A stretch of 58,733 nucleotides of DNA, the filler included, from Candidatus Zhuqueibacterota bacterium (lineage in GTDB: Bacteria; BS750m-G25), in the NCBI GenBank assembly GCA_016783505.1. It is 4 parts of 4 records of this genome, joined end to end, with 100 filler letters (N's around TTAATTAATTAA, not from the genome) between each part and the next. Parts side by side here need not be neighbours in the genome. Positions count along the whole stretch, not along the records: positions 15,187 to 29,684 come from JADHWK010000053.1; 3 more parts are not named here. One strand, 5' to 3'. Positions 1-58,733 of this stretch are shown here, one piece after another (position 1 is the first letter of the stretch; each line of letters opens with the position of its first letter). The notes beneath the pieces were generated by a model, which saw only the letters and a program-made list of their open reading frames with translations, had not been told where the DNA came from and searched no databases. The position numbers and the translations under genes were made by a program.

Positions 1-2
1 CA

Positions 3-179
3 GGCCTGATGGGAATTGTCTTTTTTGTTGCTTCCATCTGGATGCTGGTGGCCATGGTGATTGCCGTGAGACAGGCCCTTGATTACACCGGGACCCTGCG
101 AGCGGTGGGGGTCTGCGCCATCGGATGGGCCATCCAACTCGTAATCATGCTGATTTTATTCTCGGTTCTAGGCAGATAA
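3..179 (+). CDS. 3' end of a membrane protein, likely YIP1 family (partial at window start)
   Basis: Own translation: GLMGIVFFVASIWMLVAMVIAVRQALDYTGTLRAVGVCAIGWAIQLVIMLILFSVLGR*. Hydrophobic helices; the AVRQALD motif is typical of bacterial Yip1-like proteins. Confidence 0.6.
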   Translation, partial: GLMGIVFFVASIWMLVAMVIAVRQALDYTGTLRAVGVCAIGWAIQLVIMLILFSVLGR

Positions 180-244
180 ACAAGGCCTAGTCCAGATTTC
201 TCACCCATTAGGTTGTGCTCTATTTCACGTAATAGTTCACCCCC

Positions 245-342
245 GTCATTCTGACCACGGCAACCGCGGGAGGAAGAATCTCTTTTTTAATTTACCGGCT
301 GTATCCACTGTGAAAAAGATTCTTCGTTTCACTCAGATTGAC
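245..342. repeat. REP/MITE-like inverted-repeat element
   Basis: GTCATTCTGA..GAAGAATCT (245-281) is inverted against AGATTCTTC..TCAGATTGAC (317-342). Confidence 0.6.
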
Positions 343-742
343 AAAAAAACAATAGTGTGGTGAGCTATTACTATTTCACTAACTCGACGTCTCGAAATTT
401 CTAAGATTTTTTGTTCAACTTTCCTCAATTGCCAAGATTGCCAAAAGTTTCCCGAAACTTCGGGACCAAAATTATCTAAGTTTAGGAACTTTTTGCCCCG
501 ACACTTCGGGGTGAAATTTAGGCAATCTTTCAATTTTTGTCCATTATTCCCTACGGGTTGTAGGCCATTATTCCAGTTGTCCCGAAGGGGCTAAGTTATA
601 TAAATAAGGGCTATCGTTCGATGACTATCGGGATGCGACTACAATTTTTGAAAGGGATGTTGACCGACGCCATTTCCCCGATGTCGTTGACAACCAATGG
701 GAAATCACCGGGGTAAGTATGGAGAAAAAATTGAATTTTTTT

Positions 743-770
743 TTGCTTTTTTAACCTTTTTTGCTATATT
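743..770 (+). promoter_or_regulatory. sigma70-like promoter in the AT-rich leader of the CRISPR-like unit
   Basis: TTGCTT-16 bp-TATATT with an extended -10 TG, about 85 bp upstream of repeat 1. Confidence 0.45.
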
Positions 771-853
771 TAAAAGCAGACTGTTATCCTTAGGATTGGT
801 GATGGGGCTGCTTTTTTTGTTCGTGGTTGTGATCTTTGGGAAAAAGCAACTTA

Positions 854-964
854 GGTTGAAACCAACATCCATTAAAACAAGGATTGAAACACTGCTAATT
901 ATCGCTAATTGCTGATTGTTGACTGCTGTCTAATGCCAACATCCATTAAAACAAGGATTGTAAC
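854..964 (+). CRISPR. orphan mini CRISPR array: 2 repeats (~37 nt) and 1 spacer (37 nt)
   Basis: R1 GGTTGAAACCAACATCCATTAAAACAAGGATTGAAAC (854-890) and R2 GTCTAATGCCAACATCCATTAAAACAAGGATTGTAAC (928-964). The 3' 29 nt match at 28 positions; ATCC/GGAT stem; ATTGAAAC class 1 handle. No cas gene in the window. Confidence 0.75.
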
Positions 965-1010
965 AAAACGCCAATTGTTCGAAAAATATTTGACTATTTA
1001 ACAAAAGGAT

Positions 1011-2726
1011 TTGAAGGTGAAAAAGATTGGGAAAATATTTGTTAGTGTAAGCATTTCGCTTCTGCTATTCACTTGTACTAATTCTGAAAAAAGTAAATTA
1101 ATTCACGAGCCCACAGAAGATGATGGCAATTGGTTCTTTCTTTCAAAAAACGATCTTACTGCCGGAACATATCATACTCGTCATGCTGAGATATTTGGAA
1201 AATATGTTAAAGGATATAACTATTATGTCCTTAAGGGAATTGATAAAGTTCAATCAACTGCAATGGATGGTGGAGGATACTTTATAGGTATAGATTCGAT
1301 ACCCACAGAATCTCCTGTCGGCTATGAACTTAAGCTTTTTGGTAAATCGCTATTAGATCCCCCAAGAAAGACGAGTTACTGCAGTGGTTCCGCATACTCA
1401 GCATTTATAGAGGGGCTTAATCTAATTTTTCCTGATGGCAATAGTCGGCTCTCCTACGAAAGATATGAAGCAATGCGAATGCAGGAATTGGATGGGGGGA
1501 GGCGCGAGGATGGCATTAAGTATTGGGGACATTGGAATGCTGATGGCTTTGGTAGCCAATATGCTCTGGTACAGTATTCGATGATGGGAGAGGAAATAAA
1601 GCCAATTAATGCCCGTCCAGGGGATTTTATTAATATTTCCTGGGAAAAAGGCCTGGGGCATTCGGTAATATTCTTAGGATGGTATCAGGATGAAAATGCT
1701 GATAAGAAAGTGGTATACTGGTCAAGCCAGCGGGGAACTAATGGCTTTGGTGATCAAGTTGTTTCGTTAGATAGGGTCAAGTATGTAAAAATTGTTCGGC
1801 TTGTCCGTCCTGAAAATCTTTTTACGTTTGATATTACAACAGAGGTAAAATGTGATATACCGGGTGATTTGGTTATTACCGCTAAGAATATTCAACACAG
1901 GTATATTGAATACGGAGAGGTTATAGTTGCTAACCTCCCTACCGCACCCTTCCCCCATCCAAAAAGAGAAGATGGACATTATTATGAAGATCAGTTTTTT
2001 CCGCCAGAGAAACATTACAGTGATAATAGCGTGACGATATTTATTCCGAAAAATTTCAGAAAAATGGATAGGGTTGATTTTGTCCTGTATTTCCACGGTT
2101 GGTGGAATAACATAGACTCTGTGCTGAGCAGATTCATGCTTATTGAACAATTGGTTGAGAGTGGGAAAAATGCTATATTTATAGTTCCTCAGGGACCACG
2201 TAATGCCCCCGATTCATTCGGTGGCAAACTTGAAGATGGGGATGGATTCAAACGATTTATGAAGGACATTATGGAATTGCTTCGGAAAAGAGGGAAGATA
2301 AAGAGCAAAAAAATTGGGAATATAATTCTTTCCGGTCATAGCGGGGGCTATCATGTAATATCCTTTATACTGATGAGGGGTGGACTTACTGATCGGATAC
2401 AAGAAGTTTATCTGTTTGATGCACTTTATGGGCAAACAGAAAAATTTGTGTATTGGTTTGATCACTATAACGGCAGACTCATCAATATCTATATTGAAGA
2501 TGGTGGGACGAAAAATGAGACAGAGAATTTAATTGATGATTTAAAAGGATGGGGTATTCCGCATGTAGCAAAAAATGAGAATGAATTAACACAGGATGAT
2601 TTAAAGGAAAATAGGCTGATATTTATTTTTACCGAGCTTGAGCATAATGAGGTGGTCTATAAAACCGGAAATTTTCAAAAATTCCTTAAAGCCAGTATGT
2701 TACTATCCATCGGTAAAAGTCAATAG
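1011..2726 (+). CDS. putative lipoprotein: Cys/His (papain/NlpC-P60-like) domain fused to an alpha/beta hydrolase domain
   Basis: Signal peptide ending LLLFTC; TSYCSG...GHSVIFLGW in the N-half; YFHGW, GHSGG nucleophile elbow and LFDALY in the C-half. Confidence 0.6.
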   Translation: MKVKKIGKIFVSVSISLLLFTCTNSEKSKLIHEPTEDDGNWFFLSKNDLTAGTYHTRHAEIFGKYVKGYNYYVLKGIDKVQSTAMDGGGYFIGIDSIPTESPVGYELKLFGKSLLDPPRKTSYCSGSAYSAFIEGLNLIFPDGNSRLSYERYEAMRMQELDGGRREDGIKYWGHWNADGFGSQYALVQYSMMGEEIKPINARPGDFINISWEKGLGHSVIFLGWYQDENADKKVVYWSSQRGTNGFGDQVVSLDRVKYVKIVRLVRPENLFTFDITTEVKCDIPGDLVITAKNIQHRYIEYGEVIVANLPTAPFPHPKREDGHYYEDQFFPPEKHYSDNSVTIFIPKNFRKMDRVDFVLYFHGWWNNIDSVLSRFMLIEQLVESGKNAIFIVPQGPRNAPDSFGGKLEDGDGFKRFMKDIMELLRKRGKIKSKKIGNIILSGHSGGYHVISFILMRGGLTDRIQEVYLFDALYGQTEKFVYWFDHYNGRLINIYIEDGGTKNETENLIDDLKGWGIPHVAKNENELTQDDLKENRLIFIFTELEHNEVVYKTGNFQKFLKASMLLSIGKSQ

Positions 2727-2760
2727 TTGATCACCAATGAGTTGAAACAAAATAAATAAC

Positions 2761-2968
2761 GCCGAACCCCAGTGATTATCCACCTATTTTGTAACCGCAC
2801 TCCCAATGCCTGGGTGCGGAGCTATCGCAGGCGTAAAGCCTGCGGCTAAAATGCATAAAAAACCTCCCGGGGCTGGAGACCTTCGGGGGGTTATTTTTTT
2901 TAAAACGTATTGCTTTTGATCTAAAAATTATGTAAATTTATTTGTAAATCAGTATTCAAAAAGGAGGT
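2761..2968 (+). repeat. intergenic module copy 1: attC-like left half, REP, terminator, promoter, RBS
   Basis: GCCGAACCCCAGTGATTATCC; GCAGGCGTAAAGCCTGCGGCTA; hairpin CCTCCCGGGG..CCTTCGGGGGG plus T-run; TTGCTT-17-TAAATT (2910-2938); AAGGAGG. The terminator-promoter part recurs at ~7250-7365 and ~11390-11497. Confidence 0.85.
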
Positions 2969-2973
2969 CTAGC

Positions 2974-3104
2974 TGTAGCCGCATCCCGTCGGCCCCAAGG
3001 GTCTTGAACCCGTAGGGTCTTGGGAAACGAGCTTGGGAAAGGCTCGGGGTGCGGAACTATCGCAGGCGTATCAGTGGGGCGCCTGACCGAAAGCCTGCGG
3101 CTAC
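2974..3104. repeat. GTAG-type REP cluster with nested palindromes
   Basis: GTAGCCGCA...TGCGGCTAC ends; internal ATCAGTGGGGCGCCTGACCGA element also found at ~29600 and ~49731. Confidence 0.6.
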
Positions 3105-3177
3105 AATTTCTATTGTAATGCACGTGAATGTGATTTTGACTAAACCCAACCATCAACAAAAGAAAGTGAAGTTTGAA

Positions 3178-3882
3178 ATGTATAAGAAAATTGGCATACT
3201 TGGTGGATTGAGTCCGGAATCTACAATTGAATACTACCGATATATTACCAGAAAATATTACGAGCTTTTTGGAGATTACAACTATCCCGAAATCATCATT
3301 TACGGGGTCAATTTCCAACAGTTCATAAACTGGCAAAGAGAAGGAAATTGGAATAATATCGTGGAAAGGCTGGTACAAGCTACACAAGCCATCCATGCTG
3401 CCGGCGCTGACTTCGGATTAATTGCCACAAACACTATGCATATTATATTTGACAAGGTGCAAGAGAAATCACCAATACCCCTTATAAGTATTATCGAAGC
3501 CACCGCTACTGCAATTAATAAAGAGAAAATCGAAACCGTTGGACTTTTAGGAACCCTTCACACTATGAGAGAGCAATTCTATAAAGAAGGATTATTTAGA
3601 CACGGTATCAAAACGATAGTTCCAGAGCCACAAGAGCAAGAATTTATCAACAAAGTAATTTATGATGAATTGACAAGAGGACGAATAAATCAGAGGTCAA
3701 AGCAAGCCTACATAGAGATTATTAATAAACTCAAGGCTAAAGGAGCAGAAGGCATAGTTCTAGGTTGCACCGAAATACCCCTTTTAGTACAACAGATTGA
3801 CTGCAACATAAAACTATTTAATACAACACAGATACATGCACAAAATGCACTTAACCTTGCTACAAATACCGAGGTCAGATAA
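3178..3882 (+). CDS. aspartate/glutamate racemase family protein (YgeA-like)
   Basis: KKIGILGGLSPEST, IATNTMH and LGCTEIPLL motifs. Start moved to ATG 3178 because the longer ORF begins in repeat DNA. Confidence 0.9.
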   Translation: MYKKIGILGGLSPESTIEYYRYITRKYYELFGDYNYPEIIIYGVNFQQFINWQREGNWNNIVERLVQATQAIHAAGADFGLIATNTMHIIFDKVQEKSPIPLISIIEATATAINKEKIETVGLLGTLHTMREQFYKEGLFRHGIKTIVPEPQEQEFINKVIYDELTRGRINQRSKQAYIEIINKLKAKGAEGIVLGCTEIPLLVQQIDCNIKLFNTTQIHAQNALNLATNTEVR

Positions 3883-3883
3883 A

Positions 3884-3963
3884 CGGACAGACCTGAAGGT
3901 CTGTCCCTACACTTTTTATGAAATAGGCGTATACATTGTAGGGCGAGGTTTATGTCGTCCGTA
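3884..3963. repeat. inverted pair of GTAG-type REP elements
   Basis: GGACAGACCTGAAGGTCTGTCCCTAC followed by GTAGGGCGAGGTTTATGTCGTCCG. Confidence 0.55.
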
Positions 3964-4010
3964 GGAAGAGAAAAAATGGCCAATTTATCCAGATTTTTAG
4001 GGGGTGTATC

Positions 4011-6890
4011 ATGACAAAACTTTTGGGTAAGACTCTAAAAATTGCCCCTCTCGTTGTAGCGATTGCTGTGATCGCATCCGTATTTACAGCATTGTCTTCA
4101 AAAGCTTCAACACCAGGGAAACGTACTAGCTATTCCTATGATGAACCCTTCTTTCCTGATGGAACTTACGATCCAGCGATTCCTCTACCTGACAGTGTCC
4201 TCGGTTATGCAATAGGTTCAAAGCCATCTCGCTACGATGAGCTGGTGCATTACCTCAAACGACTTGCTAAAGCCAGTACCCGGGTGCAACTCAAAAAATA
4301 CGGGGAGACATATGAGGGCCGTGCTCTTTATTATCTCATCATAAGTTCTGATGAGAACATAGCAAGGCTTGCTGATATAAAGGGTTCCATAGCTAAGCTT
4401 GCTGACCCACGCAAGTTACGCGGTGGTAATAAGGAAGTCTACTCACTTATTGAGCGTACCCCTGCCATTGCCTGGCTTGCCTACAGTATCCATGGGGATG
4501 AGCTCTCCAGCACGGACGCTGCCATACAGTTAGCATATCAGATCGCTGCTGGTACCGATTCGCTCACCAAAAAGCTCCGGCAAGAGCTGGTGATTATTAT
4601 TGACCCTTTACAGAATCCAGATGGTAGGGAGCGCTTCCTGGCCCAGCTACAACAGTTAGAAGGTACATTCCCAAACCCTGATCCCCAAAGCTTACAACAT
4701 AGTGGGTTCTGGCCGTGGGGACGGGGCAACCACTACCTGTTCGATCTTAACCGTGACTGGTTCCTACTGGTGCATCCAGCGACTCGGGGTAAGGTCGAGG
4801 CAATCCTTGAATGGAACCCACAATTATTTGTTGATTCACACGAGATGGGTTCCCTCAATACATATCTATTCTCGCCACCAAGAGAACCATTTCATCCCAA
4901 CATGAGCGAGACACTCAAGAAGTGGTGGCAGATATTCTCCCGAGATCAGGCCCATGCCTTTGACCAATACGGATGGAGCTATTATACCCGCGAATGGAAT
5001 GAATCCTGGTATCCAGGATATGGTACTTCTTGGAGCATTTATACGGGAGCCATCGGAATTCTTTACGAGCAGGCTGGTGTTGAAGGTTCGATCGTGAAAC
5101 AGAGGGATGGTTCAATACTCACTTATCGAGAGTCGGTGCACCACCAATTTGTAAGTTCCATCGCTAACCTGAAAACAGCCGCCAATCGTCGTAGTCAATT
5201 ACTGAGGGATTTCTATCTGGAAAAGAACAAGGCAGTGGGCGGTAAATCAGCTACTCCCATCTATGCATATATCTTTGTGCCGGGCAAGAATAAAGTTAGA
5301 ATCAATAAGTTCATTGAGACACTACTTCTACAGGGTATTGAAGTTCAAGTCGCCGGGGACAAATTTGTAGCCAATAACCTGCACGATTACTGGGGTCAAA
5401 GCTTCAGAAGAAAAGAATTACCAGCGGGAACCTACATCGTTTCAGTTGCTCAGCCTAAGCAATCGCTAATCCAAGTCATACTTGAGTTTGATCCCAGGAT
5501 GACCGACTCCTTCTTAGTTGAAGAACGTGGCGAACTAGAGAAGAAAAAGAAAACTCGCCTATATGAGGTTACCGCCTGGTCTGTACCTATAGCCTATAAC
5601 CTCGACGCCTATTGGACAGATAAGCCCATAAAGATAAAGACAAGACTTATCAATCAAATTGAAGTTCCCCAAGGCAAAGTAATCAACCCAAGTCCTAAGT
5701 ATGGATACGTATTTGACTATTCCAGCGACGCTGCTGTCCATGCACTCATCAGGTTCTTGGAAAACGACTACAAAGTTAGAGTTGCCAAAAAAGCGTTTAA
5801 GATTGAAGGGGTGGCATTCTCCAGGGGAAGCATTTTACTAAGGGGACACGAGAATAATGTAAGTTTACATGATTTTGTTAAAAAAGTGACCGCTGAAACT
5901 GGCATCATCATCTATGGTGTCAATACGGCGCTGAGTGATGAAGGTCCTGATCTTGGTGGCGAGGAGTTTGGTCTGCTGGAACCACCGCGTATAGGTGTGT
6001 TTGCAGGGGCACCAATAGCTTCCACCGATTATGGAGCAATATGGCATATGTTAGATAGGGGGTATCGGATTCGTTTTTCATCACTTAACATAAACACGAT
6101 ACAACGTTTAGATTTAGACAAATATAATGTGCTGGTGCTTCCTTCAGTATGGGGAGGATCCCAAGTATATAAAAATATTCTGGGTGAGAAGGGCATAGAT
6201 GAACTGAGAAGATGGATTAAAGATGGTGGAACCCTCATTGCTGTGGGGAGTGCAGCCGCATTTGCAGCTGATACATCAGTTGCTCTGAGCAGCGTAAGGC
6301 TTCGGAGGCAGGTACTTGACAAAATTGATGAATACGCAGAGGCGGTTAAGCGTGAGCAATCGGCTGTTAAGCCTTCCGTGGATGCTAAAGCAGTATGGGA
6401 GCCCCCCTTAAAAGAAGAGGAGGCGGAAGGTAAGGAAGTAACAGGGAAGAAGAAACGTGAACTGGAAGATCTTACCGAGGAAGATGAGATGCTTCGACCC
6501 TTTATGCCGCGTGGCGTCATACTTCGAGCAGATTTGGACAGAGAGCATTGGCTAACGAGTGGAATGGATGATTCTGAAATGGACCTCTTTGGAAGAGTTC
6601 CTGTCATACTATATACTTCCTATGCATTCATGTCAAAAGCACCGGTGCAAACGCCAGCACGCCTGGCGGGCGCCAAAAATCTTAGACTTAGTGGGCTGCT
6701 TTGGCCTGAGGCTCGTGGGCGGTGGGCCAAAACTGCTTATCTGACCCGCGAGGGCATAGGAAAGGGACAGGTCATTCTCTTTGCTGATAGGCCCAACTTT
6801 AGGGGCTACTTCCACGGTTCTGAGCGTCTTCTCCTAAATGCTCTATTACTGGGACCCGGATTAGGTGCCAGGCATCCTACGCCATGGTAA
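4011..6890 (+). CDS. secreted M14 zinc carboxypeptidase family protein
   Basis: Signal peptide; SIHGDE, NPDGRER, DLNRDW and DSHEMG motifs; C-terminal class I glutamine amidotransferase-like region. Confidence 0.9.
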   Translation: MTKLLGKTLKIAPLVVAIAVIASVFTALSSKASTPGKRTSYSYDEPFFPDGTYDPAIPLPDSVLGYAIGSKPSRYDELVHYLKRLAKASTRVQLKKYGETYEGRALYYLIISSDENIARLADIKGSIAKLADPRKLRGGNKEVYSLIERTPAIAWLAYSIHGDELSSTDAAIQLAYQIAAGTDSLTKKLRQELVIIIDPLQNPDGRERFLAQLQQLEGTFPNPDPQSLQHSGFWPWGRGNHYLFDLNRDWFLLVHPATRGKVEAILEWNPQLFVDSHEMGSLNTYLFSPPREPFHPNMSETLKKWWQIFSRDQAHAFDQYGWSYYTREWNESWYPGYGTSWSIYTGAIGILYEQAGVEGSIVKQRDGSILTYRESVHHQFVSSIANLKTAANRRSQLLRDFYLEKNKAVGGKSATPIYAYIFVPGKNKVRINKFIETLLLQGIEVQVAGDKFVANNLHDYWGQSFRRKELPAGTYIVSVAQPKQSLIQVILEFDPRMTDSFLVEERGELEKKKKTRLYEVTAWSVPIAYNLDAYWTDKPIKIKTRLINQIEVPQGKVINPSPKYGYVFDYSSDAAVHALIRFLENDYKVRVAKKAFKIEGVAFSRGSILLRGHENNVSLHDFVKKVTAETGIIIYGVNTALSDEGPDLGGEEFGLLEPPRIGVFAGAPIASTDYGAIWHMLDRGYRIRFSSLNINTIQRLDLDKYNVLVLPSVWGGSQVYKNILGEKGIDELRRWIKDGGTLIAVGSAAAFAADTSVALSSVRLRRQVLDKIDEYAEAVKREQSAVKPSVDAKAVWEPPLKEEEAEGKEVTGKKKRELEDLTEEDEMLRPFMPRGVILRADLDREHWLTSGMDDSEMDLFGRVPVILYTSYAFMSKAPVQTPARLAGAKNLRLSGLLWPEARGRWAKTAYLTREGIGKGQVILFADRPNFRGYFHGSERLLLNALLLGPGLGARHPTPW

Positions 6891-6969
6891 ATGATTTAAG
6901 GGTAAAAAGGTCTGAGCTTGAAATCAATAAAAACAAGGAATGAAACAATCTATTACTCACATCTTTAAC

Positions 6970-7365
6970 TTCCCTAAATCCCCCCCAGCCCCCCTTTTTT
7001 AAAGGGGGGATTTCAAAGGGGGACTTGAGTGGGGGGATAATAGTTAGTCATCAAGGGGGGGGGAAGAAGATGTCTCGAATGAAGTTTCCTCTCCTTTGGT
7101 GGAAGAAGATGAGTATGAGCAGAGTATTTTAGGGTGAAATAAGAATAAAGAAAACCTAATCCCAGCGATTATCATTTAATATGAAATCGTTTTCTTTATA
7201 GATGTTTGATGTAAAACAATCCGTAGGCGTAAAGCCTGCGGCTACAATGCATAAAAAACCTCCCGGCCTGAAAACCTTCGGGAGTTTATTTTTTTAAAAA
7301 AACGGATTGCTTTTAATCTTAAAATTGCGTAAATTTATTCATAAATCAGTATTCAAAAAGGAGGA
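6970..7365 (+). repeat. intergenic module copy 2, including a ~120-bp mini-cassette and terminator-promoter-RBS
   Basis: C/G-run palindrome; GGATAATA-GTTAGTC (7043); ACCTAATCCCAGCGATTATC (7154-7173); REP; terminator; TTGCTT-17-TAAATT (7307-7335); AAGGAGG. Confidence 0.85.
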
Positions 7366-7382
7366 TAACAGACCGATATGGT

Positions 7383-8597
7383 GTGGGAGGGGAGAGATAT
7401 GTCTATATGGAGGCCGGTCACGTGGGACAGATAATAGGGGGAAATATAGAAAGATTTCTTAAAGAAAAGACTTCCCGCCGAACATTTTTAAGAAGTGGTT
7501 GTTTATTTTTAACCTATTTGGGAATTTATCCTGGTTTATTTGACTTATTGACCAAAAAGGTATGGGCACAAGATGGTACACCCCCTTTACGAGAGGCAAT
7601 GTTTTATAAAAGGCTTGCCAATAATGTAGTTCAGTGCGGGGTCTGCTTCCGTGGCTGTAAATTGAAAGAGGGGTGGAGAAGTTTCTGCCGCAATAAAGAG
7701 AACATTGGCGGCCGATTCTATAATCTGGTCTACGGGAGGCCCTCAGCAGTACATGTTGACCCTATTGAAAAAGAGCCATCCCTCCATATGCTTCCCGGAA
7801 CAGAGATCCTTTGCTTTGGGACTGCGGGCTGCAATTTTCGCTGTAAATTCTGTCATAATTGGCACCTCTCCCAGAGATCAATTGAGGAGATGGAATATAC
7901 CTATGATCTTTTGCCAGAGGATGCGGTGAAAATAGCCCTAGAGAAGGGTATTCCCACCCTCTCTTTTACCTATAATGAGCCAACCAGTTTTTATGAATAT
8001 GTTTACGATATTGCCAGGATTGCCAAAGAGAGAGGCTTAAGGATTCTCTGGCACTCTAACGGCGGAATGAGGCCCGAACCCTTAAAAGAACTCCTCAAAT
8101 ATACCGATGCGGTAACTATTGATCTAAAGGGCTTTACTGAAGAATTCTACCAGAACATCTCCTCTGCAAAACTTGAACCGGTACTGAGGACATTGAGGAT
8201 TATCAGAGAGGAAGGCAGGTGGCTTGAGATCGTAAATTTACACATCCCCACCCTAAATGATAATCCTCAGGATGTGAAAAAGATGTGCCTTTGGATTAAA
8301 GAGAATCTGGGAGAATATACCCCCCTACATTTTTCCCGCTTTTTCCCCGCCTACAAGCTCACCAACCTTTCGCCAACGCCGATAGAAAAACTGGAAGAAG
8401 CCTATAAGATTGCCAAAGGGGTGGGCTTAGAATATGTAACCATTGGTAATGTCCCCGGCCATAAATATAACTCCACCTTCTGCCCCAATTGCGGGGAGAG
8501 GCTAATTCACCGTATCCATTTTACGGTTTTGAGTAATAACCTAACCGAGGGGAACTGTAAGTTTTGCGGCCACAAAATCCCCGGGATCTGGAAATAG
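7383..8597 (+). CDS. AmmeMemoRadiSam system radical SAM enzyme with a Tat-like N-terminus
   Basis: VDPIEKEP; CNFRCKFC CxxxCxxC; TYNEP; PLHFSRFFP; C-terminal CPNCG and CKFCG; SRRTFL twin-arginine motif. True start uncertain. Confidence 0.88.
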   Translation: MGGERYVYMEAGHVGQIIGGNIERFLKEKTSRRTFLRSGCLFLTYLGIYPGLFDLLTKKVWAQDGTPPLREAMFYKRLANNVVQCGVCFRGCKLKEGWRSFCRNKENIGGRFYNLVYGRPSAVHVDPIEKEPSLHMLPGTEILCFGTAGCNFRCKFCHNWHLSQRSIEEMEYTYDLLPEDAVKIALEKGIPTLSFTYNEPTSFYEYVYDIARIAKERGLRILWHSNGGMRPEPLKELLKYTDAVTIDLKGFTEEFYQNISSAKLEPVLRTLRIIREEGRWLEIVNLHIPTLNDNPQDVKKMCLWIKENLGEYTPLHFSRFFPAYKLTNLSPTPIEKLEEAYKIAKGVGLEYVTIGNVPGHKYNSTFCPNCGERLIHRIHFTVLSNNLTEGNCKFCGHKIPGIWK

Positions 8598-8642
8598 ATG
8601 AGAAGAGGTGCATTACGCGTTTGCTAGTCCTGTCTGAGTATT

Positions 8643-8737
8643 CCCCCTCCCCTAACCCCTCTCACTAGGGGAGGGGAAAAAGAGCCAGAGCATGTTTTGG
8701 TTCCTCCCCCTTGATGGGGGAGGTTAGGTGGGGGTGA
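8643..8737. repeat. C/G-rich palindromic intergenic repeat
   Basis: CCCCTCCCCTAACCCCTCTCACTAGGGGAGGGG and CCTCCCCCTTGATGGGGGAGG hairpins; related C/G-run hairpins at ~6975, ~11155 and ~13900. Confidence 0.6.
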
Positions 8738-8797
8738 AAGCCTCGCCAAGAGTAGCTGCAATGACAATTAACAAATAGGTAATGCTCCCGATGAGAG

Positions 8798-11104
8798 ATG
8801 AGAATGAGAAGACGCCTTATCTTTGCCATACTGGTAATGGGTTTTAGTGGTATTGTTGTCCAGATCCTACTTCTGAGAGAGTTTTTAGTAGTCTTCTCCG
8901 GCAATGAACTGGCGATCGGGATTATTCTGGCCAATTGGCTTATCCTGGAGGCCTTTGGCTCCCTCTATGTGGGGAAAAGGGTCGAGCACATCAAAGAGAG
9001 GATTGAGGCATTCGTTGGTCTTCAACTCTTTTTTTCCCTATGTTTACCCCTGGCGGTTTATTCAACCCGGATATTAAAGGATTTTATAGGAGTTATCCCA
9101 GGGGAAGGCCTGGGGCTGATTCCCATTCTATATTCATCTTTCCTCATTTTTGCTCCCCTGAGTATCGCCCATGGGGCATTATTTACCTTCTGCTGTAAGC
9201 TATATTCCCTCCACTTCGTCTCAGAAGGTAAGGCCATTGGTAAGGTCTATGTTCATGAGACGCTGGGCACCATTTTCGGAGCGTTTGCTTTTACCTATTT
9301 GTTTGTCCCTTACCTTCATTCCATCCAGATAGCCCTGGGGGTAGCGCTTTTGAACAGCCTCTTGTGCCTCCTTCTTCTGGGATCTTCTCTCCGTAAATCT
9401 TTAGCAGGCAGGGCTCTGGCAGGTGGGTCGGCAGTATTCTTAGTCCTGTGTGCCTATTTAATCATTGGTCCAAAGGCAGATGAGATTCATCATCTCTCCA
9501 TAAGCCAGCAGTGGAGGGGACAGGAGGTAGTCCACTATCAGAATTCTATCTACGGAAATATCACCGTCACCCAAAGGGATGAACAATACTCCTTTTTCTC
9601 TGGTGGGATTCCCATCATTACCACCCCGGTTCCAGATATAACCTTTGTGGAGGAGTTTGTCCATCTACCTTTGCTTTTTCATCCTGAGCCCAAAAAGGTG
9701 CTTGTTATTGGTGGTGGGGTAGGGGGGGTGATCCATGAGCTCTTAAAACACCCCATAGAAAGGGTTGACTATACTGAACTCGATCCCTTAATATTAAAGG
9801 TTGTTCAGGAGTTTCCTACCCCCTTGACTGAAGCTGAGCTCGCCGATCCTCGAGTAAATATCGAATATCTGGATGGCCGATTCTTTATCAAGAAAACTCC
9901 TCACAAGTACGACCTGGTTCTGGTCGGCATTTCTAACCCCTCAACCTTACAGATAAACAGGCTCTTTTCTAAAGAATTCTTCTCTTTGGTTAAGGAAAGG
10001 CTTGAGAAAGGGGGTATACTGGTTATGGTTTTAGCTGGTTCCCTAACCTACTTAAGCGAGGAATTGGGGGATCTCAACGCCTGTATCCTTAATACCCTTA
10101 AGGGGGTTTATCCTTATGTTCGGGTTATCCCCGGGGACTTCAACCTGTTTTTGGCCTCGATTTCAAGTGAGGTCTCTTTAATTAACCATACCTTACTCAG
10201 TCAGAGGCTAAATGAACGTGAACTTGAGGTAAGCCTTTTGACCCCATCCCATATCAAGTATAAATTAGATTCCAGACGGGTAGATTGGTTCTTTACCTCG
10301 CTAAAAGGTGCTACCGAGAAGATCAATCAGGATTTCTCCCCACTGGGGATGTTCTATAGTCTTGCATATTGGAATTCTCTCTTTTCTCCCCGTATGAAGT
10401 GGCTGTTTAGATGGTTTGAACAGGTAAATTTAAGGCTATTGATTATCCCTCTTTCTATATTTACCCTCATCTTTTTGATCATCTATTTTAAGGGCCGAAC
10501 AATATTTACAAAGCTAAGTATCCCTTTTGCCATTATGGCTTCCGGTTTTGCCGGGATGATATTTGACTTAGCACTAATCTATACCTTTCAGGCACTTTAC
10601 GGATATGTCTTTCACCAGATAGGACTTTTAGTGGCCGCCTTTATGGTGGGGATAGCAGTGGGTAGTTTGGCTATGACCTCTCTTTTGAAAAGGGTTAAGA
10701 GGGATTTTGCTTCATTTATCGGGTTAGAACTGGCCATGATTCTCTTTTCCGGGGCCCTTCCGGCGATATTTCTTCTCTTTTCCCCTTACTTAGACCGTCC
10801 GGCGGTATTTTCTCTTTTCCGGGTAATCTTTCTTGTGCTCTCCTTTTTTTCCGGTCTTCTCATTGGTACCCAGTTTCCCTTAGCCAATAAGATATATCTA
10901 AAGCGCTCTCCCGATCTGAGTGGTACTGCCGGTCTACTTTACGGAGCCGATCTTGCCGGCGGATGGATAGGTGGTCTGCTTGGGGGGGTGGTGCTTTTAC
11001 CGGTTTTGGGACTGGTTCAAACCTGCATAGCAGTAGTCCTTCTTAAAATGACCAGTCTCCTCATACTTCTTGTCTCAGCTCTCCTGAATAAGGAATTGGG
11101 ATAA
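8798..11104 (+). CDS. membrane-bound spermidine synthase-like protein (multi-TM fused to aminopropyltransferase domain)
   Basis: TM helices flank PKKVLVIGGGVGG, ELDP and DGRFF motifs. Confidence 0.88.
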   Translation: MRMRRRLIFAILVMGFSGIVVQILLLREFLVVFSGNELAIGIILANWLILEAFGSLYVGKRVEHIKERIEAFVGLQLFFSLCLPLAVYSTRILKDFIGVIPGEGLGLIPILYSSFLIFAPLSIAHGALFTFCCKLYSLHFVSEGKAIGKVYVHETLGTIFGAFAFTYLFVPYLHSIQIALGVALLNSLLCLLLLGSSLRKSLAGRALAGGSAVFLVLCAYLIIGPKADEIHHLSISQQWRGQEVVHYQNSIYGNITVTQRDEQYSFFSGGIPIITTPVPDITFVEEFVHLPLLFHPEPKKVLVIGGGVGGVIHELLKHPIERVDYTELDPLILKVVQEFPTPLTEAELADPRVNIEYLDGRFFIKKTPHKYDLVLVGISNPSTLQINRLFSKEFFSLVKERLEKGGILVMVLAGSLTYLSEELGDLNACILNTLKGVYPYVRVIPGDFNLFLASISSEVSLINHTLLSQRLNERELEVSLLTPSHIKYKLDSRRVDWFFTSLKGATEKINQDFSPLGMFYSLAYWNSLFSPRMKWLFRWFEQVNLRLLIIPLSIFTLIFLIIYFKGRTIFTKLSIPFAIMASGFAGMIFDLALIYTFQALYGYVFHQIGLLVAAFMVGIAVGSLAMTSLLKRVKRDFASFIGLELAMILFSGALPAIFLLFSPYLDRPAVFSLFRVIFLVLSFFSGLLIGTQFPLANKIYLKRSPDLSGTAGLLYGADLAGGWIGGLLGGVVLLPVLGLVQTCIAVVLLKMTSLLILLVSALLNKELG

Positions 11105-11152
11105 GCCGGTGAGATTTTTATAGAGAGTCCCCCTTATATAATTTCATTTGTA

Positions 11153-11497
11153 ACCCCCCCCTAAATCTACCCAAGCCCCCCTTTTTTAAAGGGGGGAGTT
11201 AAGGGGGGATAATAGTTAGCCATCAAGTTGGGAAAAGAAGATGTCTCGAATGAGGTTTGCTTTCCTCTGGTGGTAGAAGATGAGGGTGAGGAAAGTATTT
11301 TCAGGTGAAATAAAAACAAAGAGCACCTAACCCCAGCGATTATCTGTTAATATGTAGCCGTACCCCGAAGGCTCGGGGTGCGGTATAATGTATAAAAAAC
11401 CTCCCGGGGCTGGAGACCTTCGGGGGGTTATTTTTTTAAAAACGGATTGCTTTTAATCTTAAAATTACGTAAATTCATCCGTAAATCAGAGGGAGGA
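11153..11497 (+). repeat. intergenic module copy 3, including mini-cassette and terminator-promoter-RBS
   Basis: GGATAATA-GTTAGCC (11215); ACCTAACCCCAGCGATTATC (11325); terminator; TTGCTT-17-TAAATT (11447-11475); GGAGG before ATG 11501. Confidence 0.85.
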
Positions 11498-11500
11498 ACG

Positions 11501-12256
11501 ATGAAAATAATCTCAATCTATTTCGGACTACTGTTTTTGCTGACGGGAACCATCCTGGCTCAGGAGCTCACCGGACCGGAGATAATAGATAAGGTCAGGG
11601 AACTCATGAATCAGGAGAATGTAAAGGGAATGATGACTCAGACCATCGAGACCACCTCGGGCCAGTTGCGTACCTTCGAGTATGAATACTTCGCCGCCAA
11701 CAAGGGGGAAAAGACACTGATGCGTTACACCAAGCCCAGAAGGGTTAAAGGCCTGGCCTTTCTTATAACCAACTACGCCGATGACATCTGGATTTATTTC
11801 CCACGAACCGGTAGGGTTTTGAAAAAGGCTTCACATTTCAAGAAACAAAAAGTTCAGGGAAGTGATTTCACCTATGAGGACATGGGCTCCGGGGAGGCCT
11901 GGATTGAAGAATATGAGTCCCGGAGACTAATGGATGAAAAAGCCGAGGGCTTTGATTGCTTCAAGGTAGAAATGGTGGCCATGCCGGAAGAAAATCCCAC
12001 CTATTCAAAAATGGTGATATGGGTGCGTAAGAGCGATTTCTCCACGGTGAGGATAGCTTACTATAACGATAAAGGGGTTCATGAGAAAACCCTTTATCTG
12101 CGGGATATTCAGGACGTGGATGGGATTCCTACGGCCATGACCATGGTAATGGAGAACCATCTGAACAACACCCGGACAGAGATGAAGACCATCTCTGTCA
12201 CCTATAATACTACCTACCCCAAGAACTTTTTTAGTGAAAGGGAGCTGAAGAGATGA
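11501..12256 (+). CDS. outer membrane lipoprotein-sorting (LolA-like) protein
   Basis: Signal peptide; WIYFPRTGRV and GSDFTYEDM motifs; RBS GGAGG. Confidence 0.85.
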   Translation: MKIISIYFGLLFLLTGTILAQELTGPEIIDKVRELMNQENVKGMMTQTIETTSGQLRTFEYEYFAANKGEKTLMRYTKPRRVKGLAFLITNYADDIWIYFPRTGRVLKKASHFKKQKVQGSDFTYEDMGSGEAWIEEYESRRLMDEKAEGFDCFKVEMVAMPEENPTYSKMVIWVRKSDFSTVRIAYYNDKGVHEKTLYLRDIQDVDGIPTAMTMVMENHLNNTRTEMKTISVTYNTTYPKNFFSERELKR

Positions 12257-12697
12257 TGGAATGACGGATAATTGGATAGATGGATAAATGGATAGATGGA
12301 TAATTGAGTGAATAGGTCCCAGATTTGTACTCAGTAAATGATCCAGCACCGTCAGTCAGGTGCTCAACTAATGGGAAAAACCGACCCGCCTTAGGCGGGT
12401 GAATCGGTTAGTTCCATTGTTGGGGTGTTCGTTGATACCGAATGGAGTCGGGACTATTATGCCAAATCAGTAAAAATAACCCCCAGTTTCAAAGGGAGGT
12501 CAAACAAAATCCAAAATATTATCTTTAACCGTTTTAACGGTTTATTATTAGGGTGTTGTATCACTTCGGTAAGGTGCCCGACTGATTTTTGACCTTTTTT
12601 CAATGAAGCCATAAATTAATGAATAAATGGATGTTGAGTGGACGGGTCTCAGGTTTATAATTAAAATTGATTGGGAATAAAAGCGGAAGGACAAGCG

Positions 12698-13846
12698 ATG
12701 AAAAGAAAAAACCTATTCAAATTTGTCTTATGTCTTATTTTCTTGTTTCCATATTCCTTAACCGCTCAGCCAGAACTTTTTGGCTATTTTGAGAGCGAGA
12801 TGGATGGGATAAAGGTCTCGGGGCAAAATTATAGCTTTGGCTACAACAAGGTTCGGCTGGACCTTAAGGCATATCCCAGTGAGAATCTTACTGCCGGTGC
12901 TAACCTGAATTACCACATTTACCATGGCAAAACGGTCTGGAATCTTTTTGATTTCCTGCCGGAAAGGGTCTGGCCTGACTCCATTAATGAATATCCCTTC
13001 CCCATCAGGGATACCTTGTATCTGGACAACGCCTTTATGAAAATGCGCTTCCGGGCTTTCGACCTGACCATTGGGAAGCAACAAATATCCCTGGGAACGG
13101 GATACGCCTGGAACCCGGTTGACATCTTTAATATGAAGGAGCTTCTGGACCCGACCTACGAGCAGACCGGAGTAACGGCCTTGCGGTTGGAGGTCCCCTT
13201 GAGCGTCCGTGGTGGGCTGGACCTCATCGTTTCCCACGGAGAGGATTGGGAGTCCTCGACGAAAATGATCCGCACAAAGTGGGGTTTGGGAACCTTCGAC
13301 TTCACCGCCCTCTACGGGGAATTACGCTGGGAGTTAGTAGGATTTGATAGTTTAGTGCTGAATCGGCGGATGATTAGCGGCTCCTTGGTGGGGGAGGTGG
13401 CGGGGATCGGTGTGTGGTTTGAAGGGGGTCATAATTTCCTCAATGATGATGAGGACTTTGATGAGTTTTTAGTCGGCCTGGACCATACCTTTGACTTTCA
13501 GACCTATTTTCTCTGTGAATACTACCACAATGGTTTTGGCCCAAGTAAAAAGGAAAGTCTCACCATTGATAATTATCTCTACCTTCTTGGGGGAAGTACC
13601 CACAGCCTGATGCAGGATTACCTTTTTAGTTACGTGAATCAACCCGTCACCGACCTGATGGATTTTGGTATCTTTGGCATTTGTAATCTGAACGACGGGA
13701 GTTTTGTTTTGAACCCCCAGATAACCTACAATATCTTTGAGAATACCGATCTCAGCCTGGTGCTCAGTTATTTTCACGGGGAGGATGATTCAGAATTTGG
13801 CCTGCAGGATTTTGGGGGACGGATCAGAATCAGGGCATATTTTTAA
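12698..13846 (+). CDS. putative outer-membrane beta-barrel protein
   Basis: Signal peptide; TIGKQQISLGTGYAWNPVD; terminal aromatic residue (RAYF); context of LolA-like and MMPL genes. Confidence 0.7.
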   Translation: MKRKNLFKFVLCLIFLFPYSLTAQPELFGYFESEMDGIKVSGQNYSFGYNKVRLDLKAYPSENLTAGANLNYHIYHGKTVWNLFDFLPERVWPDSINEYPFPIRDTLYLDNAFMKMRFRAFDLTIGKQQISLGTGYAWNPVDIFNMKELLDPTYEQTGVTALRLEVPLSVRGGLDLIVSHGEDWESSTKMIRTKWGLGTFDFTALYGELRWELVGFDSLVLNRRMISGSLVGEVAGIGVWFEGGHNFLNDDEDFDEFLVGLDHTFDFQTYFLCEYYHNGFGPSKKESLTIDNYLYLLGGSTHSLMQDYLFSYVNQPVTDLMDFGIFGICNLNDGSFVLNPQITYNIFENTDLSLVLSYFHGEDDSEFGLQDFGGRIRIRAYF

Positions 13847-14063
13847 GGGTACAGTTCACCAGTAAATTTAATTTCTGAATCTTTTGGCCTTTCTCAAAAC
13901 CCCCCTTTACTCCCCCCTTTAATAAAGGGGGGCTAGGGGGGGGTTAGGGTAAAACGACATAGAGTTAAATTTTTGGTCAGGCGCCCGACTGAAAAGATTA
14001 TTATATTCGTTTTTCTTTATGCCTTGTTGAGTCGGTGACATAATTGTTATTTAAAAGGAAATA

Positions 14064-14578
14064 ATGGGACAGACCATCTTGATTCTAGGGGGTTACGGTA
14101 ACACGGGACGGCTCCTTGCCAGGCTTCTTCTACTGGAAACCGACGTTAATTTGTATATTGCCGGAAGGAATAGGGAGAAAGCTCTGACCACCGCAGAACA
14201 GTTAAACAAAGAGTATCACACCAACCGAGTTCGGGGGATCTACGCAGATGCATCCAAGGTGAATACTCTAAAGAAAGCTTTTGAAAAGGTGGATTTCGTT
14301 CTTATTACATAGTGATGAAACTGGAAGCTGATGGGAAAAAAGATGGTAAACAGAAAGAAATGACGGTTCAACTTTACCATGAAGATGGTTATTGGTTCAC
14401 GGCAATACCGGTAGTGGCATGTTTGCTGCAGTATCTGGACGGCTCCATCCGCAAGCCAGGGCTCTGGCGTATGGGACAAATATGCGATCCGCAGAGATTG
14501 TTCCGTGATATGGAAAGACTTGGAATCAGGATTAAGATAAAAATTGAAGGGACGACCAATCACACCTTTCTCCAGTAA
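14064..14578 (+). pseudogene. saccharopine dehydrogenase-like oxidoreductase remnant (internal deletion, two fragments)
   Basis: ILILGGYGNTG..AGRN Rossmann fragment stops at 14312; a C-terminal fragment (DGYWFTAIPV..PGL) follows in another frame. Confidence 0.7.
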
Positions 14579-14929
14579 AATTTAGCCTCACCCCGAGCCT
14601 TCGGGGTTCGAATTCACCCGCAGGCATGACAGTCGGGCGTCAGTTAGGCACCTGACTAACCTGGCCGATGACCGAAATTCAAAATCCAAAATACAATAGA
14701 AACAACCGGAGTTACCCGTTCATCCAGTCCTTACGGAATGGACGGATTTATTATAAACCCCGAATTTTCGGGGTAACTCCGTATTATGTAAAAGTGAATA
14801 ACGTCTTGAACATTTGAATTTTATATTTGTTTCGTCCCGAGTACTCGGGATCAATATTCGGATTTTGGATTTATTTTTGACTATAATAAAAATTCGAAAT
14901 GTGGTGAAATATATTAACGGAGGAATAAA

Positions 14930-15086
14930 ATGCGGGAGAATTTTCTAAAAGCCATAGCCAGATGGTCGGTTGAAAAAACCGGGTGGGTGATGACAGTGAT
15001 TTTAATCTTGACCGTATTCTTTGGCGTACTGGCCAGCCGGATACAGTTCACCACCAAATGGTCAGATATGCTTCCAAGAGGGGACA
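14930..15086 (+). CDS. N-terminus of an MMPL/RND family transporter (cut by contig end)
   Basis: RBS GGAGG; TM helix followed by DMLPRGD. Confidence 0.6.
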
Positions 15087-15186
15087 NNNNNNNNNNNNNN
15101 NNNNNNNNNNNNNNNNNNNNNNNNNNNNNNTTAATTAATTAANNNNNNNNNNNNNNNNNNNNNNNNNNNNNNNNNNNNNNNNNNNN
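15087..15186. other. artificial contig linker (N runs + TTAATTAATTAA)
   Basis: Same 100-nt spacer at 29685-29784 and 44236-44335. Confidence 0.98.
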
Positions 15187-16381
15187 TATCGGCATTAGGA
15201 GTAAATATAAGGTTGCGCCAATCCCCTTTTTGGGGATTTTCTTCAGCAGAGGTAAATCGGATGGGATTGGTTAGAGTACCGACCGCATTCAATTTACCGT
15301 TAATGAGAAGATAATAGGGTCCGGTAAAGCGAATCTCTACCCCAGGGTCAATATTAATGGTGATCTGCACATCAATAACGACGTTATTGGTCACCACATA
15401 GGGACTGAGGCCCAGGGTAAGATCTTGGGTAATAAATTTACGAAGCTCGTTAGGCTGTATCACATAATCAAAAGCCCCTATATCATCATGATAGACAATG
15501 TCGCCAGCACCGATGCAGGGGGAAATAGACTGCAAACTAAAATCCCCGGTTTCCTCGTCTTTAAATTTAGGATGCATGGCGATGTTATAATGAATATCAC
15601 ATGAGTCACCATTAGCATTGACTGAAGCCAGTTGCCGCCCGCCGTAGCCTACCGCCAGGGAATCCCCGTAATAATAATCACCGGATTGATTCACGTAGAC
15701 AGCATTGTATGATATGCCTGGATTGGAGTCAAAAGACCAATAAATCCCATAATCCCAATTGTAAAAGGCGATATTATTCTTTACGGTGGGGGATGAATTA
15801 TAGATGGAAATACCCGTCCAGGAATTATTGTAAATCGTATTATTTACAATTGTTGGCTCAGAATTGTCGAGACAATGAATGCCATCAAATTTCCCGTAGA
15901 CAATCAGATTGTGCTTCAAAACGGGGCTGGAATGATTACATGTTATTGCCCCGTGATAGACCTTCAAGGTATCCCACACATTCGCATATTCAACCTTACA
16001 GTACTCTAGATAACTGGTACTTTGAGAATTGTTAAACACGATCCCCCGCCACATTTGAGAAGATCCCTCTTTTGGCCGAAAGGCGGTGAAAACGATCATG
16101 TTCCCACCGGTTCCTGTAGCATCCAGGGTACCATTGATCTGGAAGGAATAATCCCCGTTGAAGGCGATTTCCACTCCCGGTTCAATGGTCAAACTGGCCC
16201 CCTCTTCCACCCGAATATCGCCCACCGCGGCAAAGGGGCTACCCGATGCGGACAGTCGTCCGGAGAGGGAACCGCTTATTTGAGTATAATTCTCCAGCGG
16301 ATCCTTTGGCTCCCATCCGAAATCGCATCCAACCAGCAAAAAAGGGATCAACAAGCTGATTAACTGGATCTTTTTCAACAA
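15187..16381 (-). CDS. lipoprotein with right-handed beta-helix (pectin lyase-like) repeats, truncated at gap
   Basis: LLVGC lipobox; repeated LTIEPGV..F, WRGI and NNTIYNN motifs. Confidence 0.8.
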
Positions 16382-16524
16382 AAGAGACCCCTCTTCCCAA
16401 TATGGTGTGCAACAACTGTGTTTTTACAAACAAAGTCGTAGACTTTGCACATTCCAATTCATTGGAATTAATACAGGAGAATTAGGATAGGAATTGATTC
16501 CTATCCTTCATAATGGTTTTGAAT

Positions 16525-19500
16525 TTAAAACGACCATTTTAACCGCACCAGAATCTGGCGGGGGGGTTCGAAATTGCGAGGATTATGGTCGTAGTCAGTT
16601 CTATCTGTATAGGCAGAATAATAGGTGTAATAGTCTGGATTATCCGGATGATACCTTTGGGTAGGACTCCCCGTCTCCCCAAATACCTGGGCGACGTTCT
16701 TTTTGTTAAAGAGATTATGAACTTCAAGACCCAGGGTTAGTTCGGTATTTCTTAACATAAAATATTTTTCTATCATTAAATCGGTGGTCTCTGTCCAAGG
16801 CTTTCGGGCCGAGTTCGGGGTGATCAGCTCTTGCCTGGCTACCTCTTCGGTATATTTGGATGGAGTATAAGGATATCCACTGCCAATGTGGGTTGACACA
16901 CTGAGCAGCCAATTGGATGGCATCCTGATCCCCATGATGCTGATCCTCTCTCCCTTTCCTACGATCAGGCTAGCATTGATGTCTAAGCCGTGTAGTTCAT
17001 CCCAATCTAAGGGATGTTCATCGGTGTTTTCCGGAACATTTGACAGGGGATTAACCAGCTCTTCCACCGCCTCCGACTCCTTCCCCTGGGCATACATAAA
17101 TGTATAGTTGACCTTGGCCCGCCAGAAATTAGAAAGCCTTTTCTCAGCGCTCAGCTCCACCCCCCTCCCACGACCGTACGATGAATTGTAATATCTCGGA
17201 ATAACGAAATTACCCACCCTCTCCTTGATGACACCCACCTCATTAAACTTGTCTTTGTAGAAACCGGAAATATCAAACACAAAATCGTCTCTTATCTGTG
17301 AACTTACCCCCAGCTCATACATAACGGTCTTGATATATTTCAAATTGGGATTCCCAACCGCGATGCCGCTGTTCAGCCCGGCGGTGTTGGATTTATAATA
17401 ATTACGGTAATCCGGGGGCTGGAAGAAATGACCGTAGTTGAAGTACAGTTTGCTCCGGGAGGTAATAGGATGGGAGATACCCAATCGGGGAGCCACCCTC
17501 CGAACACCGGACCTGGGCATCTCCCTTAAAGATCCGATCTCACCCTCATAATGCCTTTTTTTGTAATCTTTGATGAGATCTGGGTCATGGATAACAAAGT
17601 CAAACCGAAGACCTGCCCGCAGAATCATCCCCTGAAATTCCATCTTATCGGTAAAATAGACCGCCCCTTCCCAGGGTTTGGCCCGGTAAAAGTCCCTCAC
17701 CGCCCCCCGATCGGGCCAAGGACTGCCGGGCGGGAGAACCGCATCCCCGGTATAAGGATACCCCGGATAACTGATGTCCTGCATCTGCATATCCCGGTAA
17801 ATAAGCTCCGCCCCTGCTTTGATCTCATGATACTTGCTGGCCTGACTGGTGAGATCAAATTTCAAATTATATTCTGTTGTTTCCCGTTCATGCCAGAGGG
17901 CCACCGGATCATACACACCCGGGTTGAGAAACTGGTCGGACCCGTTCCATATTCCATTACGATTGTAATCCTCAAACCATTCCCCCTCATCCCAGCGATA
18001 GTTAGGGGAATTAAAGACCGGATCACCCTCGTCATTAGTGGTCCGGTTGTGCCAGGTGGAATGGAGGGGATCGTACCGGAGGTAATCCCCCCACATCCAT
18101 TCCTCCCCATAGAGGTTATTCTGAAGATAAGGATCCCACGAATAGTAAATCGGGAAGCGGGGGTCCATCACCTGGGATAGGCCGGCGGGGCGGGTGAACA
18201 GTTCGTATTCATCAAAAAAACCGTTGGGGCCGTCGTACTGGCCGTTCAGGGTAGGTATGCCCAGATTAAAACCGGGAGCCGTATAGGATGAAGGCAGATC
18301 CAGGTAAAACTCACCGGGGTCCCAAACCCCATTATATAATCCGGTTATGGGGTCGGGGCTGTCAATGAAAGGCTCCCCAGTATCATAGAACATGTCCCCA
18401 TCTAAATAGGGCTCACCTGGGTCATAGATCAAAGAACCCGTTGTCCGGTAAGCGAACTCTAATACGTTTAGGCTACCGTCGAAGTTCCGATCGTCGTAGC
18501 CCTCGCTGTAACCCACCGGTTCCCCCACATCCCAACGGCCATTGCCGTTCAAATCTTCGAAGGGGCCATCCCAATAGCCGTTGCCGTTGGCATCCTGGAA
18601 GCGTTCCCCATCCCAGCGGCCGTTATGGTTCCAGTCCTGCTCTGGCAATTGGGGTTCAGCCGGGTCCCAGATACCATTCCCGTTCAAATCGGTGAAGGGG
18701 TCCCACGGATCGTAGACCCCCAGATTGTTGCGACCGGTAGCGGGGTCGGGCACATCCACAAAGGGCTCGGCATAATCATAAACCCCGCTTCCGTTGACAT
18801 CTATCCAGTCCTCGCCCCGGTCCCAGCAGCCGTTGCCGTTGAGGTCCTCATACCCCTCCCCCCAGCCATCGTAGATCTCATTCCCATTGGCGTCCACGTA
18901 ACCGTCGTAAAACCCATTGGTGATCAGTTGGTCAATGTCGCCATCCCCGGCAAGAATGTCTTGATAATTCAAAACCCCATCGAAATTCCGGTCTATGATT
19001 TCGTTAACATAATCCTCCCGGTCCCGATACATGGTAAACTGGCCGGGGTCTTTACCCCTGGGTTTAATGCTGGTCTGGTTATTATAACGACGAAGAGTGA
19101 CTTCAAAGAAAGTTCTTGAGCTTAACTGATTGGTGTAGATCAACCCGATGTTCGTTACTTCGTTTTCGGTAAAGGGTCGGCTCTCAGGGTTATACTTATA
19201 CCGCCAAGCGTTGGCATCCCAGTCCCCGTATCTAGAATCATAAAAATTGTCCCATCTCCTTTGCTTTTTTGATAGCTTAAGGGTCAACTTCTGGGAGTCA
19301 GTTAACTTATAGGTTAATTTTATATTCCCTTTATAACTAGTAGATTGCCTCTGGGGAAGCTCAACCCCAATATCCATAAGATCACTATCAGGAACCCCAA
19401 CCGGTGCATGTCCATCTGCAGTAAAGGGTGTGTAAGTATTGGAAATGTATGCGGATCCACTAAAATAAAAGGTAAGCTTATTAGGGAGGATTTTATCCGA

Positions 19501-20313
19501 ATAGGGGATAAATCCCCCTAGGGAGAATTCAAGGCGGTCTGAATCGAACGAGTGTTTGTCAAACGGCATGTCAGTAGAATAGTCTATTCCGCCGAAGTAT
19601 CTCTTATCGCTACCTTCCGGTGTGGTGATGTTGATAATACCCGATTGGACCCTTCCGTACTCAGCGCTAAATCCCCCGGTTAGGATTTCGATTTCTTCAA
19701 TGTCCACGTTGGAAAAATCAAAAAGGGTTTGCCGGGAGTCTAAAGGGTCCCTCATGGCCATGCCATCCACTACAAAGAGGGTCTCGTCGGCCCTCCCCCC
19801 CCGAATGTGAATATTGCCCCGGCTATCAACTTTGAACCCTGTCTGGGTACGCAAAATTTCTTTAATATTGCTAACCGGCATTACATCTATATCCTCTTTC
19901 GAGATCCGGGCTGAATGAGAGGTCAAGTCCAACTGCACCAGGGGCTTCTCGGCCACAATGATGACCTCCTCACCCAAGTCTAACACGGTCTCTTTAAGCT
20001 TAAATTCCAGATTGGTGGTCAGGTCAATGTTCACCCTGGCTTCGGTAATGGTCATCGCCGAATAGCCCATCATGGTGGCCTTCACCGAATATTTCCCGGG
20101 CTTGACGTTGATGATGAAGAAGCTCCCTTCCAGATCGGACATCGCCCCCAGGGTGGTGCCCAGCACGATCACATTGGCCCCGGGCAACGGCAACCCGGTG
20201 GCCTCATCCACCACGCGACCGGCGATCTTCCCCGTGGTTCCAGCCATCAGGCTGGACGACCCCAAAAAATAGGCAACCACCGATCCCCAAAAGACAGCCT
20301 TTACCCATTGCAT
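16525..20313 (-). CDS. TonB-dependent receptor with a large DxNxNG-repeat insertion
   Basis: GTTGKIAGRVVD..PLPGANV N-domain; IRGGRADE and GGFSAEYG plug; PRLGIS and GNPNL; terminal F. Confidence 0.92.
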   Translation of the reverse strand: MQWVKAVFWGSVVAYFLGSSSLMAGTTGKIAGRVVDEATGLPLPGANVIVLGTTLGAMSDLEGSFFIINVKPGKYSVKATMMGYSAMTITEARVNIDLTTNLEFKLKETVLDLGEEVIIVAEKPLVQLDLTSHSARISKEDIDVMPVSNIKEILRTQTGFKVDSRGNIHIRGGRADETLFVVDGMAMRDPLDSRQTLFDFSNVDIEEIEILTGGFSAEYGRVQSGIINITTPEGSDKRYFGGIDYSTDMPFDKHSFDSDRLEFSLGGFIPYSDKILPNKLTFYFSGSAYISNTYTPFTADGHAPVGVPDSDLMDIGVELPQRQSTSYKGNIKLTYKLTDSQKLTLKLSKKQRRWDNFYDSRYGDWDANAWRYKYNPESRPFTENEVTNIGLIYTNQLSSRTFFEVTLRRYNNQTSIKPRGKDPGQFTMYRDREDYVNEIIDRNFDGVLNYQDILAGDGDIDQLITNGFYDGYVDANGNEIYDGWGEGYEDLNGNGCWDRGEDWIDVNGSGVYDYAEPFVDVPDPATGRNNLGVYDPWDPFTDLNGNGIWDPAEPQLPEQDWNHNGRWDGERFQDANGNGYWDGPFEDLNGNGRWDVGEPVGYSEGYDDRNFDGSLNVLEFAYRTTGSLIYDPGEPYLDGDMFYDTGEPFIDSPDPITGLYNGVWDPGEFYLDLPSSYTAPGFNLGIPTLNGQYDGPNGFFDEYELFTRPAGLSQVMDPRFPIYYSWDPYLQNNLYGEEWMWGDYLRYDPLHSTWHNRTTNDEGDPVFNSPNYRWDEGEWFEDYNRNGIWNGSDQFLNPGVYDPVALWHERETTEYNLKFDLTSQASKYHEIKAGAELIYRDMQMQDISYPGYPYTGDAVLPPGSPWPDRGAVRDFYRAKPWEGAVYFTDKMEFQGMILRAGLRFDFVIHDPDLIKDYKKRHYEGEIGSLREMPRSGVRRVAPRLGISHPITSRSKLYFNYGHFFQPPDYRNYYKSNTAGLNSGIAVGNPNLKYIKTVMYELGVSSQIRDDFVFDISGFYKDKFNEVGVIKERVGNFVIPRYYNSSYGRGRGVELSAEKRLSNFWRAKVNYTFMYAQGKESEAVEELVNPLSNVPENTDEHPLDWDELHGLDINASLIVGKGERISIMGIRMPSNWLLSVSTHIGSGYPYTPSKYTEEVARQELITPNSARKPWTETTDLMIEKYFMLRNTELTLGLEVHNLFNKKNVAQVFGETGSPTQRYHPDNPDYYTYYSAYTDRTDYDHNPRNFEPPRQILVRLKWSF

Positions 20314-20664
20314 TTTGCAAAACCTATTTTTAATTATAAAATAATAATTCTAAATGTCAAAATCAAGTGTTTTTTGAAACCAACCCCAAAAAAAACACAG
20401 GTTAATTCCATTTAATAGAATTGATTTGCCTAATTGAGCTATGGATGCAAGGCTAAAATAGGCTTGAAAACTGTCTAATCTGTGGAAATTTGTCTATCTG
20501 GGTTACCAAAAAACGGACAATTTTTGGACAATTATTTTGCAAAAAGTCAAGTCCCTATTTTCTCAAAATAATTTAAGTCTTTTATTGGGAAAAGTCAAGG
20601 GTTTAATAATGTACTTTCTGAATTTATCTAATCAGGATTTTTGGGAACAGCCAGATGTTTAAAG

Positions 20665-20702
20665 AAAAACAAAAGGCCTACTCAAGATGAATGAATAGGC
20701 CT
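20665..20702 (-). terminator. repeated terminator-like hairpin
   Basis: AAAAACAAAAGGCCTACTCAAGATGAATGAATAGGCC, near-identical at ~22510-22546 and ~29415-29451. The first two copies follow CTD-ending genes or remnants. Confidence 0.65.
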
Positions 20703-20729
20703 GATTAACAATAACGCAGAATTGAGGTC

Positions 20730-21170
20730 TCACTTCAACAAAACCATCTTCCTCACCTTCTGAAACTCACCCGCTTGAATTTGATAAAAATAGATCCCAG
20801 AGGAATAACCGGATGCATCCCAGCTTATCTGGTGGTAACCGGCAGGTTGATGCTCATTAACTAATGTGGCTACTTCTCCTCCGAGGATGTTAAATATCTT
20901 CAAGGTTACCTTAGATTCCTTGGGAAGACTGTATTTGATGGTGGTTGTGGGATTGAAGGGATTGGGGTAGTTTTGCAGTAAACTATAGGCTTTTGGTTGG
21001 TCTTTTTCTACCATTACTCCATTTCCTTTTAACTTTATAAGCCAGAAATCCCTATCGCCTGTTCCAAATGATGCTGTTATCCCAGCTAAAATATAACCTC
21101 CATCAGATGTCTTCCGGACTGAAAAAGCCGCATCATGCTCAGAGCCTGCAGAGGTTTTATCCCACTCCTT
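20730..21170 (-). pseudogene. remnant of a secreted beta-propeller protein with a Por/T9SS-type CTD
   Basis: TSDGGYILAG repeat plus QNYPNPFNP..KMVLLK; no signal peptide; the ORF 5' part is unrelated read-through. Confidence 0.7.
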
Positions 21171-21237
21171 ATGTTCGGGGTCTTTTGCAGCAAAATATGT
21201 GATGTTAAAGAGTTTCTTGTTTGCTTTCTTGAAAAGT

Positions 21238-22071
21238 TTATTTTGGAGTAAAACGATAGATATAACCAAATGTACCGCAAGGAACAAAAGGGTCATTTTT
21301 TAAATTGCCTAGATTATCATGTAATACTTTTGCCATGCCCATTTCTATAAAAAATCCTCTATATCCTTTAATAGAAAAATTCAGACCATACGCAACTCCA
21401 AGACAAGTATAATGATAATCAGCGCCCGGATCACTTCCGACAATTCTCTCGGACAAAAGATTTATACTTTGTTGGGTATTTTCATTATCTGAAAACTTAT
21501 ATCCAAGATTAAGATGAAACTCATTATGATCATCACCCAGATACATTCCTGCAACTCTAACACCAACTGGTCCAAACCAATACCCAAGAGCAGGATTCAT
21601 TATCATTGAGCATACCACCCCAAGCTCAGGATATGACGCATGTTTTAGATCTCTTGGTTTTTCTTCAACCATAACTGGCTCATCATAAACATCTTTTTTT
21701 AAATCTTGAGGTTTTCCTGCTTCGATTTTTTTAAAGATTTCCCGGGGCTTTATATCGATTTGATATCTAATATTATTGATTGATTCCTGAGACACTTGTT
21801 TAAGCTCTATTTTCAACTCACCAGTTTGCTCATCAAGATAAGTTATTCTAAAAACATATCTATTATCGGGTAACTTGAGTAAAACTGCTGATTGAAATCC
21901 TTTGATATTCGGAAATAATTCATATTCCTCTCTTTCTTCCTTATCAATTTCTTTACCTACATGTTCACTGATAATAATAATTTCCCCTTCTTCCTGAGCG
22001 TAAAGTTGATTAGGTGAGAAAAATAAAATACCGATGAACAACGATAATGAGAGAAGATATTTCCCAAACAT
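21238..22071 (-). CDS. secreted or outer-membrane hypothetical protein (cassette-like)
   Basis: RBS AGGAAGG before MFGKYLL; signal peptide; beta-strand-rich C-terminal half. Confidence 0.75.
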   Translation of the reverse strand: MFGKYLLSLSLFIGILFFSPNQLYAQEEGEIIIISEHVGKEIDKEEREEYELFPNIKGFQSAVLLKLPDNRYVFRITYLDEQTGELKIELKQVSQESINNIRYQIDIKPREIFKKIEAGKPQDLKKDVYDEPVMVEEKPRDLKHASYPELGVVCSMIMNPALGYWFGPVGVRVAGMYLGDDHNEFHLNLGYKFSDNENTQQSINLLSERIVGSDPGADYHYTCLGVAYGLNFSIKGYRGFFIEMGMAKVLHDNLGNLKNDPFVPCGTFGYIYRFTPK

Positions 22072-22122
22072 GGCTTCCTTCCTTTTTTTATGGTCATTTA
22101 AGGTCAATATATCAGAAATAGT

Positions 22123-22502
22123 GCCTAACCTAGGTTTATACGACCTAAAATAAATTGCAAACATGGCAAATTTGGCCGTATAAACTCAGATAAGAATTAC
22201 CAGAAATAAGCAATTAATTAACTGCAAAACAAACGGTTAAACTATGGTGGTTCTCTATACCTCTTCAGGTTTATACGGCTTAAAATGGCGTATAATATCA
22301 TCTTTCACAATCCATTTATTCATAAAGTTGAGCGTCCTATACGTCAAGTAAATAAGCATAACCCATTATTGGGTGGATTCAATCCGTCTAATATTGATTG
22401 ATTTTTATCGTTAATAATATAAATATTTCATCGAAAAAAGTCAAGCCTATAATGGGATAATTACTGAACTTATCTAATCCCGGTTTTGGTGAACAATCAG
22501 AT
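22123..22502 (-). repeat. platform copy 1: promoter, attI-like site, ~230-bp spacer, attC-like junction
   Basis: Closely similar to 24415-24793. Minus strand reads TTGACT..TATATT, ACCCAAT-AATGG-GTTATGC, then GTTTATACGGCC..GGTCGTATAAAC-CTAG-GTTAGGC. Confidence 0.75.
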
Positions 22503-22624
22503 ACTCAAAAAAAACAAAAGGCCTACTCAAGATGAATGAATAGGCCCTACCAGCAAAATCAAATTGTAAATGAAAAACTGAAATTAAATTTTTCTTTTCG
22601 GATAGCGTAACCCTGACTACCCTT

Positions 22625-22806
22625 CTACTTCAACAAAACCATTTTCCTCACCTCCTGAAACTTCCCCGCCTGAATTTGATAAAAATAAATTCCAGAGGAA
22701 TAACCGGATGCATCCCAGCTTATCTGGTGGTAACCGGCAGGTTGATGCTAGGCCACCAATGTGAACACTTCCTGACCCAAGATGTCAAATACCCTAAGGG
22801 TTACCT
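22625..22806 (-). pseudogene. isolated CTD fragment with an internal stop
   Basis: KVTLRVFDILGQEVFTLVA*HQPAGYHQISWDASGYSSGIYFYQIQAGKFQEVRKMVLLK*. Confidence 0.85.
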
Positions 22807-22829
22807 TATATCACCACAACACGTGGCAA

Positions 22830-22903
22830 GTTCAACCCCACGTTGCACACCGACCTTCACTAATCCATATGTTCCAGTCGGGTGCAACGCTTATTCGTTA
22901 GGC
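22830..22903 (-). mobile_element. attC-like integron recombination site
   Basis: Minus strand GCCTAAC-GAATAAGC-GTTGCACCCGAC...GTCGGTGTGCAAC-GTGGG-GTTGAAC: RYYYAAC and GTTRRRY ends, inner inverted repeat with one extra base. Confidence 0.65.
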
Positions 22904-23053
22904 GCGTAAGTAGTTGATATTTACTCGCTTAATATCAATTTTCTAATTAGACAAATTATCATTAGCTTCTATTTTATTATAAGTATTAAAGTTCAATTTT
23001 TTAAATAACTTATTACGAAGCACTGAATTTGAAATTTACGCTTGCGCCCTTCA

Positions 23054-23080
23054 GTCAGCTTGATTTTTATTGTTAGATGC
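23054..23080 (-). mobile_element. left half of an attC-like site
   Basis: Minus strand GCATCTAACAATAAAAATCAAGCTGAC resembles the aadA-type attC start GTCTAACAATTCGTTCAAGCCGAC; no right half is visible. Confidence 0.55.
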
Positions 23081-23344
23081 TATTTGCCTTACTCGCTAAA
23101 AATGACATCGGAAACAATTTCCTGAATAGTCTCATTGTAGGACTTGTTCTCCTGATGCACACAAGAACAAGCACCAAAGCCTTACCCGGCCAGATCAACG
23201 AGCATTCCAACGACCACCGGAACCTTATCCGGCCCAACCGATGAGCACGGAAATGATGCGAGCAGGACGTGGACTGTGCAAATGCTGGTTTATATTGTAT
23301 CTGATAAAATATGGCCAGTTATTGGAGGATTCCTTTGAACCGGA

Positions 23345-24355
23345 TTAGTCCACAAATAAATTAAAATTGAAATTGGCACCAATGGAGATAACAAATGGAT
23401 TTGAATCACTATCTAGATTGGCATAGCTCATCAGTGTGAAAAGCCGGGCATTTTCGACAATAGTATAGAAAACGCCTGCTGTGATGCCAAAACCCTCAAT
23501 AGCTTCCGCGTCTACAACTCCTGCGGAGACGGAAAAGTCGGTGTTGATGTCCTCAATTATCACGGTGGAAGTCGCATAGATGAAGTTTGCATTACCATCA
23601 CCAGTATCAACATTTTCATAGGAAATCCCAATCTTAAGGTTTTTCCGGTTGTACGTAGCATAACTGCGTATTGCATTGCCATCGGGGTCTACGCCTGGAA
23701 TTGTGGCCACAGCCTTATCATTCATAGCAGAAATACCACCGATTGTGAACCCTCCGGTGTTGTAAGAGCCACCGGCAATGTAGCCATGATCATTTTCATT
23801 AGAATCGTCTATGTATAAACCACCAACCAGTTTGAATCCACCAATATTCATTGATTCATACTGAAGAGCATTATCAGTGAAACCGTTGGTGGCACTAGAC
23901 AATCCATATGTAGCGCCACCAGCAGCATAAGCACCTCCTGCACTGATATGTGACAGGTTGTAGAAGGGGTCCATGACAAAGCCGGGGAATTTATACGCGT
24001 TGGTCATACGACCGAAGGAGACCTTGCCGAAATTGCCTTTCAAGCCGCCATAATAAAAACGCTGTTTGAAGGCGCGACCAGCTGCGTCTCCATCAGCGAA
24101 GGCTTGAGTCTGCAGATGGAAGAATGCTATGATACCATCATTGCCATACTCACCTTTTACACCGAACAGGGAGATGTTGTCCTGACCCTGGATGCCATCG
24201 ATATTAGTCCCAACACCATCCTCGTTGATGGAGTTTAGTGAATAGCGGAAATTACCGTAAATAGTTACTGCATTTGGCGGGTTACCTGCCATTGCCACAC
24301 CAGAAAGGGCAAAGAAAACCACAGTCAGAATCGGAAGAATAAGACTTTTCTTCAT
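23345..24355 (-). CDS. Gram-negative porin family protein
   Basis: Signal peptide; VTIYG; FGVKG; YGGLKGNFGKVSFGR; RBS AGGAG. Confidence 0.85.
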   Translation of the reverse strand: MKKSLILPILTVVFFALSGVAMAGNPPNAVTIYGNFRYSLNSINEDGVGTNIDGIQGQDNISLFGVKGEYGNDGIIAFFHLQTQAFADGDAAGRAFKQRFYYGGLKGNFGKVSFGRMTNAYKFPGFVMDPFYNLSHISAGGAYAAGGATYGLSSATNGFTDNALQYESMNIGGFKLVGGLYIDDSNENDHGYIAGGSYNTGGFTIGGISAMNDKAVATIPGVDPDGNAIRSYATYNRKNLKIGISYENVDTGDGNANFIYATSTVIIEDINTDFSVSAGVVDAEAIEGFGITAGVFYTIVENARLFTLMSYANLDSDSNPFVISIGANFNFNLFVD

Positions 24356-24414
24356 TTGACTAATCTCCTATGTTAAATTATTTCAATAATACCTTGATTT
24401 GATTATACTTACTG

Positions 24415-24793
24415 GCATTCTAACCTGGGTTTCGGTGTACTAATACAAAACGCAAACACGGCCAATTAGGCCGTATAAACCCATATAGAAATTCCCAGAA
24501 ACAAGCAATTAATTAACTGCAAAACAAACTGTTAACCTATAATGGTTTTCAATACCTCTTCAGGTTTACACGGCTTAAAATGGCGTATAATATCTTCTTT
24601 CACAATCCATTTATTCATAAGGCTGAGCGTCCTATACTCAAGTAAATATGCCTAACCCATTATTAGGTGGATTCAATCCGTTTAATTTTGATTAATTTTT
24701 AGCATTAATAATATAAGTTTTACATTGGAAAAAGTCAAGGTTTTAATACCATAATTTTGAACTTATCTAAATCCAGTTTTTGGGGACATTCAG
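24415..24793 (-). repeat. platform copy 2: promoter, attI-like site, ~230-bp spacer, attC-like junction
   Basis: Minus strand ACCTAAT-AATGG-GTTAGGC (24668-24650). Similarity to copy 1 ends at AAACCCAG-GTTAGAA (24424). Confidence 0.75.
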
Positions 24794-24797
24794 AAAT

Positions 24798-24830
24798 AAA
24801 AAGCCCCATCATTTGATGAGGCTTTCTTTT
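24798..24830 (-). terminator. intrinsic terminator
   Basis: AAAGCCCCATCATTTGATGAGGCTTT hairpin flanked by A/T runs, after the 24857 stop. Confidence 0.7.
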
Positions 24831-24856
24831 CTCAGAATTTATGGGAGGTCTTCTTA

Positions 24857-26602
24857 TCACTTCAACAAAACCATCTTCCTCACCTTCTGAAACTCCCCCG
24901 CTTGAATTTGATAAAAATAGATACCAGACGAATGATCCGCAGCATTCCAGTTTATCTGATGGTAACCGGCAGATTGATGCTCATCAACTAAAGTGGCTAC
25001 TTCTTGACTGAGGATGTCAAATACCTTCAAGGTTACCTTTGACTCTTTGGGAAGCCCGTATTTGATGGTGGTTATTGGATTGAAGGGATTGGGGTAGTTT
25101 TGGGAAAGTTGGTAACTTTTGGGAAAGCTTACTTCATTCACATCTGATACAATTGGTTTACCAGAGTGCCTTCTATTAATAATAATTACACAATCATAGC
25201 CCTCTATTGGGGTGCCATCATTCAAGTTGGCTGTAAGGGTCAAGACTACTTCATCACCATCTTCAACATCTCCTAGCGCTTCTACAATCTCTCTGGTTTT
25301 GAACTCTAATTTGAGGTCATTAAACCCATCCCGACCATCTGATGTACAATCACATACATCTTCAGGATCAGCGACTGGTGTGCTAACGTCTCTAATTCTC
25401 CAACGTTTGGGAGCTACACCTTGAAGTTCAATGGTTGTTACATCAATATCGTTTACATCAAAATCTTGAGTCCCAAGTATAGCTACTTTAAGCCTCTTTT
25501 CTCTTCTAACATTAAGTCGGTTAGGGCAGCGCTGAGGCTTGATGTCAATATCTACCTCTACAATAGTTACCGTAACTGTAGCATAGCCAATGGAATAGTA
25601 GTTTCCAGTAATATCCTTGCCAGTAAACCACATCTTATAGGAGAACCCATCTTTGATTACAAAAGGGGTATAAGTGCGAGTATTTCTCCAGTCAATACCA
25701 TCGTTCACGTTGAAAATCGGATTGTCGGCATCTCTGGTCCAGTCTATGCCATCCGACGAAGTGGCATAGCCGATCCCTTCGTGGCTTGCACTACCACCGC
25801 CACTATACCACATGTGATATCCATCATCGTCATTAAGTATAGTCCAAGCATAGACATATAAAGAATCCCATGCACCATCAGGACCGCTTAGCATTACTGG
25901 TTGATCCTCGTATCTCTTCCAATAGATTCCATCCAAAGAATATGCTAATGCAGTTGACTCAATCTCCCCTGGGATACAATTCATAGTTGCAACATCATAG
26001 TACATAACATATTTGTGACCCATTGGATCTTCATCGTTCCAGGTATCATATCCACCTGGGTTGTATAGCACGGTGCCCGGCCCATACGTCCCATACCACC
26101 AGCCGCAGTAACCTGTTACGAGGGGATATAAGGGGTCCTGGGAAATCGGCTGGATATTCACCCAGTTTATCCCATCAGTGGACTCAGCATATTTTATAGT
26201 CTCGGTATTGTAAGGCCAGATGCTTGGGTCAGCAAACCACATTTTATAAAAACAGGCGTCTCCCCCAAAACCCTCATGGTCATAGAGAACTTTGCAGTGG
26301 TAGCGCACGTTTCCTGTAACCGACCCCAAGTCTGCCCAAGCAATACCATCTTCTGAATAGGCGAATCCAACCATGCCAGAGCTTGTTCCATACCACATCT
26401 TGTATTTGACAGCGAGACCATGTCCGGAAAACTCGGTGGCATCGTAGAGTACGCTGGGATAATAAGCCTTTGGGTCTCCAATTAATTGACCAAATACAGG
26501 GTTGCCACTGTATTCTATCCATTCAAGCGGCCCTTGTGCGCTAGCCAGTAGTGCCAAAGCTAACACCAGAGCCATCACCTGCAATAACATTTGCTTTTTC
26601 AT
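24857..26602 (-). CDS. secreted five-bladed beta-propeller glycoside hydrolase-like protein with DIDIKP domain and CTD
   Basis: Signal peptide; repeated YKMWY..IGYAxSxDGIxW blades; QNYPNPFNP CTD. Confidence 0.8.
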   Translation of the reverse strand: MKKQMLLQVMALVLALALLASAQGPLEWIEYSGNPVFGQLIGDPKAYYPSVLYDATEFSGHGLAVKYKMWYGTSSGMVGFAYSEDGIAWADLGSVTGNVRYHCKVLYDHEGFGGDACFYKMWFADPSIWPYNTETIKYAESTDGINWVNIQPISQDPLYPLVTGYCGWWYGTYGPGTVLYNPGGYDTWNDEDPMGHKYVMYYDVATMNCIPGEIESTALAYSLDGIYWKRYEDQPVMLSGPDGAWDSLYVYAWTILNDDDGYHMWYSGGGSASHEGIGYATSSDGIDWTRDADNPIFNVNDGIDWRNTRTYTPFVIKDGFSYKMWFTGKDITGNYYSIGYATVTVTIVEVDIDIKPQRCPNRLNVRREKRLKVAILGTQDFDVNDIDVTTIELQGVAPKRWRIRDVSTPVADPEDVCDCTSDGRDGFNDLKLEFKTREIVEALGDVEDGDEVVLTLTANLNDGTPIEGYDCVIIINRRHSGKPIVSDVNEVSFPKSYQLSQNYPNPFNPITTIKYGLPKESKVTLKVFDILSQEVATLVDEHQSAGYHQINWNAADHSSGIYFYQIQAGEFQKVRKMVLLK

Positions 26603-26917
26603 TGAGTTTTCCTCCTTATTTGATTGTTGAGCGTTTTATCTCACTGATATTAGACCGCCTAAAAGCCGTGTTATTTTACATCATTTCGGCAGTCTGATCC
26701 CAATTTAATTAATTATGAAATGGTATTATTCGGTATTTTTTAAAACAACTAAAAACCCCTCCAGCCCCCCAATCTTTCTGGGTTTTTGCTGCCGTTTTCA
26801 CCGCATTCCATCAGGGGAATTCCCCTATAATCTTTTTAAAAATAAACATTATTTGGCAAATTGTCAAGGGAAAAATCATTATACTCAACGCCACCCTAAA
26901 TTAAGGTGTTTATTATT

Positions 26918-29017
26918 CTATTTCAACAAAATCAACTTCCGGGTCTGTGAAAAATCACCCGCTTGAATCTGATAAAAATAGATTCCTGATGAGTGACCAG
27001 ATGCATCCCAGCTTATCAGGTGGTAACCTGCAGGCTGATGTTCATTAACTAATGTGGTTACTTCCCGCCCCAGGATGTTGAATATTTTCAGGGTTACTTC
27101 AGATTTCTTGGGAAGGCCATATTTGATGGTGGTGATGGGGTTGAAGGGGTTGGGGTAGTTATGATGAAGAACGTAAACATCAGGCAGGATAAATCCTTCA
27201 TCTGCAATCCCAAGCTCATATACGTGAACGGTAAAACTATCACTCCAGAAAAAATAACCTTCACTGGCGATGGATATATGTATAGGAATATCCCTGCCAA
27301 CTGGGCAGTTCTCACTGATGGTCATGGTGTAGAAACCGGTATTAGTGGCAACTTCACCAGGGGGGATGTCACCGAAATAATTCCAATTGGGTAGACCAGA
27401 TACGCAGGTGTCATTAGTGCTTTGTTCTGCAGTGATGAACAAAGCCTCCGTCGTGGATCCATCATTCCTTAGTGTTATCTTGTACAACATATAATCACCC
27501 GGATTGGGAATTGTGTCAGAAGAATAAAACGTCATCCCATCATAAACAACTGGACCGATGGTGGTGAAATGTTCTTCACTAGAATAAGTTGTAATCGATT
27601 CATCTGAATCAGTCGTTCGAAGTTTAATATCAAAATAGTCTTCATCGAGTTCATCTAACCATTTTATTCCACCAAAGATGTTATCAGAAGCAAGACTATC
27701 ATTATGTAAACCGTCGTCGAACAACTGCAATGAATCTTGAAAAGTAGAATTTTCACCTTGGATTAATGCGTGGACTGTTACCTGATGATTCTCCGGATTG
27801 CTAATTTGAGCGATGAGTTTAAGTGTGTCGCCCTGCTGCGGTCGTATATATTTTGGATAAACTTCCATTAATTGTCCAAAAGCGACTGTAGTATAAGGAT
27901 TCTTATACCACACAACACTGCCTATAGCTGGCACTATTACATCGTTAATTTCGTCTCCATCTACGTCTACAACAGCGAATACTCGGGGTCCGTCCAAGTT
28001 TGCATCTATGGTATGTTTAGTCCAAGTGGGGTGATTATTTTCATACCATACAACACTAGCCCCAGAAAATCCACCTACTATTACATCCATTGTATCATCG
28101 CCATCGACATCTGTAACATATGGCCAAGTGGCTCCATCCAAGGTTGTGTCAATTATATGTTTTGTCCAATTAGGGTGATTATTCTCATACCATACAACAT
28201 CACTTCCGCTAAAATATGGTCCACCAGTCGTTGCCACTATGTCCATTGTACCATCCCCATCAATGTCACCACTATTTAGACCAAAAGCATTATTAAGACT
28301 ATTATCAATCGTGTAATTGGTCCACGATAGTCCATTGTCTTCAGTTTTATACCAAACAACTTTATTTGCATTAACCATAGTTACTACTAAATCAAGGAGT
28401 CCATCGCCGTCAATATCGGTAACGTTTAGAGATGGAGCTCCAGTTGCACCTGATTCGATGATATGTTCAGTCCAATTAGGGTGATTGTTCTCATACCAAA
28501 CAATATCACCGCCAGAATCTCCACCAGGTGTTACTACATCAAGTGTATCATCGTTGTCTAAATCGGCAACCTGCATAAAATCAGCATTATACGTGTTTTC
28601 ATCTATGATATGTCTAGTCCAGGTTGGGTGATTATTTTCATACCAAACCATTTTTCTCGCAGTGTATAATGATGCTACGACATCCAGGGTATTGTTGCCA
28701 TCCATATCGCCACTAAACGCAAAAGTCACTCCCCATGCATTTGAATCTATGGTATGTTTAATCCATTGAGGGAAATTATTCTGATACCAAATTAGTTTGC
28801 TGTTAACCCAATCTGTTACTATCAAATCCAGTTTGGTGTCACCATCCAGATCAGCAACATCTACCGATACAGCTACATTAATGTTATCATCAATAATGTA
28901 CTTTTGCCACTGCCCATAAGCTGGTTTAAAAACACCTAGTAGTGTTCCTAATATGAGGGCTACAAAGAAGTATACAGTAATGCGGTTAACTTTTTTAGTT
29001 GCTATAACACTTTTCAT
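26918..29017 (-). CDS. secreted FG-GAP/VCBS-repeat protein with CTD
   Basis: About seven DxDGDxxxD..VWYENNHPxWTKH repeats; LFDDGLHND motif; NYPNPFNP CTD. Confidence 0.88.
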   Translation of the reverse strand: MKSVIATKKVNRITVYFFVALILGTLLGVFKPAYGQWQKYIIDDNINVAVSVDVADLDGDTKLDLIVTDWVNSKLIWYQNNFPQWIKHTIDSNAWGVTFAFSGDMDGNNTLDVVASLYTARKMVWYENNHPTWTRHIIDENTYNADFMQVADLDNDDTLDVVTPGGDSGGDIVWYENNHPNWTEHIIESGATGAPSLNVTDIDGDGLLDLVVTMVNANKVVWYKTEDNGLSWTNYTIDNSLNNAFGLNSGDIDGDGTMDIVATTGGPYFSGSDVVWYENNHPNWTKHIIDTTLDGATWPYVTDVDGDDTMDVIVGGFSGASVVWYENNHPTWTKHTIDANLDGPRVFAVVDVDGDEINDVIVPAIGSVVWYKNPYTTVAFGQLMEVYPKYIRPQQGDTLKLIAQISNPENHQVTVHALIQGENSTFQDSLQLFDDGLHNDSLASDNIFGGIKWLDELDEDYFDIKLRTTDSDESITTYSSEEHFTTIGPVVYDGMTFYSSDTIPNPGDYMLYKITLRNDGSTTEALFITAEQSTNDTCVSGLPNWNYFGDIPPGEVATNTGFYTMTISENCPVGRDIPIHISIASEGYFFWSDSFTVHVYELGIADEGFILPDVYVLHHNYPNPFNPITTIKYGLPKKSEVTLKIFNILGREVTTLVNEHQPAGYHLISWDASGHSSGIYFYQIQAGDFSQTRKLILLK

Positions 29018-29103
29018 CTTTTCATCCTCCTATAAAAAAATGCCAAATTAGCAACACAAACGAGGGACGCTCCCTTTTTTTATTAATATTATTAATTTAG
29101 GGG

Positions 29104-29405
29104 AAAGATGCAAGAGTTTTTCTCACTTTTTTTACCCCGGAATGAAACGGATTAGGCACAAAATCTTTTAAAATCGAGGGGGGGTAAAAATTATAAAAAT
29201 TTTTCCGGGGATTATTATTTAACAAAAAATCCCTGAAAGCATTTACTGGGTATATTATTCCGGTCGATAAACCAATAATAGCCCTACCACATTCTATTGG
29301 CGAACAGGGGTCGTTTTATGAGGAAAACCAGTTCCGAATCAGATCTATTTGGAATTAGTTTGTCTTATCTTTATATTACAAAATTAACGGAAAAGAATCA
29401 AGGAA
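29104..29405 (-). repeat. conserved long leader A, copy 1
   Basis: Similar to 39927-40295; both lie between a TTGAyT promoter-like site and a minus-strand gene. Confidence 0.7.
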
Positions 29406-29684
29406 AATATTTCAAAAAACAAAAAGCCTACTCAAGATGAATGAATAGGCCTTGTTTCATAAAAATAGTAGAATTTTGGTAGAATTGACCCTTGTTTTAT
29501 AGCTAAAACCATCTATATTTAATAGAATTGACCTGGATACAACCCGGTTAGGGTTCTGGAACCGATTCCTTCCTGCTCCCGGCGGATGTTGTCATCCGCT
29601 CAGTCGGGCGCCTGACCGATCTTAGCAGGCGGGTCTTTGGCGGGCAGGCAACATCCTCGACGAGCACGGGTCCAGATTTTAATC

Positions 29685-29784
29685 NNNNNNNNNNNNNNNN
29701 NNNNNNNNNNNNNNNNNNNNNNNNNNNNTTAATTAATTAANNNNNNNNNNNNNNNNNNNNNNNNNNNNNNNNNNNNNNNNNNNN
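29685..29784. other. artificial contig linker
   Basis: N runs + TTAATTAATTAA. Confidence 0.98.
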
Positions 29785-29786
29785 CG

Positions 29787-30410
29787 GTTGAAGTGCCACT
29801 GTATTTGAGCAATGGGAGCAATATTCTTTCCTTTGAAGGATTGTTTACTTTCAATCCAGAGCATTTGGTTTTTGATGATTTAACCTGGTCAGAATTGTTA
29901 GATGGTTTTACCATTGAGACAAATGCTGAGACAGGCGAAATAAAAGTTGCCGGGGCAGGATCTCTTTCCGATGGTCAGGAAGGGGTTTTTGCCACATTGC
30001 AGTTTACAGTGAATGAGAACTTCAACGATAACGAGACAACCGTAATCCTTCAGAGACTTCGCTGGAATGAGGAGCCTGTGATGGAAGATGTTGCCACGGC
30101 AACGTTAGGGGTTTTAGGGATTAATGACAACCTTGCAGATATTCCAACCGAATTTGCGTTGTATCAGAACTACCCAAATCCCTTCAATCCGATAACCACC
30201 ATAAAATACGGACTTCCAAAGGGGTCAAAGGTAACCCTGAAGGTATTTGACATCCTCGGGCGGGAAGTGGCCACCTTGGTTAATGAGCATCAAGCTGCCG
30301 GTTACCAGCAGGTAAGCTGGGATGCCACCGGCCATTCGTCAGGGATCTATTTTTATCAAATTCAAGCGGGTGATTTTCAAAAGATTCGGAAGATGATCTT
30401 GCTGAAATAA
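29787..30410 (+). CDS. C-terminal part of a secreted protein: cohesin-like domain plus CTD (5' partial)
   Basis: VEVPLYLSN..SFEGLFTFNP..FATLQF cohesin-like pattern; QNYPNPFNP. Confidence 0.75.
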   Translation, partial: VEVPLYLSNGSNILSFEGLFTFNPEHLVFDDLTWSELLDGFTIETNAETGEIKVAGAGSLSDGQEGVFATLQFTVNENFNDNETTVILQRLRWNEEPVMEDVATATLGVLGINDNLADIPTEFALYQNYPNPFNPITTIKYGLPKGSKVTLKVFDILGREVATLVNEHQAAGYQQVSWDATGHSSGIYFYQIQAGDFQKIRKMILLK

Positions 30411-30465
30411 TGTGAATAGTCATCTTGGGCAATGATATGGATGCTTGAAATCCTCGATACAAACT

Positions 30466-30498
30466 TAAAAAATGGGCGATATTCTCGCCCATTTTTTT
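30466..30498 (+). terminator. bidirectional intrinsic terminator
   Basis: AAAAAATGGGCGATATTCTCGCCCATTTTTTT. Confidence 0.85.
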
Positions 30499-30608
30499 AA
30501 TTTATCCTTGACATTTTTTAAAGGTTTCTTTATATTGAAGGTGGTGACGAAGGCCGAAGATGATGATTTGTATTGTTACTCGCTGTTTTCCGATTGGTTC
30601 AAACGAGT

Positions 30609-31505
30609 ATGGGATTAAAAAAAAGTCTTGAGAAAATATTGCAGTTTTTGATTATTGGCCTTATCTTTTTTTTTCTGGTACGGAATGTGTATCAGAACTG
30701 GGGACAGGTACGCCAACATGAATGGGATTTTAATTATCTCCCATTGGTAGTTTCTTTTATTGCTTTGTTCTTCGGGCTTTTTTTAATGGTCGTAATCTGG
30801 AGGCATATCTTAAAGAAATTGGGCAGTCCACTTCAGTTTAAAAAATCCTGGAGAATCTGGTGGTATTCCAACATGGGGAGATATCTGCCTGGTAAAGTTT
30901 GGCAGGTCTTAGGTATGGTCTATTTGTGCGGACAGGAGAACATTCCTAAGGCCAAGTCTGCCACGAGCATAGTTATAGCCCAGGCGGTTTCAATACTCTC
31001 CGCCTTTTTTTTGATGGGTTTTTATGCCCTGTTCGCCAGCGTAGAAAATTTTCCCCAGGTCACCTATCTCCTTTTTTTGTTTATCCCTTTAGGATTGGTA
31101 GCCATCCACCCCTCTGTTCTTCAATGGGTGATAAACAAGTCTTTGAAAAAATTGAGAAGGGAGCCTATCGTACTAAATATCAAGTTTAGCGACATGGTTT
31201 CACTTTTCGTTTTTTACCTTGTAGGCTGGGGGGTCTACGGGACGGCCTTTTATTTTTTTATCAATTCAGTTCACGACCTCTCTGCGGCTTTGATTCCGGC
31301 GATAATCTGCATTTTTGCAACGGCTTACACCCTGGGTCTGCTCTTTTTTTTAATTCCAGGGGGATTGGGTATTAGAGAAGGTCTTTTAGCCACCCTTTTA
31401 AGCACATATATACCCCTGCCCATAGCTACTGTGATTGCGCTTTTGTCTCGAATTTGGTTCACTGCGGCTGAATTGGTCTGCCTCGGTTTTGCACTGAAAA
31501 GATAA
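30609..31505 (+). CDS. lysylphosphatidylglycerol synthase TM / flippase-like protein (UPF0104)
   Basis: GRYLPGKVW and PGGLGIREG motifs; multi-TM. Confidence 0.85.
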   Translation: MGLKKSLEKILQFLIIGLIFFFLVRNVYQNWGQVRQHEWDFNYLPLVVSFIALFFGLFLMVVIWRHILKKLGSPLQFKKSWRIWWYSNMGRYLPGKVWQVLGMVYLCGQENIPKAKSATSIVIAQAVSILSAFFLMGFYALFASVENFPQVTYLLFLFIPLGLVAIHPSVLQWVINKSLKKLRREPIVLNIKFSDMVSLFVFYLVGWGVYGTAFYFFINSVHDLSAALIPAIICIFATAYTLGLLFFLIPGGLGIREGLLATLLSTYIPLPIATVIALLSRIWFTAAELVCLGFALKR

Positions 31506-31506
31506 A

Positions 31507-33945
31507 ATGGCGAAAAAGAAGAGAAAAGCGGCTAAAACTGAAGAGAAAAGGGTTACCCGTCATGTAAAACCATCGATTTTTAACCAGAAATCTCGCACTT
31601 TTGATCTGTTAGCTATCGGTGGCTTTTTAGTTTTAGTGGTGGTTCTGTTCAGGGAGTTTCTGTTTTCTGACGGTATGCTCTTTGGAACCGATACCATCGC
31701 TGCCGGGGTAATGTTCAGAACCTTTTATGCTAATTTTGTGCGGCAATTTCACCAAATGCCTTTATGGCAGCCTTATCTGCTTGGTGGTATGCCCTTTGTT
31801 GATGCCATGCACGGGGATACCTTCTATCCCTTGGCCTTTTTGAAGTTTTTCATTCCCATCCACAGGGCTTTGGGGCTTAAGCTGGTGCTGAGCATCCTTC
31901 TTGCTGGTGTTGGTATGTATTACTATATCAAGTCTCTGGGTATTGACAGAAAGGTGGCTTTTTTGGGGGGGGTGGTTTATCTATTGGCCGCTGATCTTGT
32001 GACTTTAGTTTATGCGGGGCATGATAGCAAGATATACATTATGTCCCTTCTTCCCTTTGTTTTTATGGTTCTGGAAAAGGCACTTGGAACGGGTAGGTTT
32101 ATCAATTTCACCTTATTGGGTGGTTTAATTGGGCTAATGATTTTATCCTCCCATATGCAACTTGCCTACTATAGTATGTGGGCAGTGGGCCTGTATTTTC
32201 TTTATCGCATTATTTGGAGTATAAAGAAGAAAGAGGAGAAAAAGTTAATATTTAAGATAAGCATATTCTTTATTCTGGCCTTAATTATTGGTGTTGGATT
32301 TGGCCTGGTGCAGTTTTTATCCCCTTATCCCTATCTGGGGAACTTCTCCAAGAGGGCCGGTCCGGAGAGAAGCACTTATGAATGGGCGACCTCGTGGTCC
32401 ATCCATCCCGAAGAGGTAGCCTCTCTGGTGGTTCCAGGATTTGTCAACTTTCTTGATGATTACTGGGGGAAGAACCCTTTCCGCCTCAACTGTAGCTACC
32501 TGGGAATCCTCCCCCTCTTTTTCTCTATTTTGGCCATATTCTACTTCAGGGACAGAAGGGCCATAGTATTCTCGTGTTTGGGCCTTCTGATGTTGATCAA
32601 TGCCCTGGGGGCTACAACCCCTTTTTACAGGATCTTTTACCATCTGGTCCCTGGGGTGAAGAAATTCAGGGCCTGTGGGATGAGTATGTTTGTTTTCTCT
32701 TTTTTGATGGTTGTGGTAGGTGGAATAGGATTGAATAAGGTTATCCACCTTAATTTGGATAAAGTAAAGCGGGAGAAGCTTATCAAGGGCTTAGGAATTG
32801 CCCTTGGTGTCTTTTTGGGATTGATGTTGCTAACCTTGATTGCCGGGAGTTCCCTCCTTTCTATCTGGAAGTCGGTCTTCTATTCGCAAATCTTGCCTGA
32901 TAAGGCCCAGATAATGCGGGAAAATCTACCCAACTTCAAGCGTGGTTTCTTTATCTCATCCCTCTTTTTGAGTGGGGGCATTTGGCTGACTATTTCCAAG
33001 TTAAAGGGTAAATTCTCCAATCAGGTTTTTCTCTTTACCCTGGTTCCCATAGTGATCATAGACCTCTGGAGGATTGATACCAAATTCGTCAAAGTTGTTG
33101 ACTTCCAGGGGTATTTCAGGAAGGATTCGGCCATCGAGTTTCTGCAGAAAGAAAGGGAGCCTTTCCGCTGTTTCCCCCTACCAGGAACATATCCCTATAA
33201 TCATCTGGCGCTCTTTGGAATTGAAGAGGTTGCTGGTCATCATGGGAATGAATTGAGATGGTATGATGAATTCGTTGGGGGGAACTATTTGACCAATTTA
33301 ACCTATAGATTACAAAAAAACGATATAGGCGGTAACCCATTTTTAAACTTGCTGAATGTCAGATATCTGCTTTATCGTCCCGAGAAGAATGAACCGGTGA
33401 AGCTAATCAAAAACAGAGGTTATCTCCCCCGAGCCTTTACCGTCTCCAGGTATGAGGTTCTTCAAGGGAAGGAAGGGGTGTTAAGTCGGATCAAGGATCC
33501 AAATTTTGATTACCGGAATACGATCATTTTGGAGGAGGATCCACAAGTCAATATTGATCCACAGGATACAACGGGTTCACCTGGGAAAGTGGAAATCTTT
33601 GATAACAGGATAAACAGTTTTAAGGTTAAGGCAGATATGAAGAGGCCTGGTTTTCTCTTCCTGAGCGAGAACTACTACCCGGCCTGGAGGGCTTGGGTTG
33701 ATGGCAAAGAGACAAAAATCTACCGGGCAGACTATACTTTCCGGGCCGTCTATCTGGATGAGGGTAAACATATAGTCAGATTTGTCTTCGACTCTAAACC
33801 ATATATGATTGGGAAATGGGTGAGCATTTTGACACTCATTTTTATCATCGGCTGTATAGCTTGGGAGCTTAAAAGGTCCCGTAAACTAGCTAAGCTCCGC
33901 CTCCCTGACAGGGCAGGCAAACCGAGGAGGGGGGGAACAACATAA
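31507..33945 (+). CDS. YfhO family membrane protein (GT-C-like)
   Basis: PLWQPYLLGGMPF; many TM helices; LSENYYPAWRAWVDG..G.HIV.F C-domain. Confidence 0.88.
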   Translation: MAKKKRKAAKTEEKRVTRHVKPSIFNQKSRTFDLLAIGGFLVLVVVLFREFLFSDGMLFGTDTIAAGVMFRTFYANFVRQFHQMPLWQPYLLGGMPFVDAMHGDTFYPLAFLKFFIPIHRALGLKLVLSILLAGVGMYYYIKSLGIDRKVAFLGGVVYLLAADLVTLVYAGHDSKIYIMSLLPFVFMVLEKALGTGRFINFTLLGGLIGLMILSSHMQLAYYSMWAVGLYFLYRIIWSIKKKEEKKLIFKISIFFILALIIGVGFGLVQFLSPYPYLGNFSKRAGPERSTYEWATSWSIHPEEVASLVVPGFVNFLDDYWGKNPFRLNCSYLGILPLFFSILAIFYFRDRRAIVFSCLGLLMLINALGATTPFYRIFYHLVPGVKKFRACGMSMFVFSFLMVVVGGIGLNKVIHLNLDKVKREKLIKGLGIALGVFLGLMLLTLIAGSSLLSIWKSVFYSQILPDKAQIMRENLPNFKRGFFISSLFLSGGIWLTISKLKGKFSNQVFLFTLVPIVIIDLWRIDTKFVKVVDFQGYFRKDSAIEFLQKEREPFRCFPLPGTYPYNHLALFGIEEVAGHHGNELRWYDEFVGGNYLTNLTYRLQKNDIGGNPFLNLLNVRYLLYRPEKNEPVKLIKNRGYLPRAFTVSRYEVLQGKEGVLSRIKDPNFDYRNTIILEEDPQVNIDPQDTTGSPGKVEIFDNRINSFKVKADMKRPGFLFLSENYYPAWRAWVDGKETKIYRADYTFRAVYLDEGKHIVRFVFDSKPYMIGKWVSILTLIFIIGCIAWELKRSRKLAKLRLPDRAGKPRRGGTT

Positions 33946-34401
33946 ATTGGGCAAAGCTCTAATATGCCCTATTTTGCCATTTTAGCTCTGTGAATGCCTT
34001 TTCACCCTTTAATATAGTCGTCAACAGATGTAATGGACTTCAAGGGTCAGTATCTCTACTGACTGTATCTTGGATGGAAAGGCAGGCCCTTATTCTGAAA
34101 GCGATTCCCCTTCTCCCTGTAATTTTTATGGGGACACGACGTAAAAATTCTTTCATTCATCAGACAATTTCCTGCGTTAAGGATGAAGAATTAATTACGC
34201 ATTTGGGGCTGGAATATTATGATTGATTTTAAAGCTAGCAAGAAACCGAGGGTATTGGTTATTGGTGGTGATAAATGTCCCCATTACTTTCCCCCCGGAA
34301 ACCATTGTCATGCCTGACTGATAGGAATAAATTCCTATGCTAAATCTGAGAAAGTATGTTGAAACATACTGTTATTAGTCCAGAAGCTTCGGAATACAAA
34401 A

Positions 34402-35244
34402 ATGCAACCTCAGAAGAAAGTTGGCCTTGCCTTGAGCGGGGGGGCGGTGCTGGGGATCGCCCACCTGGGAGTGATCAAGGTGCTGGAGGAAAACGAAATC
34501 CCCATCCACTGTGTGGCCGGGACCAGCGCCGGGTCGCTGGCCGGGGCTTTTCTGGCCGCCGGGTATACCTCTTCCCATCTTTGGGATCTGGTCAAAGACC
34601 TCTCCTGGGGGAAAATCGGACGGGTGACCGTGCCCAGAATGGGGCTTTTGAACTCTAAACTTTTGCAACGATATGTGGAAAGGAAGTTGGGGAAGATTTC
34701 GTTTTCGGGGCTGAAGATGCCCTTTGCCGCGGTGGCGGTGGACATTACCACAGGGGAAGAGATGGTCTTCACCGAAGGGTCGGTGGCCGAGGCGGTGAGG
34801 GCTAGTTGCATTATTCCCGGCATCCTCACCCCCCTGGAAAAAGACGGAAGGATCTACGTGGATGGGGGACTGCGGAACTTTCTGCCAGTGGACGTCGCCC
34901 GGCAGTTAGGGGCCGATTATGTCATCGCCGTAAAATTGGTCCCTTCCATCCGGAAAAGAAAGAGGCCTGAAAATGTCATTCAGATCATGATTAACTCCTT
35001 CGACCTGGTGGTGCGGCGGCTTGGGGAGGGTTCCCCCGGCGGCGACACCAACATTCAGCCCAACCTGGAAGGGCTTAACGCCTATGATTTTGATCAGGCC
35101 GAGGAGCTACTCAACCGGGGTGAGGCCGCCGCCCGAAAGGTAATTCCCCAGATAAAACAGGATCTCGAAGGGGTTCCGCTGATCAAGGGGATATGGAAAA
35201 GGGTTAAAGAAACATTTACTGTGGGGGACAGGTACCAGGGATGA
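34402..35244 (+). CDS. patatin-like phospholipase (RssA/NTE family)
   Basis: ALSGGAVLG, GTSAG and DGG motifs. Confidence 0.92.
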   Translation: MQPQKKVGLALSGGAVLGIAHLGVIKVLEENEIPIHCVAGTSAGSLAGAFLAAGYTSSHLWDLVKDLSWGKIGRVTVPRMGLLNSKLLQRYVERKLGKISFSGLKMPFAAVAVDITTGEEMVFTEGSVAEAVRASCIIPGILTPLEKDGRIYVDGGLRNFLPVDVARQLGADYVIAVKLVPSIRKRKRPENVIQIMINSFDLVVRRLGEGSPGGDTNIQPNLEGLNAYDFDQAEELLNRGEAAARKVIPQIKQDLEGVPLIKGIWKRVKETFTVGDRYQG

Positions 35245-35320
35245 CCCGCCTGACAAGATTGGCGGGCAGGTAACATCCTCGGCGAGCACAGGTGAAAATA
35301 CTGATGAAGTTTATATACTA

Positions 35321-35352
35321 AAAAACCAGCAACATTTCGGTGCTGGTTTTTG
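35321..35352. terminator. bidirectional terminator between convergent genes
   Basis: AAAAAACCAGCA-ACATTTCGG-TGCTGGTTTTT. Confidence 0.8.
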
Positions 35353-35407
35353 TTTTTCTATTTTTCTTCTGAAAGTGTTCGTTTGCGTATTTCTTTGTTA
35401 CAATAGA

Positions 35408-36151
35408 TCAATTAATTACCTCAATTATATAGCCTGATCCCAACTGGTTCACTGGATAAAACTTTGAATGCAGTAGAATCTTTTCACCAATTCCTTTACC
35501 AAAAGAAATGTCAAAATATTTATAAATTGGGTAAACAATTGAACCAAACAATGCACCAGTTAAGGCAGTAGGTAGAATATCACCTGCTTTTAAATCCGAA
35601 ATGCCAAAGTTCTCCTTTTCATCAATAGCATTTTCAATTGTTATACTAGCAAATATTGCTGCACCAATGCCTGCACCGATGAAAATAAACTTCGGTGTTT
35701 TGAAAAGATCATCTTTTGTGAATTTTCTATTATATAGGTAAATGGCTTCTACATTTGCTATTGGTATTATTATGGTTGGCTTTTTATTGCTAATAATACG
35801 AACATCGTTATTGGGATCTCTATAATTCTCTGGTAAGTTATTAAATTTTTTCCAAGCGTGCGATCTCAAACGAATAAAATCATTATTTATTTCAACAATA
35901 TTTGCAGTAACAGGGGTTTCAACATACCTACAAATCCCACCTTTACATTCTTGAATCAAAGCATTAGTAGAATAATTCCGATCATTATCTTTCCATTTAA
36001 TGAAAAGCTGATGCTTCTTTGATATTTCGACTTTTTCATATTTATTTGAAAGGACCAATATGCCTGTATTATATAAAATTATCTGTTGGTGAGAACACCC
36101 AATAAATAGGACGGCAAATATTAAAATATTCAAAATGGCGTTTTTTTTCAT
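35408..36151 (-). CDS. hypothetical lipoprotein (AT-rich)
   Basis: LFIGC lipobox; two hydrophobic segments in the C-terminal half. Confidence 0.7.
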   Translation of the reverse strand: MKKNAILNILIFAVLFIGCSHQQIILYNTGILVLSNKYEKVEISKKHQLFIKWKDNDRNYSTNALIQECKGGICRYVETPVTANIVEINNDFIRLRSHAWKKFNNLPENYRDPNNDVRIISNKKPTIIIPIANVEAIYLYNRKFTKDDLFKTPKFIFIGAGIGAAIFASITIENAIDEKENFGISDLKAGDILPTALTGALFGSIVYPIYKYFDISFGKGIGEKILLHSKFYPVNQLGSGYIIEVIN

Positions 36152-36196
36152 ATTAGTTCTAAATGATCATTTTTACTATAGGAGCCATAATCATTG

Positions 36197-37027
36197 TCAC
36201 TTCCCCCGTTCTCTGGCCCACTGGAGATCGAACAGTGGTAGAAGATGCCATTGGGTACCAAAGGGATATTCACCGAATACCAGCTTATATCCGAAGGCCA
36301 AACGAAATCTGAGACTCTTGTTCCAGACAATGAGCCCCTTGTGCTCAAAAGCAAAGTCCTCATCTAAGCCTGGTAAGAGAAATACATCGGCATCAATGAG
36401 AAAATCTACACGTTTTGTCACATCCCTGAGAACATCAGCTCCAGCATTTACGCCATATCCGTTGTAATACACACCAAGCCGGGAAAAGACGATAGGAAGG
36501 TCGATAGTAGTTCGACTATCGAGTTCTCCTGTTTTAATGGCCAAAACAAGCCCTACTTTCACCGTAACCAATGTAGAGCGTCCGAATGACCGACTCAAAA
36601 TCACCTCGTTCCGTGAAGAAACCATGTGAGGAATTTGAGGTATGTCTGGATCACCAGAAATGATCCCACCCACATCCATATCAGCCAGTGCCTGTATGCC
36701 AAACCCCTTTATTCTGAGTTTTCGCAATAAAGGCGTTGGATACACTAAACTATGTCGGGTAGCCATGTACCATTCGTGAAATTGTGAGTGGGAGATCTTG
36801 ATGGTCACATTGGGAATCAAGAAATCGAGGATGGGGTGGGTAGACCACTCCAGGGATTCGGTTTGGCCGTAGCGCAGCGGTTGGAACATACCGACTTCGA
36901 ACCGACCCTTGGGGAGGGTATGGGCGGTTCCCGCTGACCAGGGGGCGTTAGTTGGAGCGGCAGTAGCAGCGACACTCACTAGGGATAGAACGTAGACAAC
37001 ACCGGTCAACCTTTTTGTTCTTTTCAT
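36197..37027 (-). CDS. secreted or outer-membrane hypothetical protein
   Basis: Signal peptide; TAHTLPKG; start overlaps the upstream stop. Confidence 0.75.
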   Translation of the reverse strand: MKRTKRLTGVVYVLSLVSVAATAAPTNAPWSAGTAHTLPKGRFEVGMFQPLRYGQTESLEWSTHPILDFLIPNVTIKISHSQFHEWYMATRHSLVYPTPLLRKLRIKGFGIQALADMDVGGIISGDPDIPQIPHMVSSRNEVILSRSFGRSTLVTVKVGLVLAIKTGELDSRTTIDLPIVFSRLGVYYNGYGVNAGADVLRDVTKRVDFLIDADVFLLPGLDEDFAFEHKGLIVWNKSLRFRLAFGYKLVFGEYPFGTQWHLLPLFDLQWARERGK

Positions 37028-38115
37028 GGTGACACCACCAGCCTAGCACTCACCGGTGCATGGTCCGACTGAAAAGCAGCCTGATGTGTAGAATCAGAGC
37101 CAGCCACCCAGGTGCCGTTTGTGAACAGGTAATCCAACTTCCGATTCCATGTTGTATTCGTATTGACGACGTTGTGGGTAAAATACCGAGAATTATCCAA
37201 TAAGTAATCACTTAACGGGACGGCAGGTTGATAACTATCATATAGGTCATTCAGCCATTCTGTTTCATTGCTGAAGTCGCTGCCGTCACGGCAAGAGCCA
37301 GGATCGTCTTCAGGGCAACGATCCTCGTCACAATAGTTGGTAGAATCAGAACCCGGGGGAATCTCATTCAAATCCCCTCCTGCTACAAATAAAGCACCGA
37401 GTCCCACATTGACATTGTCTAACTCATCTTTGAAGCGGTCAATCTGCTTTTTCTTGGTATCATCTATGGCAAAAGCTGTGGTGTGGGTATTTAGCACATA
37501 AAAGTTGTCATGGTTAGGCAGGCCTATTCTGACCTTCAATATATTCCATCTCAGATAAAAGTAGCTAGTCAAGGCGTCCTGATCGGATCTTCTCGGTAAG
37601 GCGATACGTTCCGCATCTATAATCTGCCACCGAGATAATATTGCTGATCCCTCGTTCATCCTCCCCAGTCCATCGCTGGGAATGAATTGTACCTTCCATA
37701 CGGAAGCGAAAGCGCCGTAATTCAAGTCTGTACGATCAAGCAGCCACTGCATCTGATCAACATACGCGCTGCGCTTGGAATCCACATCTACTTCTTGCAG
37801 GAGGACGATGTCAGGATCAACTTGGTTAAGGTAATCCGCCAGATCTTCCAGATGACTGATCACCTCATCTTCGGTCATCAGCACCCGGTCACCACAAGCA
37901 TCAACAAACCAAGGGATACGTGCAGCAGCAAACCTGATATTCCACGTCATAACGAGCAATGTATCCGGTCTTGTTGGCGGTGCAGTCATATCCGCTGCCT
38001 TGTATAATACCGCATCTTCAAGATCTTCAAACCGGGTAGCAATAGGCTCGCAAGACCAAAAGAGTAAACTGGGCAAGAGCAGCAAGAATGATATTTTGAA
38101 TAGGCTAAATTTCAT
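37024..38115 (-). CDS. endonuclease/exonuclease/phosphatase family lipoprotein
   Basis: MTWNI, LQEVD, GGDLN, LDYLF and SDH motifs; FWSC lipobox. Confidence 0.92.
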   Translation of the reverse strand: MKFSLFKISFLLLLPSLLFWSCEPIATRFEDLEDAVLYKAADMTAPPTRPDTLLVMTWNIRFAAARIPWFVDACGDRVLMTEDEVISHLEDLADYLNQVDPDIVLLQEVDVDSKRSAYVDQMQWLLDRTDLNYGAFASVWKVQFIPSDGLGRMNEGSAILSRWQIIDAERIALPRRSDQDALTSYFYLRWNILKVRIGLPNHDNFYVLNTHTTAFAIDDTKKKQIDRFKDELDNVNVGLGALFVAGGDLNEIPPGSDSTNYCDEDRCPEDDPGSCRDGSDFSNETEWLNDLYDSYQPAVPLSDYLLDNSRYFTHNVVNTNTTWNRKLDYLFTNGTWVAGSDSTHQAAFQSDHAPVSARLVVSP

Positions 38116-38272
38116 ACGGCATTTGTAAAATTGTCGGCAAAATTGGATGATATTGAAATGTTAAGGGAGTTAAAATGGACAATTTTTGGCCAATTGACCC
38201 TGTTTTTATAGCTAAAATCACTTGATCAAGAGTCAGTTACTCTGCCCAATTGATTTAAGCAGGGATAAAATC

Positions 38273-38405
38273 TCACTTCAACAAAACCATCTTCCTCACC
38301 TTCTGAAACTTCCCTGCTTGAATTTGATAAAAATAGATTCCAGACGAGTGACTGGTAGCAACCCAGTTGATCTGATGGTAACCGGCAGCCTGAAGTTCAT
38401 CAATC
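38273..38405 (-). pseudogene. isolated CTD fragment
   Basis: DELQAAGYHQINWVATSHSSGIYFYQIQAGKFQKVRKMVLLK*; DNA closely resembles the other CTD copies. Confidence 0.8.
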
Positions 38406-38442
38406 AATTCCAATGTTAAATTTCTATAACCTCTCATACTAT

Positions 38443-39822
38443 TCATTCTAGATATAGAAGGCGCCTTTTGAAGGACTCTTCCAAAACGCCAATAAAAAAG
38501 ACAATAAAGACTTTGATTATAATGGGATTGATTAGGATATTACTTCTGATGAATTTTTTTATAATACTAATAAATTGAGCCGGACTATAAAAATCTTTTA
38601 CAATTCGTTTTGTAATGGACCAGAGCCGTGATGGAGGGTATTGATCAGAAAATACTCTCCCTCTCCCACCTATATAATACCCAGGTGTATTCTCTACAAT
38701 CTTCCTAAGGGGCGAGTATTTAAGAGCACGTAATCTACTGTGACTTAAGAAATCTAGCCCTAGAGATTTAGCAAAAGAAGATATTGCAAGCATATCTTCC
38801 TCTTCTTCTCCAATATAGCCGATGATAAAATAACCAACATGTATAAAATTAAAATTTCTCAAAACCTTAAAAGCTTCTTTTACTCCCTGGATGTTAAAAC
38901 CTTTTCCAATACGTTGAAGTGTCTTATCTTGTGCCGACTCTATACCATAGGATAGTACACGAAAACCTGCCTTCCACATCTTTTCCAGAATTTCTGGATG
39001 ATGAGCTACATCAATCCTTAATTCTACCATAAATATTTTCTTGACTTGCTGAGCAATCAAGAGGTCGCAGATTTTCTCTATCCTCTTGATATCAACATCA
39101 AAACTATCGTCGGAAAAGATAATTATATCAGCAGGAATAATCTTTATCTCTTCTACCACTGACGCCGCAGAACGGCCAGACCATTCTCTTAATTCTCCTA
39201 AAGGATTTAATCTATGAGTACAGAATTCGCACTTAAAAGGACAACCCCTTGAGCTCATTACAGTATCGATACCAAAACTCAAACCTAATGGAGTTCTATG
39301 TTGGTAGCTATATCTTCTCAGGGAGCGGTCAGGATAAAGTTCTAACACCTGTGAAAGAGCTCCTGAAGGATTGTGAATAACCTTCCCTGATCGATGATAA
39401 GAGATTCCATCAATTTCTGATAAAGGTTTTCCTGAAAAGATATCTCCTATAATCTCTTCCCCATCCCCTCTAACAATAATATCTATGCGAGGGTTAGTTT
39501 CTAAGTACTTTTGCACATTCTCTGTAACATGGATTCCTCCTAAAATCACAGTCACGGCTTGTGGGATTTGGTCCAGAAGACTTATAGCAATCTTTCTTTG
39601 ATGAGGCCAGTTAATGCTTATCCCTATTACATCCGCATCTTGAAGAAATTCAGAGATTGTTTCTTTTTCATACCTCATATCAATTACTGTAATTTTTTCT
39701 ACTAGGTTCTTAACTGCAGTGGCAATATACTCTAATCCTAAAGGAGGAAAGAGATCGTTATAATGTAATCTCTTAAGTTTTTCATATGGATAAATAAAGA
39801 GTGCTCTTCTCCATCTTCTCAC
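38443..39822 (-). CDS. B12-binding domain radical SAM protein
   Basis: PPLGLEYIA; GGIH; RGDGE; SRGCPFKCEFC; GIES. Confidence 0.92.
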   Translation of the reverse strand: MRRWRRALFIYPYEKLKRLHYNDLFPPLGLEYIATAVKNLVEKITVIDMRYEKETISEFLQDADVIGISINWPHQRKIAISLLDQIPQAVTVILGGIHVTENVQKYLETNPRIDIIVRGDGEEIIGDIFSGKPLSEIDGISYHRSGKVIHNPSGALSQVLELYPDRSLRRYSYQHRTPLGLSFGIDTVMSSRGCPFKCEFCTHRLNPLGELREWSGRSAASVVEEIKIIPADIIIFSDDSFDVDIKRIEKICDLLIAQQVKKIFMVELRIDVAHHPEILEKMWKAGFRVLSYGIESAQDKTLQRIGKGFNIQGVKEAFKVLRNFNFIHVGYFIIGYIGEEEEDMLAISSFAKSLGLDFLSHSRLRALKYSPLRKIVENTPGYYIGGRGRVFSDQYPPSRLWSITKRIVKDFYSPAQFISIIKKFIRSNILINPIIIKVFIVFFIGVLEESFKRRLLYLE

Positions 39823-39926
39823 AACAATTCCTTTCCTCTTTTACACCTCACCAACATTTACTATTACCATTGGCGAGGTAGGTAGTTCAAAGCGATTCAA
39901 AAGAGAACAAATTTTGAGATATTTTT

Positions 39927-40295
39927 AAAGATGCAAAAGTTTTTTCACTTTTTTACCCCGAGTTGAAACTGGTTAGGCACAAAACCTTTTGAAAGTCAGG
40001 GGACAACAAGGTCCATGATTTTTTCGTTGATAATATATCAACAAAAAACCCCATCCAGTCTTTCCGAACCATCAGGGGTCAAGAATTTGTAGTTGGCATT
40101 TCATGGGAAAAAAAAGCTCCCTGAAAGCTTTAGCTGGGGAAACTATTTCGGTTGGCAAACCAAGAATAGCCCTATAACAAGTAACAGCTTAACAGAGGTA
40201 GTCTTTAAGAGGCTAACCAGTTCAGAATCAAGTTCCGTTGAATCTGGTTTACCATCAATAGTTTAATGAATTAATTTTTAATAGTCAAGAAAATA
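39927..40295 (-). repeat. conserved long leader A, copy 2
   Basis: Shares TCCCTGAAAGC, AAACCAA.AATAGCCCTA, AACCAGTTC.GAATCA and TTAGGCACAAAA with 29104-29405. Confidence 0.7.
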
Positions 40296-40392
40296 ATTCA
40301 TAAAATTGGATTTTTGGTTATTTTTTTCTATTGCTTAATTGTTTCTTTTTCTTTATATTTTTTCAATTATTTTAACTAATTCCAGAGGAGAG

Positions 40393-41649
40393 ATGGTAGC
40401 CTTACGACATCGCTTCCTTAAATGGTACCTGTTGTTGACCTTGCTGGTTATGATGGGCGGTTGCCTGTATGCGGATTATCAATTCCTGGGCAACGTCCAA
40501 TCATATAAGCGGGTCAAGTATGGGATTCTCCTTGAGTGCGATGGGGCAAGGGTCTTAATATCGGTTTTGGCCCCGGATCTGATCCGGGTTCGACTGGCCC
40601 CGGAGGGGACATTTCTTGGGGGATGTTCTTATGCAATGGCTAAACAGGATTGGCCCCCCACCGATTCTTCAGTTAAGGAAGAAGAACAGGAAATTATCAT
40701 TACGACTACAGAACTTTCTTTACGGATTGCCAAATCCCCCTGCAGGCTGGGATTTTTTGATCGGGACGGTGACTTGATCAATAAAGACCATGATGCCTTT
40801 GGCATGGGCTGGGACGGCCAGAGAGTCATCTGTTACAAGAGAAGACTAAAGGATGATGTCGGGGATGAAAAGTATTACGGGCTGAGTGAGAAGACCCGAG
40901 GGTTTGAGAAGTAGGGAAACCTCTACACTATGTGTAACTCGGACATTCCGGGCTATGATTACCGTACCGACCCCCTCTATCAGTCTATCCCCTTTCGGGA
41001 AAAGGAGATCCCCTGCGACGTCCTCTACTTAGACATCCACAACATGGACGGGTATCGGGTGTTCACCTGGGACCCGGTTCGCTTTCCTAAACCGAAGAGG
41101 ATGCTCTCCGATCTGGAGAAGATGGGCTTTAATGTGGTGGTGATCATTGATCCCGGGATTAAGGTTGATCCCGATTATTGGGTCTATCAAGAGGGTATAG
41201 GGGGGGACTACTTCTGCAGCTATCCCGATGGAAAACCGTTCTCGGGGGAGGTCTGGCCGGGGGAATGCCACTTTCCCGATTTTTCTTCCCCCGCGGTCAG
41301 GGAGTGGTGGGGTGGGCTATACAAGGGGCTCATCGCCCAGGGGGTGGACGGCTTCTGGAATGACATGAACGAGCCATCCGTGTGGGAGGGAACGTTTCTG
41401 GAAGTGGTCTTGCACGATGATGGGGGCCGTGAATCGAGCCATGCCAGGGTTCACAATGTCTACGGGAAGCTGATGGCCCGGGGGACGTATGAGGGTATGC
41501 GTAAGCTTAGCCCCGATCACCGGCCTTTCGTGCTGACGCGGGCCGGCTTTGCCCGCACCATTGACGCCCGGATCAAGACCACCTGCCTGGTCTGTCCCCC
41601 CGATGACCATCCGGAGGACGTGTGGTGTGCGTGGGAATTTATGATTTAG
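40393..41649 (+). pseudogene. glycoside hydrolase family 31 pseudogene
   Basis: GH31 motifs (YYGL, DPLYQSIPF, WNDMNEP, HNVYG, RPFVLTRAGFA); in-frame TAG at 40912-40914; segment apparently missing between SIPF and REKEIPCD; truncated after RAGFA. Confidence 0.85.
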
Positions 41650-41735
41650 TCTAAGTTGCAAATTATTCTTGATTCTTTTAAAATGATTCATTATATTTCT
41701 GTTAAAGGACAAATTCGTCTAAAGTCGGAAACAGG

Positions 41736-42566
41736 ATGTTCTGGGATCAACTCATAGAGGTAGCTCGCCAACAACAGTTACCCCTCGCTACCGTAATAAC
41801 CGAACTTCTCCATACGATTATTCTAAATGTTCTTTATTCCCAGGAGGAAAGCCTGAATCTGGTCTTTCAAGGGGGAACGAGTATCCACCTTTTGCACGGG
41901 GGGTACCGATACTCCCAAGATTTGGATTTTGCCGGAGGGGAAATGTCAGGGGAGAAAATCGAAAAGCTGATGCAGAAATCCAGATCCCAGATCGAAAAGT
42001 GGATCATTCAATGCCTGGGAATGGGAAAATGTGAATGGAAGCTCCCCAAAAAGGGGAATAAACAACGTATGTTTTCCTGGTGGCTTTTCTATCGAAAGAA
42101 TGGTGAGAGGCGTCCATATAGGATTAAAATGGAATTCACGACCTGTCCCGTCTATCAGATTCAAATAATGCCCATTCGTACCGAATATGGGTTACCCTTC
42201 CCTTTACCCCTAATCAATGGATTGGGTCCCGTGGAGCTGTTGGCGGAAAAGATCAGCGCCATTGCCGGACGCCCTTTTATTAAAGGGAGGGATTTTTTTG
42301 ATTTGTGGTTTCTTAGTGAAATAAAAAAGGCCGCACTCAATTTTAATTTGGTACAAAAGAAATTCAATGATTATCAGACGCCCGATCCCATCGGTCGCCT
42401 GCAAAATCGGATGACACAATGCGGGGTCGAGAATATTTGGATAGAAATGAGTCAATCTTTACCGGTGCGATACCGCCGCCAATTTGAAAAAAACCAATAT
42501 CAAGACATTCTGAAAACTTCAAGGAAAATTATTAAGAGTGTCCTACGGACATTGGGTACAAATTAA
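41736..42566 (+). CDS. AbiEii/AbiGii-family nucleotidyltransferase toxin
   Basis: FQGGTS..RYSQDLDF, AEKI and GRDFFDL motifs. Confidence 0.88.
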   Translation: MFWDQLIEVARQQQLPLATVITELLHTIILNVLYSQEESLNLVFQGGTSIHLLHGGYRYSQDLDFAGGEMSGEKIEKLMQKSRSQIEKWIIQCLGMGKCEWKLPKKGNKQRMFSWWLFYRKNGERRPYRIKMEFTTCPVYQIQIMPIRTEYGLPFPLPLINGLGPVELLAEKISAIAGRPFIKGRDFFDLWFLSEIKKAALNFNLVQKKFNDYQTPDPIGRLQNRMTQCGVENIWIEMSQSLPVRYRRQFEKNQYQDILKTSRKIIKSVLRTLGTN

Positions 42567-42603
42567 ACCATTTTTATTGATCTTTCCAAATCTAGGATAG
42601 AAT

Positions 42604-43191
42604 ATGGGTGGCAAAATTTTTACCCAAACCAAATGGATTGAGGAATTACGGAAAGGTAGGCCCGTTTTTTCGCTACCCGAGTTGGTTCGCATTACGGGAC
42701 TACCCCCTGCTTCGGCCCGGCGAGCGGTTTCCAGATTGGTAAAAAGGAGATTTCTGATCAAGTTATCCAAGGGACTATACGGCAATGCCTTTGCCCATCT
42801 AAGCCTGGAACAGGTGGCGGGGATGCTTTATCCCCCAGCCTATATTTCTGTGGAAAGTGCCCTTTTCACGCACGGTGTGATAGATCAGACGCCCCACATA
42901 GTCACCTGTATAACTCTCAACAAAACAAAAACCTTCCGTACGGCTTTGGGGGAAATTTTGTATTATCATATCAAGTCCGGACTCTTCTTCGGGTTTCACC
43001 CCCAGGATGGGCTTGTCCTGGCAGGACCAGAAAAAGCGGCCGCGGATTATGTATACATCAAGCGCCAGAACGGCTTGTTCCCCGACCTAGATGAATGGAA
43101 CTGGGGGAATTTGGATCTATTAAATTTAAGGGAAATCCTGAAATCCTATCCAAAATCGGTCGAAAAACATATCATGGAATTTGCTCATTGA
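42604..43191 (+). CDS. AbiEi-family type IV antitoxin / transcriptional regulator
   Basis: N-terminal wHTH ending KGLY; YISVESAL..HG; PEKAAAD. Confidence 0.85.
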   Translation: MGGKIFTQTKWIEELRKGRPVFSLPELVRITGLPPASARRAVSRLVKRRFLIKLSKGLYGNAFAHLSLEQVAGMLYPPAYISVESALFTHGVIDQTPHIVTCITLNKTKTFRTALGEILYYHIKSGLFFGFHPQDGLVLAGPEKAAADYVYIKRQNGLFPDLDEWNWGNLDLLNLREILKSYPKSVEKHIMEFAH

Positions 43192-43358
43192 GTCGAAAGG
43201 TAACAGTTCAGCCACAGAGACACCAAGACACTAAGGAGTAATTTGTTACTGCATAGTTGCAGAATCAGAAAAAAAACTGATTGCTGAACGCTCGTTTAGT
43301 TCCATGATATTCTGTGGTAAACTGTTACATCGAAAGAATCGCTAATTGGAGATAGGTC

Positions 43359-44235
43359 ATGCCAGAATTTCGTCAGAATTTAGCTACTAAGGAGTGGGTT
43401 ATAGTGGCTACCGAACGGGCCAAGAGGCCCCAGGATTTTCAGAAAAAGGGGGAGGCCCCCCCCTTTTTGCCCCCCCACAAGCCCAACTGTCCTTTCTGTA
43501 TTGGCAACGAAGAACAAACCCCGCCGGCCGTTTTCACAATTACCAGAGACGGCCGCTGGGGGGTGAGGGTGGTGCCCAACAAGTTCGCCGCCCTCAAGCC
43601 CGACCTGGCCACCACCCGGACTAACGTCGGTAAATTTCTTCAGGCCAAGGGGTTCGGGGTGGCCGAGGTGATCATTGAAACTCCGGAACACCATAAGACC
43701 ATTGCCACCCTGTCGGAAGGAAAAGTGGAGGACGTGCTCCAAGCCTATCAACATCGCTATCTTGAAATTTCGAAGGTTGATAAGGTGAACCTGATTACCA
43801 TCTTCAGAAATTTCGGGGTTCGGGCCGGGACATCACTGGAGCATCCTCATTCCCAACTCATCGCTACCCCCATCGTCCCCCCCCACGTGCGCGACCCCTT
43901 CCGGCAGGCGATGCTGCATTATGACGAGCATGGCTCCTGCGTCTACTGTGATATGGTTGCCGAAGAATTGCGACAGGGGGAGCGGATCGTTTTGGAATCA
44001 GAGCATTTTGTGGCCCTCTGCCCCTTTGCCGCCCGGACGCCTTTTGAAACTCGGGTGTACCCCAAGGCCCATAAGGCTAGTTATGGTTCCATCAGTGAAG
44101 ATGAGAGGGGCGATCTGGCCGGGCTGTTGAGGGCGGTGATGGGGAAACTGCGCACCGGATTGGGAAATCCAGACTACAACTATATTATCCGTTCTTCCCC
44201 CATCGGTGATGAAAACGTGCACTACTTACACTGGT
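43359..44235 (+). CDS. galT: galactose-1-phosphate uridylyltransferase (3' partial)
   Basis: ERAKRP, CPFC, VPNKFAAL and GTSLEHPHSQ motifs. Confidence 0.93.
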
Positions 44236-44335
44236 NNNNNNNNNNNNNNNNNNNNNNNNNNNNNNNNNNNNNNNNNNNNTTAATTAATTAANNNNNNNNN
44301 NNNNNNNNNNNNNNNNNNNNNNNNNNNNNNNNNNN
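44236..44335. other. artificial contig linker
   Basis: N runs + TTAATTAATTAA. Confidence 0.98.
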
Positions 44336-44998
44336 GTAGTGGAGTTGCTTCGTCCCCTTGGTCTCCCATCAAGGTCAACTCGGGTGTTGGACTTGGGCTG
44401 CGGGAAAGGCGCAGTAGCAATCACTTTGGCTCGGGAATTTGGCTTCCAAGCCCTGGGGGTTGATTTCTTTGAGCCTTTTATACAGGAAGCCAGAGAGCGT
44501 GCGCAAGAAATGGGTGTTGCCAGCCGGTGTCAATTCGTGTGCGCCGACATGCGCGACGCGCTCGGTGAAGCCAGGGATTTCGATGTGGTCATCTACGCTT
44601 CCATCGGCGGAGTGCTTGGGAAGTTCGATCAATGCGTGGCAAAACTGAGGCGGTGCGTCCATCCCGGCGGCTACATGCTCATTGACGACGGGTTCCTCGC
44701 CGATCCCGAGAAGGTCGAAAGCCCTTGGTACGAGCATTGTGCCACTCACCAAGAGACACTGCGTCGGCTAACAGCGAATGGCGATATTCTTCTGCGCGAA
44801 GTAATCATCCCAACGGATGATGTTAAGGCGCTTAATCGGAAGTCTACAGAACTCATCCGCAGGAGAGTGGAGAAGCTAGCGAAATTACACCCGGAGGCCG
44901 CTGATTCTCTTTTCTGGTATGTGGAGAAGCAGGAGCGCGAGAGCGAGATAATGGAGACAGCGGTGACCAGTGCAGTGTGGCTCCTCCAGCGGGCTTGA
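44336..44998 (+). CDS. class I SAM-dependent methyltransferase (5' partial)
   Basis: VLDLGCGKG motif I; PGG motif. Confidence 0.88.
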   Translation, partial: VVELLRPLGLPSRSTRVLDLGCGKGAVAITLAREFGFQALGVDFFEPFIQEARERAQEMGVASRCQFVCADMRDALGEARDFDVVIYASIGGVLGKFDQCVAKLRRCVHPGGYMLIDDGFLADPEKVESPWYEHCATHQETLRRLTANGDILLREVIIPTDDVKALNRKSTELIRRRVEKLAKLHPEAADSLFWYVEKQERESEIMETAVTSAVWLLQRA

Positions 44999-45102
44999 GA
45001 ACCCAAGGGTTTCATTTATCCTGTCAGTTAAGGAAACAAACCAACACGATAGGTGATAAATCAAAGATGCATTTGGAACAATTTTTATCTTAGAGGAGAG
45101 CG

Positions 45103-45447
45103 ATGCCCTTCTGTCCTGAGTGTAAGAGCGAATATGTGGAAGGGGTTTCCGTCTGTGCCGAATGTCAAGTGGATCTGGTTGATCAATTGCCAGAGGAGGA
45201 TTACGGTCAACCCGATGAAGTGAAGTGGGTTCCCCTGCACGAACTGCCGGGGACGGTTTACGCCGAAATGGTACAGGAGGTTTTGGAACAGCGGGGCATC
45301 CCTTCAGTTCTACGCACCGACGGCATCGGCACCGCCTACGGGGTGTGGGGTACGGTTCCCTTTGCTAAAGGGGTGAGGATCCTGGTGCCCGAAAGCCGGT
45401 ACGAAGAAAGCGAGGACATTTTAAAACAGATGTTGGATCATATTTAA
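45103..45447 (+). CDS. zinc-ribbon plus DUF2007-like protein
   Basis: MPFCPECK..CAEC; LEQRGIPS..VRILVP. Confidence 0.75.
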   Translation: MPFCPECKSEYVEGVSVCAECQVDLVDQLPEEDYGQPDEVKWVPLHELPGTVYAEMVQEVLEQRGIPSVLRTDGIGTAYGVWGTVPFAKGVRILVPESRYEESEDILKQMLDHI

Positions 45448-45662
45448 TCTATTGTTCCATCATTGAATCTATATCTTCTTATTATATTATTATAGTGGCG
45501 CAGGTTTCGAAAGAAACCTGAGTATCCTTACCGATTTATCGGTTTTTAAACCGTTAAAACGGTTAGGCAGTTTTTAATGCATTTTTTGGCCCCACGAATA
45601 AATTCGTGGGCTGTTAAGGTGTATAATTCCGAATTCGGGATAAACTAATTTAGAATTATTAA

Positions 45663-46961
<1,299 letters not shown>

Positions 46962-46993
46962 TGTGCTAACATTCTTTACAGGGGGAAACCCTT

Positions 46994-47320
46994 TTGAAAA
47001 AGAAACTGACTAAATCTCGCCGTCAGGCCCTCAGCAAAAAACGGATTCGACTCCTAATCGCTTTTGGGGTTCTGACTTTGCTTGTCATCCTGTTTGTTGG
47101 CGGGGATCGGGGGCTTTATCAGATCTGGAAACTGTCCCGGGAAAAGAAGCATCTGGAGGAACAAATTGAAGGGCTAAAGCACGTCGAGGCGGAGATGAAA
47201 AAACGGGAGAAAAAGCTCCAGGATGACCCGGAATATCTGGAAAAAGTAGCCCGGGAAAAATATGGAATGATCAAAAAGGGCGAGAAAGTCTACCGGGTGG
47301 AATGGGAGGAGAAAAAATAA
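46994..47320 (+). CDS. ftsB: septum formation initiator (FtsB/DivIC family)
   Basis: TM plus coiled coil plus EKVAREKYGMIKKGE; directly downstream of eno. Confidence 0.8.
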   Translation: MKKKLTKSRRQALSKKRIRLLIAFGVLTLLVILFVGGDRGLYQIWKLSREKKHLEEQIEGLKHVEAEMKKREKKLQDDPEYLEKVAREKYGMIKKGEKVYRVEWEEKK

Positions 47321-47337
47321 TTGTGAGGGGTCGAGGG

Positions 47338-49134
47338 ATGGTCAGGCTGCTGGGATGGTTTCTAGCAGTAATAGTAGGGGTCACGCTTTTCTGGGTTGAA
47401 CCCCTTTTTTCTATTGCCGGAGAATCCGAAGACACCCGGGATTCCACCGCACTGGTGTTCACTCAGGGAATTGATAGCTACCGCTGGGGGTATCTTTTGG
47501 ACTATCGCCGGTCTTTCTCTGAGAATTTGGTTATATCAGTCAGGGAAAATTTCAATTCGTCCCTGTTGGTGTCCCGGGAGAAATGGAAAAATGATCAGAA
47601 ATTGATCGTAGACGTTGATAGGAAACTTTCACCGCTCTTGACTTGGGGAAGCTCATTATCAGGAGGATTGCTTCGGGATCAGCATTCCGGGGAGGAGAAT
47701 AACATCCGGGAATATACCATCCTTTCCGGTCTCAGCTTTCAACGCTGGGGTCCCTTCAAAGGGAAGTCCCTGGTAGGCTATGGCTGGGACGAACGCTACC
47801 ATCGGAAAGACCGGGGCGTCACCTATCAGTCAGGTGCTGGCCTTATTCCCCTTTCTCTTTGGGGATATGGTTTTGAGGGATCCTTCTGGACAGAGGGACA
47901 CCGGCTGGGCCAGAGGCAGGACGAAGATCGGGTATTGACCCTGCGGGTGGGCAGGGAGTTTACCCCAGGTACCCAGATCCAGGTAGACCTGAGGGGACAT
48001 CGAAAACGGGACGATTACTATATCTCGGATTTACCCATCATTGAGTCACGGGTAGAAAATCTTAAGCACCTGAAGGGTCTGGTCACCTATCGCATCAGAC
48101 AGCGGGGACGTTTAAACGTGTTCTCTGAGGTGACCATGAAAGACATTGAAGCCACCACTCCTGATAAAGCCAGGGGGAAGGAGGATTTTAAGATCCATAA
48201 CGGACTGGTCCTTGATCAGGCGTTTTCAAAGGGTAGAGTGAGTTGGGGATTGGACTATCTCGTCCAGAATCAATTCTTTGAGGGCGTTCCGGAGAACGAC
48301 TTTGAAGCCAAAAAATGGGTGATGAAAGCCCGGGCCGGATACAGGATTTCCGGCTCAGATTCGGCGGCATTTCAGCTACTGACATCGAAATATCAATACG
48401 ACTCCCCGGATACGGTGACCGAAAATAATGACCGGGACGAACTACGATATTTCGTCAACCTGACGGTAAAGCACCGCTTTAGTCCCTACCTTGTTCTGAT
48501 AGTAGGGGGAGGGGTAGACCTTTTTCATCGGGTGTATGTCTTCAAGGAGATGAGCGCCAACAACAATTGGAACCGGGTGTTCAGGTTTTCGCCCCAGGTT
48601 TTCTATAACCCCTCCCCCCGTTTTTCAGTTATCAACCGGTTCGGGGTGCTGGCCAATTATACTACCTATGACTTCGAACTGACCTCTGATGTACAGAGCT
48701 ACCTCTTCCGCCAGTTTTCATGGGAGGATTCGACCACCTTTCTGTTTACTAAAAAGTGGGGTTTGGGTCTAATTTATCTTTTAGAACTTGAGGATACCGG
48801 TAAGCTACTCTGGGAGGAGTGGGTCCAGGAATTAGGGGTAAAAAGGAGAAGCCAATCCTTGAAACTGGCCCTGAAATTCCAGGGAGAAAGGGGGCTGGGT
48901 CTGTCATCGGGATTGGATTTTTATCTGCGGGAGGAGTGGTTTCCAGCGACCGACTCTGGTAGGGGGCAGAAATTTCAGGAGATTCGGGGCCTGGGCCCCA
49001 CCATTGGTTTAAAATACGTCTACGGCGAATTGATCAGGGTTGAACTGGCGGGGGTTCACCGTAAGGTCCACGATCAACAGCGGGGTGAATATTTACAGAC
49101 CTTTGTGGATTTTAACTTCCGATGGTTCTTTTAG
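47338..49134 (+). CDS. hypothetical outer-membrane beta-barrel protein
   Basis: Signal-like N-terminus, alternating beta-strand pattern, terminal F. Confidence 0.65.
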   Translation: MVRLLGWFLAVIVGVTLFWVEPLFSIAGESEDTRDSTALVFTQGIDSYRWGYLLDYRRSFSENLVISVRENFNSSLLVSREKWKNDQKLIVDVDRKLSPLLTWGSSLSGGLLRDQHSGEENNIREYTILSGLSFQRWGPFKGKSLVGYGWDERYHRKDRGVTYQSGAGLIPLSLWGYGFEGSFWTEGHRLGQRQDEDRVLTLRVGREFTPGTQIQVDLRGHRKRDDYYISDLPIIESRVENLKHLKGLVTYRIRQRGRLNVFSEVTMKDIEATTPDKARGKEDFKIHNGLVLDQAFSKGRVSWGLDYLVQNQFFEGVPENDFEAKKWVMKARAGYRISGSDSAAFQLLTSKYQYDSPDTVTENNDRDELRYFVNLTVKHRFSPYLVLIVGGGVDLFHRVYVFKEMSANNNWNRVFRFSPQVFYNPSPRFSVINRFGVLANYTTYDFELTSDVQSYLFRQFSWEDSTTFLFTKKWGLGLIYLLELEDTGKLLWEEWVQELGVKRRSQSLKLALKFQGERGLGLSSGLDFYLREEWFPATDSGRGQKFQEIRGLGPTIGLKYVYGELIRVELAGVHRKVHDQQRGEYLQTFVDFNFRWFF

Positions 49135-49450
49135 CCGTCTCTCAGGAGTATTCCCGAAGACTAATCGTCCCTTAGGGCCTAGACAGCCAAAGGTTCCATC
49201 TTTTAAGGTAATGCCCGGAGGAATAATTTTCCCCCTTTCCTTATTCTCCGTTGGCTGTGGGCCAAGACGGCCGCCCTGGTGATCCTAACGTTAATCATGG
49301 GCAAGTGAGGGATCTCTAAAGTAATCTGGAAGAATGGAGGGGAAATTTCAATCTTTAGGCCGGACAAAATTAAGGTTGATTTGATTCATTTTTTTTTGTA
49401 TATTTAGTTGAAATAAAAAAAAACAAAGGAAGGGAGAGTGATATTCTTCT

Positions 49451-49708
49451 ATGACCCACATCAAGATTCGGGAGACTGAGAGTTTTGAAAAGGCCTTTCG
49501 GCGGTTTAAAAAGGCGTGTGAAAAGTCGGGTTTGATGAGGGAGGTTAAGAAACATCAGCGGTACGAGAAACCCAGCGAAAGGCGGAAGCGGAAGGCCAAT
49601 ATGGCCCGAAAGAAGTTGCGCCGGATGATGATGGAGGCGAGTTCCCCCGGGCCGATGCGGATGCGCAATGAAAATTGGCCCAGAATGCCCACTAATCACA
49701 GAACTTAG
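49451..49708 (+). CDS. rpsU: 30S ribosomal protein S21
   Basis: ESFEKAFRRFKK..YEKPSERRKRK. Confidence 0.95.
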   Translation: MTHIKIRETESFEKAFRRFKKACEKSGLMREVKKHQRYEKPSERRKRKANMARKKLRRMMMEASSPGPMRMRNENWPRMPTNHRT

Positions 49709-50024
49709 CCCCTACCGGGAAAATTAACCGATCAGTCGGGCGCCTGACCGATTTGTAGAATATCGGAAACATTTTGAGAGGGACGAGTGGGGGAACGGGT
49801 GATGGTGATAAAAAGAGAAGTTAGCAGCTTACTTATCCAGGGTTATCGGTAATCAGTAAAATACTGATTATTGATTACCGTTTCCTTGTCACCCCCTCTC
49901 CTGTTTCCCTTCAGAAAAAATCTTCCGATAGGAATCCCGTTGGAAGGGGATTATTTCTTTGAGTTGGTGGGGAGGCGTCTTTGGGGATTAGTGATTTGAG
50001 GATGGTAAGAAAGATGGTAAACTT

Positions 50025-50060
50025 AAGGGGCGGAGTCAACTGAGAGACTTCGCCTTTTAT
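50025..50060 (+). terminator. intrinsic terminator-like hairpin
   Basis: AAGGGGCGGAGTC-AACTGAGA-GACTTCGCCTTTT. Confidence 0.55.
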
Positions 50061-50464
50061 GTTTCATACCACAGATAATCACGGAATAAAACAGAAAAAG
50101 ATTAAATGGGAATAAATATATCAGGTGATCAGAGTACCTGCCCGCTAAATCTTGGCAGGCGGGTCAGTGAGAAGAATATCGGTCAGGTTAATCAGGTGCC
50201 TAACTGACGCCCGACTGATAAGTGGATCAGAACATCAGTATAAACTAATTACTGGCTTTGAAAGGCTATGGATTTGGCAAAAAGCCCTATAAACTGGTGC
50301 TTAATGTGCCATGAAATAAATCAGACATCCTGGTAATCTGATCCCCTTCCTATCCCGAAGTTTCGGGACTGATATTCTGATATACTGGACCAGAACTAAA
50401 GGATCTCTGTGTAGTTCCGTGATACCGAAGCTTGGGGACAGTGGTGAGCTGTTACGTTTCTGAA

Positions 50465-51034
50465 ATGGCTGGTACGATTGACCTGATTATCGGGGGGTTT
50501 TTAGTCCTTTTCATTCTCCGGGGGCTACGCCGGGGATTGGTGAAGGAGCTGTTCGGCCTCGGGGGGCTGGTAGCCGCCTTTCTTTTAGCTCGATGGCTGT
50601 ACCTGGGGCTGGCGCAGCAGCTTAATTTTGTGGAGCTTTCCCCCCCCGCCCGGGGCGCTTTGGCCTTCTTTCTGATCTTCATCGGGGTGATGATCGGGGC
50701 CAGGGTGGTGGCAGTTGCCGTACAGAAAATCCTGAGGTTTGCTCTTCTGGGCTGGCTCGATCGTCTGGGGGGGGCGTTATTTGGATTGGGAAAAGGGGGG
50801 CTGGTAATCGCTGTATTAATACTCATTTGGGCGGTCACCCCCTATGGGCCGTTGCTGGCCGAGGTGGGGGAGAAATCCCCCCTGTTGGGTTTTTTTCATC
50901 GGCTCATTTCCCCCATCACCGAATCCATCGAGACATATAAGAAGGAAGGCCTGCAAAAACTGGGGGAAACCTTAGACCCCGGGATACTGGAAAAAATAAA
51001 AACCCCGGTGGATACCAATAGAACAGGACCTTAA
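50465..51034 (+). CDS. cvpA: CvpA family (colicin V production) protein
   Basis: GLRRGLVKE and LDRLGGALFG motifs. Confidence 0.88.
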   Translation: MAGTIDLIIGGFLVLFILRGLRRGLVKELFGLGGLVAAFLLARWLYLGLAQQLNFVELSPPARGALAFFLIFIGVMIGARVVAVAVQKILRFALLGWLDRLGGALFGLGKGGLVIAVLILIWAVTPYGPLLAEVGEKSPLLGFFHRLISPITESIETYKKEGLQKLGETLDPGILEKIKTPVDTNRTGP

Positions 51035-51170
51035 GTTCAAAAATTTCAAAAATGGCCTTAGGTTTAGGTGAGTTCTTTAAATTTAGGCAATCTTTAAAGT
51101 CTTTGAAATTTAGGCAACTCTGTGTAGTTTTAATTGATTGTGAAGTACTGATGATTGGATAAGGTGGACC

Positions 51171-53537
51171 GTGTGGGTTCCAGAAAAAGTTTACCGGGGG
51201 TTGGATTTCGATTGGGTGCGGGCCCAGGTGGCCGCCCAGGCGACCTCACCCCAGGGAAGGGAAAGGGCGCTAGCCATGAAGACCCTTCCCGACTTGAACG
51301 AAGTTACTCGAGAGCTGTCCTGTACATTAGAGATGCAAAAACTATTGGGTTCGGGGGAACATTTTCCCATTGCCGGGGCCCAAGATTTAGGACCGGCGTT
51401 GAGAAGGGCAGCGGTGGCCGGTTCAAAGCTGGAACCCGGTCAGTTGTTGGCCATCGCCGCCACCTTAAGGGTGGGCCAGACCCTCCGGAGGCAAGGTAGA
51501 AAACTTAGGGAATCTTACCCCCATATCGGTGATATCATCGGTGCCCTGGCCGATCAGAAGGAGCTCCTTGATCGCATTGACAAGACCCTGGATCAGGCCG
51601 AGAAACTGAAGGATGAGGCTAGTCCGGAGCTTAAGCGCCTGAGGCGGCATCAGGGCCGGGTCAGGGCCGGACTGGAGGCCCGCTTGAACGCCTTAGCCGA
51701 TGATTTGACCAGGCAGGGTTACCTGCAGGAGAGGGTCGTCACTATCCGAAACGGCAGGCTTGTCCTACCGGTCAAGAGCGAACATCGGCGCCGCCTGCCC
51801 GGTGTGCTCCACGATCAATCAGCCACCGGGGCCACCAGCTTCATCGAGCCGTTGGAAACCTTAGAGCAGGGCAATCAGCTCAGGCACTTGACGGTGGCCA
51901 TCACCGCCGAAGAGGATAGAATTCTGCGATCCCTTACGGGTGCCATCCGCCAGCACTTATTCCCCATACAAAAAAATGTGGACCTTTTGGGAAGGCTTGA
52001 TTTTATCTACGCAAAGGCCCGGTTCGCCAACCGGATTGGGGCCCAGCCCCCGATCCTTAAGGGTAATGGTCCCCTAAGGATTAAGGGGGGAAGACATCCG
52101 TTGCTGTGGTCAAAAATTGGGGAAGGGGTGGTTCCCTTAGACCTGGAGGTCGAAGATGGGGTGGGGGCGGTGCTCATCACCGGACCCAACGCCGGGGGGA
52201 AGACGGTGGCCATAAAGACGGTAGGGCTGTTGGTTCTAATGGCCGCCAGCGGTCTCCCCATCCCCGCCCATCCCTCCTCTTACATCCCCCCCTTCAATGG
52301 CCTTTTCGTCCACCTCGGGGACGAACAATCAATTGAGGAAGATCTGTCCACGTTTACCTCCCACGTTATTAACCTCAAGGAGATGTTGGGGCTCCCCGCG
52401 GGGAAGAATTTAATCCTCATTGATGAGATTGGCACCGGGACCGACCCCGAGGCGGGGGCAGCGCTGGCCCAGGCTGTTTTAGAAAAACTGCTCCAAACGG
52501 GGAGTCTGACCATCGCTTCTACCCATCACGCCCGCCTGAAGGCCTTTGCCGCCAGTCAGGAAGGGATAGTGAATGGAGCGATGGAATTCGATGCGGTCAG
52601 TTTAAAACCTACCTATCGCTTCCAACTGGGTCTACCAGGGGGGAGTCATACCTTTGAAATTTCGGAACGGGTGGGCCTGGACCCGGTGGTAGTGGGGCGG
52701 GCCAGGCACTTTTTGGGCCGCCAGCAGGGCTACGTGGAGGACCTTATTGGTGACCTGGAAAAGAAAAGGCAACACTATGAGGGGCTGGGGGCTGGGCTTT
52801 CCCGGAAACAAAGCGAGCTGGAAGGGTTGGTAAAGTTGTATCGGGAGAGGCTGAAGGAGCTCGAAAGGGAAACAGAAGTTATTAAAAGGAAGGCTGTAGA
52901 GGAGGCGCAATTCATCCTCGCCGAAGTCAACCGTCGGGTGGAAGGGGTGATCAAGAATATTAAGGAAAAGTCGGCCAGTCGAGAGAGTATCCAACGGGCG
53001 AAGCAGTCCATCTCTGCAGTCAAACATGAAATAGAGAACCAAGAGAAAGCCCTGAAAAGGGAGAAAAGCAACCTTTCCCGGGATCAGAGGGTAGAAATTG
53101 GGGATTGGGTTCGGGTGGAGGAGTGGGGAGAGCCCGGCCGCATCCTGGCCTTAGATGGAAAGAAAGCCCTGGTGGAGGTGGGGTCGGTGAAGGTCTGGGT
53201 AGGTAGGGGCAAAATTTTGGACCGAACGGTGGGGGCCGATTCCATCCCGGCAGGGGTTCCAAAGCCTTTGGGAATCTTGCTGGAGACCCTGGCCGTATCC
53301 CCCCAGATCAACCTGCGGAGACTGACCTTTGATGAGGCCCGGGATCGGCTGGAAAAATACCTGAACGACTCCCTGTTGGCGGGGTTAGAGAAAGTCTGTA
53401 TTATTCACGGGAAGGGAACCGGAGCCCTGCGGGAGAAGGTAGGTTCGTATCTGAAATCCCATCCCCTGGTGAAAGATACCCGGCCAGGTGGGTTAGGAGA
53501 GGGGGACGCTGGGGTGACTATTGTTACCTTGCGATAA
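51171..53537 (+). CDS. mutS2: endonuclease MutS2
   Basis: HDQSATGAT; ITGPNAGGKT; STFTSH; DEIGTGTDP; C-terminal Smr domain IIHGKGTG. Confidence 0.96.
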   Translation: MWVPEKVYRGLDFDWVRAQVAAQATSPQGRERALAMKTLPDLNEVTRELSCTLEMQKLLGSGEHFPIAGAQDLGPALRRAAVAGSKLEPGQLLAIAATLRVGQTLRRQGRKLRESYPHIGDIIGALADQKELLDRIDKTLDQAEKLKDEASPELKRLRRHQGRVRAGLEARLNALADDLTRQGYLQERVVTIRNGRLVLPVKSEHRRRLPGVLHDQSATGATSFIEPLETLEQGNQLRHLTVAITAEEDRILRSLTGAIRQHLFPIQKNVDLLGRLDFIYAKARFANRIGAQPPILKGNGPLRIKGGRHPLLWSKIGEGVVPLDLEVEDGVGAVLITGPNAGGKTVAIKTVGLLVLMAASGLPIPAHPSSYIPPFNGLFVHLGDEQSIEEDLSTFTSHVINLKEMLGLPAGKNLILIDEIGTGTDPEAGAALAQAVLEKLLQTGSLTIASTHHARLKAFAASQEGIVNGAMEFDAVSLKPTYRFQLGLPGGSHTFEISERVGLDPVVVGRARHFLGRQQGYVEDLIGDLEKKRQHYEGLGAGLSRKQSELEGLVKLYRERLKELERETEVIKRKAVEEAQFILAEVNRRVEGVIKNIKEKSASRESIQRAKQSISAVKHEIENQEKALKREKSNLSRDQRVEIGDWVRVEEWGEPGRILALDGKKALVEVGSVKVWVGRGKILDRTVGADSIPAGVPKPLGILLETLAVSPQINLRRLTFDEARDRLEKYLNDSLLAGLEKVCIIHGKGTGALREKVGSYLKSHPLVKDTRPGGLGEGDAGVTIVTLR

Positions 53538-53551
53538 ATACGTGAAGATGG

Positions 53552-54016
53552 ATGAAGACGAAAAGAAAAATGAGAACGTATCTGGACACCTCTGTTATCT
53601 CAGCACTGTTTGATGATAAAAATCCGGAGAGGAAATCCCTTACAGAGGCCTTTTTCAAGGAGATGGAATATTTTGAGACTTTCATCTCCGAAATTACGGT
53701 TGCTGAGATTGAACGTACTCCTGATGTGGAGCTCCGAAATAAGATGAGAGAGGCGATATCGCGATTTCCAATACTCTCTCTAACCGATGATGTAGAATGG
53801 TTGGCAGAGGAATATGTTCGTTATGGCGTAGTTCCAGAAGGTTATCCCGAAGATGCTTACCATATCGCTATCGCTGTTATAAATGAGCTGGATTATCTTC
53901 TAAGTTGGAACTTCAAACATATTGTAAGAAGGAAAACAAGAGACATAGTAAGGATGGTAAATACTTTAAATAGACTAAGGCAAATAGAAATTATAACACC
54001 AGCAGAGTTGCTATAG
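53552..54016 (+). CDS. PIN domain protein (VapC-like)
   Basis: YLDTSVIS, EDAYHIAIA and LSWNFKH motifs. Confidence 0.9.
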   Translation: MKTKRKMRTYLDTSVISALFDDKNPERKSLTEAFFKEMEYFETFISEITVAEIERTPDVELRNKMREAISRFPILSLTDDVEWLAEEYVRYGVVPEGYPEDAYHIAIAVINELDYLLSWNFKHIVRRKTRDIVRMVNTLNRLRQIEIITPAELL

Positions 54017-54026
54017 GAGGGGAAGT

Positions 54027-54215
54027 ATGAACAAGATCAAAGAAAAAGATATCGAAGAAATAAAGAAGATGGTGAAAGAGGAGTTCCCAGACGATCCGGC
54101 TTTACAGCAAGTTCATATTGCGAGGAAAATCATTGCTAAAGAAGCGGAACTTGAAGGAGCAAGTTTTTTTGAATACGTCAAATCGATGGGAAAACGGGTT
54201 AAAGATTTCAAATGA
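54027..54215 (+). CDS. small hypothetical protein, possible antitoxin partner
   Basis: RBS AGGAGG; 62 aa; starts 10 nt after the PIN stop. Confidence 0.7.
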   Translation: MNKIKEKDIEEIKKMVKEEFPDDPALQQVHIARKIIAKEAELEGASFFEYVKSMGKRVKDFK

Positions 54216-54406
54216 AAGAGGGGTGTATTACATACGAAGCCAAAGTCGGGTAAAAAATCTTCTCCTTTCCTACAGTAGATATGGGATCATCCATAAGAAT
54301 CCATGGCAACAGTTATGGCAGGGAAGACAATCTCCCTGATGAACTGAGGTATTAAATTTAGGTTAAATGGGATTAGGATCGCTGTTTGCCCGGAGTTTAA
54401 AACGAT

Positions 54407-56200
54407 ATGGCTTGGGGAATTCCGCAGGATAAAATTGAAGAGGTGCGGGGGGCCACCGACATCGTTGATCTGATCTCCGGCTATCTCAGCTTGAAACGAC
54501 GGGGAAAGAACTATTTTGGTCTCTGTCCCTTTCATCAGGAGAAGACCCCCTCCTTTGCCGTCAACCCGGAAAAGGGTATTTACCACTGCTTCGGGTGCGG
54601 AGCCGGGGGGAATGTCTTTTCCTTTCTAATGGAACATGAGAAAATCAGCTTTCCCGAGGCGGTGCGGCTTTTAGCCCAACGGTCCCATATTGAATTGCCC
54701 CCCGAACGCAAGCCGGACGAGGGGTCAAAGGAGAACGACATTTTATTCCCTGTGAATGAGATGGCGGCCCAGTTTTTTCAGCAGGAGTTAAAGAAACATC
54801 CCCGGGTTCAGGCATATCTTGAGGGTCGGGGCTACTCCGGGGAGATTGTGGAGACTTTCCGGATTGGATACTCCCCGCCGGGGTGGGACAATCTGTTAAA
54901 CTTTGCGGCTAAACAGGGGATCAAAACCCGACTGCTCCTCCGGTTGGGATTGGCTGTTCAGAAGGAGGGAAGCGACCGCGTCTACGATCGCTTTCGGGAA
55001 CGGCTGATGTTTCCCATTTTGAACCTCTCCGGCCGGGTAGCCGGGTTCGGCGGCCGCAACTTGGCCGAAGGAGAAGATATTCCCAAATACCTCAATTCCC
55101 CAGAAAGCTCCATCTATCAAAAAGGGAGCCTCTTATATGGGTTATATCATAATCGGGATGGGATCCGGCGGGAGGAGATGGCCCTGATAGTTGAGGGATA
55201 TACCGACCTTTTATGTTTGGTCCAGTACGGGATTGGGAACGCGGTGGCCACCCTGGGGACGGCGTTAACGGAGAGGCAGGCCTTGCTCCTTAAACGATAC
55301 ACAAGCCGGGTGGGCTTGGTCTTTGACGCCGATTCAGCCGGGGCCGAGGCCGCCCTGCGGGGGGGTGAGGTTTTAGTCACCCAGGGGCTGGGGGTCTTTG
55401 TGGTCACCCTACCCCAGGGGGAGGACCCGGACAGCTTTTTGGTATCCAAGGGGGAAAAGGCCTTCCGGAAACGAATTGAGAAACCCCCCCCCCTGCTCGA
55501 CTTTATGATTCAAACCCACAAAGCGAGGGGAGGGCTGAACGATGTCCATCAGAAGTCCGAGACGATCCGTTCCATGCTGAGCTGGATAGGCCGCGTCAGG
55601 GATGGGGTGAAGCGGAACCTCATCCTGAAGGAACTGTCGGAAAAGGTGGGGCTGGCCGAGGATGTGCTGGCTTCAGCGATGGGGAAAATGAGGACACGGA
55701 TCAGTCTGCCTGAAGGGGTGAGGGGCTCCCCGGAGGCGGGGGTTGTCTTTCCCCCCCAGCATTCGGCCGAAAGGGATTTGGTAAAGGTCCTCATTAGAGA
55801 AGAGGGGTTGAGAAAATTTATCTTCCGATATATCAAAGTGAGGGATTTTCAGAATCCCCTGCTGAAGGAGATCGCCCGCTGGATCCTTAAGGAGGTGAAG
55901 GCGGGTCGGGCTTTCACCCCGGTGCAATTGATGGATGGGATGCCCGCTCAGGGGGTGAGCCGCTTCATCGCCGCCTTAGAATCCGATCCCTCCTTCCCGG
56001 CGGTGGAGGGCAGGAAGCTGGCCCGTGACTACATTATCAAGATCAAGACCGCCCGTATCGAAGAGCAGATTGAGGATGTGCGCCAGGCGATTCGGGAGGC
56101 CGAGCAACAGGGCCAGGATGTTTCTCCCTTGAACCGACAGTTCGATGAATTGGAAACGCTTAAAAAGAAGATAGTATCGGGCAGCCTTTTCAGGGACTAA
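54407..56200 (+). CDS. dnaG: DNA primase
   Basis: CPFHQEKTPSF zinc finger; PKYLNSPE; VEGYTD; TOPRIM DAD; EDPD. Confidence 0.98.
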   Translation: MAWGIPQDKIEEVRGATDIVDLISGYLSLKRRGKNYFGLCPFHQEKTPSFAVNPEKGIYHCFGCGAGGNVFSFLMEHEKISFPEAVRLLAQRSHIELPPERKPDEGSKENDILFPVNEMAAQFFQQELKKHPRVQAYLEGRGYSGEIVETFRIGYSPPGWDNLLNFAAKQGIKTRLLLRLGLAVQKEGSDRVYDRFRERLMFPILNLSGRVAGFGGRNLAEGEDIPKYLNSPESSIYQKGSLLYGLYHNRDGIRREEMALIVEGYTDLLCLVQYGIGNAVATLGTALTERQALLLKRYTSRVGLVFDADSAGAEAALRGGEVLVTQGLGVFVVTLPQGEDPDSFLVSKGEKAFRKRIEKPPPLLDFMIQTHKARGGLNDVHQKSETIRSMLSWIGRVRDGVKRNLILKELSEKVGLAEDVLASAMGKMRTRISLPEGVRGSPEAGVVFPPQHSAERDLVKVLIREEGLRKFIFRYIKVRDFQNPLLKEIARWILKEVKAGRAFTPVQLMDGMPAQGVSRFIAALESDPSFPAVEGRKLARDYIIKIKTARIEEQIEDVRQAIREAEQQGQDVSPLNRQFDELETLKKKIVSGSLFRD

Positions 56201-56269
56201 TTGTTATTTTTGATTGACAAAGTCCCGATTTATTATTATATTTAGTTGGGATTTTAAGTTTTATGCTCT

Positions 56270-56343
56270 GGGCCCATAGCTCAGCTGGTTAGAGCATCCG
56301 ACTCATAATCGGACGGTCCCAGGTTCGAATCCTGGTGGGCCCA
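56270..56343 (+). tRNA. tRNA with CAT anticodon, most likely tRNA-Ile2 (lysidine)
   Basis: GGGCCCA/TGGGCCC acceptor stem; TCCGA-CTCATAA-TCGGA anticodon arm; GGTTCGAATCC T-arm; CCA not fully encoded. Confidence 0.92.
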
Positions 56344-56445
56344 CCTCCTCTTTAAATATATTGATGAAACCGGGTGTACCATTGCCCTGGAATTTGCGAA
56401 TGCTAAACCTTATCATCATTTTATGGGGTAACATCTTACGCATCG

Positions 56446-56478
56446 AAAAAGTGCACCGCCAATCCGGTGCACTTTTTT
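56446..56478 (+). terminator. intrinsic terminator after the tRNA
   Basis: AAAAAGTGCACCG-CCAATC-CGGTGCACTTTTTT. Confidence 0.8.
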
Positions 56479-56511
56479 ATCAATATTGTCCGTCTAATTG
56501 AGGGGAATACC

Positions 56512-57240
56512 TTGAAAGAGGTCTTGAAAACCCTGGTCAAACTTCAGGAGATTGACTCCGAGTTGATGGATTTAGAGCAGGAAAGGGGGGATCTTCCCGA
56601 ATCGGTGGAAAAATTACAGACTGAGGTACAAAAGCTTTCGGTGGATTTGGAGGAGGCCGGGGCCGAGCTGACCGCCCTTCAGCGGCAGCACAGAGAAAAG
56701 GAAGGGGAGCTAAGCCTGATGAGGGACAAGTTCCAGAAATATCAAAACCAGCTTTATTCGGTTACCACCACCAGGGAATATGATGCTCTGTCCACCGAAA
56801 TTGATACCCTGAAGGCAAAAATTGATGGGGAGGAGGGGGAAATTTCAGGGCTGATTGATCGGGAGGAAGATTTGGCCGAGAAAATCCAAGCCCTGGAAAA
56901 GGAACACCAGGCTTTGCAGGAGGATCTACAGGGCAAGGAAGGCGAACTCAGCGAAAGATTGTCCGAAACGGAAGACGATCTGGTGGCCCTTCAACACGAG
57001 CGGGAAAAACTGGTGGTGCGTCTCATCAAAATTGACAGGCAACTGCTGGCCGATTACGATCGAATCCGGGCGGCCAAAAATGGGGTTGCGGTAGCCGAAA
57101 TTTACAAAAGGGCCTGTGGTGGATGTTTTAAAACCCTTCCTTTGCAGAAGATCGTCGAAATTAAAAAGATGGAGAGGATCATTCTCTGTGAGGTGTGCGG
57201 CCGCATTCTGGTGCCCGAAAAGGGCGAATATCTATCCTAA
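56512..57240 (+). CDS. coiled-coil protein with C4-type zinc ribbon (DUF164 family)
   Basis: LVKLQEID; long coiled coil; CGGC..CEVCGRIL. TTG start after GAGGGG. Confidence 0.9.
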   Translation: MKEVLKTLVKLQEIDSELMDLEQERGDLPESVEKLQTEVQKLSVDLEEAGAELTALQRQHREKEGELSLMRDKFQKYQNQLYSVTTTREYDALSTEIDTLKAKIDGEEGEISGLIDREEDLAEKIQALEKEHQALQEDLQGKEGELSERLSETEDDLVALQHEREKLVVRLIKIDRQLLADYDRIRAAKNGVAVAEIYKRACGGCFKTLPLQKIVEIKKMERIILCEVCGRILVPEKGEYLS

Positions 57241-57624
57241 AATATTGGTTTAAGCACATATTCAGTCCTCTAACCAAATTCAGCCAGAGACGTCTGACGA
57301 AACTAATATTAAATTACTAACGAAATGAATTCTCAAGCGAACAATATAGAAAAATGGTATTCTTGATCTTGTAATTTCAAATATACAAACTCTAATTTCT
57401 AAATCCGAAACAAATTCGAATGATCAAATTCCAAATTTCAAACGACACGACATATTTCAAATTATGACCTAATAGGTTTTGATATTAGAATTTTGGATTT
57501 TGATATTGTTTTGGATTTCGTATTTCGGATTTGTAATAAAGAATTACTGACAAAAATATTACAGCAATATCGTGAATAAATATCACGATATTGGATCGTT
57601 AAAGGCTTAAAGGGGGATATTATT

Positions 57625-58053
57625 TTGGGGAAGAAGCTTTTTATCTACCTTGATGGGGCCTCCCGGGGCAATCCGGGGGAAGCGGGCTATGGGATAGTTA
57701 TAAAGGACGAGCATGGGAAGGTCCTTCACGAAATCGCCAAATATATTGGACGGGCTACCAATAATGTGGCTGAATATGAGGCCCTGCTCCGTTGTCTGGA
57801 GGAGATTGATCCTGCAAAGGGGCCCTGGCAGGATGTGGGGATGGTGACCGCTTATTCGGACAGCGAGCTTTTGGTCCGCCAGGTCCGGGGTGATTTTCGT
57901 GTCAGGAACAGGGTCCTCAAAGAGTATTTTCAGAAAATTCTCAGATTGATCAAGGGACGAGCCTATTTCTTTGAAATACAATTTATCACCAGAAAGGAGA
58001 ATAAAGAAGCTGACAGGTTGGCTAACCGGGCTATTAATCTTCGGATAACATAA
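57625..58053 (+). CDS. rnhA: ribonuclease HI family protein
   Basis: DGASRGNPG, TNNVAEY, DSELLVRQ and NKEADRLAN motifs. Confidence 0.93.
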   Translation: MGKKLFIYLDGASRGNPGEAGYGIVIKDEHGKVLHEIAKYIGRATNNVAEYEALLRCLEEIDPAKGPWQDVGMVTAYSDSELLVRQVRGDFRVRNRVLKEYFQKILRLIKGRAYFFEIQFITRKENKEADRLANRAINLRIT

Positions 58054-58074
58054 CTTCTAAGGTTCGGGTTAAAT

Positions 58075-58445
58075 TTATAAATCACAATCTCAAAATCACA
58101 AATCACAAACAAATCCTAAATTCTAATATCCAAATTATGGTGCTTCACGGATTATAGTTAAATAGAAAAACCAATAGGAAGCACCTGTCCATTTGTTAGA
58201 ATTCTAAATAACAAATTCCAAATCACAAACATCCCGAAACTTCGGGACCAATATATAAATTCTAAACTTGTTCACCTTTATTAATAGATTCAGTAGGATT
58301 GATGTATGAATGAAAACCATCCTCTCAACTAATTCTCTGATGATCGCATAAGCTCTTAAATCGTATTGTTTTGGATTTGTCCCGAAGCTTCGGGATTGGT
58401 CATTTGATATTGTTTGGAATTTAGTGCTTGGAATTTGAAATTTGC
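58075..58445. repeat. heptamer-like low-complexity tracts in inverted arrangement, with TCCCGA/TCGGGA palindromes
   Basis: AAATCAC/AAATTCC/AATATCC runs facing TTGGAAT/TTGATAT runs; similar tracts at 57370-57535 and 14670-14880. Confidence 0.6.
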
Positions 58446-58486
58446 AAAAGTTTAGTTAGAAATCCTGAGACGTTGAATTAATGTTC

Positions 58487-58733
58487 AGGGCAGACCAGGC
58501 GATCGCTCCGATCGCGTAAGCGTATCGGGGAGGAAAGTCCGAACTCCACAGGGCAGGGTGCTCCGTAACACGGAGGCTTCCCCGACTCAAAGGTCGGGGG
58601 GGACGGAAAGTGCCGCAGAAACGATACCGCCCCGATCCCGATTATTCGGGACGGGGTAAGGGTGAAATGGTGGGTCCCGAGATTAATCGGGATTAATGTA
58701 AGAGCCCACCGCTCCGATGGTGACATCGGGGGC
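58487..58733 (+). ncRNA. rnpB: RNase P RNA, type A (3' partial)
   Basis: GAGGAAAGTCCGAACTCC, AGTGCCGCAGAAA, GGTAAGGGTGAAA and GTAAGAGCCCACC conserved blocks; located after rnhA. Confidence 0.96.

Follow-up and report, generated by a model that had tools for sequence, protein, structure and literature searches.

The repeat-spacer-repeat unit at positions 854-964 of the window, by which we mean the whole 58,733-nucleotide stretch of DNA analysed here, is most likely a relic directed against the host itself rather than an RNA dedicated to regulation. It probably represents a decayed orphan CRISPR array, the last spacer of which was acquired from the arms of the host's own cassettes. An earlier note on this DNA had presented the unit as a candidate regulatory crRNA and had kept a decayed array as its fallback; the regulatory reading turned out to be weakly supported, and the fallback is judged the better one. 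The window joins four contigs, of which only C67 (window 1-15086) is contiguous with the unit, located 853 nt from the left end of this contig. The features are:

743-770, plus strand: possible sigma-70 promoter with a weak -35 (743-748), 16-nt spacing and an extended -10 TGCTATATT (762-770), read from the sequence
776-818, plus strand: leader hairpin followed by seven T, a possible attenuator, not significant in the fold of 776-853
854-890, plus strand: R1, CRISPR-DR7 repeat with an intact ATTGAAAC end (RF01320, 46.2 bits)
891-927, plus strand: spacer of 37 nt, host heptamer TRAYTGY, forward arm only, from genome matching
928-964, plus strand: R2, degenerate terminal DR7 repeat ending ATTGTAAC (RF01320, 34.7 bits)
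1011-2726, plus strand: downstream ORF of 571 aa, with GTG 1017 as its likely start, behind AAGGA (1005-1009), read from the sequence
6910-6946, plus strand: third, lone degenerate DR7-like repeat just after the M14 peptidase gene (PWM 28.1 bits; RF01320 19.3 bits, E 0.5)

The anatomy drawn in the earlier note stands. R1 and R2 measure 37 nt each and enclose a 37-nt spacer, resulting in a period of 74; they have their 3' 29 nt in common, with one mismatch, and are unlike over the first 8 nt, R1 carrying the intact 8-nt handle and R2 being degenerate and mutated at its 3' end. The class 1 (I-B/III-type) repeat family proposed at that time was also confirmed, as R1 belongs to the Rfam family CRISPR-DR7 (RF01320; 46.2 bits, E 4.6e-8, gathering threshold 37). 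R2 scores just under this threshold (34.7 bits, E 5.6e-5), which is in line with a degenerate terminal copy, and with such E-values the two matches are not due to chance. The spacer has the length typical of class 1 array units of this family, since 37 nt is the modal length among 157 ordinary DR7 spacers (43/157), practically all of which (156/157) measure 34-41 nt. The unit resembles the DR7 arrays of I-B/III-B systems with a TTA PAM in its repeat, the 37-nt length, the hairpin, the ATTGAAAC end and the 74-nt period (PMC8482600), and it differs from them in that the present assembly contains neither a cas operon nor an array, but five scattered and partly degenerate repeat copies. Folds of the leader hairpin and of the crRNA were no better than those of shuffled sequences.

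What the earlier note had missed is that the spacer is host DNA, a piece of the genome's own dispersed heptamer repeat. It consists of TRAYTGY from its first to its last base and contains neither a cassette lead nor an inverted arm. The 2.5-Mb assembly holds 57 TRAYTGY tracts of at least two units, i.e. 56 in addition to the spacer itself, and seven other genome sites match at least 26 of the 37 spacer positions, all of them falling in heptamer tracts (by eye), as against 0-1 sites for each of 25 shuffled spacers. Over nt 13-37, the spacer is an exact match to C1:129755-129779 (25 nt), and the same contig provides the best overall site in the assembly (29/37); the spacer therefore matches the host chromosome as self-targeting spacers do, with no full-length protospacer found in the assembly. 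In phages, plasmids and IMG/VR, no protospacer of any kind was found. The 25-nt match is supplied by a small dispersed element family (C1:129730, C66:17251, C83:10897 and C84:58507) composed of a 9-mer arm, a fixed ~25-nt linker and a heptamer arm. The linker of these elements was also considered as a decayed DR7 repeat, and the resemblance was not significant (91-674 of 1000 shuffles).

The same heptamer arms, in forward and inverted orientation, an intact four-helix-bundle gene on contig C50 (PF05635, TIGR02436), where it stands before the ATG and, inverted, after the ORF. It is also found as the arms of internally deleted or empty cassette copies on C3, C33 and C59, and of ~150-nt palindromic elements. 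Heptamers preceding the ATG of such a gene are present in the ORF-bearing Coxiella 23S IVS (PMC4990558), and the source sequence of the spacer (C50; empty on C59, C3 and C33) accordingly resembles the Coxiella IVS and the TIGR02436 cassettes. Differently from these, and from the intact C50 and deleted C59 armed cassettes, the unit in the window has a single arm, no ORF and a position between CRISPR repeats.

The modal length of 37 nt, the end-to-end heptamer composition and a start phase fitting a TTA PAM together suggest that the spacer is a true acquisition from host DNA. The repeats ending like R1 are listed in 16 rows of supplement file 2 of PMC8482600, 13 of type I-B, one of I-A and two of III-B, and the associated PAMs are TTA in 12, TTG in one and TTn in three rows. 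Within the heptamer tracts, TTA precedes phase 3 only (23 of 147 units), the phase at which the spacer starts, although TTN in general is commoner before phase 7 (143/147) than before phase 3 (60/147). Moreover, the spacer begins and ends with the same six bases, the second occurrence standing behind TTG (31-nt period), so that a periodic donor would have had TTG upstream. We consider the phase and PAM argument modest.

Close strains differ in the presence of this spacer. The comparison used four metagenome runs (X5, X6, X7 and X9), placed at 80% likeness. In X9 (~98.5% identical, from another study) one bridging contig (record 28) spans 792-965 and keeps the spacer with two differences, and X5 covers the last 11 nt of the spacer, unchanged. 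In X7 (~97% identical) 74 nt are skipped (861 to 936) in a single contig (record 21), from which the spacer is absent and in which the -10 is kept; the short side of the skip measures 119 nt. The exact core shared at the X7 junction is 25 nt long and thus shorter than the 31-base word that the assemblies of these runs presumably use, making an assembly collapse unlikely for this one contig. Contigs 13 and 16 of X6 end and begin at the shared core, which fits the spacer-less form; no joint between the two was observed, and X6 is not counted. The same metagenomes hold near-identical repeats with other spacers, which may or may not be this organism's, and 40 further compared "relatives" have in common only repeat- or promoter-like bits.

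The AT-rich leader with an extended -10, by which the unit was claimed to have its own promoter, is there. AT content is 66% across the 150 nt upstream of R1, and TGCTATATT lies ~85 nt upstream of R1; however, a sigma-70 scan did not include this element among its calls (2 sites, 3.1 expected), and the motif is found in 302 of 6,936 AT-rich 150-nt genome windows (4.4%). The 776-853 region folds with -16.3 kcal/mol (z -0.19), and a terminator scan of the unit region retrieved none, the leader hairpin included. As there is neither a terminator nor a second -10 between R2 and the downstream gene, the unit most simply lies in the 5' leader of this gene. The 743-770 promoter probably also, or only, serves the latter, and the extended -10, although present, is indistinguishable from the downstream gene's promoter. 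The encoded 571-aa protein has a lipoprotein-like N-terminus and 409 homologues, nearly all unnamed. Its description as a hydrolase agrees with a GHSGG motif read by eye in the C-terminal half, but finds no match in Pfam, NCBIfam or PDB; similarly, the proposed YIP1-like neighbour corresponds to an upstream fragment matching Yip1 only at E 0.7. The neighbours on C67 are host genes, encoding an Asp/Glu racemase, an M14 peptidase and an AmmeMemoRadiSAM enzyme. Several short, REP-like palindromes, together with a repeated element of ~45 nt (window 440-640, 2810-3110 and 7230-7250), flank the racemase gene, and the same elements recur upstream of the unit and near 7240.

That C67 carries no cas gene, as had been stated, was confirmed. 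The cas locus and main array that the earlier note proposed to locate were not found in the assembly, which is 59.9% complete. In this assembly, Cas1, RAMP, Cas6 and TnpB-type families (PF01867, PF03787, PF10040 and PF07282) gave no match, no Cas7 or Cas5 homologue was found and a generic repeat-pair scan detected no CRISPR array. Nine proteins from DR7-linked cas loci, two of them labelled by position only, retrieved nothing from it in tblastn at E 0.01, and the four-helix-bundle controls matched.

These results bear on the idea that the unit encodes a CreA/CreR-type crRNA through which a distant Cascade would repress a cas or cargo promoter situated in the unassembled genome, which we regard as improbable. 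The unit shares with creA (PMC8501985) and published mini-arrays (bioRxiv 2023.03.03.530964) two divergent repeats, a single spacer, an intact 8-nt R1 handle, a degenerate R2 and a promoter-like element upstream; in addition, the spacer is kept in X9, and 40% of the genome is missing. However, CreA requires a PAM together with pairing at nt 1-5 and 7-11 (PMC8501985), and the seed targets of the published mini-arrays are PAM-flanked and lie in cas or cargo promoters (bioRxiv 2023.03.03.530964), whereas the assembled 2.5 Mb contain no site combining a TTN PAM with seed 1-5/7-11 (shuffle mean 0.64). As regards the partial PAM-flanked matches in promoters, especially those of cas genes, for which the earlier note had proposed to search, these 2.5 Mb thus hold no such seed match in a cas or toxin promoter. 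Without a PAM, the 11-nt seed occurs at only two sites, below most shuffles. Furthermore, the unit is neither in nor beside a CRISPR-cas locus on C67, the contig extending only 853 nt to its left, or elsewhere in the assembly, its genome match is at the 3' end of the spacer and not in the seed, no terminator or promoter separates it from the downstream gene, and the spacer is lost in X7. Repetitive host DNA would also be a poor guide for a single promoter.

A related proposal, that the unit is a guide retained against the heptamer arms, appears very improbable. In a type III complex, the 3' part of such a guide would pair with the inverted arm of transcripts carrying the cassette, which would be cut without Cas10 activation; in Cascade, it would bind arms flanked by a PAM and so damp the cassettes. 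The best-target match is perfect at spacer nt 13-37 and poor at nt 1-12, and in TtCmr 3'-perfect, 5'-poor pairing would permit RNA cleavage without cOA (PMC8376896). DR7-type repeats do occur with III-B systems (the two rows in 16 mentioned above), the repeat on C59 also has an arm behind it, and two of the five TTN sites with a 10-nt seed are heptamer arms with TTG or TTA (C1:129774 and C13:9316). Five such sites are, however, not above chance (16% of 200 shuffles equal that number), the assembly contains no RAMP, Cas6, Cas7 or Cas5 homologue, and X7 does without the spacer. The 157 ordinary DR7 spacers include none that is as tandem-repetitive as this one (maximum 10 versus 11). Nor was the same mini-array seen by eye among matches to the repeat end followed by the TRAYTGY heptamer, either in genome contigs (0/5) or in metagenome contigs (0/16); viral contigs gave no match to this pattern, and five of the 16 metagenome matches are spacers in long arrays, the rest looking like chance. 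The best 5' seed match in the genome extends over 12 nt and has no TT PAM (C51:3816). It falls in a 9-mer arm that we take to be part of a decayed GxxExxY-type cassette.

The suggestion that the unit might be an RNA anti-CRISPR (Racr) on a mobile element is largely refuted and, in our opinion, hardly credible. Known from viral genomes, Racrs consist of solitary repeat units (PMC10651486), and the repeat-like anatomy is the only feature that the unit has in common with them. Its neighbours are host genes with no phage context, and carriage by a phage, prophage or plasmid was not observed; the repeat core and spacer have no copy in IMG/VR, and phage and plasmid collections gave chance-level matches only.

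The unit is not the only DR7 remnant of this genome. A PWM built from nine arrays of other genomes, with the reversed-genome maximum of 17.8 bits as threshold, identifies five DR7-like copies, namely R1, R2, window 6910-6946, C59:5565 and C66:11225, all of them sense to the next gene. Rfam ranks four of the five, two weakly, and the C59 copy was not reported in a separate scan. A G/C-rich hairpin element lies behind the 6910-6946 repeat. At C66:11225-11261 and in two other genomes (G084 and G111), a lone DR7-like repeat immediately precedes a start codon or lies within a short 5' leader downstream of a promoter; the mRNA could thereby become a Cas6 substrate, or these repeats may be neutral relics. 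The C59 copy (C59:5565-5601) lies immediately next to a cassette with an internal deletion, which shows homology to both ends of the C50 gene; the interior score of this comparison (72.3) was reached by none of 300 shuffles. The C59:5565-5760 region comprises a promoter-like AT-rich stretch, the repeat and the deleted cassette, ahead of a gene that looks like a cation/H+ antiporter by eye.

The C59 junction raises an alternative that we consider unlikely, in which the spacer is not a Cas1 acquisition but a trimmed cassette pseudo-spacer or an intergenic mosaic: a heptamer-armed cassette would have docked behind a repeat, the module of repeat and arm would have undergone duplication or recombination, and only 37 nt of one arm would have survived. 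It draws on the deleted cassette on C59 and on the heptamer doublet that follows two of the five DR7 copies, as compared with a genome-wide background of 4.1e-4, although the intergenic background for such doublets would be perhaps tenfold higher. A 13-nt motif, AACTT..AGGTTGAA, is present at only two genome sites, the start of R1 and just before the 25-nt match on C1, an observation made post hoc, and a weak arm-like 11-mer follows R2 (19 of 1000 shuffles). Armed cassettes are also docked behind a repeat in genomes G006, G160, G314 and G404, and the G160 array described below even carries cassette remnants, as well as an intact cassette, between its repeats. On the other hand, remnants elsewhere measure at least 124 nt and retain both arms and the lead, whereas the spacer of the unit is one arm of canonical length, and, as noted above, the likeness of the C1-type linker to DR7 is not significant.

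In a sample of 401 genomes from across the domain, 20, the present one included, contain the DR7 core, and loci were inspected in 18 of the other 19 (G137 was left out, G027 was covered in part). In four of these 18 the repeat abuts a tandem-repeat arm or a cassette; junctions of this kind are present in two other phyla, in one case amplified as oversized array units. The latter case is the type I-B locus of G160 (C5:59000-62150), where 21 normal spacers are followed by five cassette remnants of 124-138 nt or with gaps, each between repeats; the old end of this array has one 38-nt spacer among the remnants and a 432-nt intact four-helix-bundle cassette between repeats. In G006, the order is cas1, a four-helix gene, cas2, cas4, leader, one repeat and an octamer-armed four-helix gene, and G404 has a leader, one repeat and an intact cassette. 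G160, G314 and G404 belong to one genus and are thus counted as one event. Four-helix genes crowd these cas loci generally (4 of 16 matches in G160, 2 of 7 in G006 and 3 of 6 in G314), so the site behind the repeat may be just another junction. A cas4 gene, a leader and a single repeat without spacer occur together in G006, G404 and G041, and an intact armed four-helix-bundle gene adjoins in the first two. A ~1.5-kb insert with phage-like ORFs (Mu-type morphogenesis look, by eye) separates two perfect DR7 repeats at G042:C39:393-1933.

Orphan units of the present shape are not rare, as lone or paired DR7 copies precede host genes in G084, G111, G251 and G294, where the inspected flanks contain no cas-like ORF by eye. 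At G294:C5:18001-18111, an orphan repeat-37 nt-repeat unit with divergent repeats stands ahead of an MgtE-like gene (by eye). G377 contains dispersed degenerate DR7-like copies alternating, as intergenic mosaics, with REP-like palindromes and heptamer runs, and no array. Wider pattern searches added no case of the repeat-cassette junction and thus do not indicate that it is widespread. The repeat end followed by the four-helix motif was retrieved from four of 300 genomes, a sample largely overlapping the 401, with two true matches (G006 and G160) and two by chance; in one large phylum it gave two matches in 251 genomes versus three control matches, both being coding chance, and in viral contigs two matches, both chance.

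According to the preferred reading, that of a decayed array with a self-spacer, a type I-B/III (DR7) array would have decayed to a single repeat-spacer-repeat unit within a host gene's 5' leader. Its last spacer would have been taken by Cas1-Cas2-Cas4 from the organism's own DNA, i.e. from a heptamer arm bracketing four-helix-bundle/IVS-like cassettes or their empty derivatives, possibly with use of the TTA PAM. Self-targeting is toxic and is relieved by mutation of cas genes, repeat, target or PAM (PMC3630108); a self-spacer against a dispersed repeat would be a liability for a DNA-cutting system, so that, in response to autoimmunity, the cas genes or targeting would likely have been lost or inactivated. 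Subsequently, the array would have collapsed by repeat-repeat recombination, a process that may be still under way, as X7 has one repeat and no spacer, and would have left a unit presumably devoid of present function. The five scattered DR7 copies in a genome with no detected array are consistent with this course. Against it stand the absence of a full-length protospacer (best 29/37), the retention of the spacer in the ~98.5%-identical X9 from another study, and the combination of an intact R1 3' handle with a mutated R2 3' end, which is the creA pattern (PMC8501985). Note also that the spacer-less form is known from one contig placed at 80% likeness, and that cas genes and targets may lie in the unassembled part of a 59.9%-complete genome.

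Orphan self-targeting arrays and mini-arrays are already known kinds. The self-spacer of the Pectobacterium I-F array (PMC3630108) resembles the present case in its real repeats, a chromosomal spacer of canonical length and no evident interference. The unit differs in that its target is not a gene or an island, but the dispersed heptamer arming IVS-like cassettes, and in that it is down to one spacer and resides in a gene leader. What is new here is that a spacer of normal length, plausibly in phase with a PAM, derives from the cassette arm itself. The literature searched, which mostly excluded subscription papers, yielded no report of four-helix cassettes or their arms as CRISPR spacers, and passages of PMC5524665 and PMC4679880 hold nothing bearing on cassettes within arrays.

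Read as a relic, the unit suggests that a CRISPR system drew a spacer from the repeat arms of a widespread family of cassettes, in keeping with a view of these arms as mobile DNA. The case also implies that one-spacer units looking like creA can be plain decay products, so that a regulatory role should not be assigned from anatomy alone. Were the guide active, CRISPR effectors would be tied to the control of four-helix-bundle/IVS cassettes, and a direct assay for this family would become available. There is, finally, a slim chance that DR7 systems and cassettes stand in a host-parasite relationship, in which cassettes would dock on repeat 3' ends and could be amplified as array units, and the locus described here would be a retained, PAM-correct guide against the arms, cutting or silencing the transcripts that bear them, its 3' pairing avoiding autoimmunity; if true, this would amount to RNA-guided control of an IVS-like cassette family.

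Follow-up and report, generated by a model that had tools for sequence, protein, structure and literature searches.

Why does one block of DNA stand in front of two unrelated genes, and why does the likeness of its two copies stop at the bases where integrons join their cassettes? This question is raised by a locus of Candidatus Zhuqueibacterota bacterium (GCA_016783505.1), which we studied in a window of 58,733 nt, meaning the whole stretch of DNA analysed, filler included. A textbook integron has one integrase, one attI site and one promoter per cassette row. Our analysis points, with a probability of about 0.6, to the leader of the block (L) being an attI-like docking site that comes with a promoter, stands apart from any integrase and heads short cassette rows. 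Scattered docking sites without an adjoining integrase are an unusual layout for this well-known gene-capture system.

The duplicated block and its promoter module

A repeat search and blastn agreed on two copies of the block, copy A at 22125-22501 and copy B at 24420-24794, which are 84% identical (blastn: 84.35% over 377 nt, E=3e-114) and both end at G|TTAG. The direct repeat pairs were 22125-22342/24420-24637 (86%), 22344-22462/24638-24756 (84%) and 22465-22501/24758-24794 (81%). The sequence-only reading had reported a block of about 380 bp present twice; this was confirmed, and the real duplication is larger than it had stated. The block itself is built of a promoter module, P1, and the leader L. 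On the minus strand, the duplication extends further 5' across a conserved terminator hairpin to include the final 60 codons of a sorting domain for type IX secretion. Beside copy A, this secretion-gene tail is a dead remnant, 85% identical to the tail of the 188-aa protein (tblastn, E=3e-33) and with a stop in frame. The features of the locus are listed in Table 1.

Table 1. Features at and around the two block copies, with positions in the window
Feature	Position	Strand	Basis
188-aa protein, type IX secretion sorting domain	20730..21296	-	Pfam PF18962, 4.2e-13
Terminator after the 188-aa gene	20702-20674		
Third P1-like promoter, after that terminator	20598-20570		
277-aa secreted protein gene behind copy A	21238..22071	-	ORF
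L, copy A, ending ..GGTCGTATAAACCTAG|GTTAGGC; junction G22129|T22128	22129..22361	-	nhmmer E=1.9e-87
box1, copy A (..ACCCAATAATGGGTTATGC), G22362|TT	22356..22385	-	read directly
Predicted promoter TTGACT-17-TATATT, copy A	22416..22444	-	terminator/promoter consensus scan
Intrinsic-terminator hairpin, conserved (core GGCCTATTCATTCATCTTGAGTAGGCC + T run)	22518..22548	-	terminator scan
Type IX secretion C-terminal sorting domain, dead remnant beside copy A (last 60 codons, in-frame stop)	22628..22807	-	tblastn
Second weak attC-like palindrome, orientation ambiguous	22830..22903	.	duplex scan + R1
Porin unit, decayed attC site with R'' ATCTAAC (23078-23072) and R' GTTATTT (23009-23003)	23003..23078	-	covariance model R1
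Porin-like 336-aa gene, first behind copy B	23345..24355	-	ORF
L, copy B, ending ..CCGAAACCCAG|GTTAG; junction G24424|T24423	24424..24655	-	nhmmer E=1.8e-84 + end motif
box1, copy B: GGATTGAATCC + ACCTAAT-AATGG-GTTAGGC (inverse-core-like + core)	24650..24679	-	read directly
Predicted sigma-70-like promoter TTGACT-17-TATATT, copy B	24710..24738	-	consensus scan, 10/12 matches
P1 conserved upstream part, copy B (..TTTAGATAAGTTCAAAATTATGGTATTAAAAC)	24739..24794	-	repeat D10/D4

Several other elements of that reading were found as described. The consensus scan gave a minus-strand promoter in each copy, the small site ACC(C/T)AATAATGGGTTA(T/G)GC could be read directly in both, and some 230 conserved bases follow it until the similarity of A and B stops at G22129|TT and G24424|TT. 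Unrelated genes lie behind these breakpoints, coding for the 277-aa protein in A and the 336-aa porin-like protein in B, and no integrase gene was present on the contig of the window or beside any L copy. The inverted repeat at the end of the block stood up in copy A (arms 22125-22148 and 22171-22194, 75% complementary) but not in copy B, where the distal arm is replaced. Its description as an attC-like junction had to be abandoned, since attC models give no score to the repeat. What it resembles is a simple site of the attI type, and the true attC sites follow the genes. We consider it fairly probable that the duplicated block is a promoter plus a leader of about 300 bases with terminal bases that would act as a docking point for gene cassettes.

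P1 is a promoter predicted by consensus match. Its family counts 13 copies in the genome (12 found by pattern, plus that of copy B), and the terminator hairpin has 28 genome copies at up to four substitutions. P1 and the small site next to it (box1) were also found without L, at C89:23153, C35:40526 and C84:73270 (contig and position), where the similarity ends at the GTTAG of box1. In box1 of copy B, G24656|TT is a possible junction.

The leader family and its shared end point

L is present in the genome as five full copies and one 46-nt 3' fragment (nhmmer), and all six share one end point. This count is a lower bound, with at least six sites on five contigs of an assembly that is 60% complete. 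An end-motif search of the genome returned seven matches, namely the six L ends and one unrelated coding site. The expectation that other copies would break at GTT was borne out: five of the six read ..CC(T/C)AG|GTTAG and the sixth ..CCTAT|GTTAT. Every L end lies 40-65 nt 5' of the ribosome-binding site and start of an unrelated gene on the same strand, and no common function was found among the genes downstream of the L copies. The gene behind the L fragment at C73 codes for a 173-aa protein. Aligned over about 300 nt, the L copies shared 71-87% identity and showed mosaic exchange with one another, which suggests upkeep rather than decay.

Within L of copy A, core-site-like 11-mers GTTTATACGGC alternate in orientation (H1, 22296-22268; H2, with arms 22194-22171 and 22148-22125), and all nine occurrences of the exact 11-mer in the genome are confined to L copies. 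The terminal layout of the six L ends is an inverse-core-like ..(T/G)AAAC, then C(T/C)AG and then the core GTTAG(GC). As far as sequence and position go, this corresponds to an attI simple site with its G|TT crossover at the head of a row, and cassettes begin after the G in four to five of the six.

The left side of L is also bounded by G|TT, and L was found behind three different upstream contexts; L was therefore probably moved by the same cassette-type recombination. Ahead of the L body at C37, a stretch of 70 nt shows homology with the heads at C53 (z=21) and at C30 (z=15), and at these two heads true cassettes begin at the same G|TT as the C37 L body. The upstream neighbours of L are housekeeping genes, the terminator and P1, not cassettes.

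An exact-pattern search for L gave no match in 185,579 species genomes or in viral contigs. The same type of scan in metagenomes gave one sister-strain contig, which carries the same L and the 277-aa gene. In an independent study, too, contigs span the junction of copy B in just this form. Other samples showed the same arrangement wherever they covered the locus, so no cassette turnover was seen. None of the sequencing runs listed was of RNA; contigs from these runs break at the repeats, with only such joints as other copies of the repeat modules explain. No genome from the same phylum, or any closer one, turned up in the genome search, and with six copies from one lineage the comparative power is low.

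attC sites, cassette rows and the integrase

Scans by pattern and duplex energy were unspecific for attC sites (103 hits versus 97 in reversed sequence in the first; 38 versus 19 and 11 in controls in the second) and were therefore replaced by covariance models. Model R1 found at least 33 attC sites in the genome (hits at E<=0.01), 8 of them outside the training set. Its hits were single-stranded and co-oriented within rows, on the minus strand at C77 (four), C72 (four) and C17 (three) and on the plus strand at C44 (two). The attC consensus is GcCTAAC...CGTTAGGC. An attC site is expected to have an inverse core RYYYAAC at its 5' end and a core GTTRRRY at its 3' end (top strand), and every one of the 29 aligned sites has AAC and GTT; since TAAC and GTTA belonged to the search pattern, these columns are partly selected. 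Published attC features are given in PMC5027507. As for an imperfect palindrome (L''/L') kept in structure rather than in sequence, 84.5% of the cells over the 29 aligned sites were paired, compared to 26-40% with the partners slid. Moreover, 107 cells had changed on both sides, a number reached by none of 500 shuffles, and compensatory changes occurred in 14 of 17 L-box pairs. Three extrahelical columns (17, 20 and 25) are confined to the 5' arm, which gives the sites strand asymmetry (alignment A4). RNAalifold returned no structure for the alignment, and the structure for the models was supplied by hand.

Four of the six L ends are followed by a gene with a canonical attC site in the correct orientation (C37, C77, C73 and C11). 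A leave-out model, R2, trained on the other sites of the genome without these four, recovered all of them with 49.7 (C37), 48.0 (C73), 45.9 (C11) and 45.4 bits (C77); the C77, C11 and C73 sites came from the whole-genome search and that of C37 with filters off. On an E. coli plasmid, the same model detected the attC site that immediately follows aadA1 (41.2 bits, E=2.2e-7), and on a cyanobacterial plasmid it detected five sites upstream of an annotated integron integrase. The L-headed rows hold four (C77), two (C73) and one (C11) attC sites, and that at C37 holds one before its contig ends. The rows at C77 and C73 thus have the two or more attC sites without a nearby integrase by which a CALIN is defined.

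We also compared the first 10 nt of each unit behind L with the complement of its own R''. The match was 10/10 at C37 (0/300 shuffles as good) and 9/10 at C77 (20/300). At C73 and C11 it was 8/10, which taken alone is no better than shuffles (114/300 and 231/300) and counts only because it coincides with an attC site detected by the model. Internal cassettes matched their own R'' in 8-9 of 10 positions (e.g. C77, three cassettes; C44:10249; C39:535; C72:35868).

The window itself gave fainter traces, so that the expected scores against attC models were obtained behind four of six L copies but not here. The site after the porin-like gene of copy B scored 9.6 bits (E=1.4; R1, filters off), which is not significant alone, and it is therefore read as decayed. 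Its R'' is complementary to the first bases of the unit with one deletion (GTTAGAATGC vs GCAT-CTAAC). The motif GCATCTAAC at 23080-23072 is where the sequence-only reading had placed it; it is not the end of the porin unit, as had been claimed, but the start (inverse core) of the decayed attC site. The second palindrome reached -17.8 kcal/mol on the minus strand in the duplex scan and 8.5 bits (E=2.3) on the plus strand with R1, which is likewise not significant. Behind copy A, the attC model found no site at E up to 10 in 20300-22100, and no R'' complement was found for the start of the 277-aa unit (best 7/10; 300/300 shuffles equally good). The contig of the window, with its one decayed site, falls short of a CALIN. 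Neither the 277-aa nor the 336-aa protein had a Pfam match, and the name porin-like for the latter is a lead from Porin_4 clusters and language-model (protein-atlas) features (0.98). Copy B probably holds a single old cassette, namely the porin-like gene, whose attC site would be in decay. Copy A looks unoccupied, or its gene domesticated.

An intact integron integrase was not found in the 60%-complete assembly. The best TIGR02249 score was 86.7 bits against a cut-off of 265, and none of the 11 tyrosine-recombinase matches reached the cut-off. The search for intI elsewhere in the genome thus yielded a relic on another contig, but no intact gene. This relic, at C44:2866-3190, is internally deleted and is the only clear intI of the genome. 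Its N-terminal 81 aa match only integron-integrase models (TIGR02249, 62.5 bits, positions 1-55; NF011946, 58.4 bits), and its C-terminal 43 aa match positions 263-304 with 79.8 bits. Behind it lie a 128-nt platform of its own, in duplicate, and then cassettes. A MAFFT alignment of L with this platform was suggestive, but local alignment against shuffles gave z<2; we do not claim homology, and L has no direct link to a known attI. An intI gene beside attI and a cassette row, as in a complete integron, was absent at every L copy.

The reading of stand-alone platforms is supported by the shared break point, by attC sites behind four of six L copies, by the at least 33 attC sites and by the relic; the missing intact IntI, the terminal repeat that is not attC-like and the lack of a cassette signature at copy A speak against it. 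Under this reading, each copy would be a two-part expression-and-docking platform for integron cassettes, apart from any integrase gene. The first part would be an ordinary-looking sigma-70 promoter module, P1, re-used before many genes of the genome. The second would be the leader of 230-300 bases with its core-site-like 11-mers, and its terminus would be the attI-type simple site. An integron integrase would cut the core between G and TT and join a circular cassette through attC, and the captured gene would then lie in sense orientation behind P1 and L. We observed one end point for six L copies, canonical attC cassettes behind four of them and complementarity between cassette starts and their own inverse cores. 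From this we infer that an integrase may recognise the L end, that P1 may drive the cassettes and that the enzyme is supplied from elsewhere; loading in trans is inferred since no intact IntI was found in the 60%-complete assembly. More tentatively, the whole may be a distributed integron, in which a single integrase, encoded in a part of the genome missing from the assembly, would serve many attI-type platforms that have promoters and are scattered over the chromosome, with the platform (the L body) moved by the same recombination.

Other explanations and known systems

Cassettes could also have landed at an incidental hot spot. Putative mobile promoters are highly similar upstream regions before unrelated genes of one genome (Nijveen, Matus-Garcia & van Passel 2012, PMC3575422). 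L may be such a re-used promoter with a 5' leader, behind which cassettes inserted through attG at G(A/T)T and were kept. According to the account in bioRxiv 10.1101/2022.09.11.507474, insertion outside att sites needs just 5'-GWT-3', and cassettes near host promoters are expressed. Copies A and B are at least 80% identical over at least 50 nt before unrelated genes, which is the mobile-promoter criterion (PMC3575422), P1 also precedes genes without any cassette signature, and other heads are plain promoter regions, such as that of C81, where a TTGATT-17-TATTAT promoter ends at the cassette junction. The attG case resembles ours in that cassettes insert outside a classical integron and are expressed behind a host promoter; however, attG, for which GWT suffices as described there, is spread genome-wide, whereas the insertions seen here return to a single defined position within a repeated element. 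Five independent insertions in the same orientation at one nucleotide of a 300-nt element would not be expected if the target were 3 nt long, an inverse-core/core pair as in attI simple sites stands at the junction, and core-site-like motifs pack the leader and are absent elsewhere in the genome. The mobile-promoter survey gives no mechanism, whereas the boundary here is the integron crossover point. We regard a hot spot as unlikely. It is doubtful, too, that L is the remains of old non-coding cassettes with attC sites collapsed by slippage, so that G|TT would be a mere cassette boundary in frozen rows. This would account for G|TT on both sides of L, for L lying where cassettes sit behind other heads, for hairpin arms that resemble core and inverse core (GTTTATAC vs the R' variant GTTATAC of several attC sites, alignment A4), for the only intI being dead and for the lack of turnover. 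Neither attC model, however, scores L beyond its terminal 19 nt, and the identity and mosaic exchange of its copies and their upstream neighbours do not fit such remains.

It seems improbable that L is a cis-acting RNA leader common to the genes of a regulon, e.g. an attenuator able to form alternative hairpins, and is linked to cassettes only secondarily; such a role could coexist with the docking-site reading. A 12-bp long-range stem between two half-sites is kept in 7/7 aligned rows, the arms show few changes and these allow G-U pairing on the sense strand (alignment A2), and at 24476-24456 a hairpin with a T-rich tail behind it has a terminator-like score. By reading, though, this hairpin is good in only 3/5 full copies; whole-leader folds are ordinary (z=-1.5, -1.6) and differ between copies; Rfam 15 gave no match at gathering score in the block, the best sub-threshold ones being unrelated and on the other strand; and a regulon leaves both the attC sites and the mixed functions downstream unexplained. 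A leader peptide was rejected, small ORFs on both strands of L being broken in other copies. Plain segmental duplication or a miniature transposon is very improbable and largely refuted as a full explanation. The A/B repeat does take in flanking coding sequence and the terminator, and three Y1 transposase genes are present in the genome, but six copies that lie on five contigs and share one end nucleotide are left unexplained by a duplication, L is without terminal inverted repeats or target duplications, and the hairpins flanking Y1 are unrelated to L. With these other hairpins, and no TnpB or reverse transcriptase found, IS200/IS605, REP/RAYT, Helitron-like and group II intron origins were also set aside. 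A CRISPR relation was rejected as well, the mini-array at window 854-963 having an unrelated repeat.

The docking-site reading places the locus near several known arrangements. CALINs and SALINs are attC clusters and single attC sites without an integron integrase, a CALIN having a minimum of two attC sites with no integrase nearby (Cury et al. 2016, PMC4889954 / bioRxiv 10.1101/030866; Loot et al., bioRxiv 10.1101/2022.09.11.507474). The rows described here are similar in their canonical attC sites and the lack of a nearby integrase. In contrast, the definitions given there use attC alone, with no conserved head, while here at least five rows begin at the same point of a repeated 300-nt element, which is joined to a promoter in two copies. 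According to PMC3146285, attI is a simple site in which two binding domains lie in inverse orientation, and core-like direct repeats may or may not accompany them; attI1 has two inverse IntI-binding domains and the direct repeats DR1 and DR2. L resembles an attI site with its Pc promoter in heading rows, in the G|TT crossover of its GTTAGGC core, in the inverse-core-like box 4 nt upstream, in further core-like motifs upstream and in the promoter in front. It differs in not lying beside intI, in its length (~300 nt vs ~65 nt) and in its copy number (at least six vs one per integron). Duplicated and truncated attI pieces are reported in mobile integrons ('delta-attI-type' cassettes, attI1-aadB-attI1; PMC12901181). 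A gene between two attI-type copies is also seen in copy B - porin-like gene - copy A, and the duplicated platform at C44 may be compared; the reported cases, however, are short and lie in class 1/2 integrons with an integrase, while the present copies are long, promoter-linked and dispersed in the chromosome.

The field has yet to settle how CALIN and SALIN rows arise and whether cassettes are still added to them. If the docking-site reading is true, capture sites could multiply independently of the integrase, and L would provide a concrete sequence for recombination assays and, in metagenomes, a marker of these rows, attI sites being impossible to recognise there by other means. If the more tentative distributed integron is true, the system could plant new sites of capture and expression before or behind host genes.

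The duplicated block and its intergenic setting

The window consists of four contigs, separated by runs of N, from one metagenome-assembled genome of 2.5 Mb in 89 contigs with 60% completeness; the genome collection searched contained no same-phylum genomes. The block lies on contig C69 (window 15187-29684; adding 15186 to a contig position gives the window position). Many genes of this genome carry type IX secretion sorting domains, an abundance that presumably points to membership of the organism in the FCB group. As the sequence-only reading had proposed, the block occurs in two copies, A and B, which are 84-86% identical. Both contain, on the minus strand, a predicted TTGACT-17-TATATT promoter (module P1), 3′ of it a small site, box1 (GGATTGAATCC, then ACC(C/T)AATAATGGGTTA(T/G)GC), and ~230 more conserved bases, and their similarity ends at G22129|TT and G24424|TT, respectively. 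The extent given for the block, ~380 bp, was too short: beside copy A the duplication runs on through a terminator hairpin and into a secretion sorting domain, of which it takes in the final 60 codons.

Behind copy B stand a porin-like gene and a decayed attC (cassette recombination site) at 23078-23003 (9.6 bits, E=1.4); this evidence is weak by itself and was interpreted with the other loci in view. The GCATCTAAC that had been taken for the complementary end of the porin unit coincides with the inverse core of this low-scoring site. A second palindrome at 22830-22903 was below significance. At the copy A junction the core is GTTAGGC, which equals the consensus and is what an unoccupied site would show; after the 277-aa gene behind this junction neither an attC (by model) nor a complementary site was found. 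Both junctions are bridged by contigs of the likely source run, that of copy B identically also by contigs of an independent study, and the arrangement of leader and 277-aa gene recurs on a sister-strain contig; no cassette turnover was seen in these bridging contigs or on the sister-strain contig. The latter also carries a 188-aa gene (L029:266-832) that matches window 20730-21296 up to ..NYPNPFN, beyond which the sorting-domain tail and the downstream DNA are different, suggesting recombination inside conserved sorting-domain sequence.

A 27-nt terminator core, conserved in stem and loop of the hairpin, occurs 28 times genome-wide (≤4 substitutions, 2.5 Mb), and 3′ of it stands one of three stereotyped promoter classes. 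This repeated order of terminator and promoter module indicates that intergenic regions of the organism are assembled from a limited repertoire of recurring parts. For P1, 12 of 16 pattern matches were accepted by eye and copy B, missed by the pattern, was added, giving 13. Behind the third promoter class a conserved ~45-60 nt stretch (..ctgattctgaactggttagcc..aaagat.acc.ctgtt) was seen at six places, with no Rfam match at gathering score. Three Y1 (IS200/RAYT-type) transposase genes each have their own short GC-rich hairpin set on both flanks; similar hairpins (..cccgaaacttcggg..) lie in window 400-560 and are unrelated to the leader.

Coordinates of features and heads of cassette rows
Feature	Location	Remark
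Sorting-domain remnant	window 22628-22807	beside copy A; dead, in-frame stop inside
Terminator hairpins	window 22518-22548, 20674-20702, about 29425-29451	
~45-60 nt stretch	window ~29300-29350 (C69 ~14120-14160), minus; C5:59365, C26:25849, C60:11485, C87:36856, C89:18502	third promoter class
CRISPR mini-array	window 854-963	Rfam CRISPR-DR7 (46.2 bits); a full repeat plus a partial one
Y1 transposase genes	C89:1233-1676, C32:19878-20357, C80:2162-2617	L045-L047
C44 features	2866-3190 (integrase relic), 3181-3309 (128-nt block), 5309-5546	loci L052, L055
Rows headed by leader L	C77, C73, C37, C11	4 attC; 2; 1 before contig end; 1
Other heads	C17, C53, C30, C44, C35, C84	platform on C44; P1 + box1-like site on C35 and C84

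The leader family and its boundaries

The leader, L, forms a family separate from P1. Profile searches recovered five full copies (two on C69, one each on C77, C37 and C11, the last spanning the two ends of its contig) and a 46-nt 3′ fragment on C73. Searching for the end motif gave seven matches, namely six L ends and one unrelated coding sequence. The expectation that other copies would break at the same point held: all six ends share the identical terminal nucleotide, and downstream of each lie 40-65 unique bases and a ribosome-binding site, then an unrelated same-strand gene. The end reads ..CGTATAAAC-CTAG-GTTAGGC, in three copies ..CCGAAAC-C(T/C)AG-GTTAG, and is a simple site, not an attC. 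Each L contains several copies of an 11-mer, GTTTATACGGC, that alternate in orientation, and all nine exact genome occurrences of this 11-mer are inside L.

On the left side, the L body of C69 begins at the G|TT of box1. Upstream of the C37 body, 70 bases are homologous to the heads on C53 (z=21) and C30 (z=15), and this homology stops at the very G|TT that marks the start of true cassettes in C53 and C30. P1 and box1 stand without L at three other loci, at one of which a tiny cassette-like unit comes next. The G|TT boundary and the L-free P1/box1 loci together indicate that L occupies cassette positions, behind three kinds of upstream context. On C84 (C84:73177; L033), P1 and box1 precede a ~140-nt unit without ORF, which starts GTTAGAAAGC, contains GCTTTCTAAT (9/10 complementary) and has an attC-like palindrome with a GTTAGCA end; it resembles what is left of an ORF-less cassette downstream of a promoter. 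The C11 contig (9341 nt; L072) has identical first and last 111 bases, both within L, and must then be either a circle or a segment between two identical L copies; its 9.2 kb include, as judged by reading the ORFs, a porin-like gene and a metal ABC-uptake cluster. Tests of L as a shared RNA leader or as a small mobile element were weak or negative.

Cassette sites and an integrase relic

The complementarity of unit ends, remarked on for the porin unit, was checked on all six L-adjacent units. In C37 the first ten post-junction bases have a perfect reverse complement just 3′ of the first gene (equalled in 0/300 shuffles), and in C77 the match behind the first gene is 9/10. In both, an inverse core comes first, then an imperfect palindrome and finally ...CGTTAGGC, the arrangement that PMC5027507 describes for integron attC sites. 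From 29 such sites in the genome a structure was written down (R box 5 pairs, L box 17 pairs), with 84.5% of cells paired versus 26-40% with partners slid, and 107 cells changed on both sides (equalled in 0/500 shuffles). A covariance model, R1, found 33 genome sites at E≤0.01, eight of them outside its training set; the sites are always co-oriented within a row. A second model, R2, built from 21 sites with the four L-adjacent ones left out, recovered all four at 45-50 bits. Two plasmids served as positive controls: on one from E. coli, R2 detected the site directly 3′ of aadA1 (41.2 bits), and on a cyanobacterial one it detected five sites upstream of an annotated integron integrase. Inside the rows, cassettes among the model hits begin with bases complementary to their own inverse core (8-9/10). 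We conclude that integron cassettes of the ordinary kind are present in this genome and form rows on at least C77, C72, C39, C17, C44 and C73. In the four-cassette row of C77 (4844-9895; L057) the first protein, of 333 aa, belongs to no known family, and the next, of 377 aa, resembles by eye an ATPase joined to a restriction-endonuclease-like domain; this row may hold defence genes.

No integron integrase matched at the model cut-off in this 60%-complete assembly. C44 carries an integron integrase gene that has lost its middle part and is co-oriented with its cassettes; the N-terminal 81 residues of its product match only integron-integrase models, plus more than 5000 plasmid records. Right after it comes a 128-nt block ending ..ATATACTTAG|GTT, and a second copy of this block stands 2.2 kb downstream, accompanied by a second fragment of the integrase 5′ region. 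The cassettes after the two copies match their own inverse cores at 9/9 and 8/8 positions, read directly. The window pattern of a gene between two platforms is thus also present beside the integrase relic; L and the C44 platform share no significant likeness. The second fragment joins an inverse core directly (..CCGCCCAAC|CAGGCATTAC), which would fit past use of the integrase gene itself as a recombination target.

Proposed docking sites and competing explanations

Heads other than L are shorter and of the same build: an inverse-core-like box, 3-6 bases, and the core where the cassette starts. PMC3146285 describes attI as a simple site in which two integrase-binding domains lie in inverse orientation and crossover falls in the core; core-like direct repeats are sometimes present upstream. 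The row heads match this layout. In the literature consulted, the nearest counterparts are CALIN and SALIN (10.1101/030866; 10.1101/2022.09.11.507474), attG sites (10.1101/2022.09.11.507474) and the attI pieces, duplicated or truncated, of clinical integrons (PMC12901181). The phrases 'multiple attI' and 'orphan attI' were in no paper found by a narrow full-text search, which does not imply absence from print.

We regard an incidental hot spot of the attG type within a promoter leader as unlikely. Relics of collapsed cassettes, which the cassette positions of L would suit, seem somewhat less probable again, and the attC models give L no score. A regulatory RNA leader is improbable as the sole explanation and is compatible with a docking site, and plain duplication or a transposon, set beside the constant end point, is very improbable. 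We favour, at a probability of about 0.6, an attI-like docking site with a re-used promoter, which would have multiplied, become detached from its integrase and come to head short cassette rows. In this account an integrase supplied in trans would act at L and transcription would start from P1.
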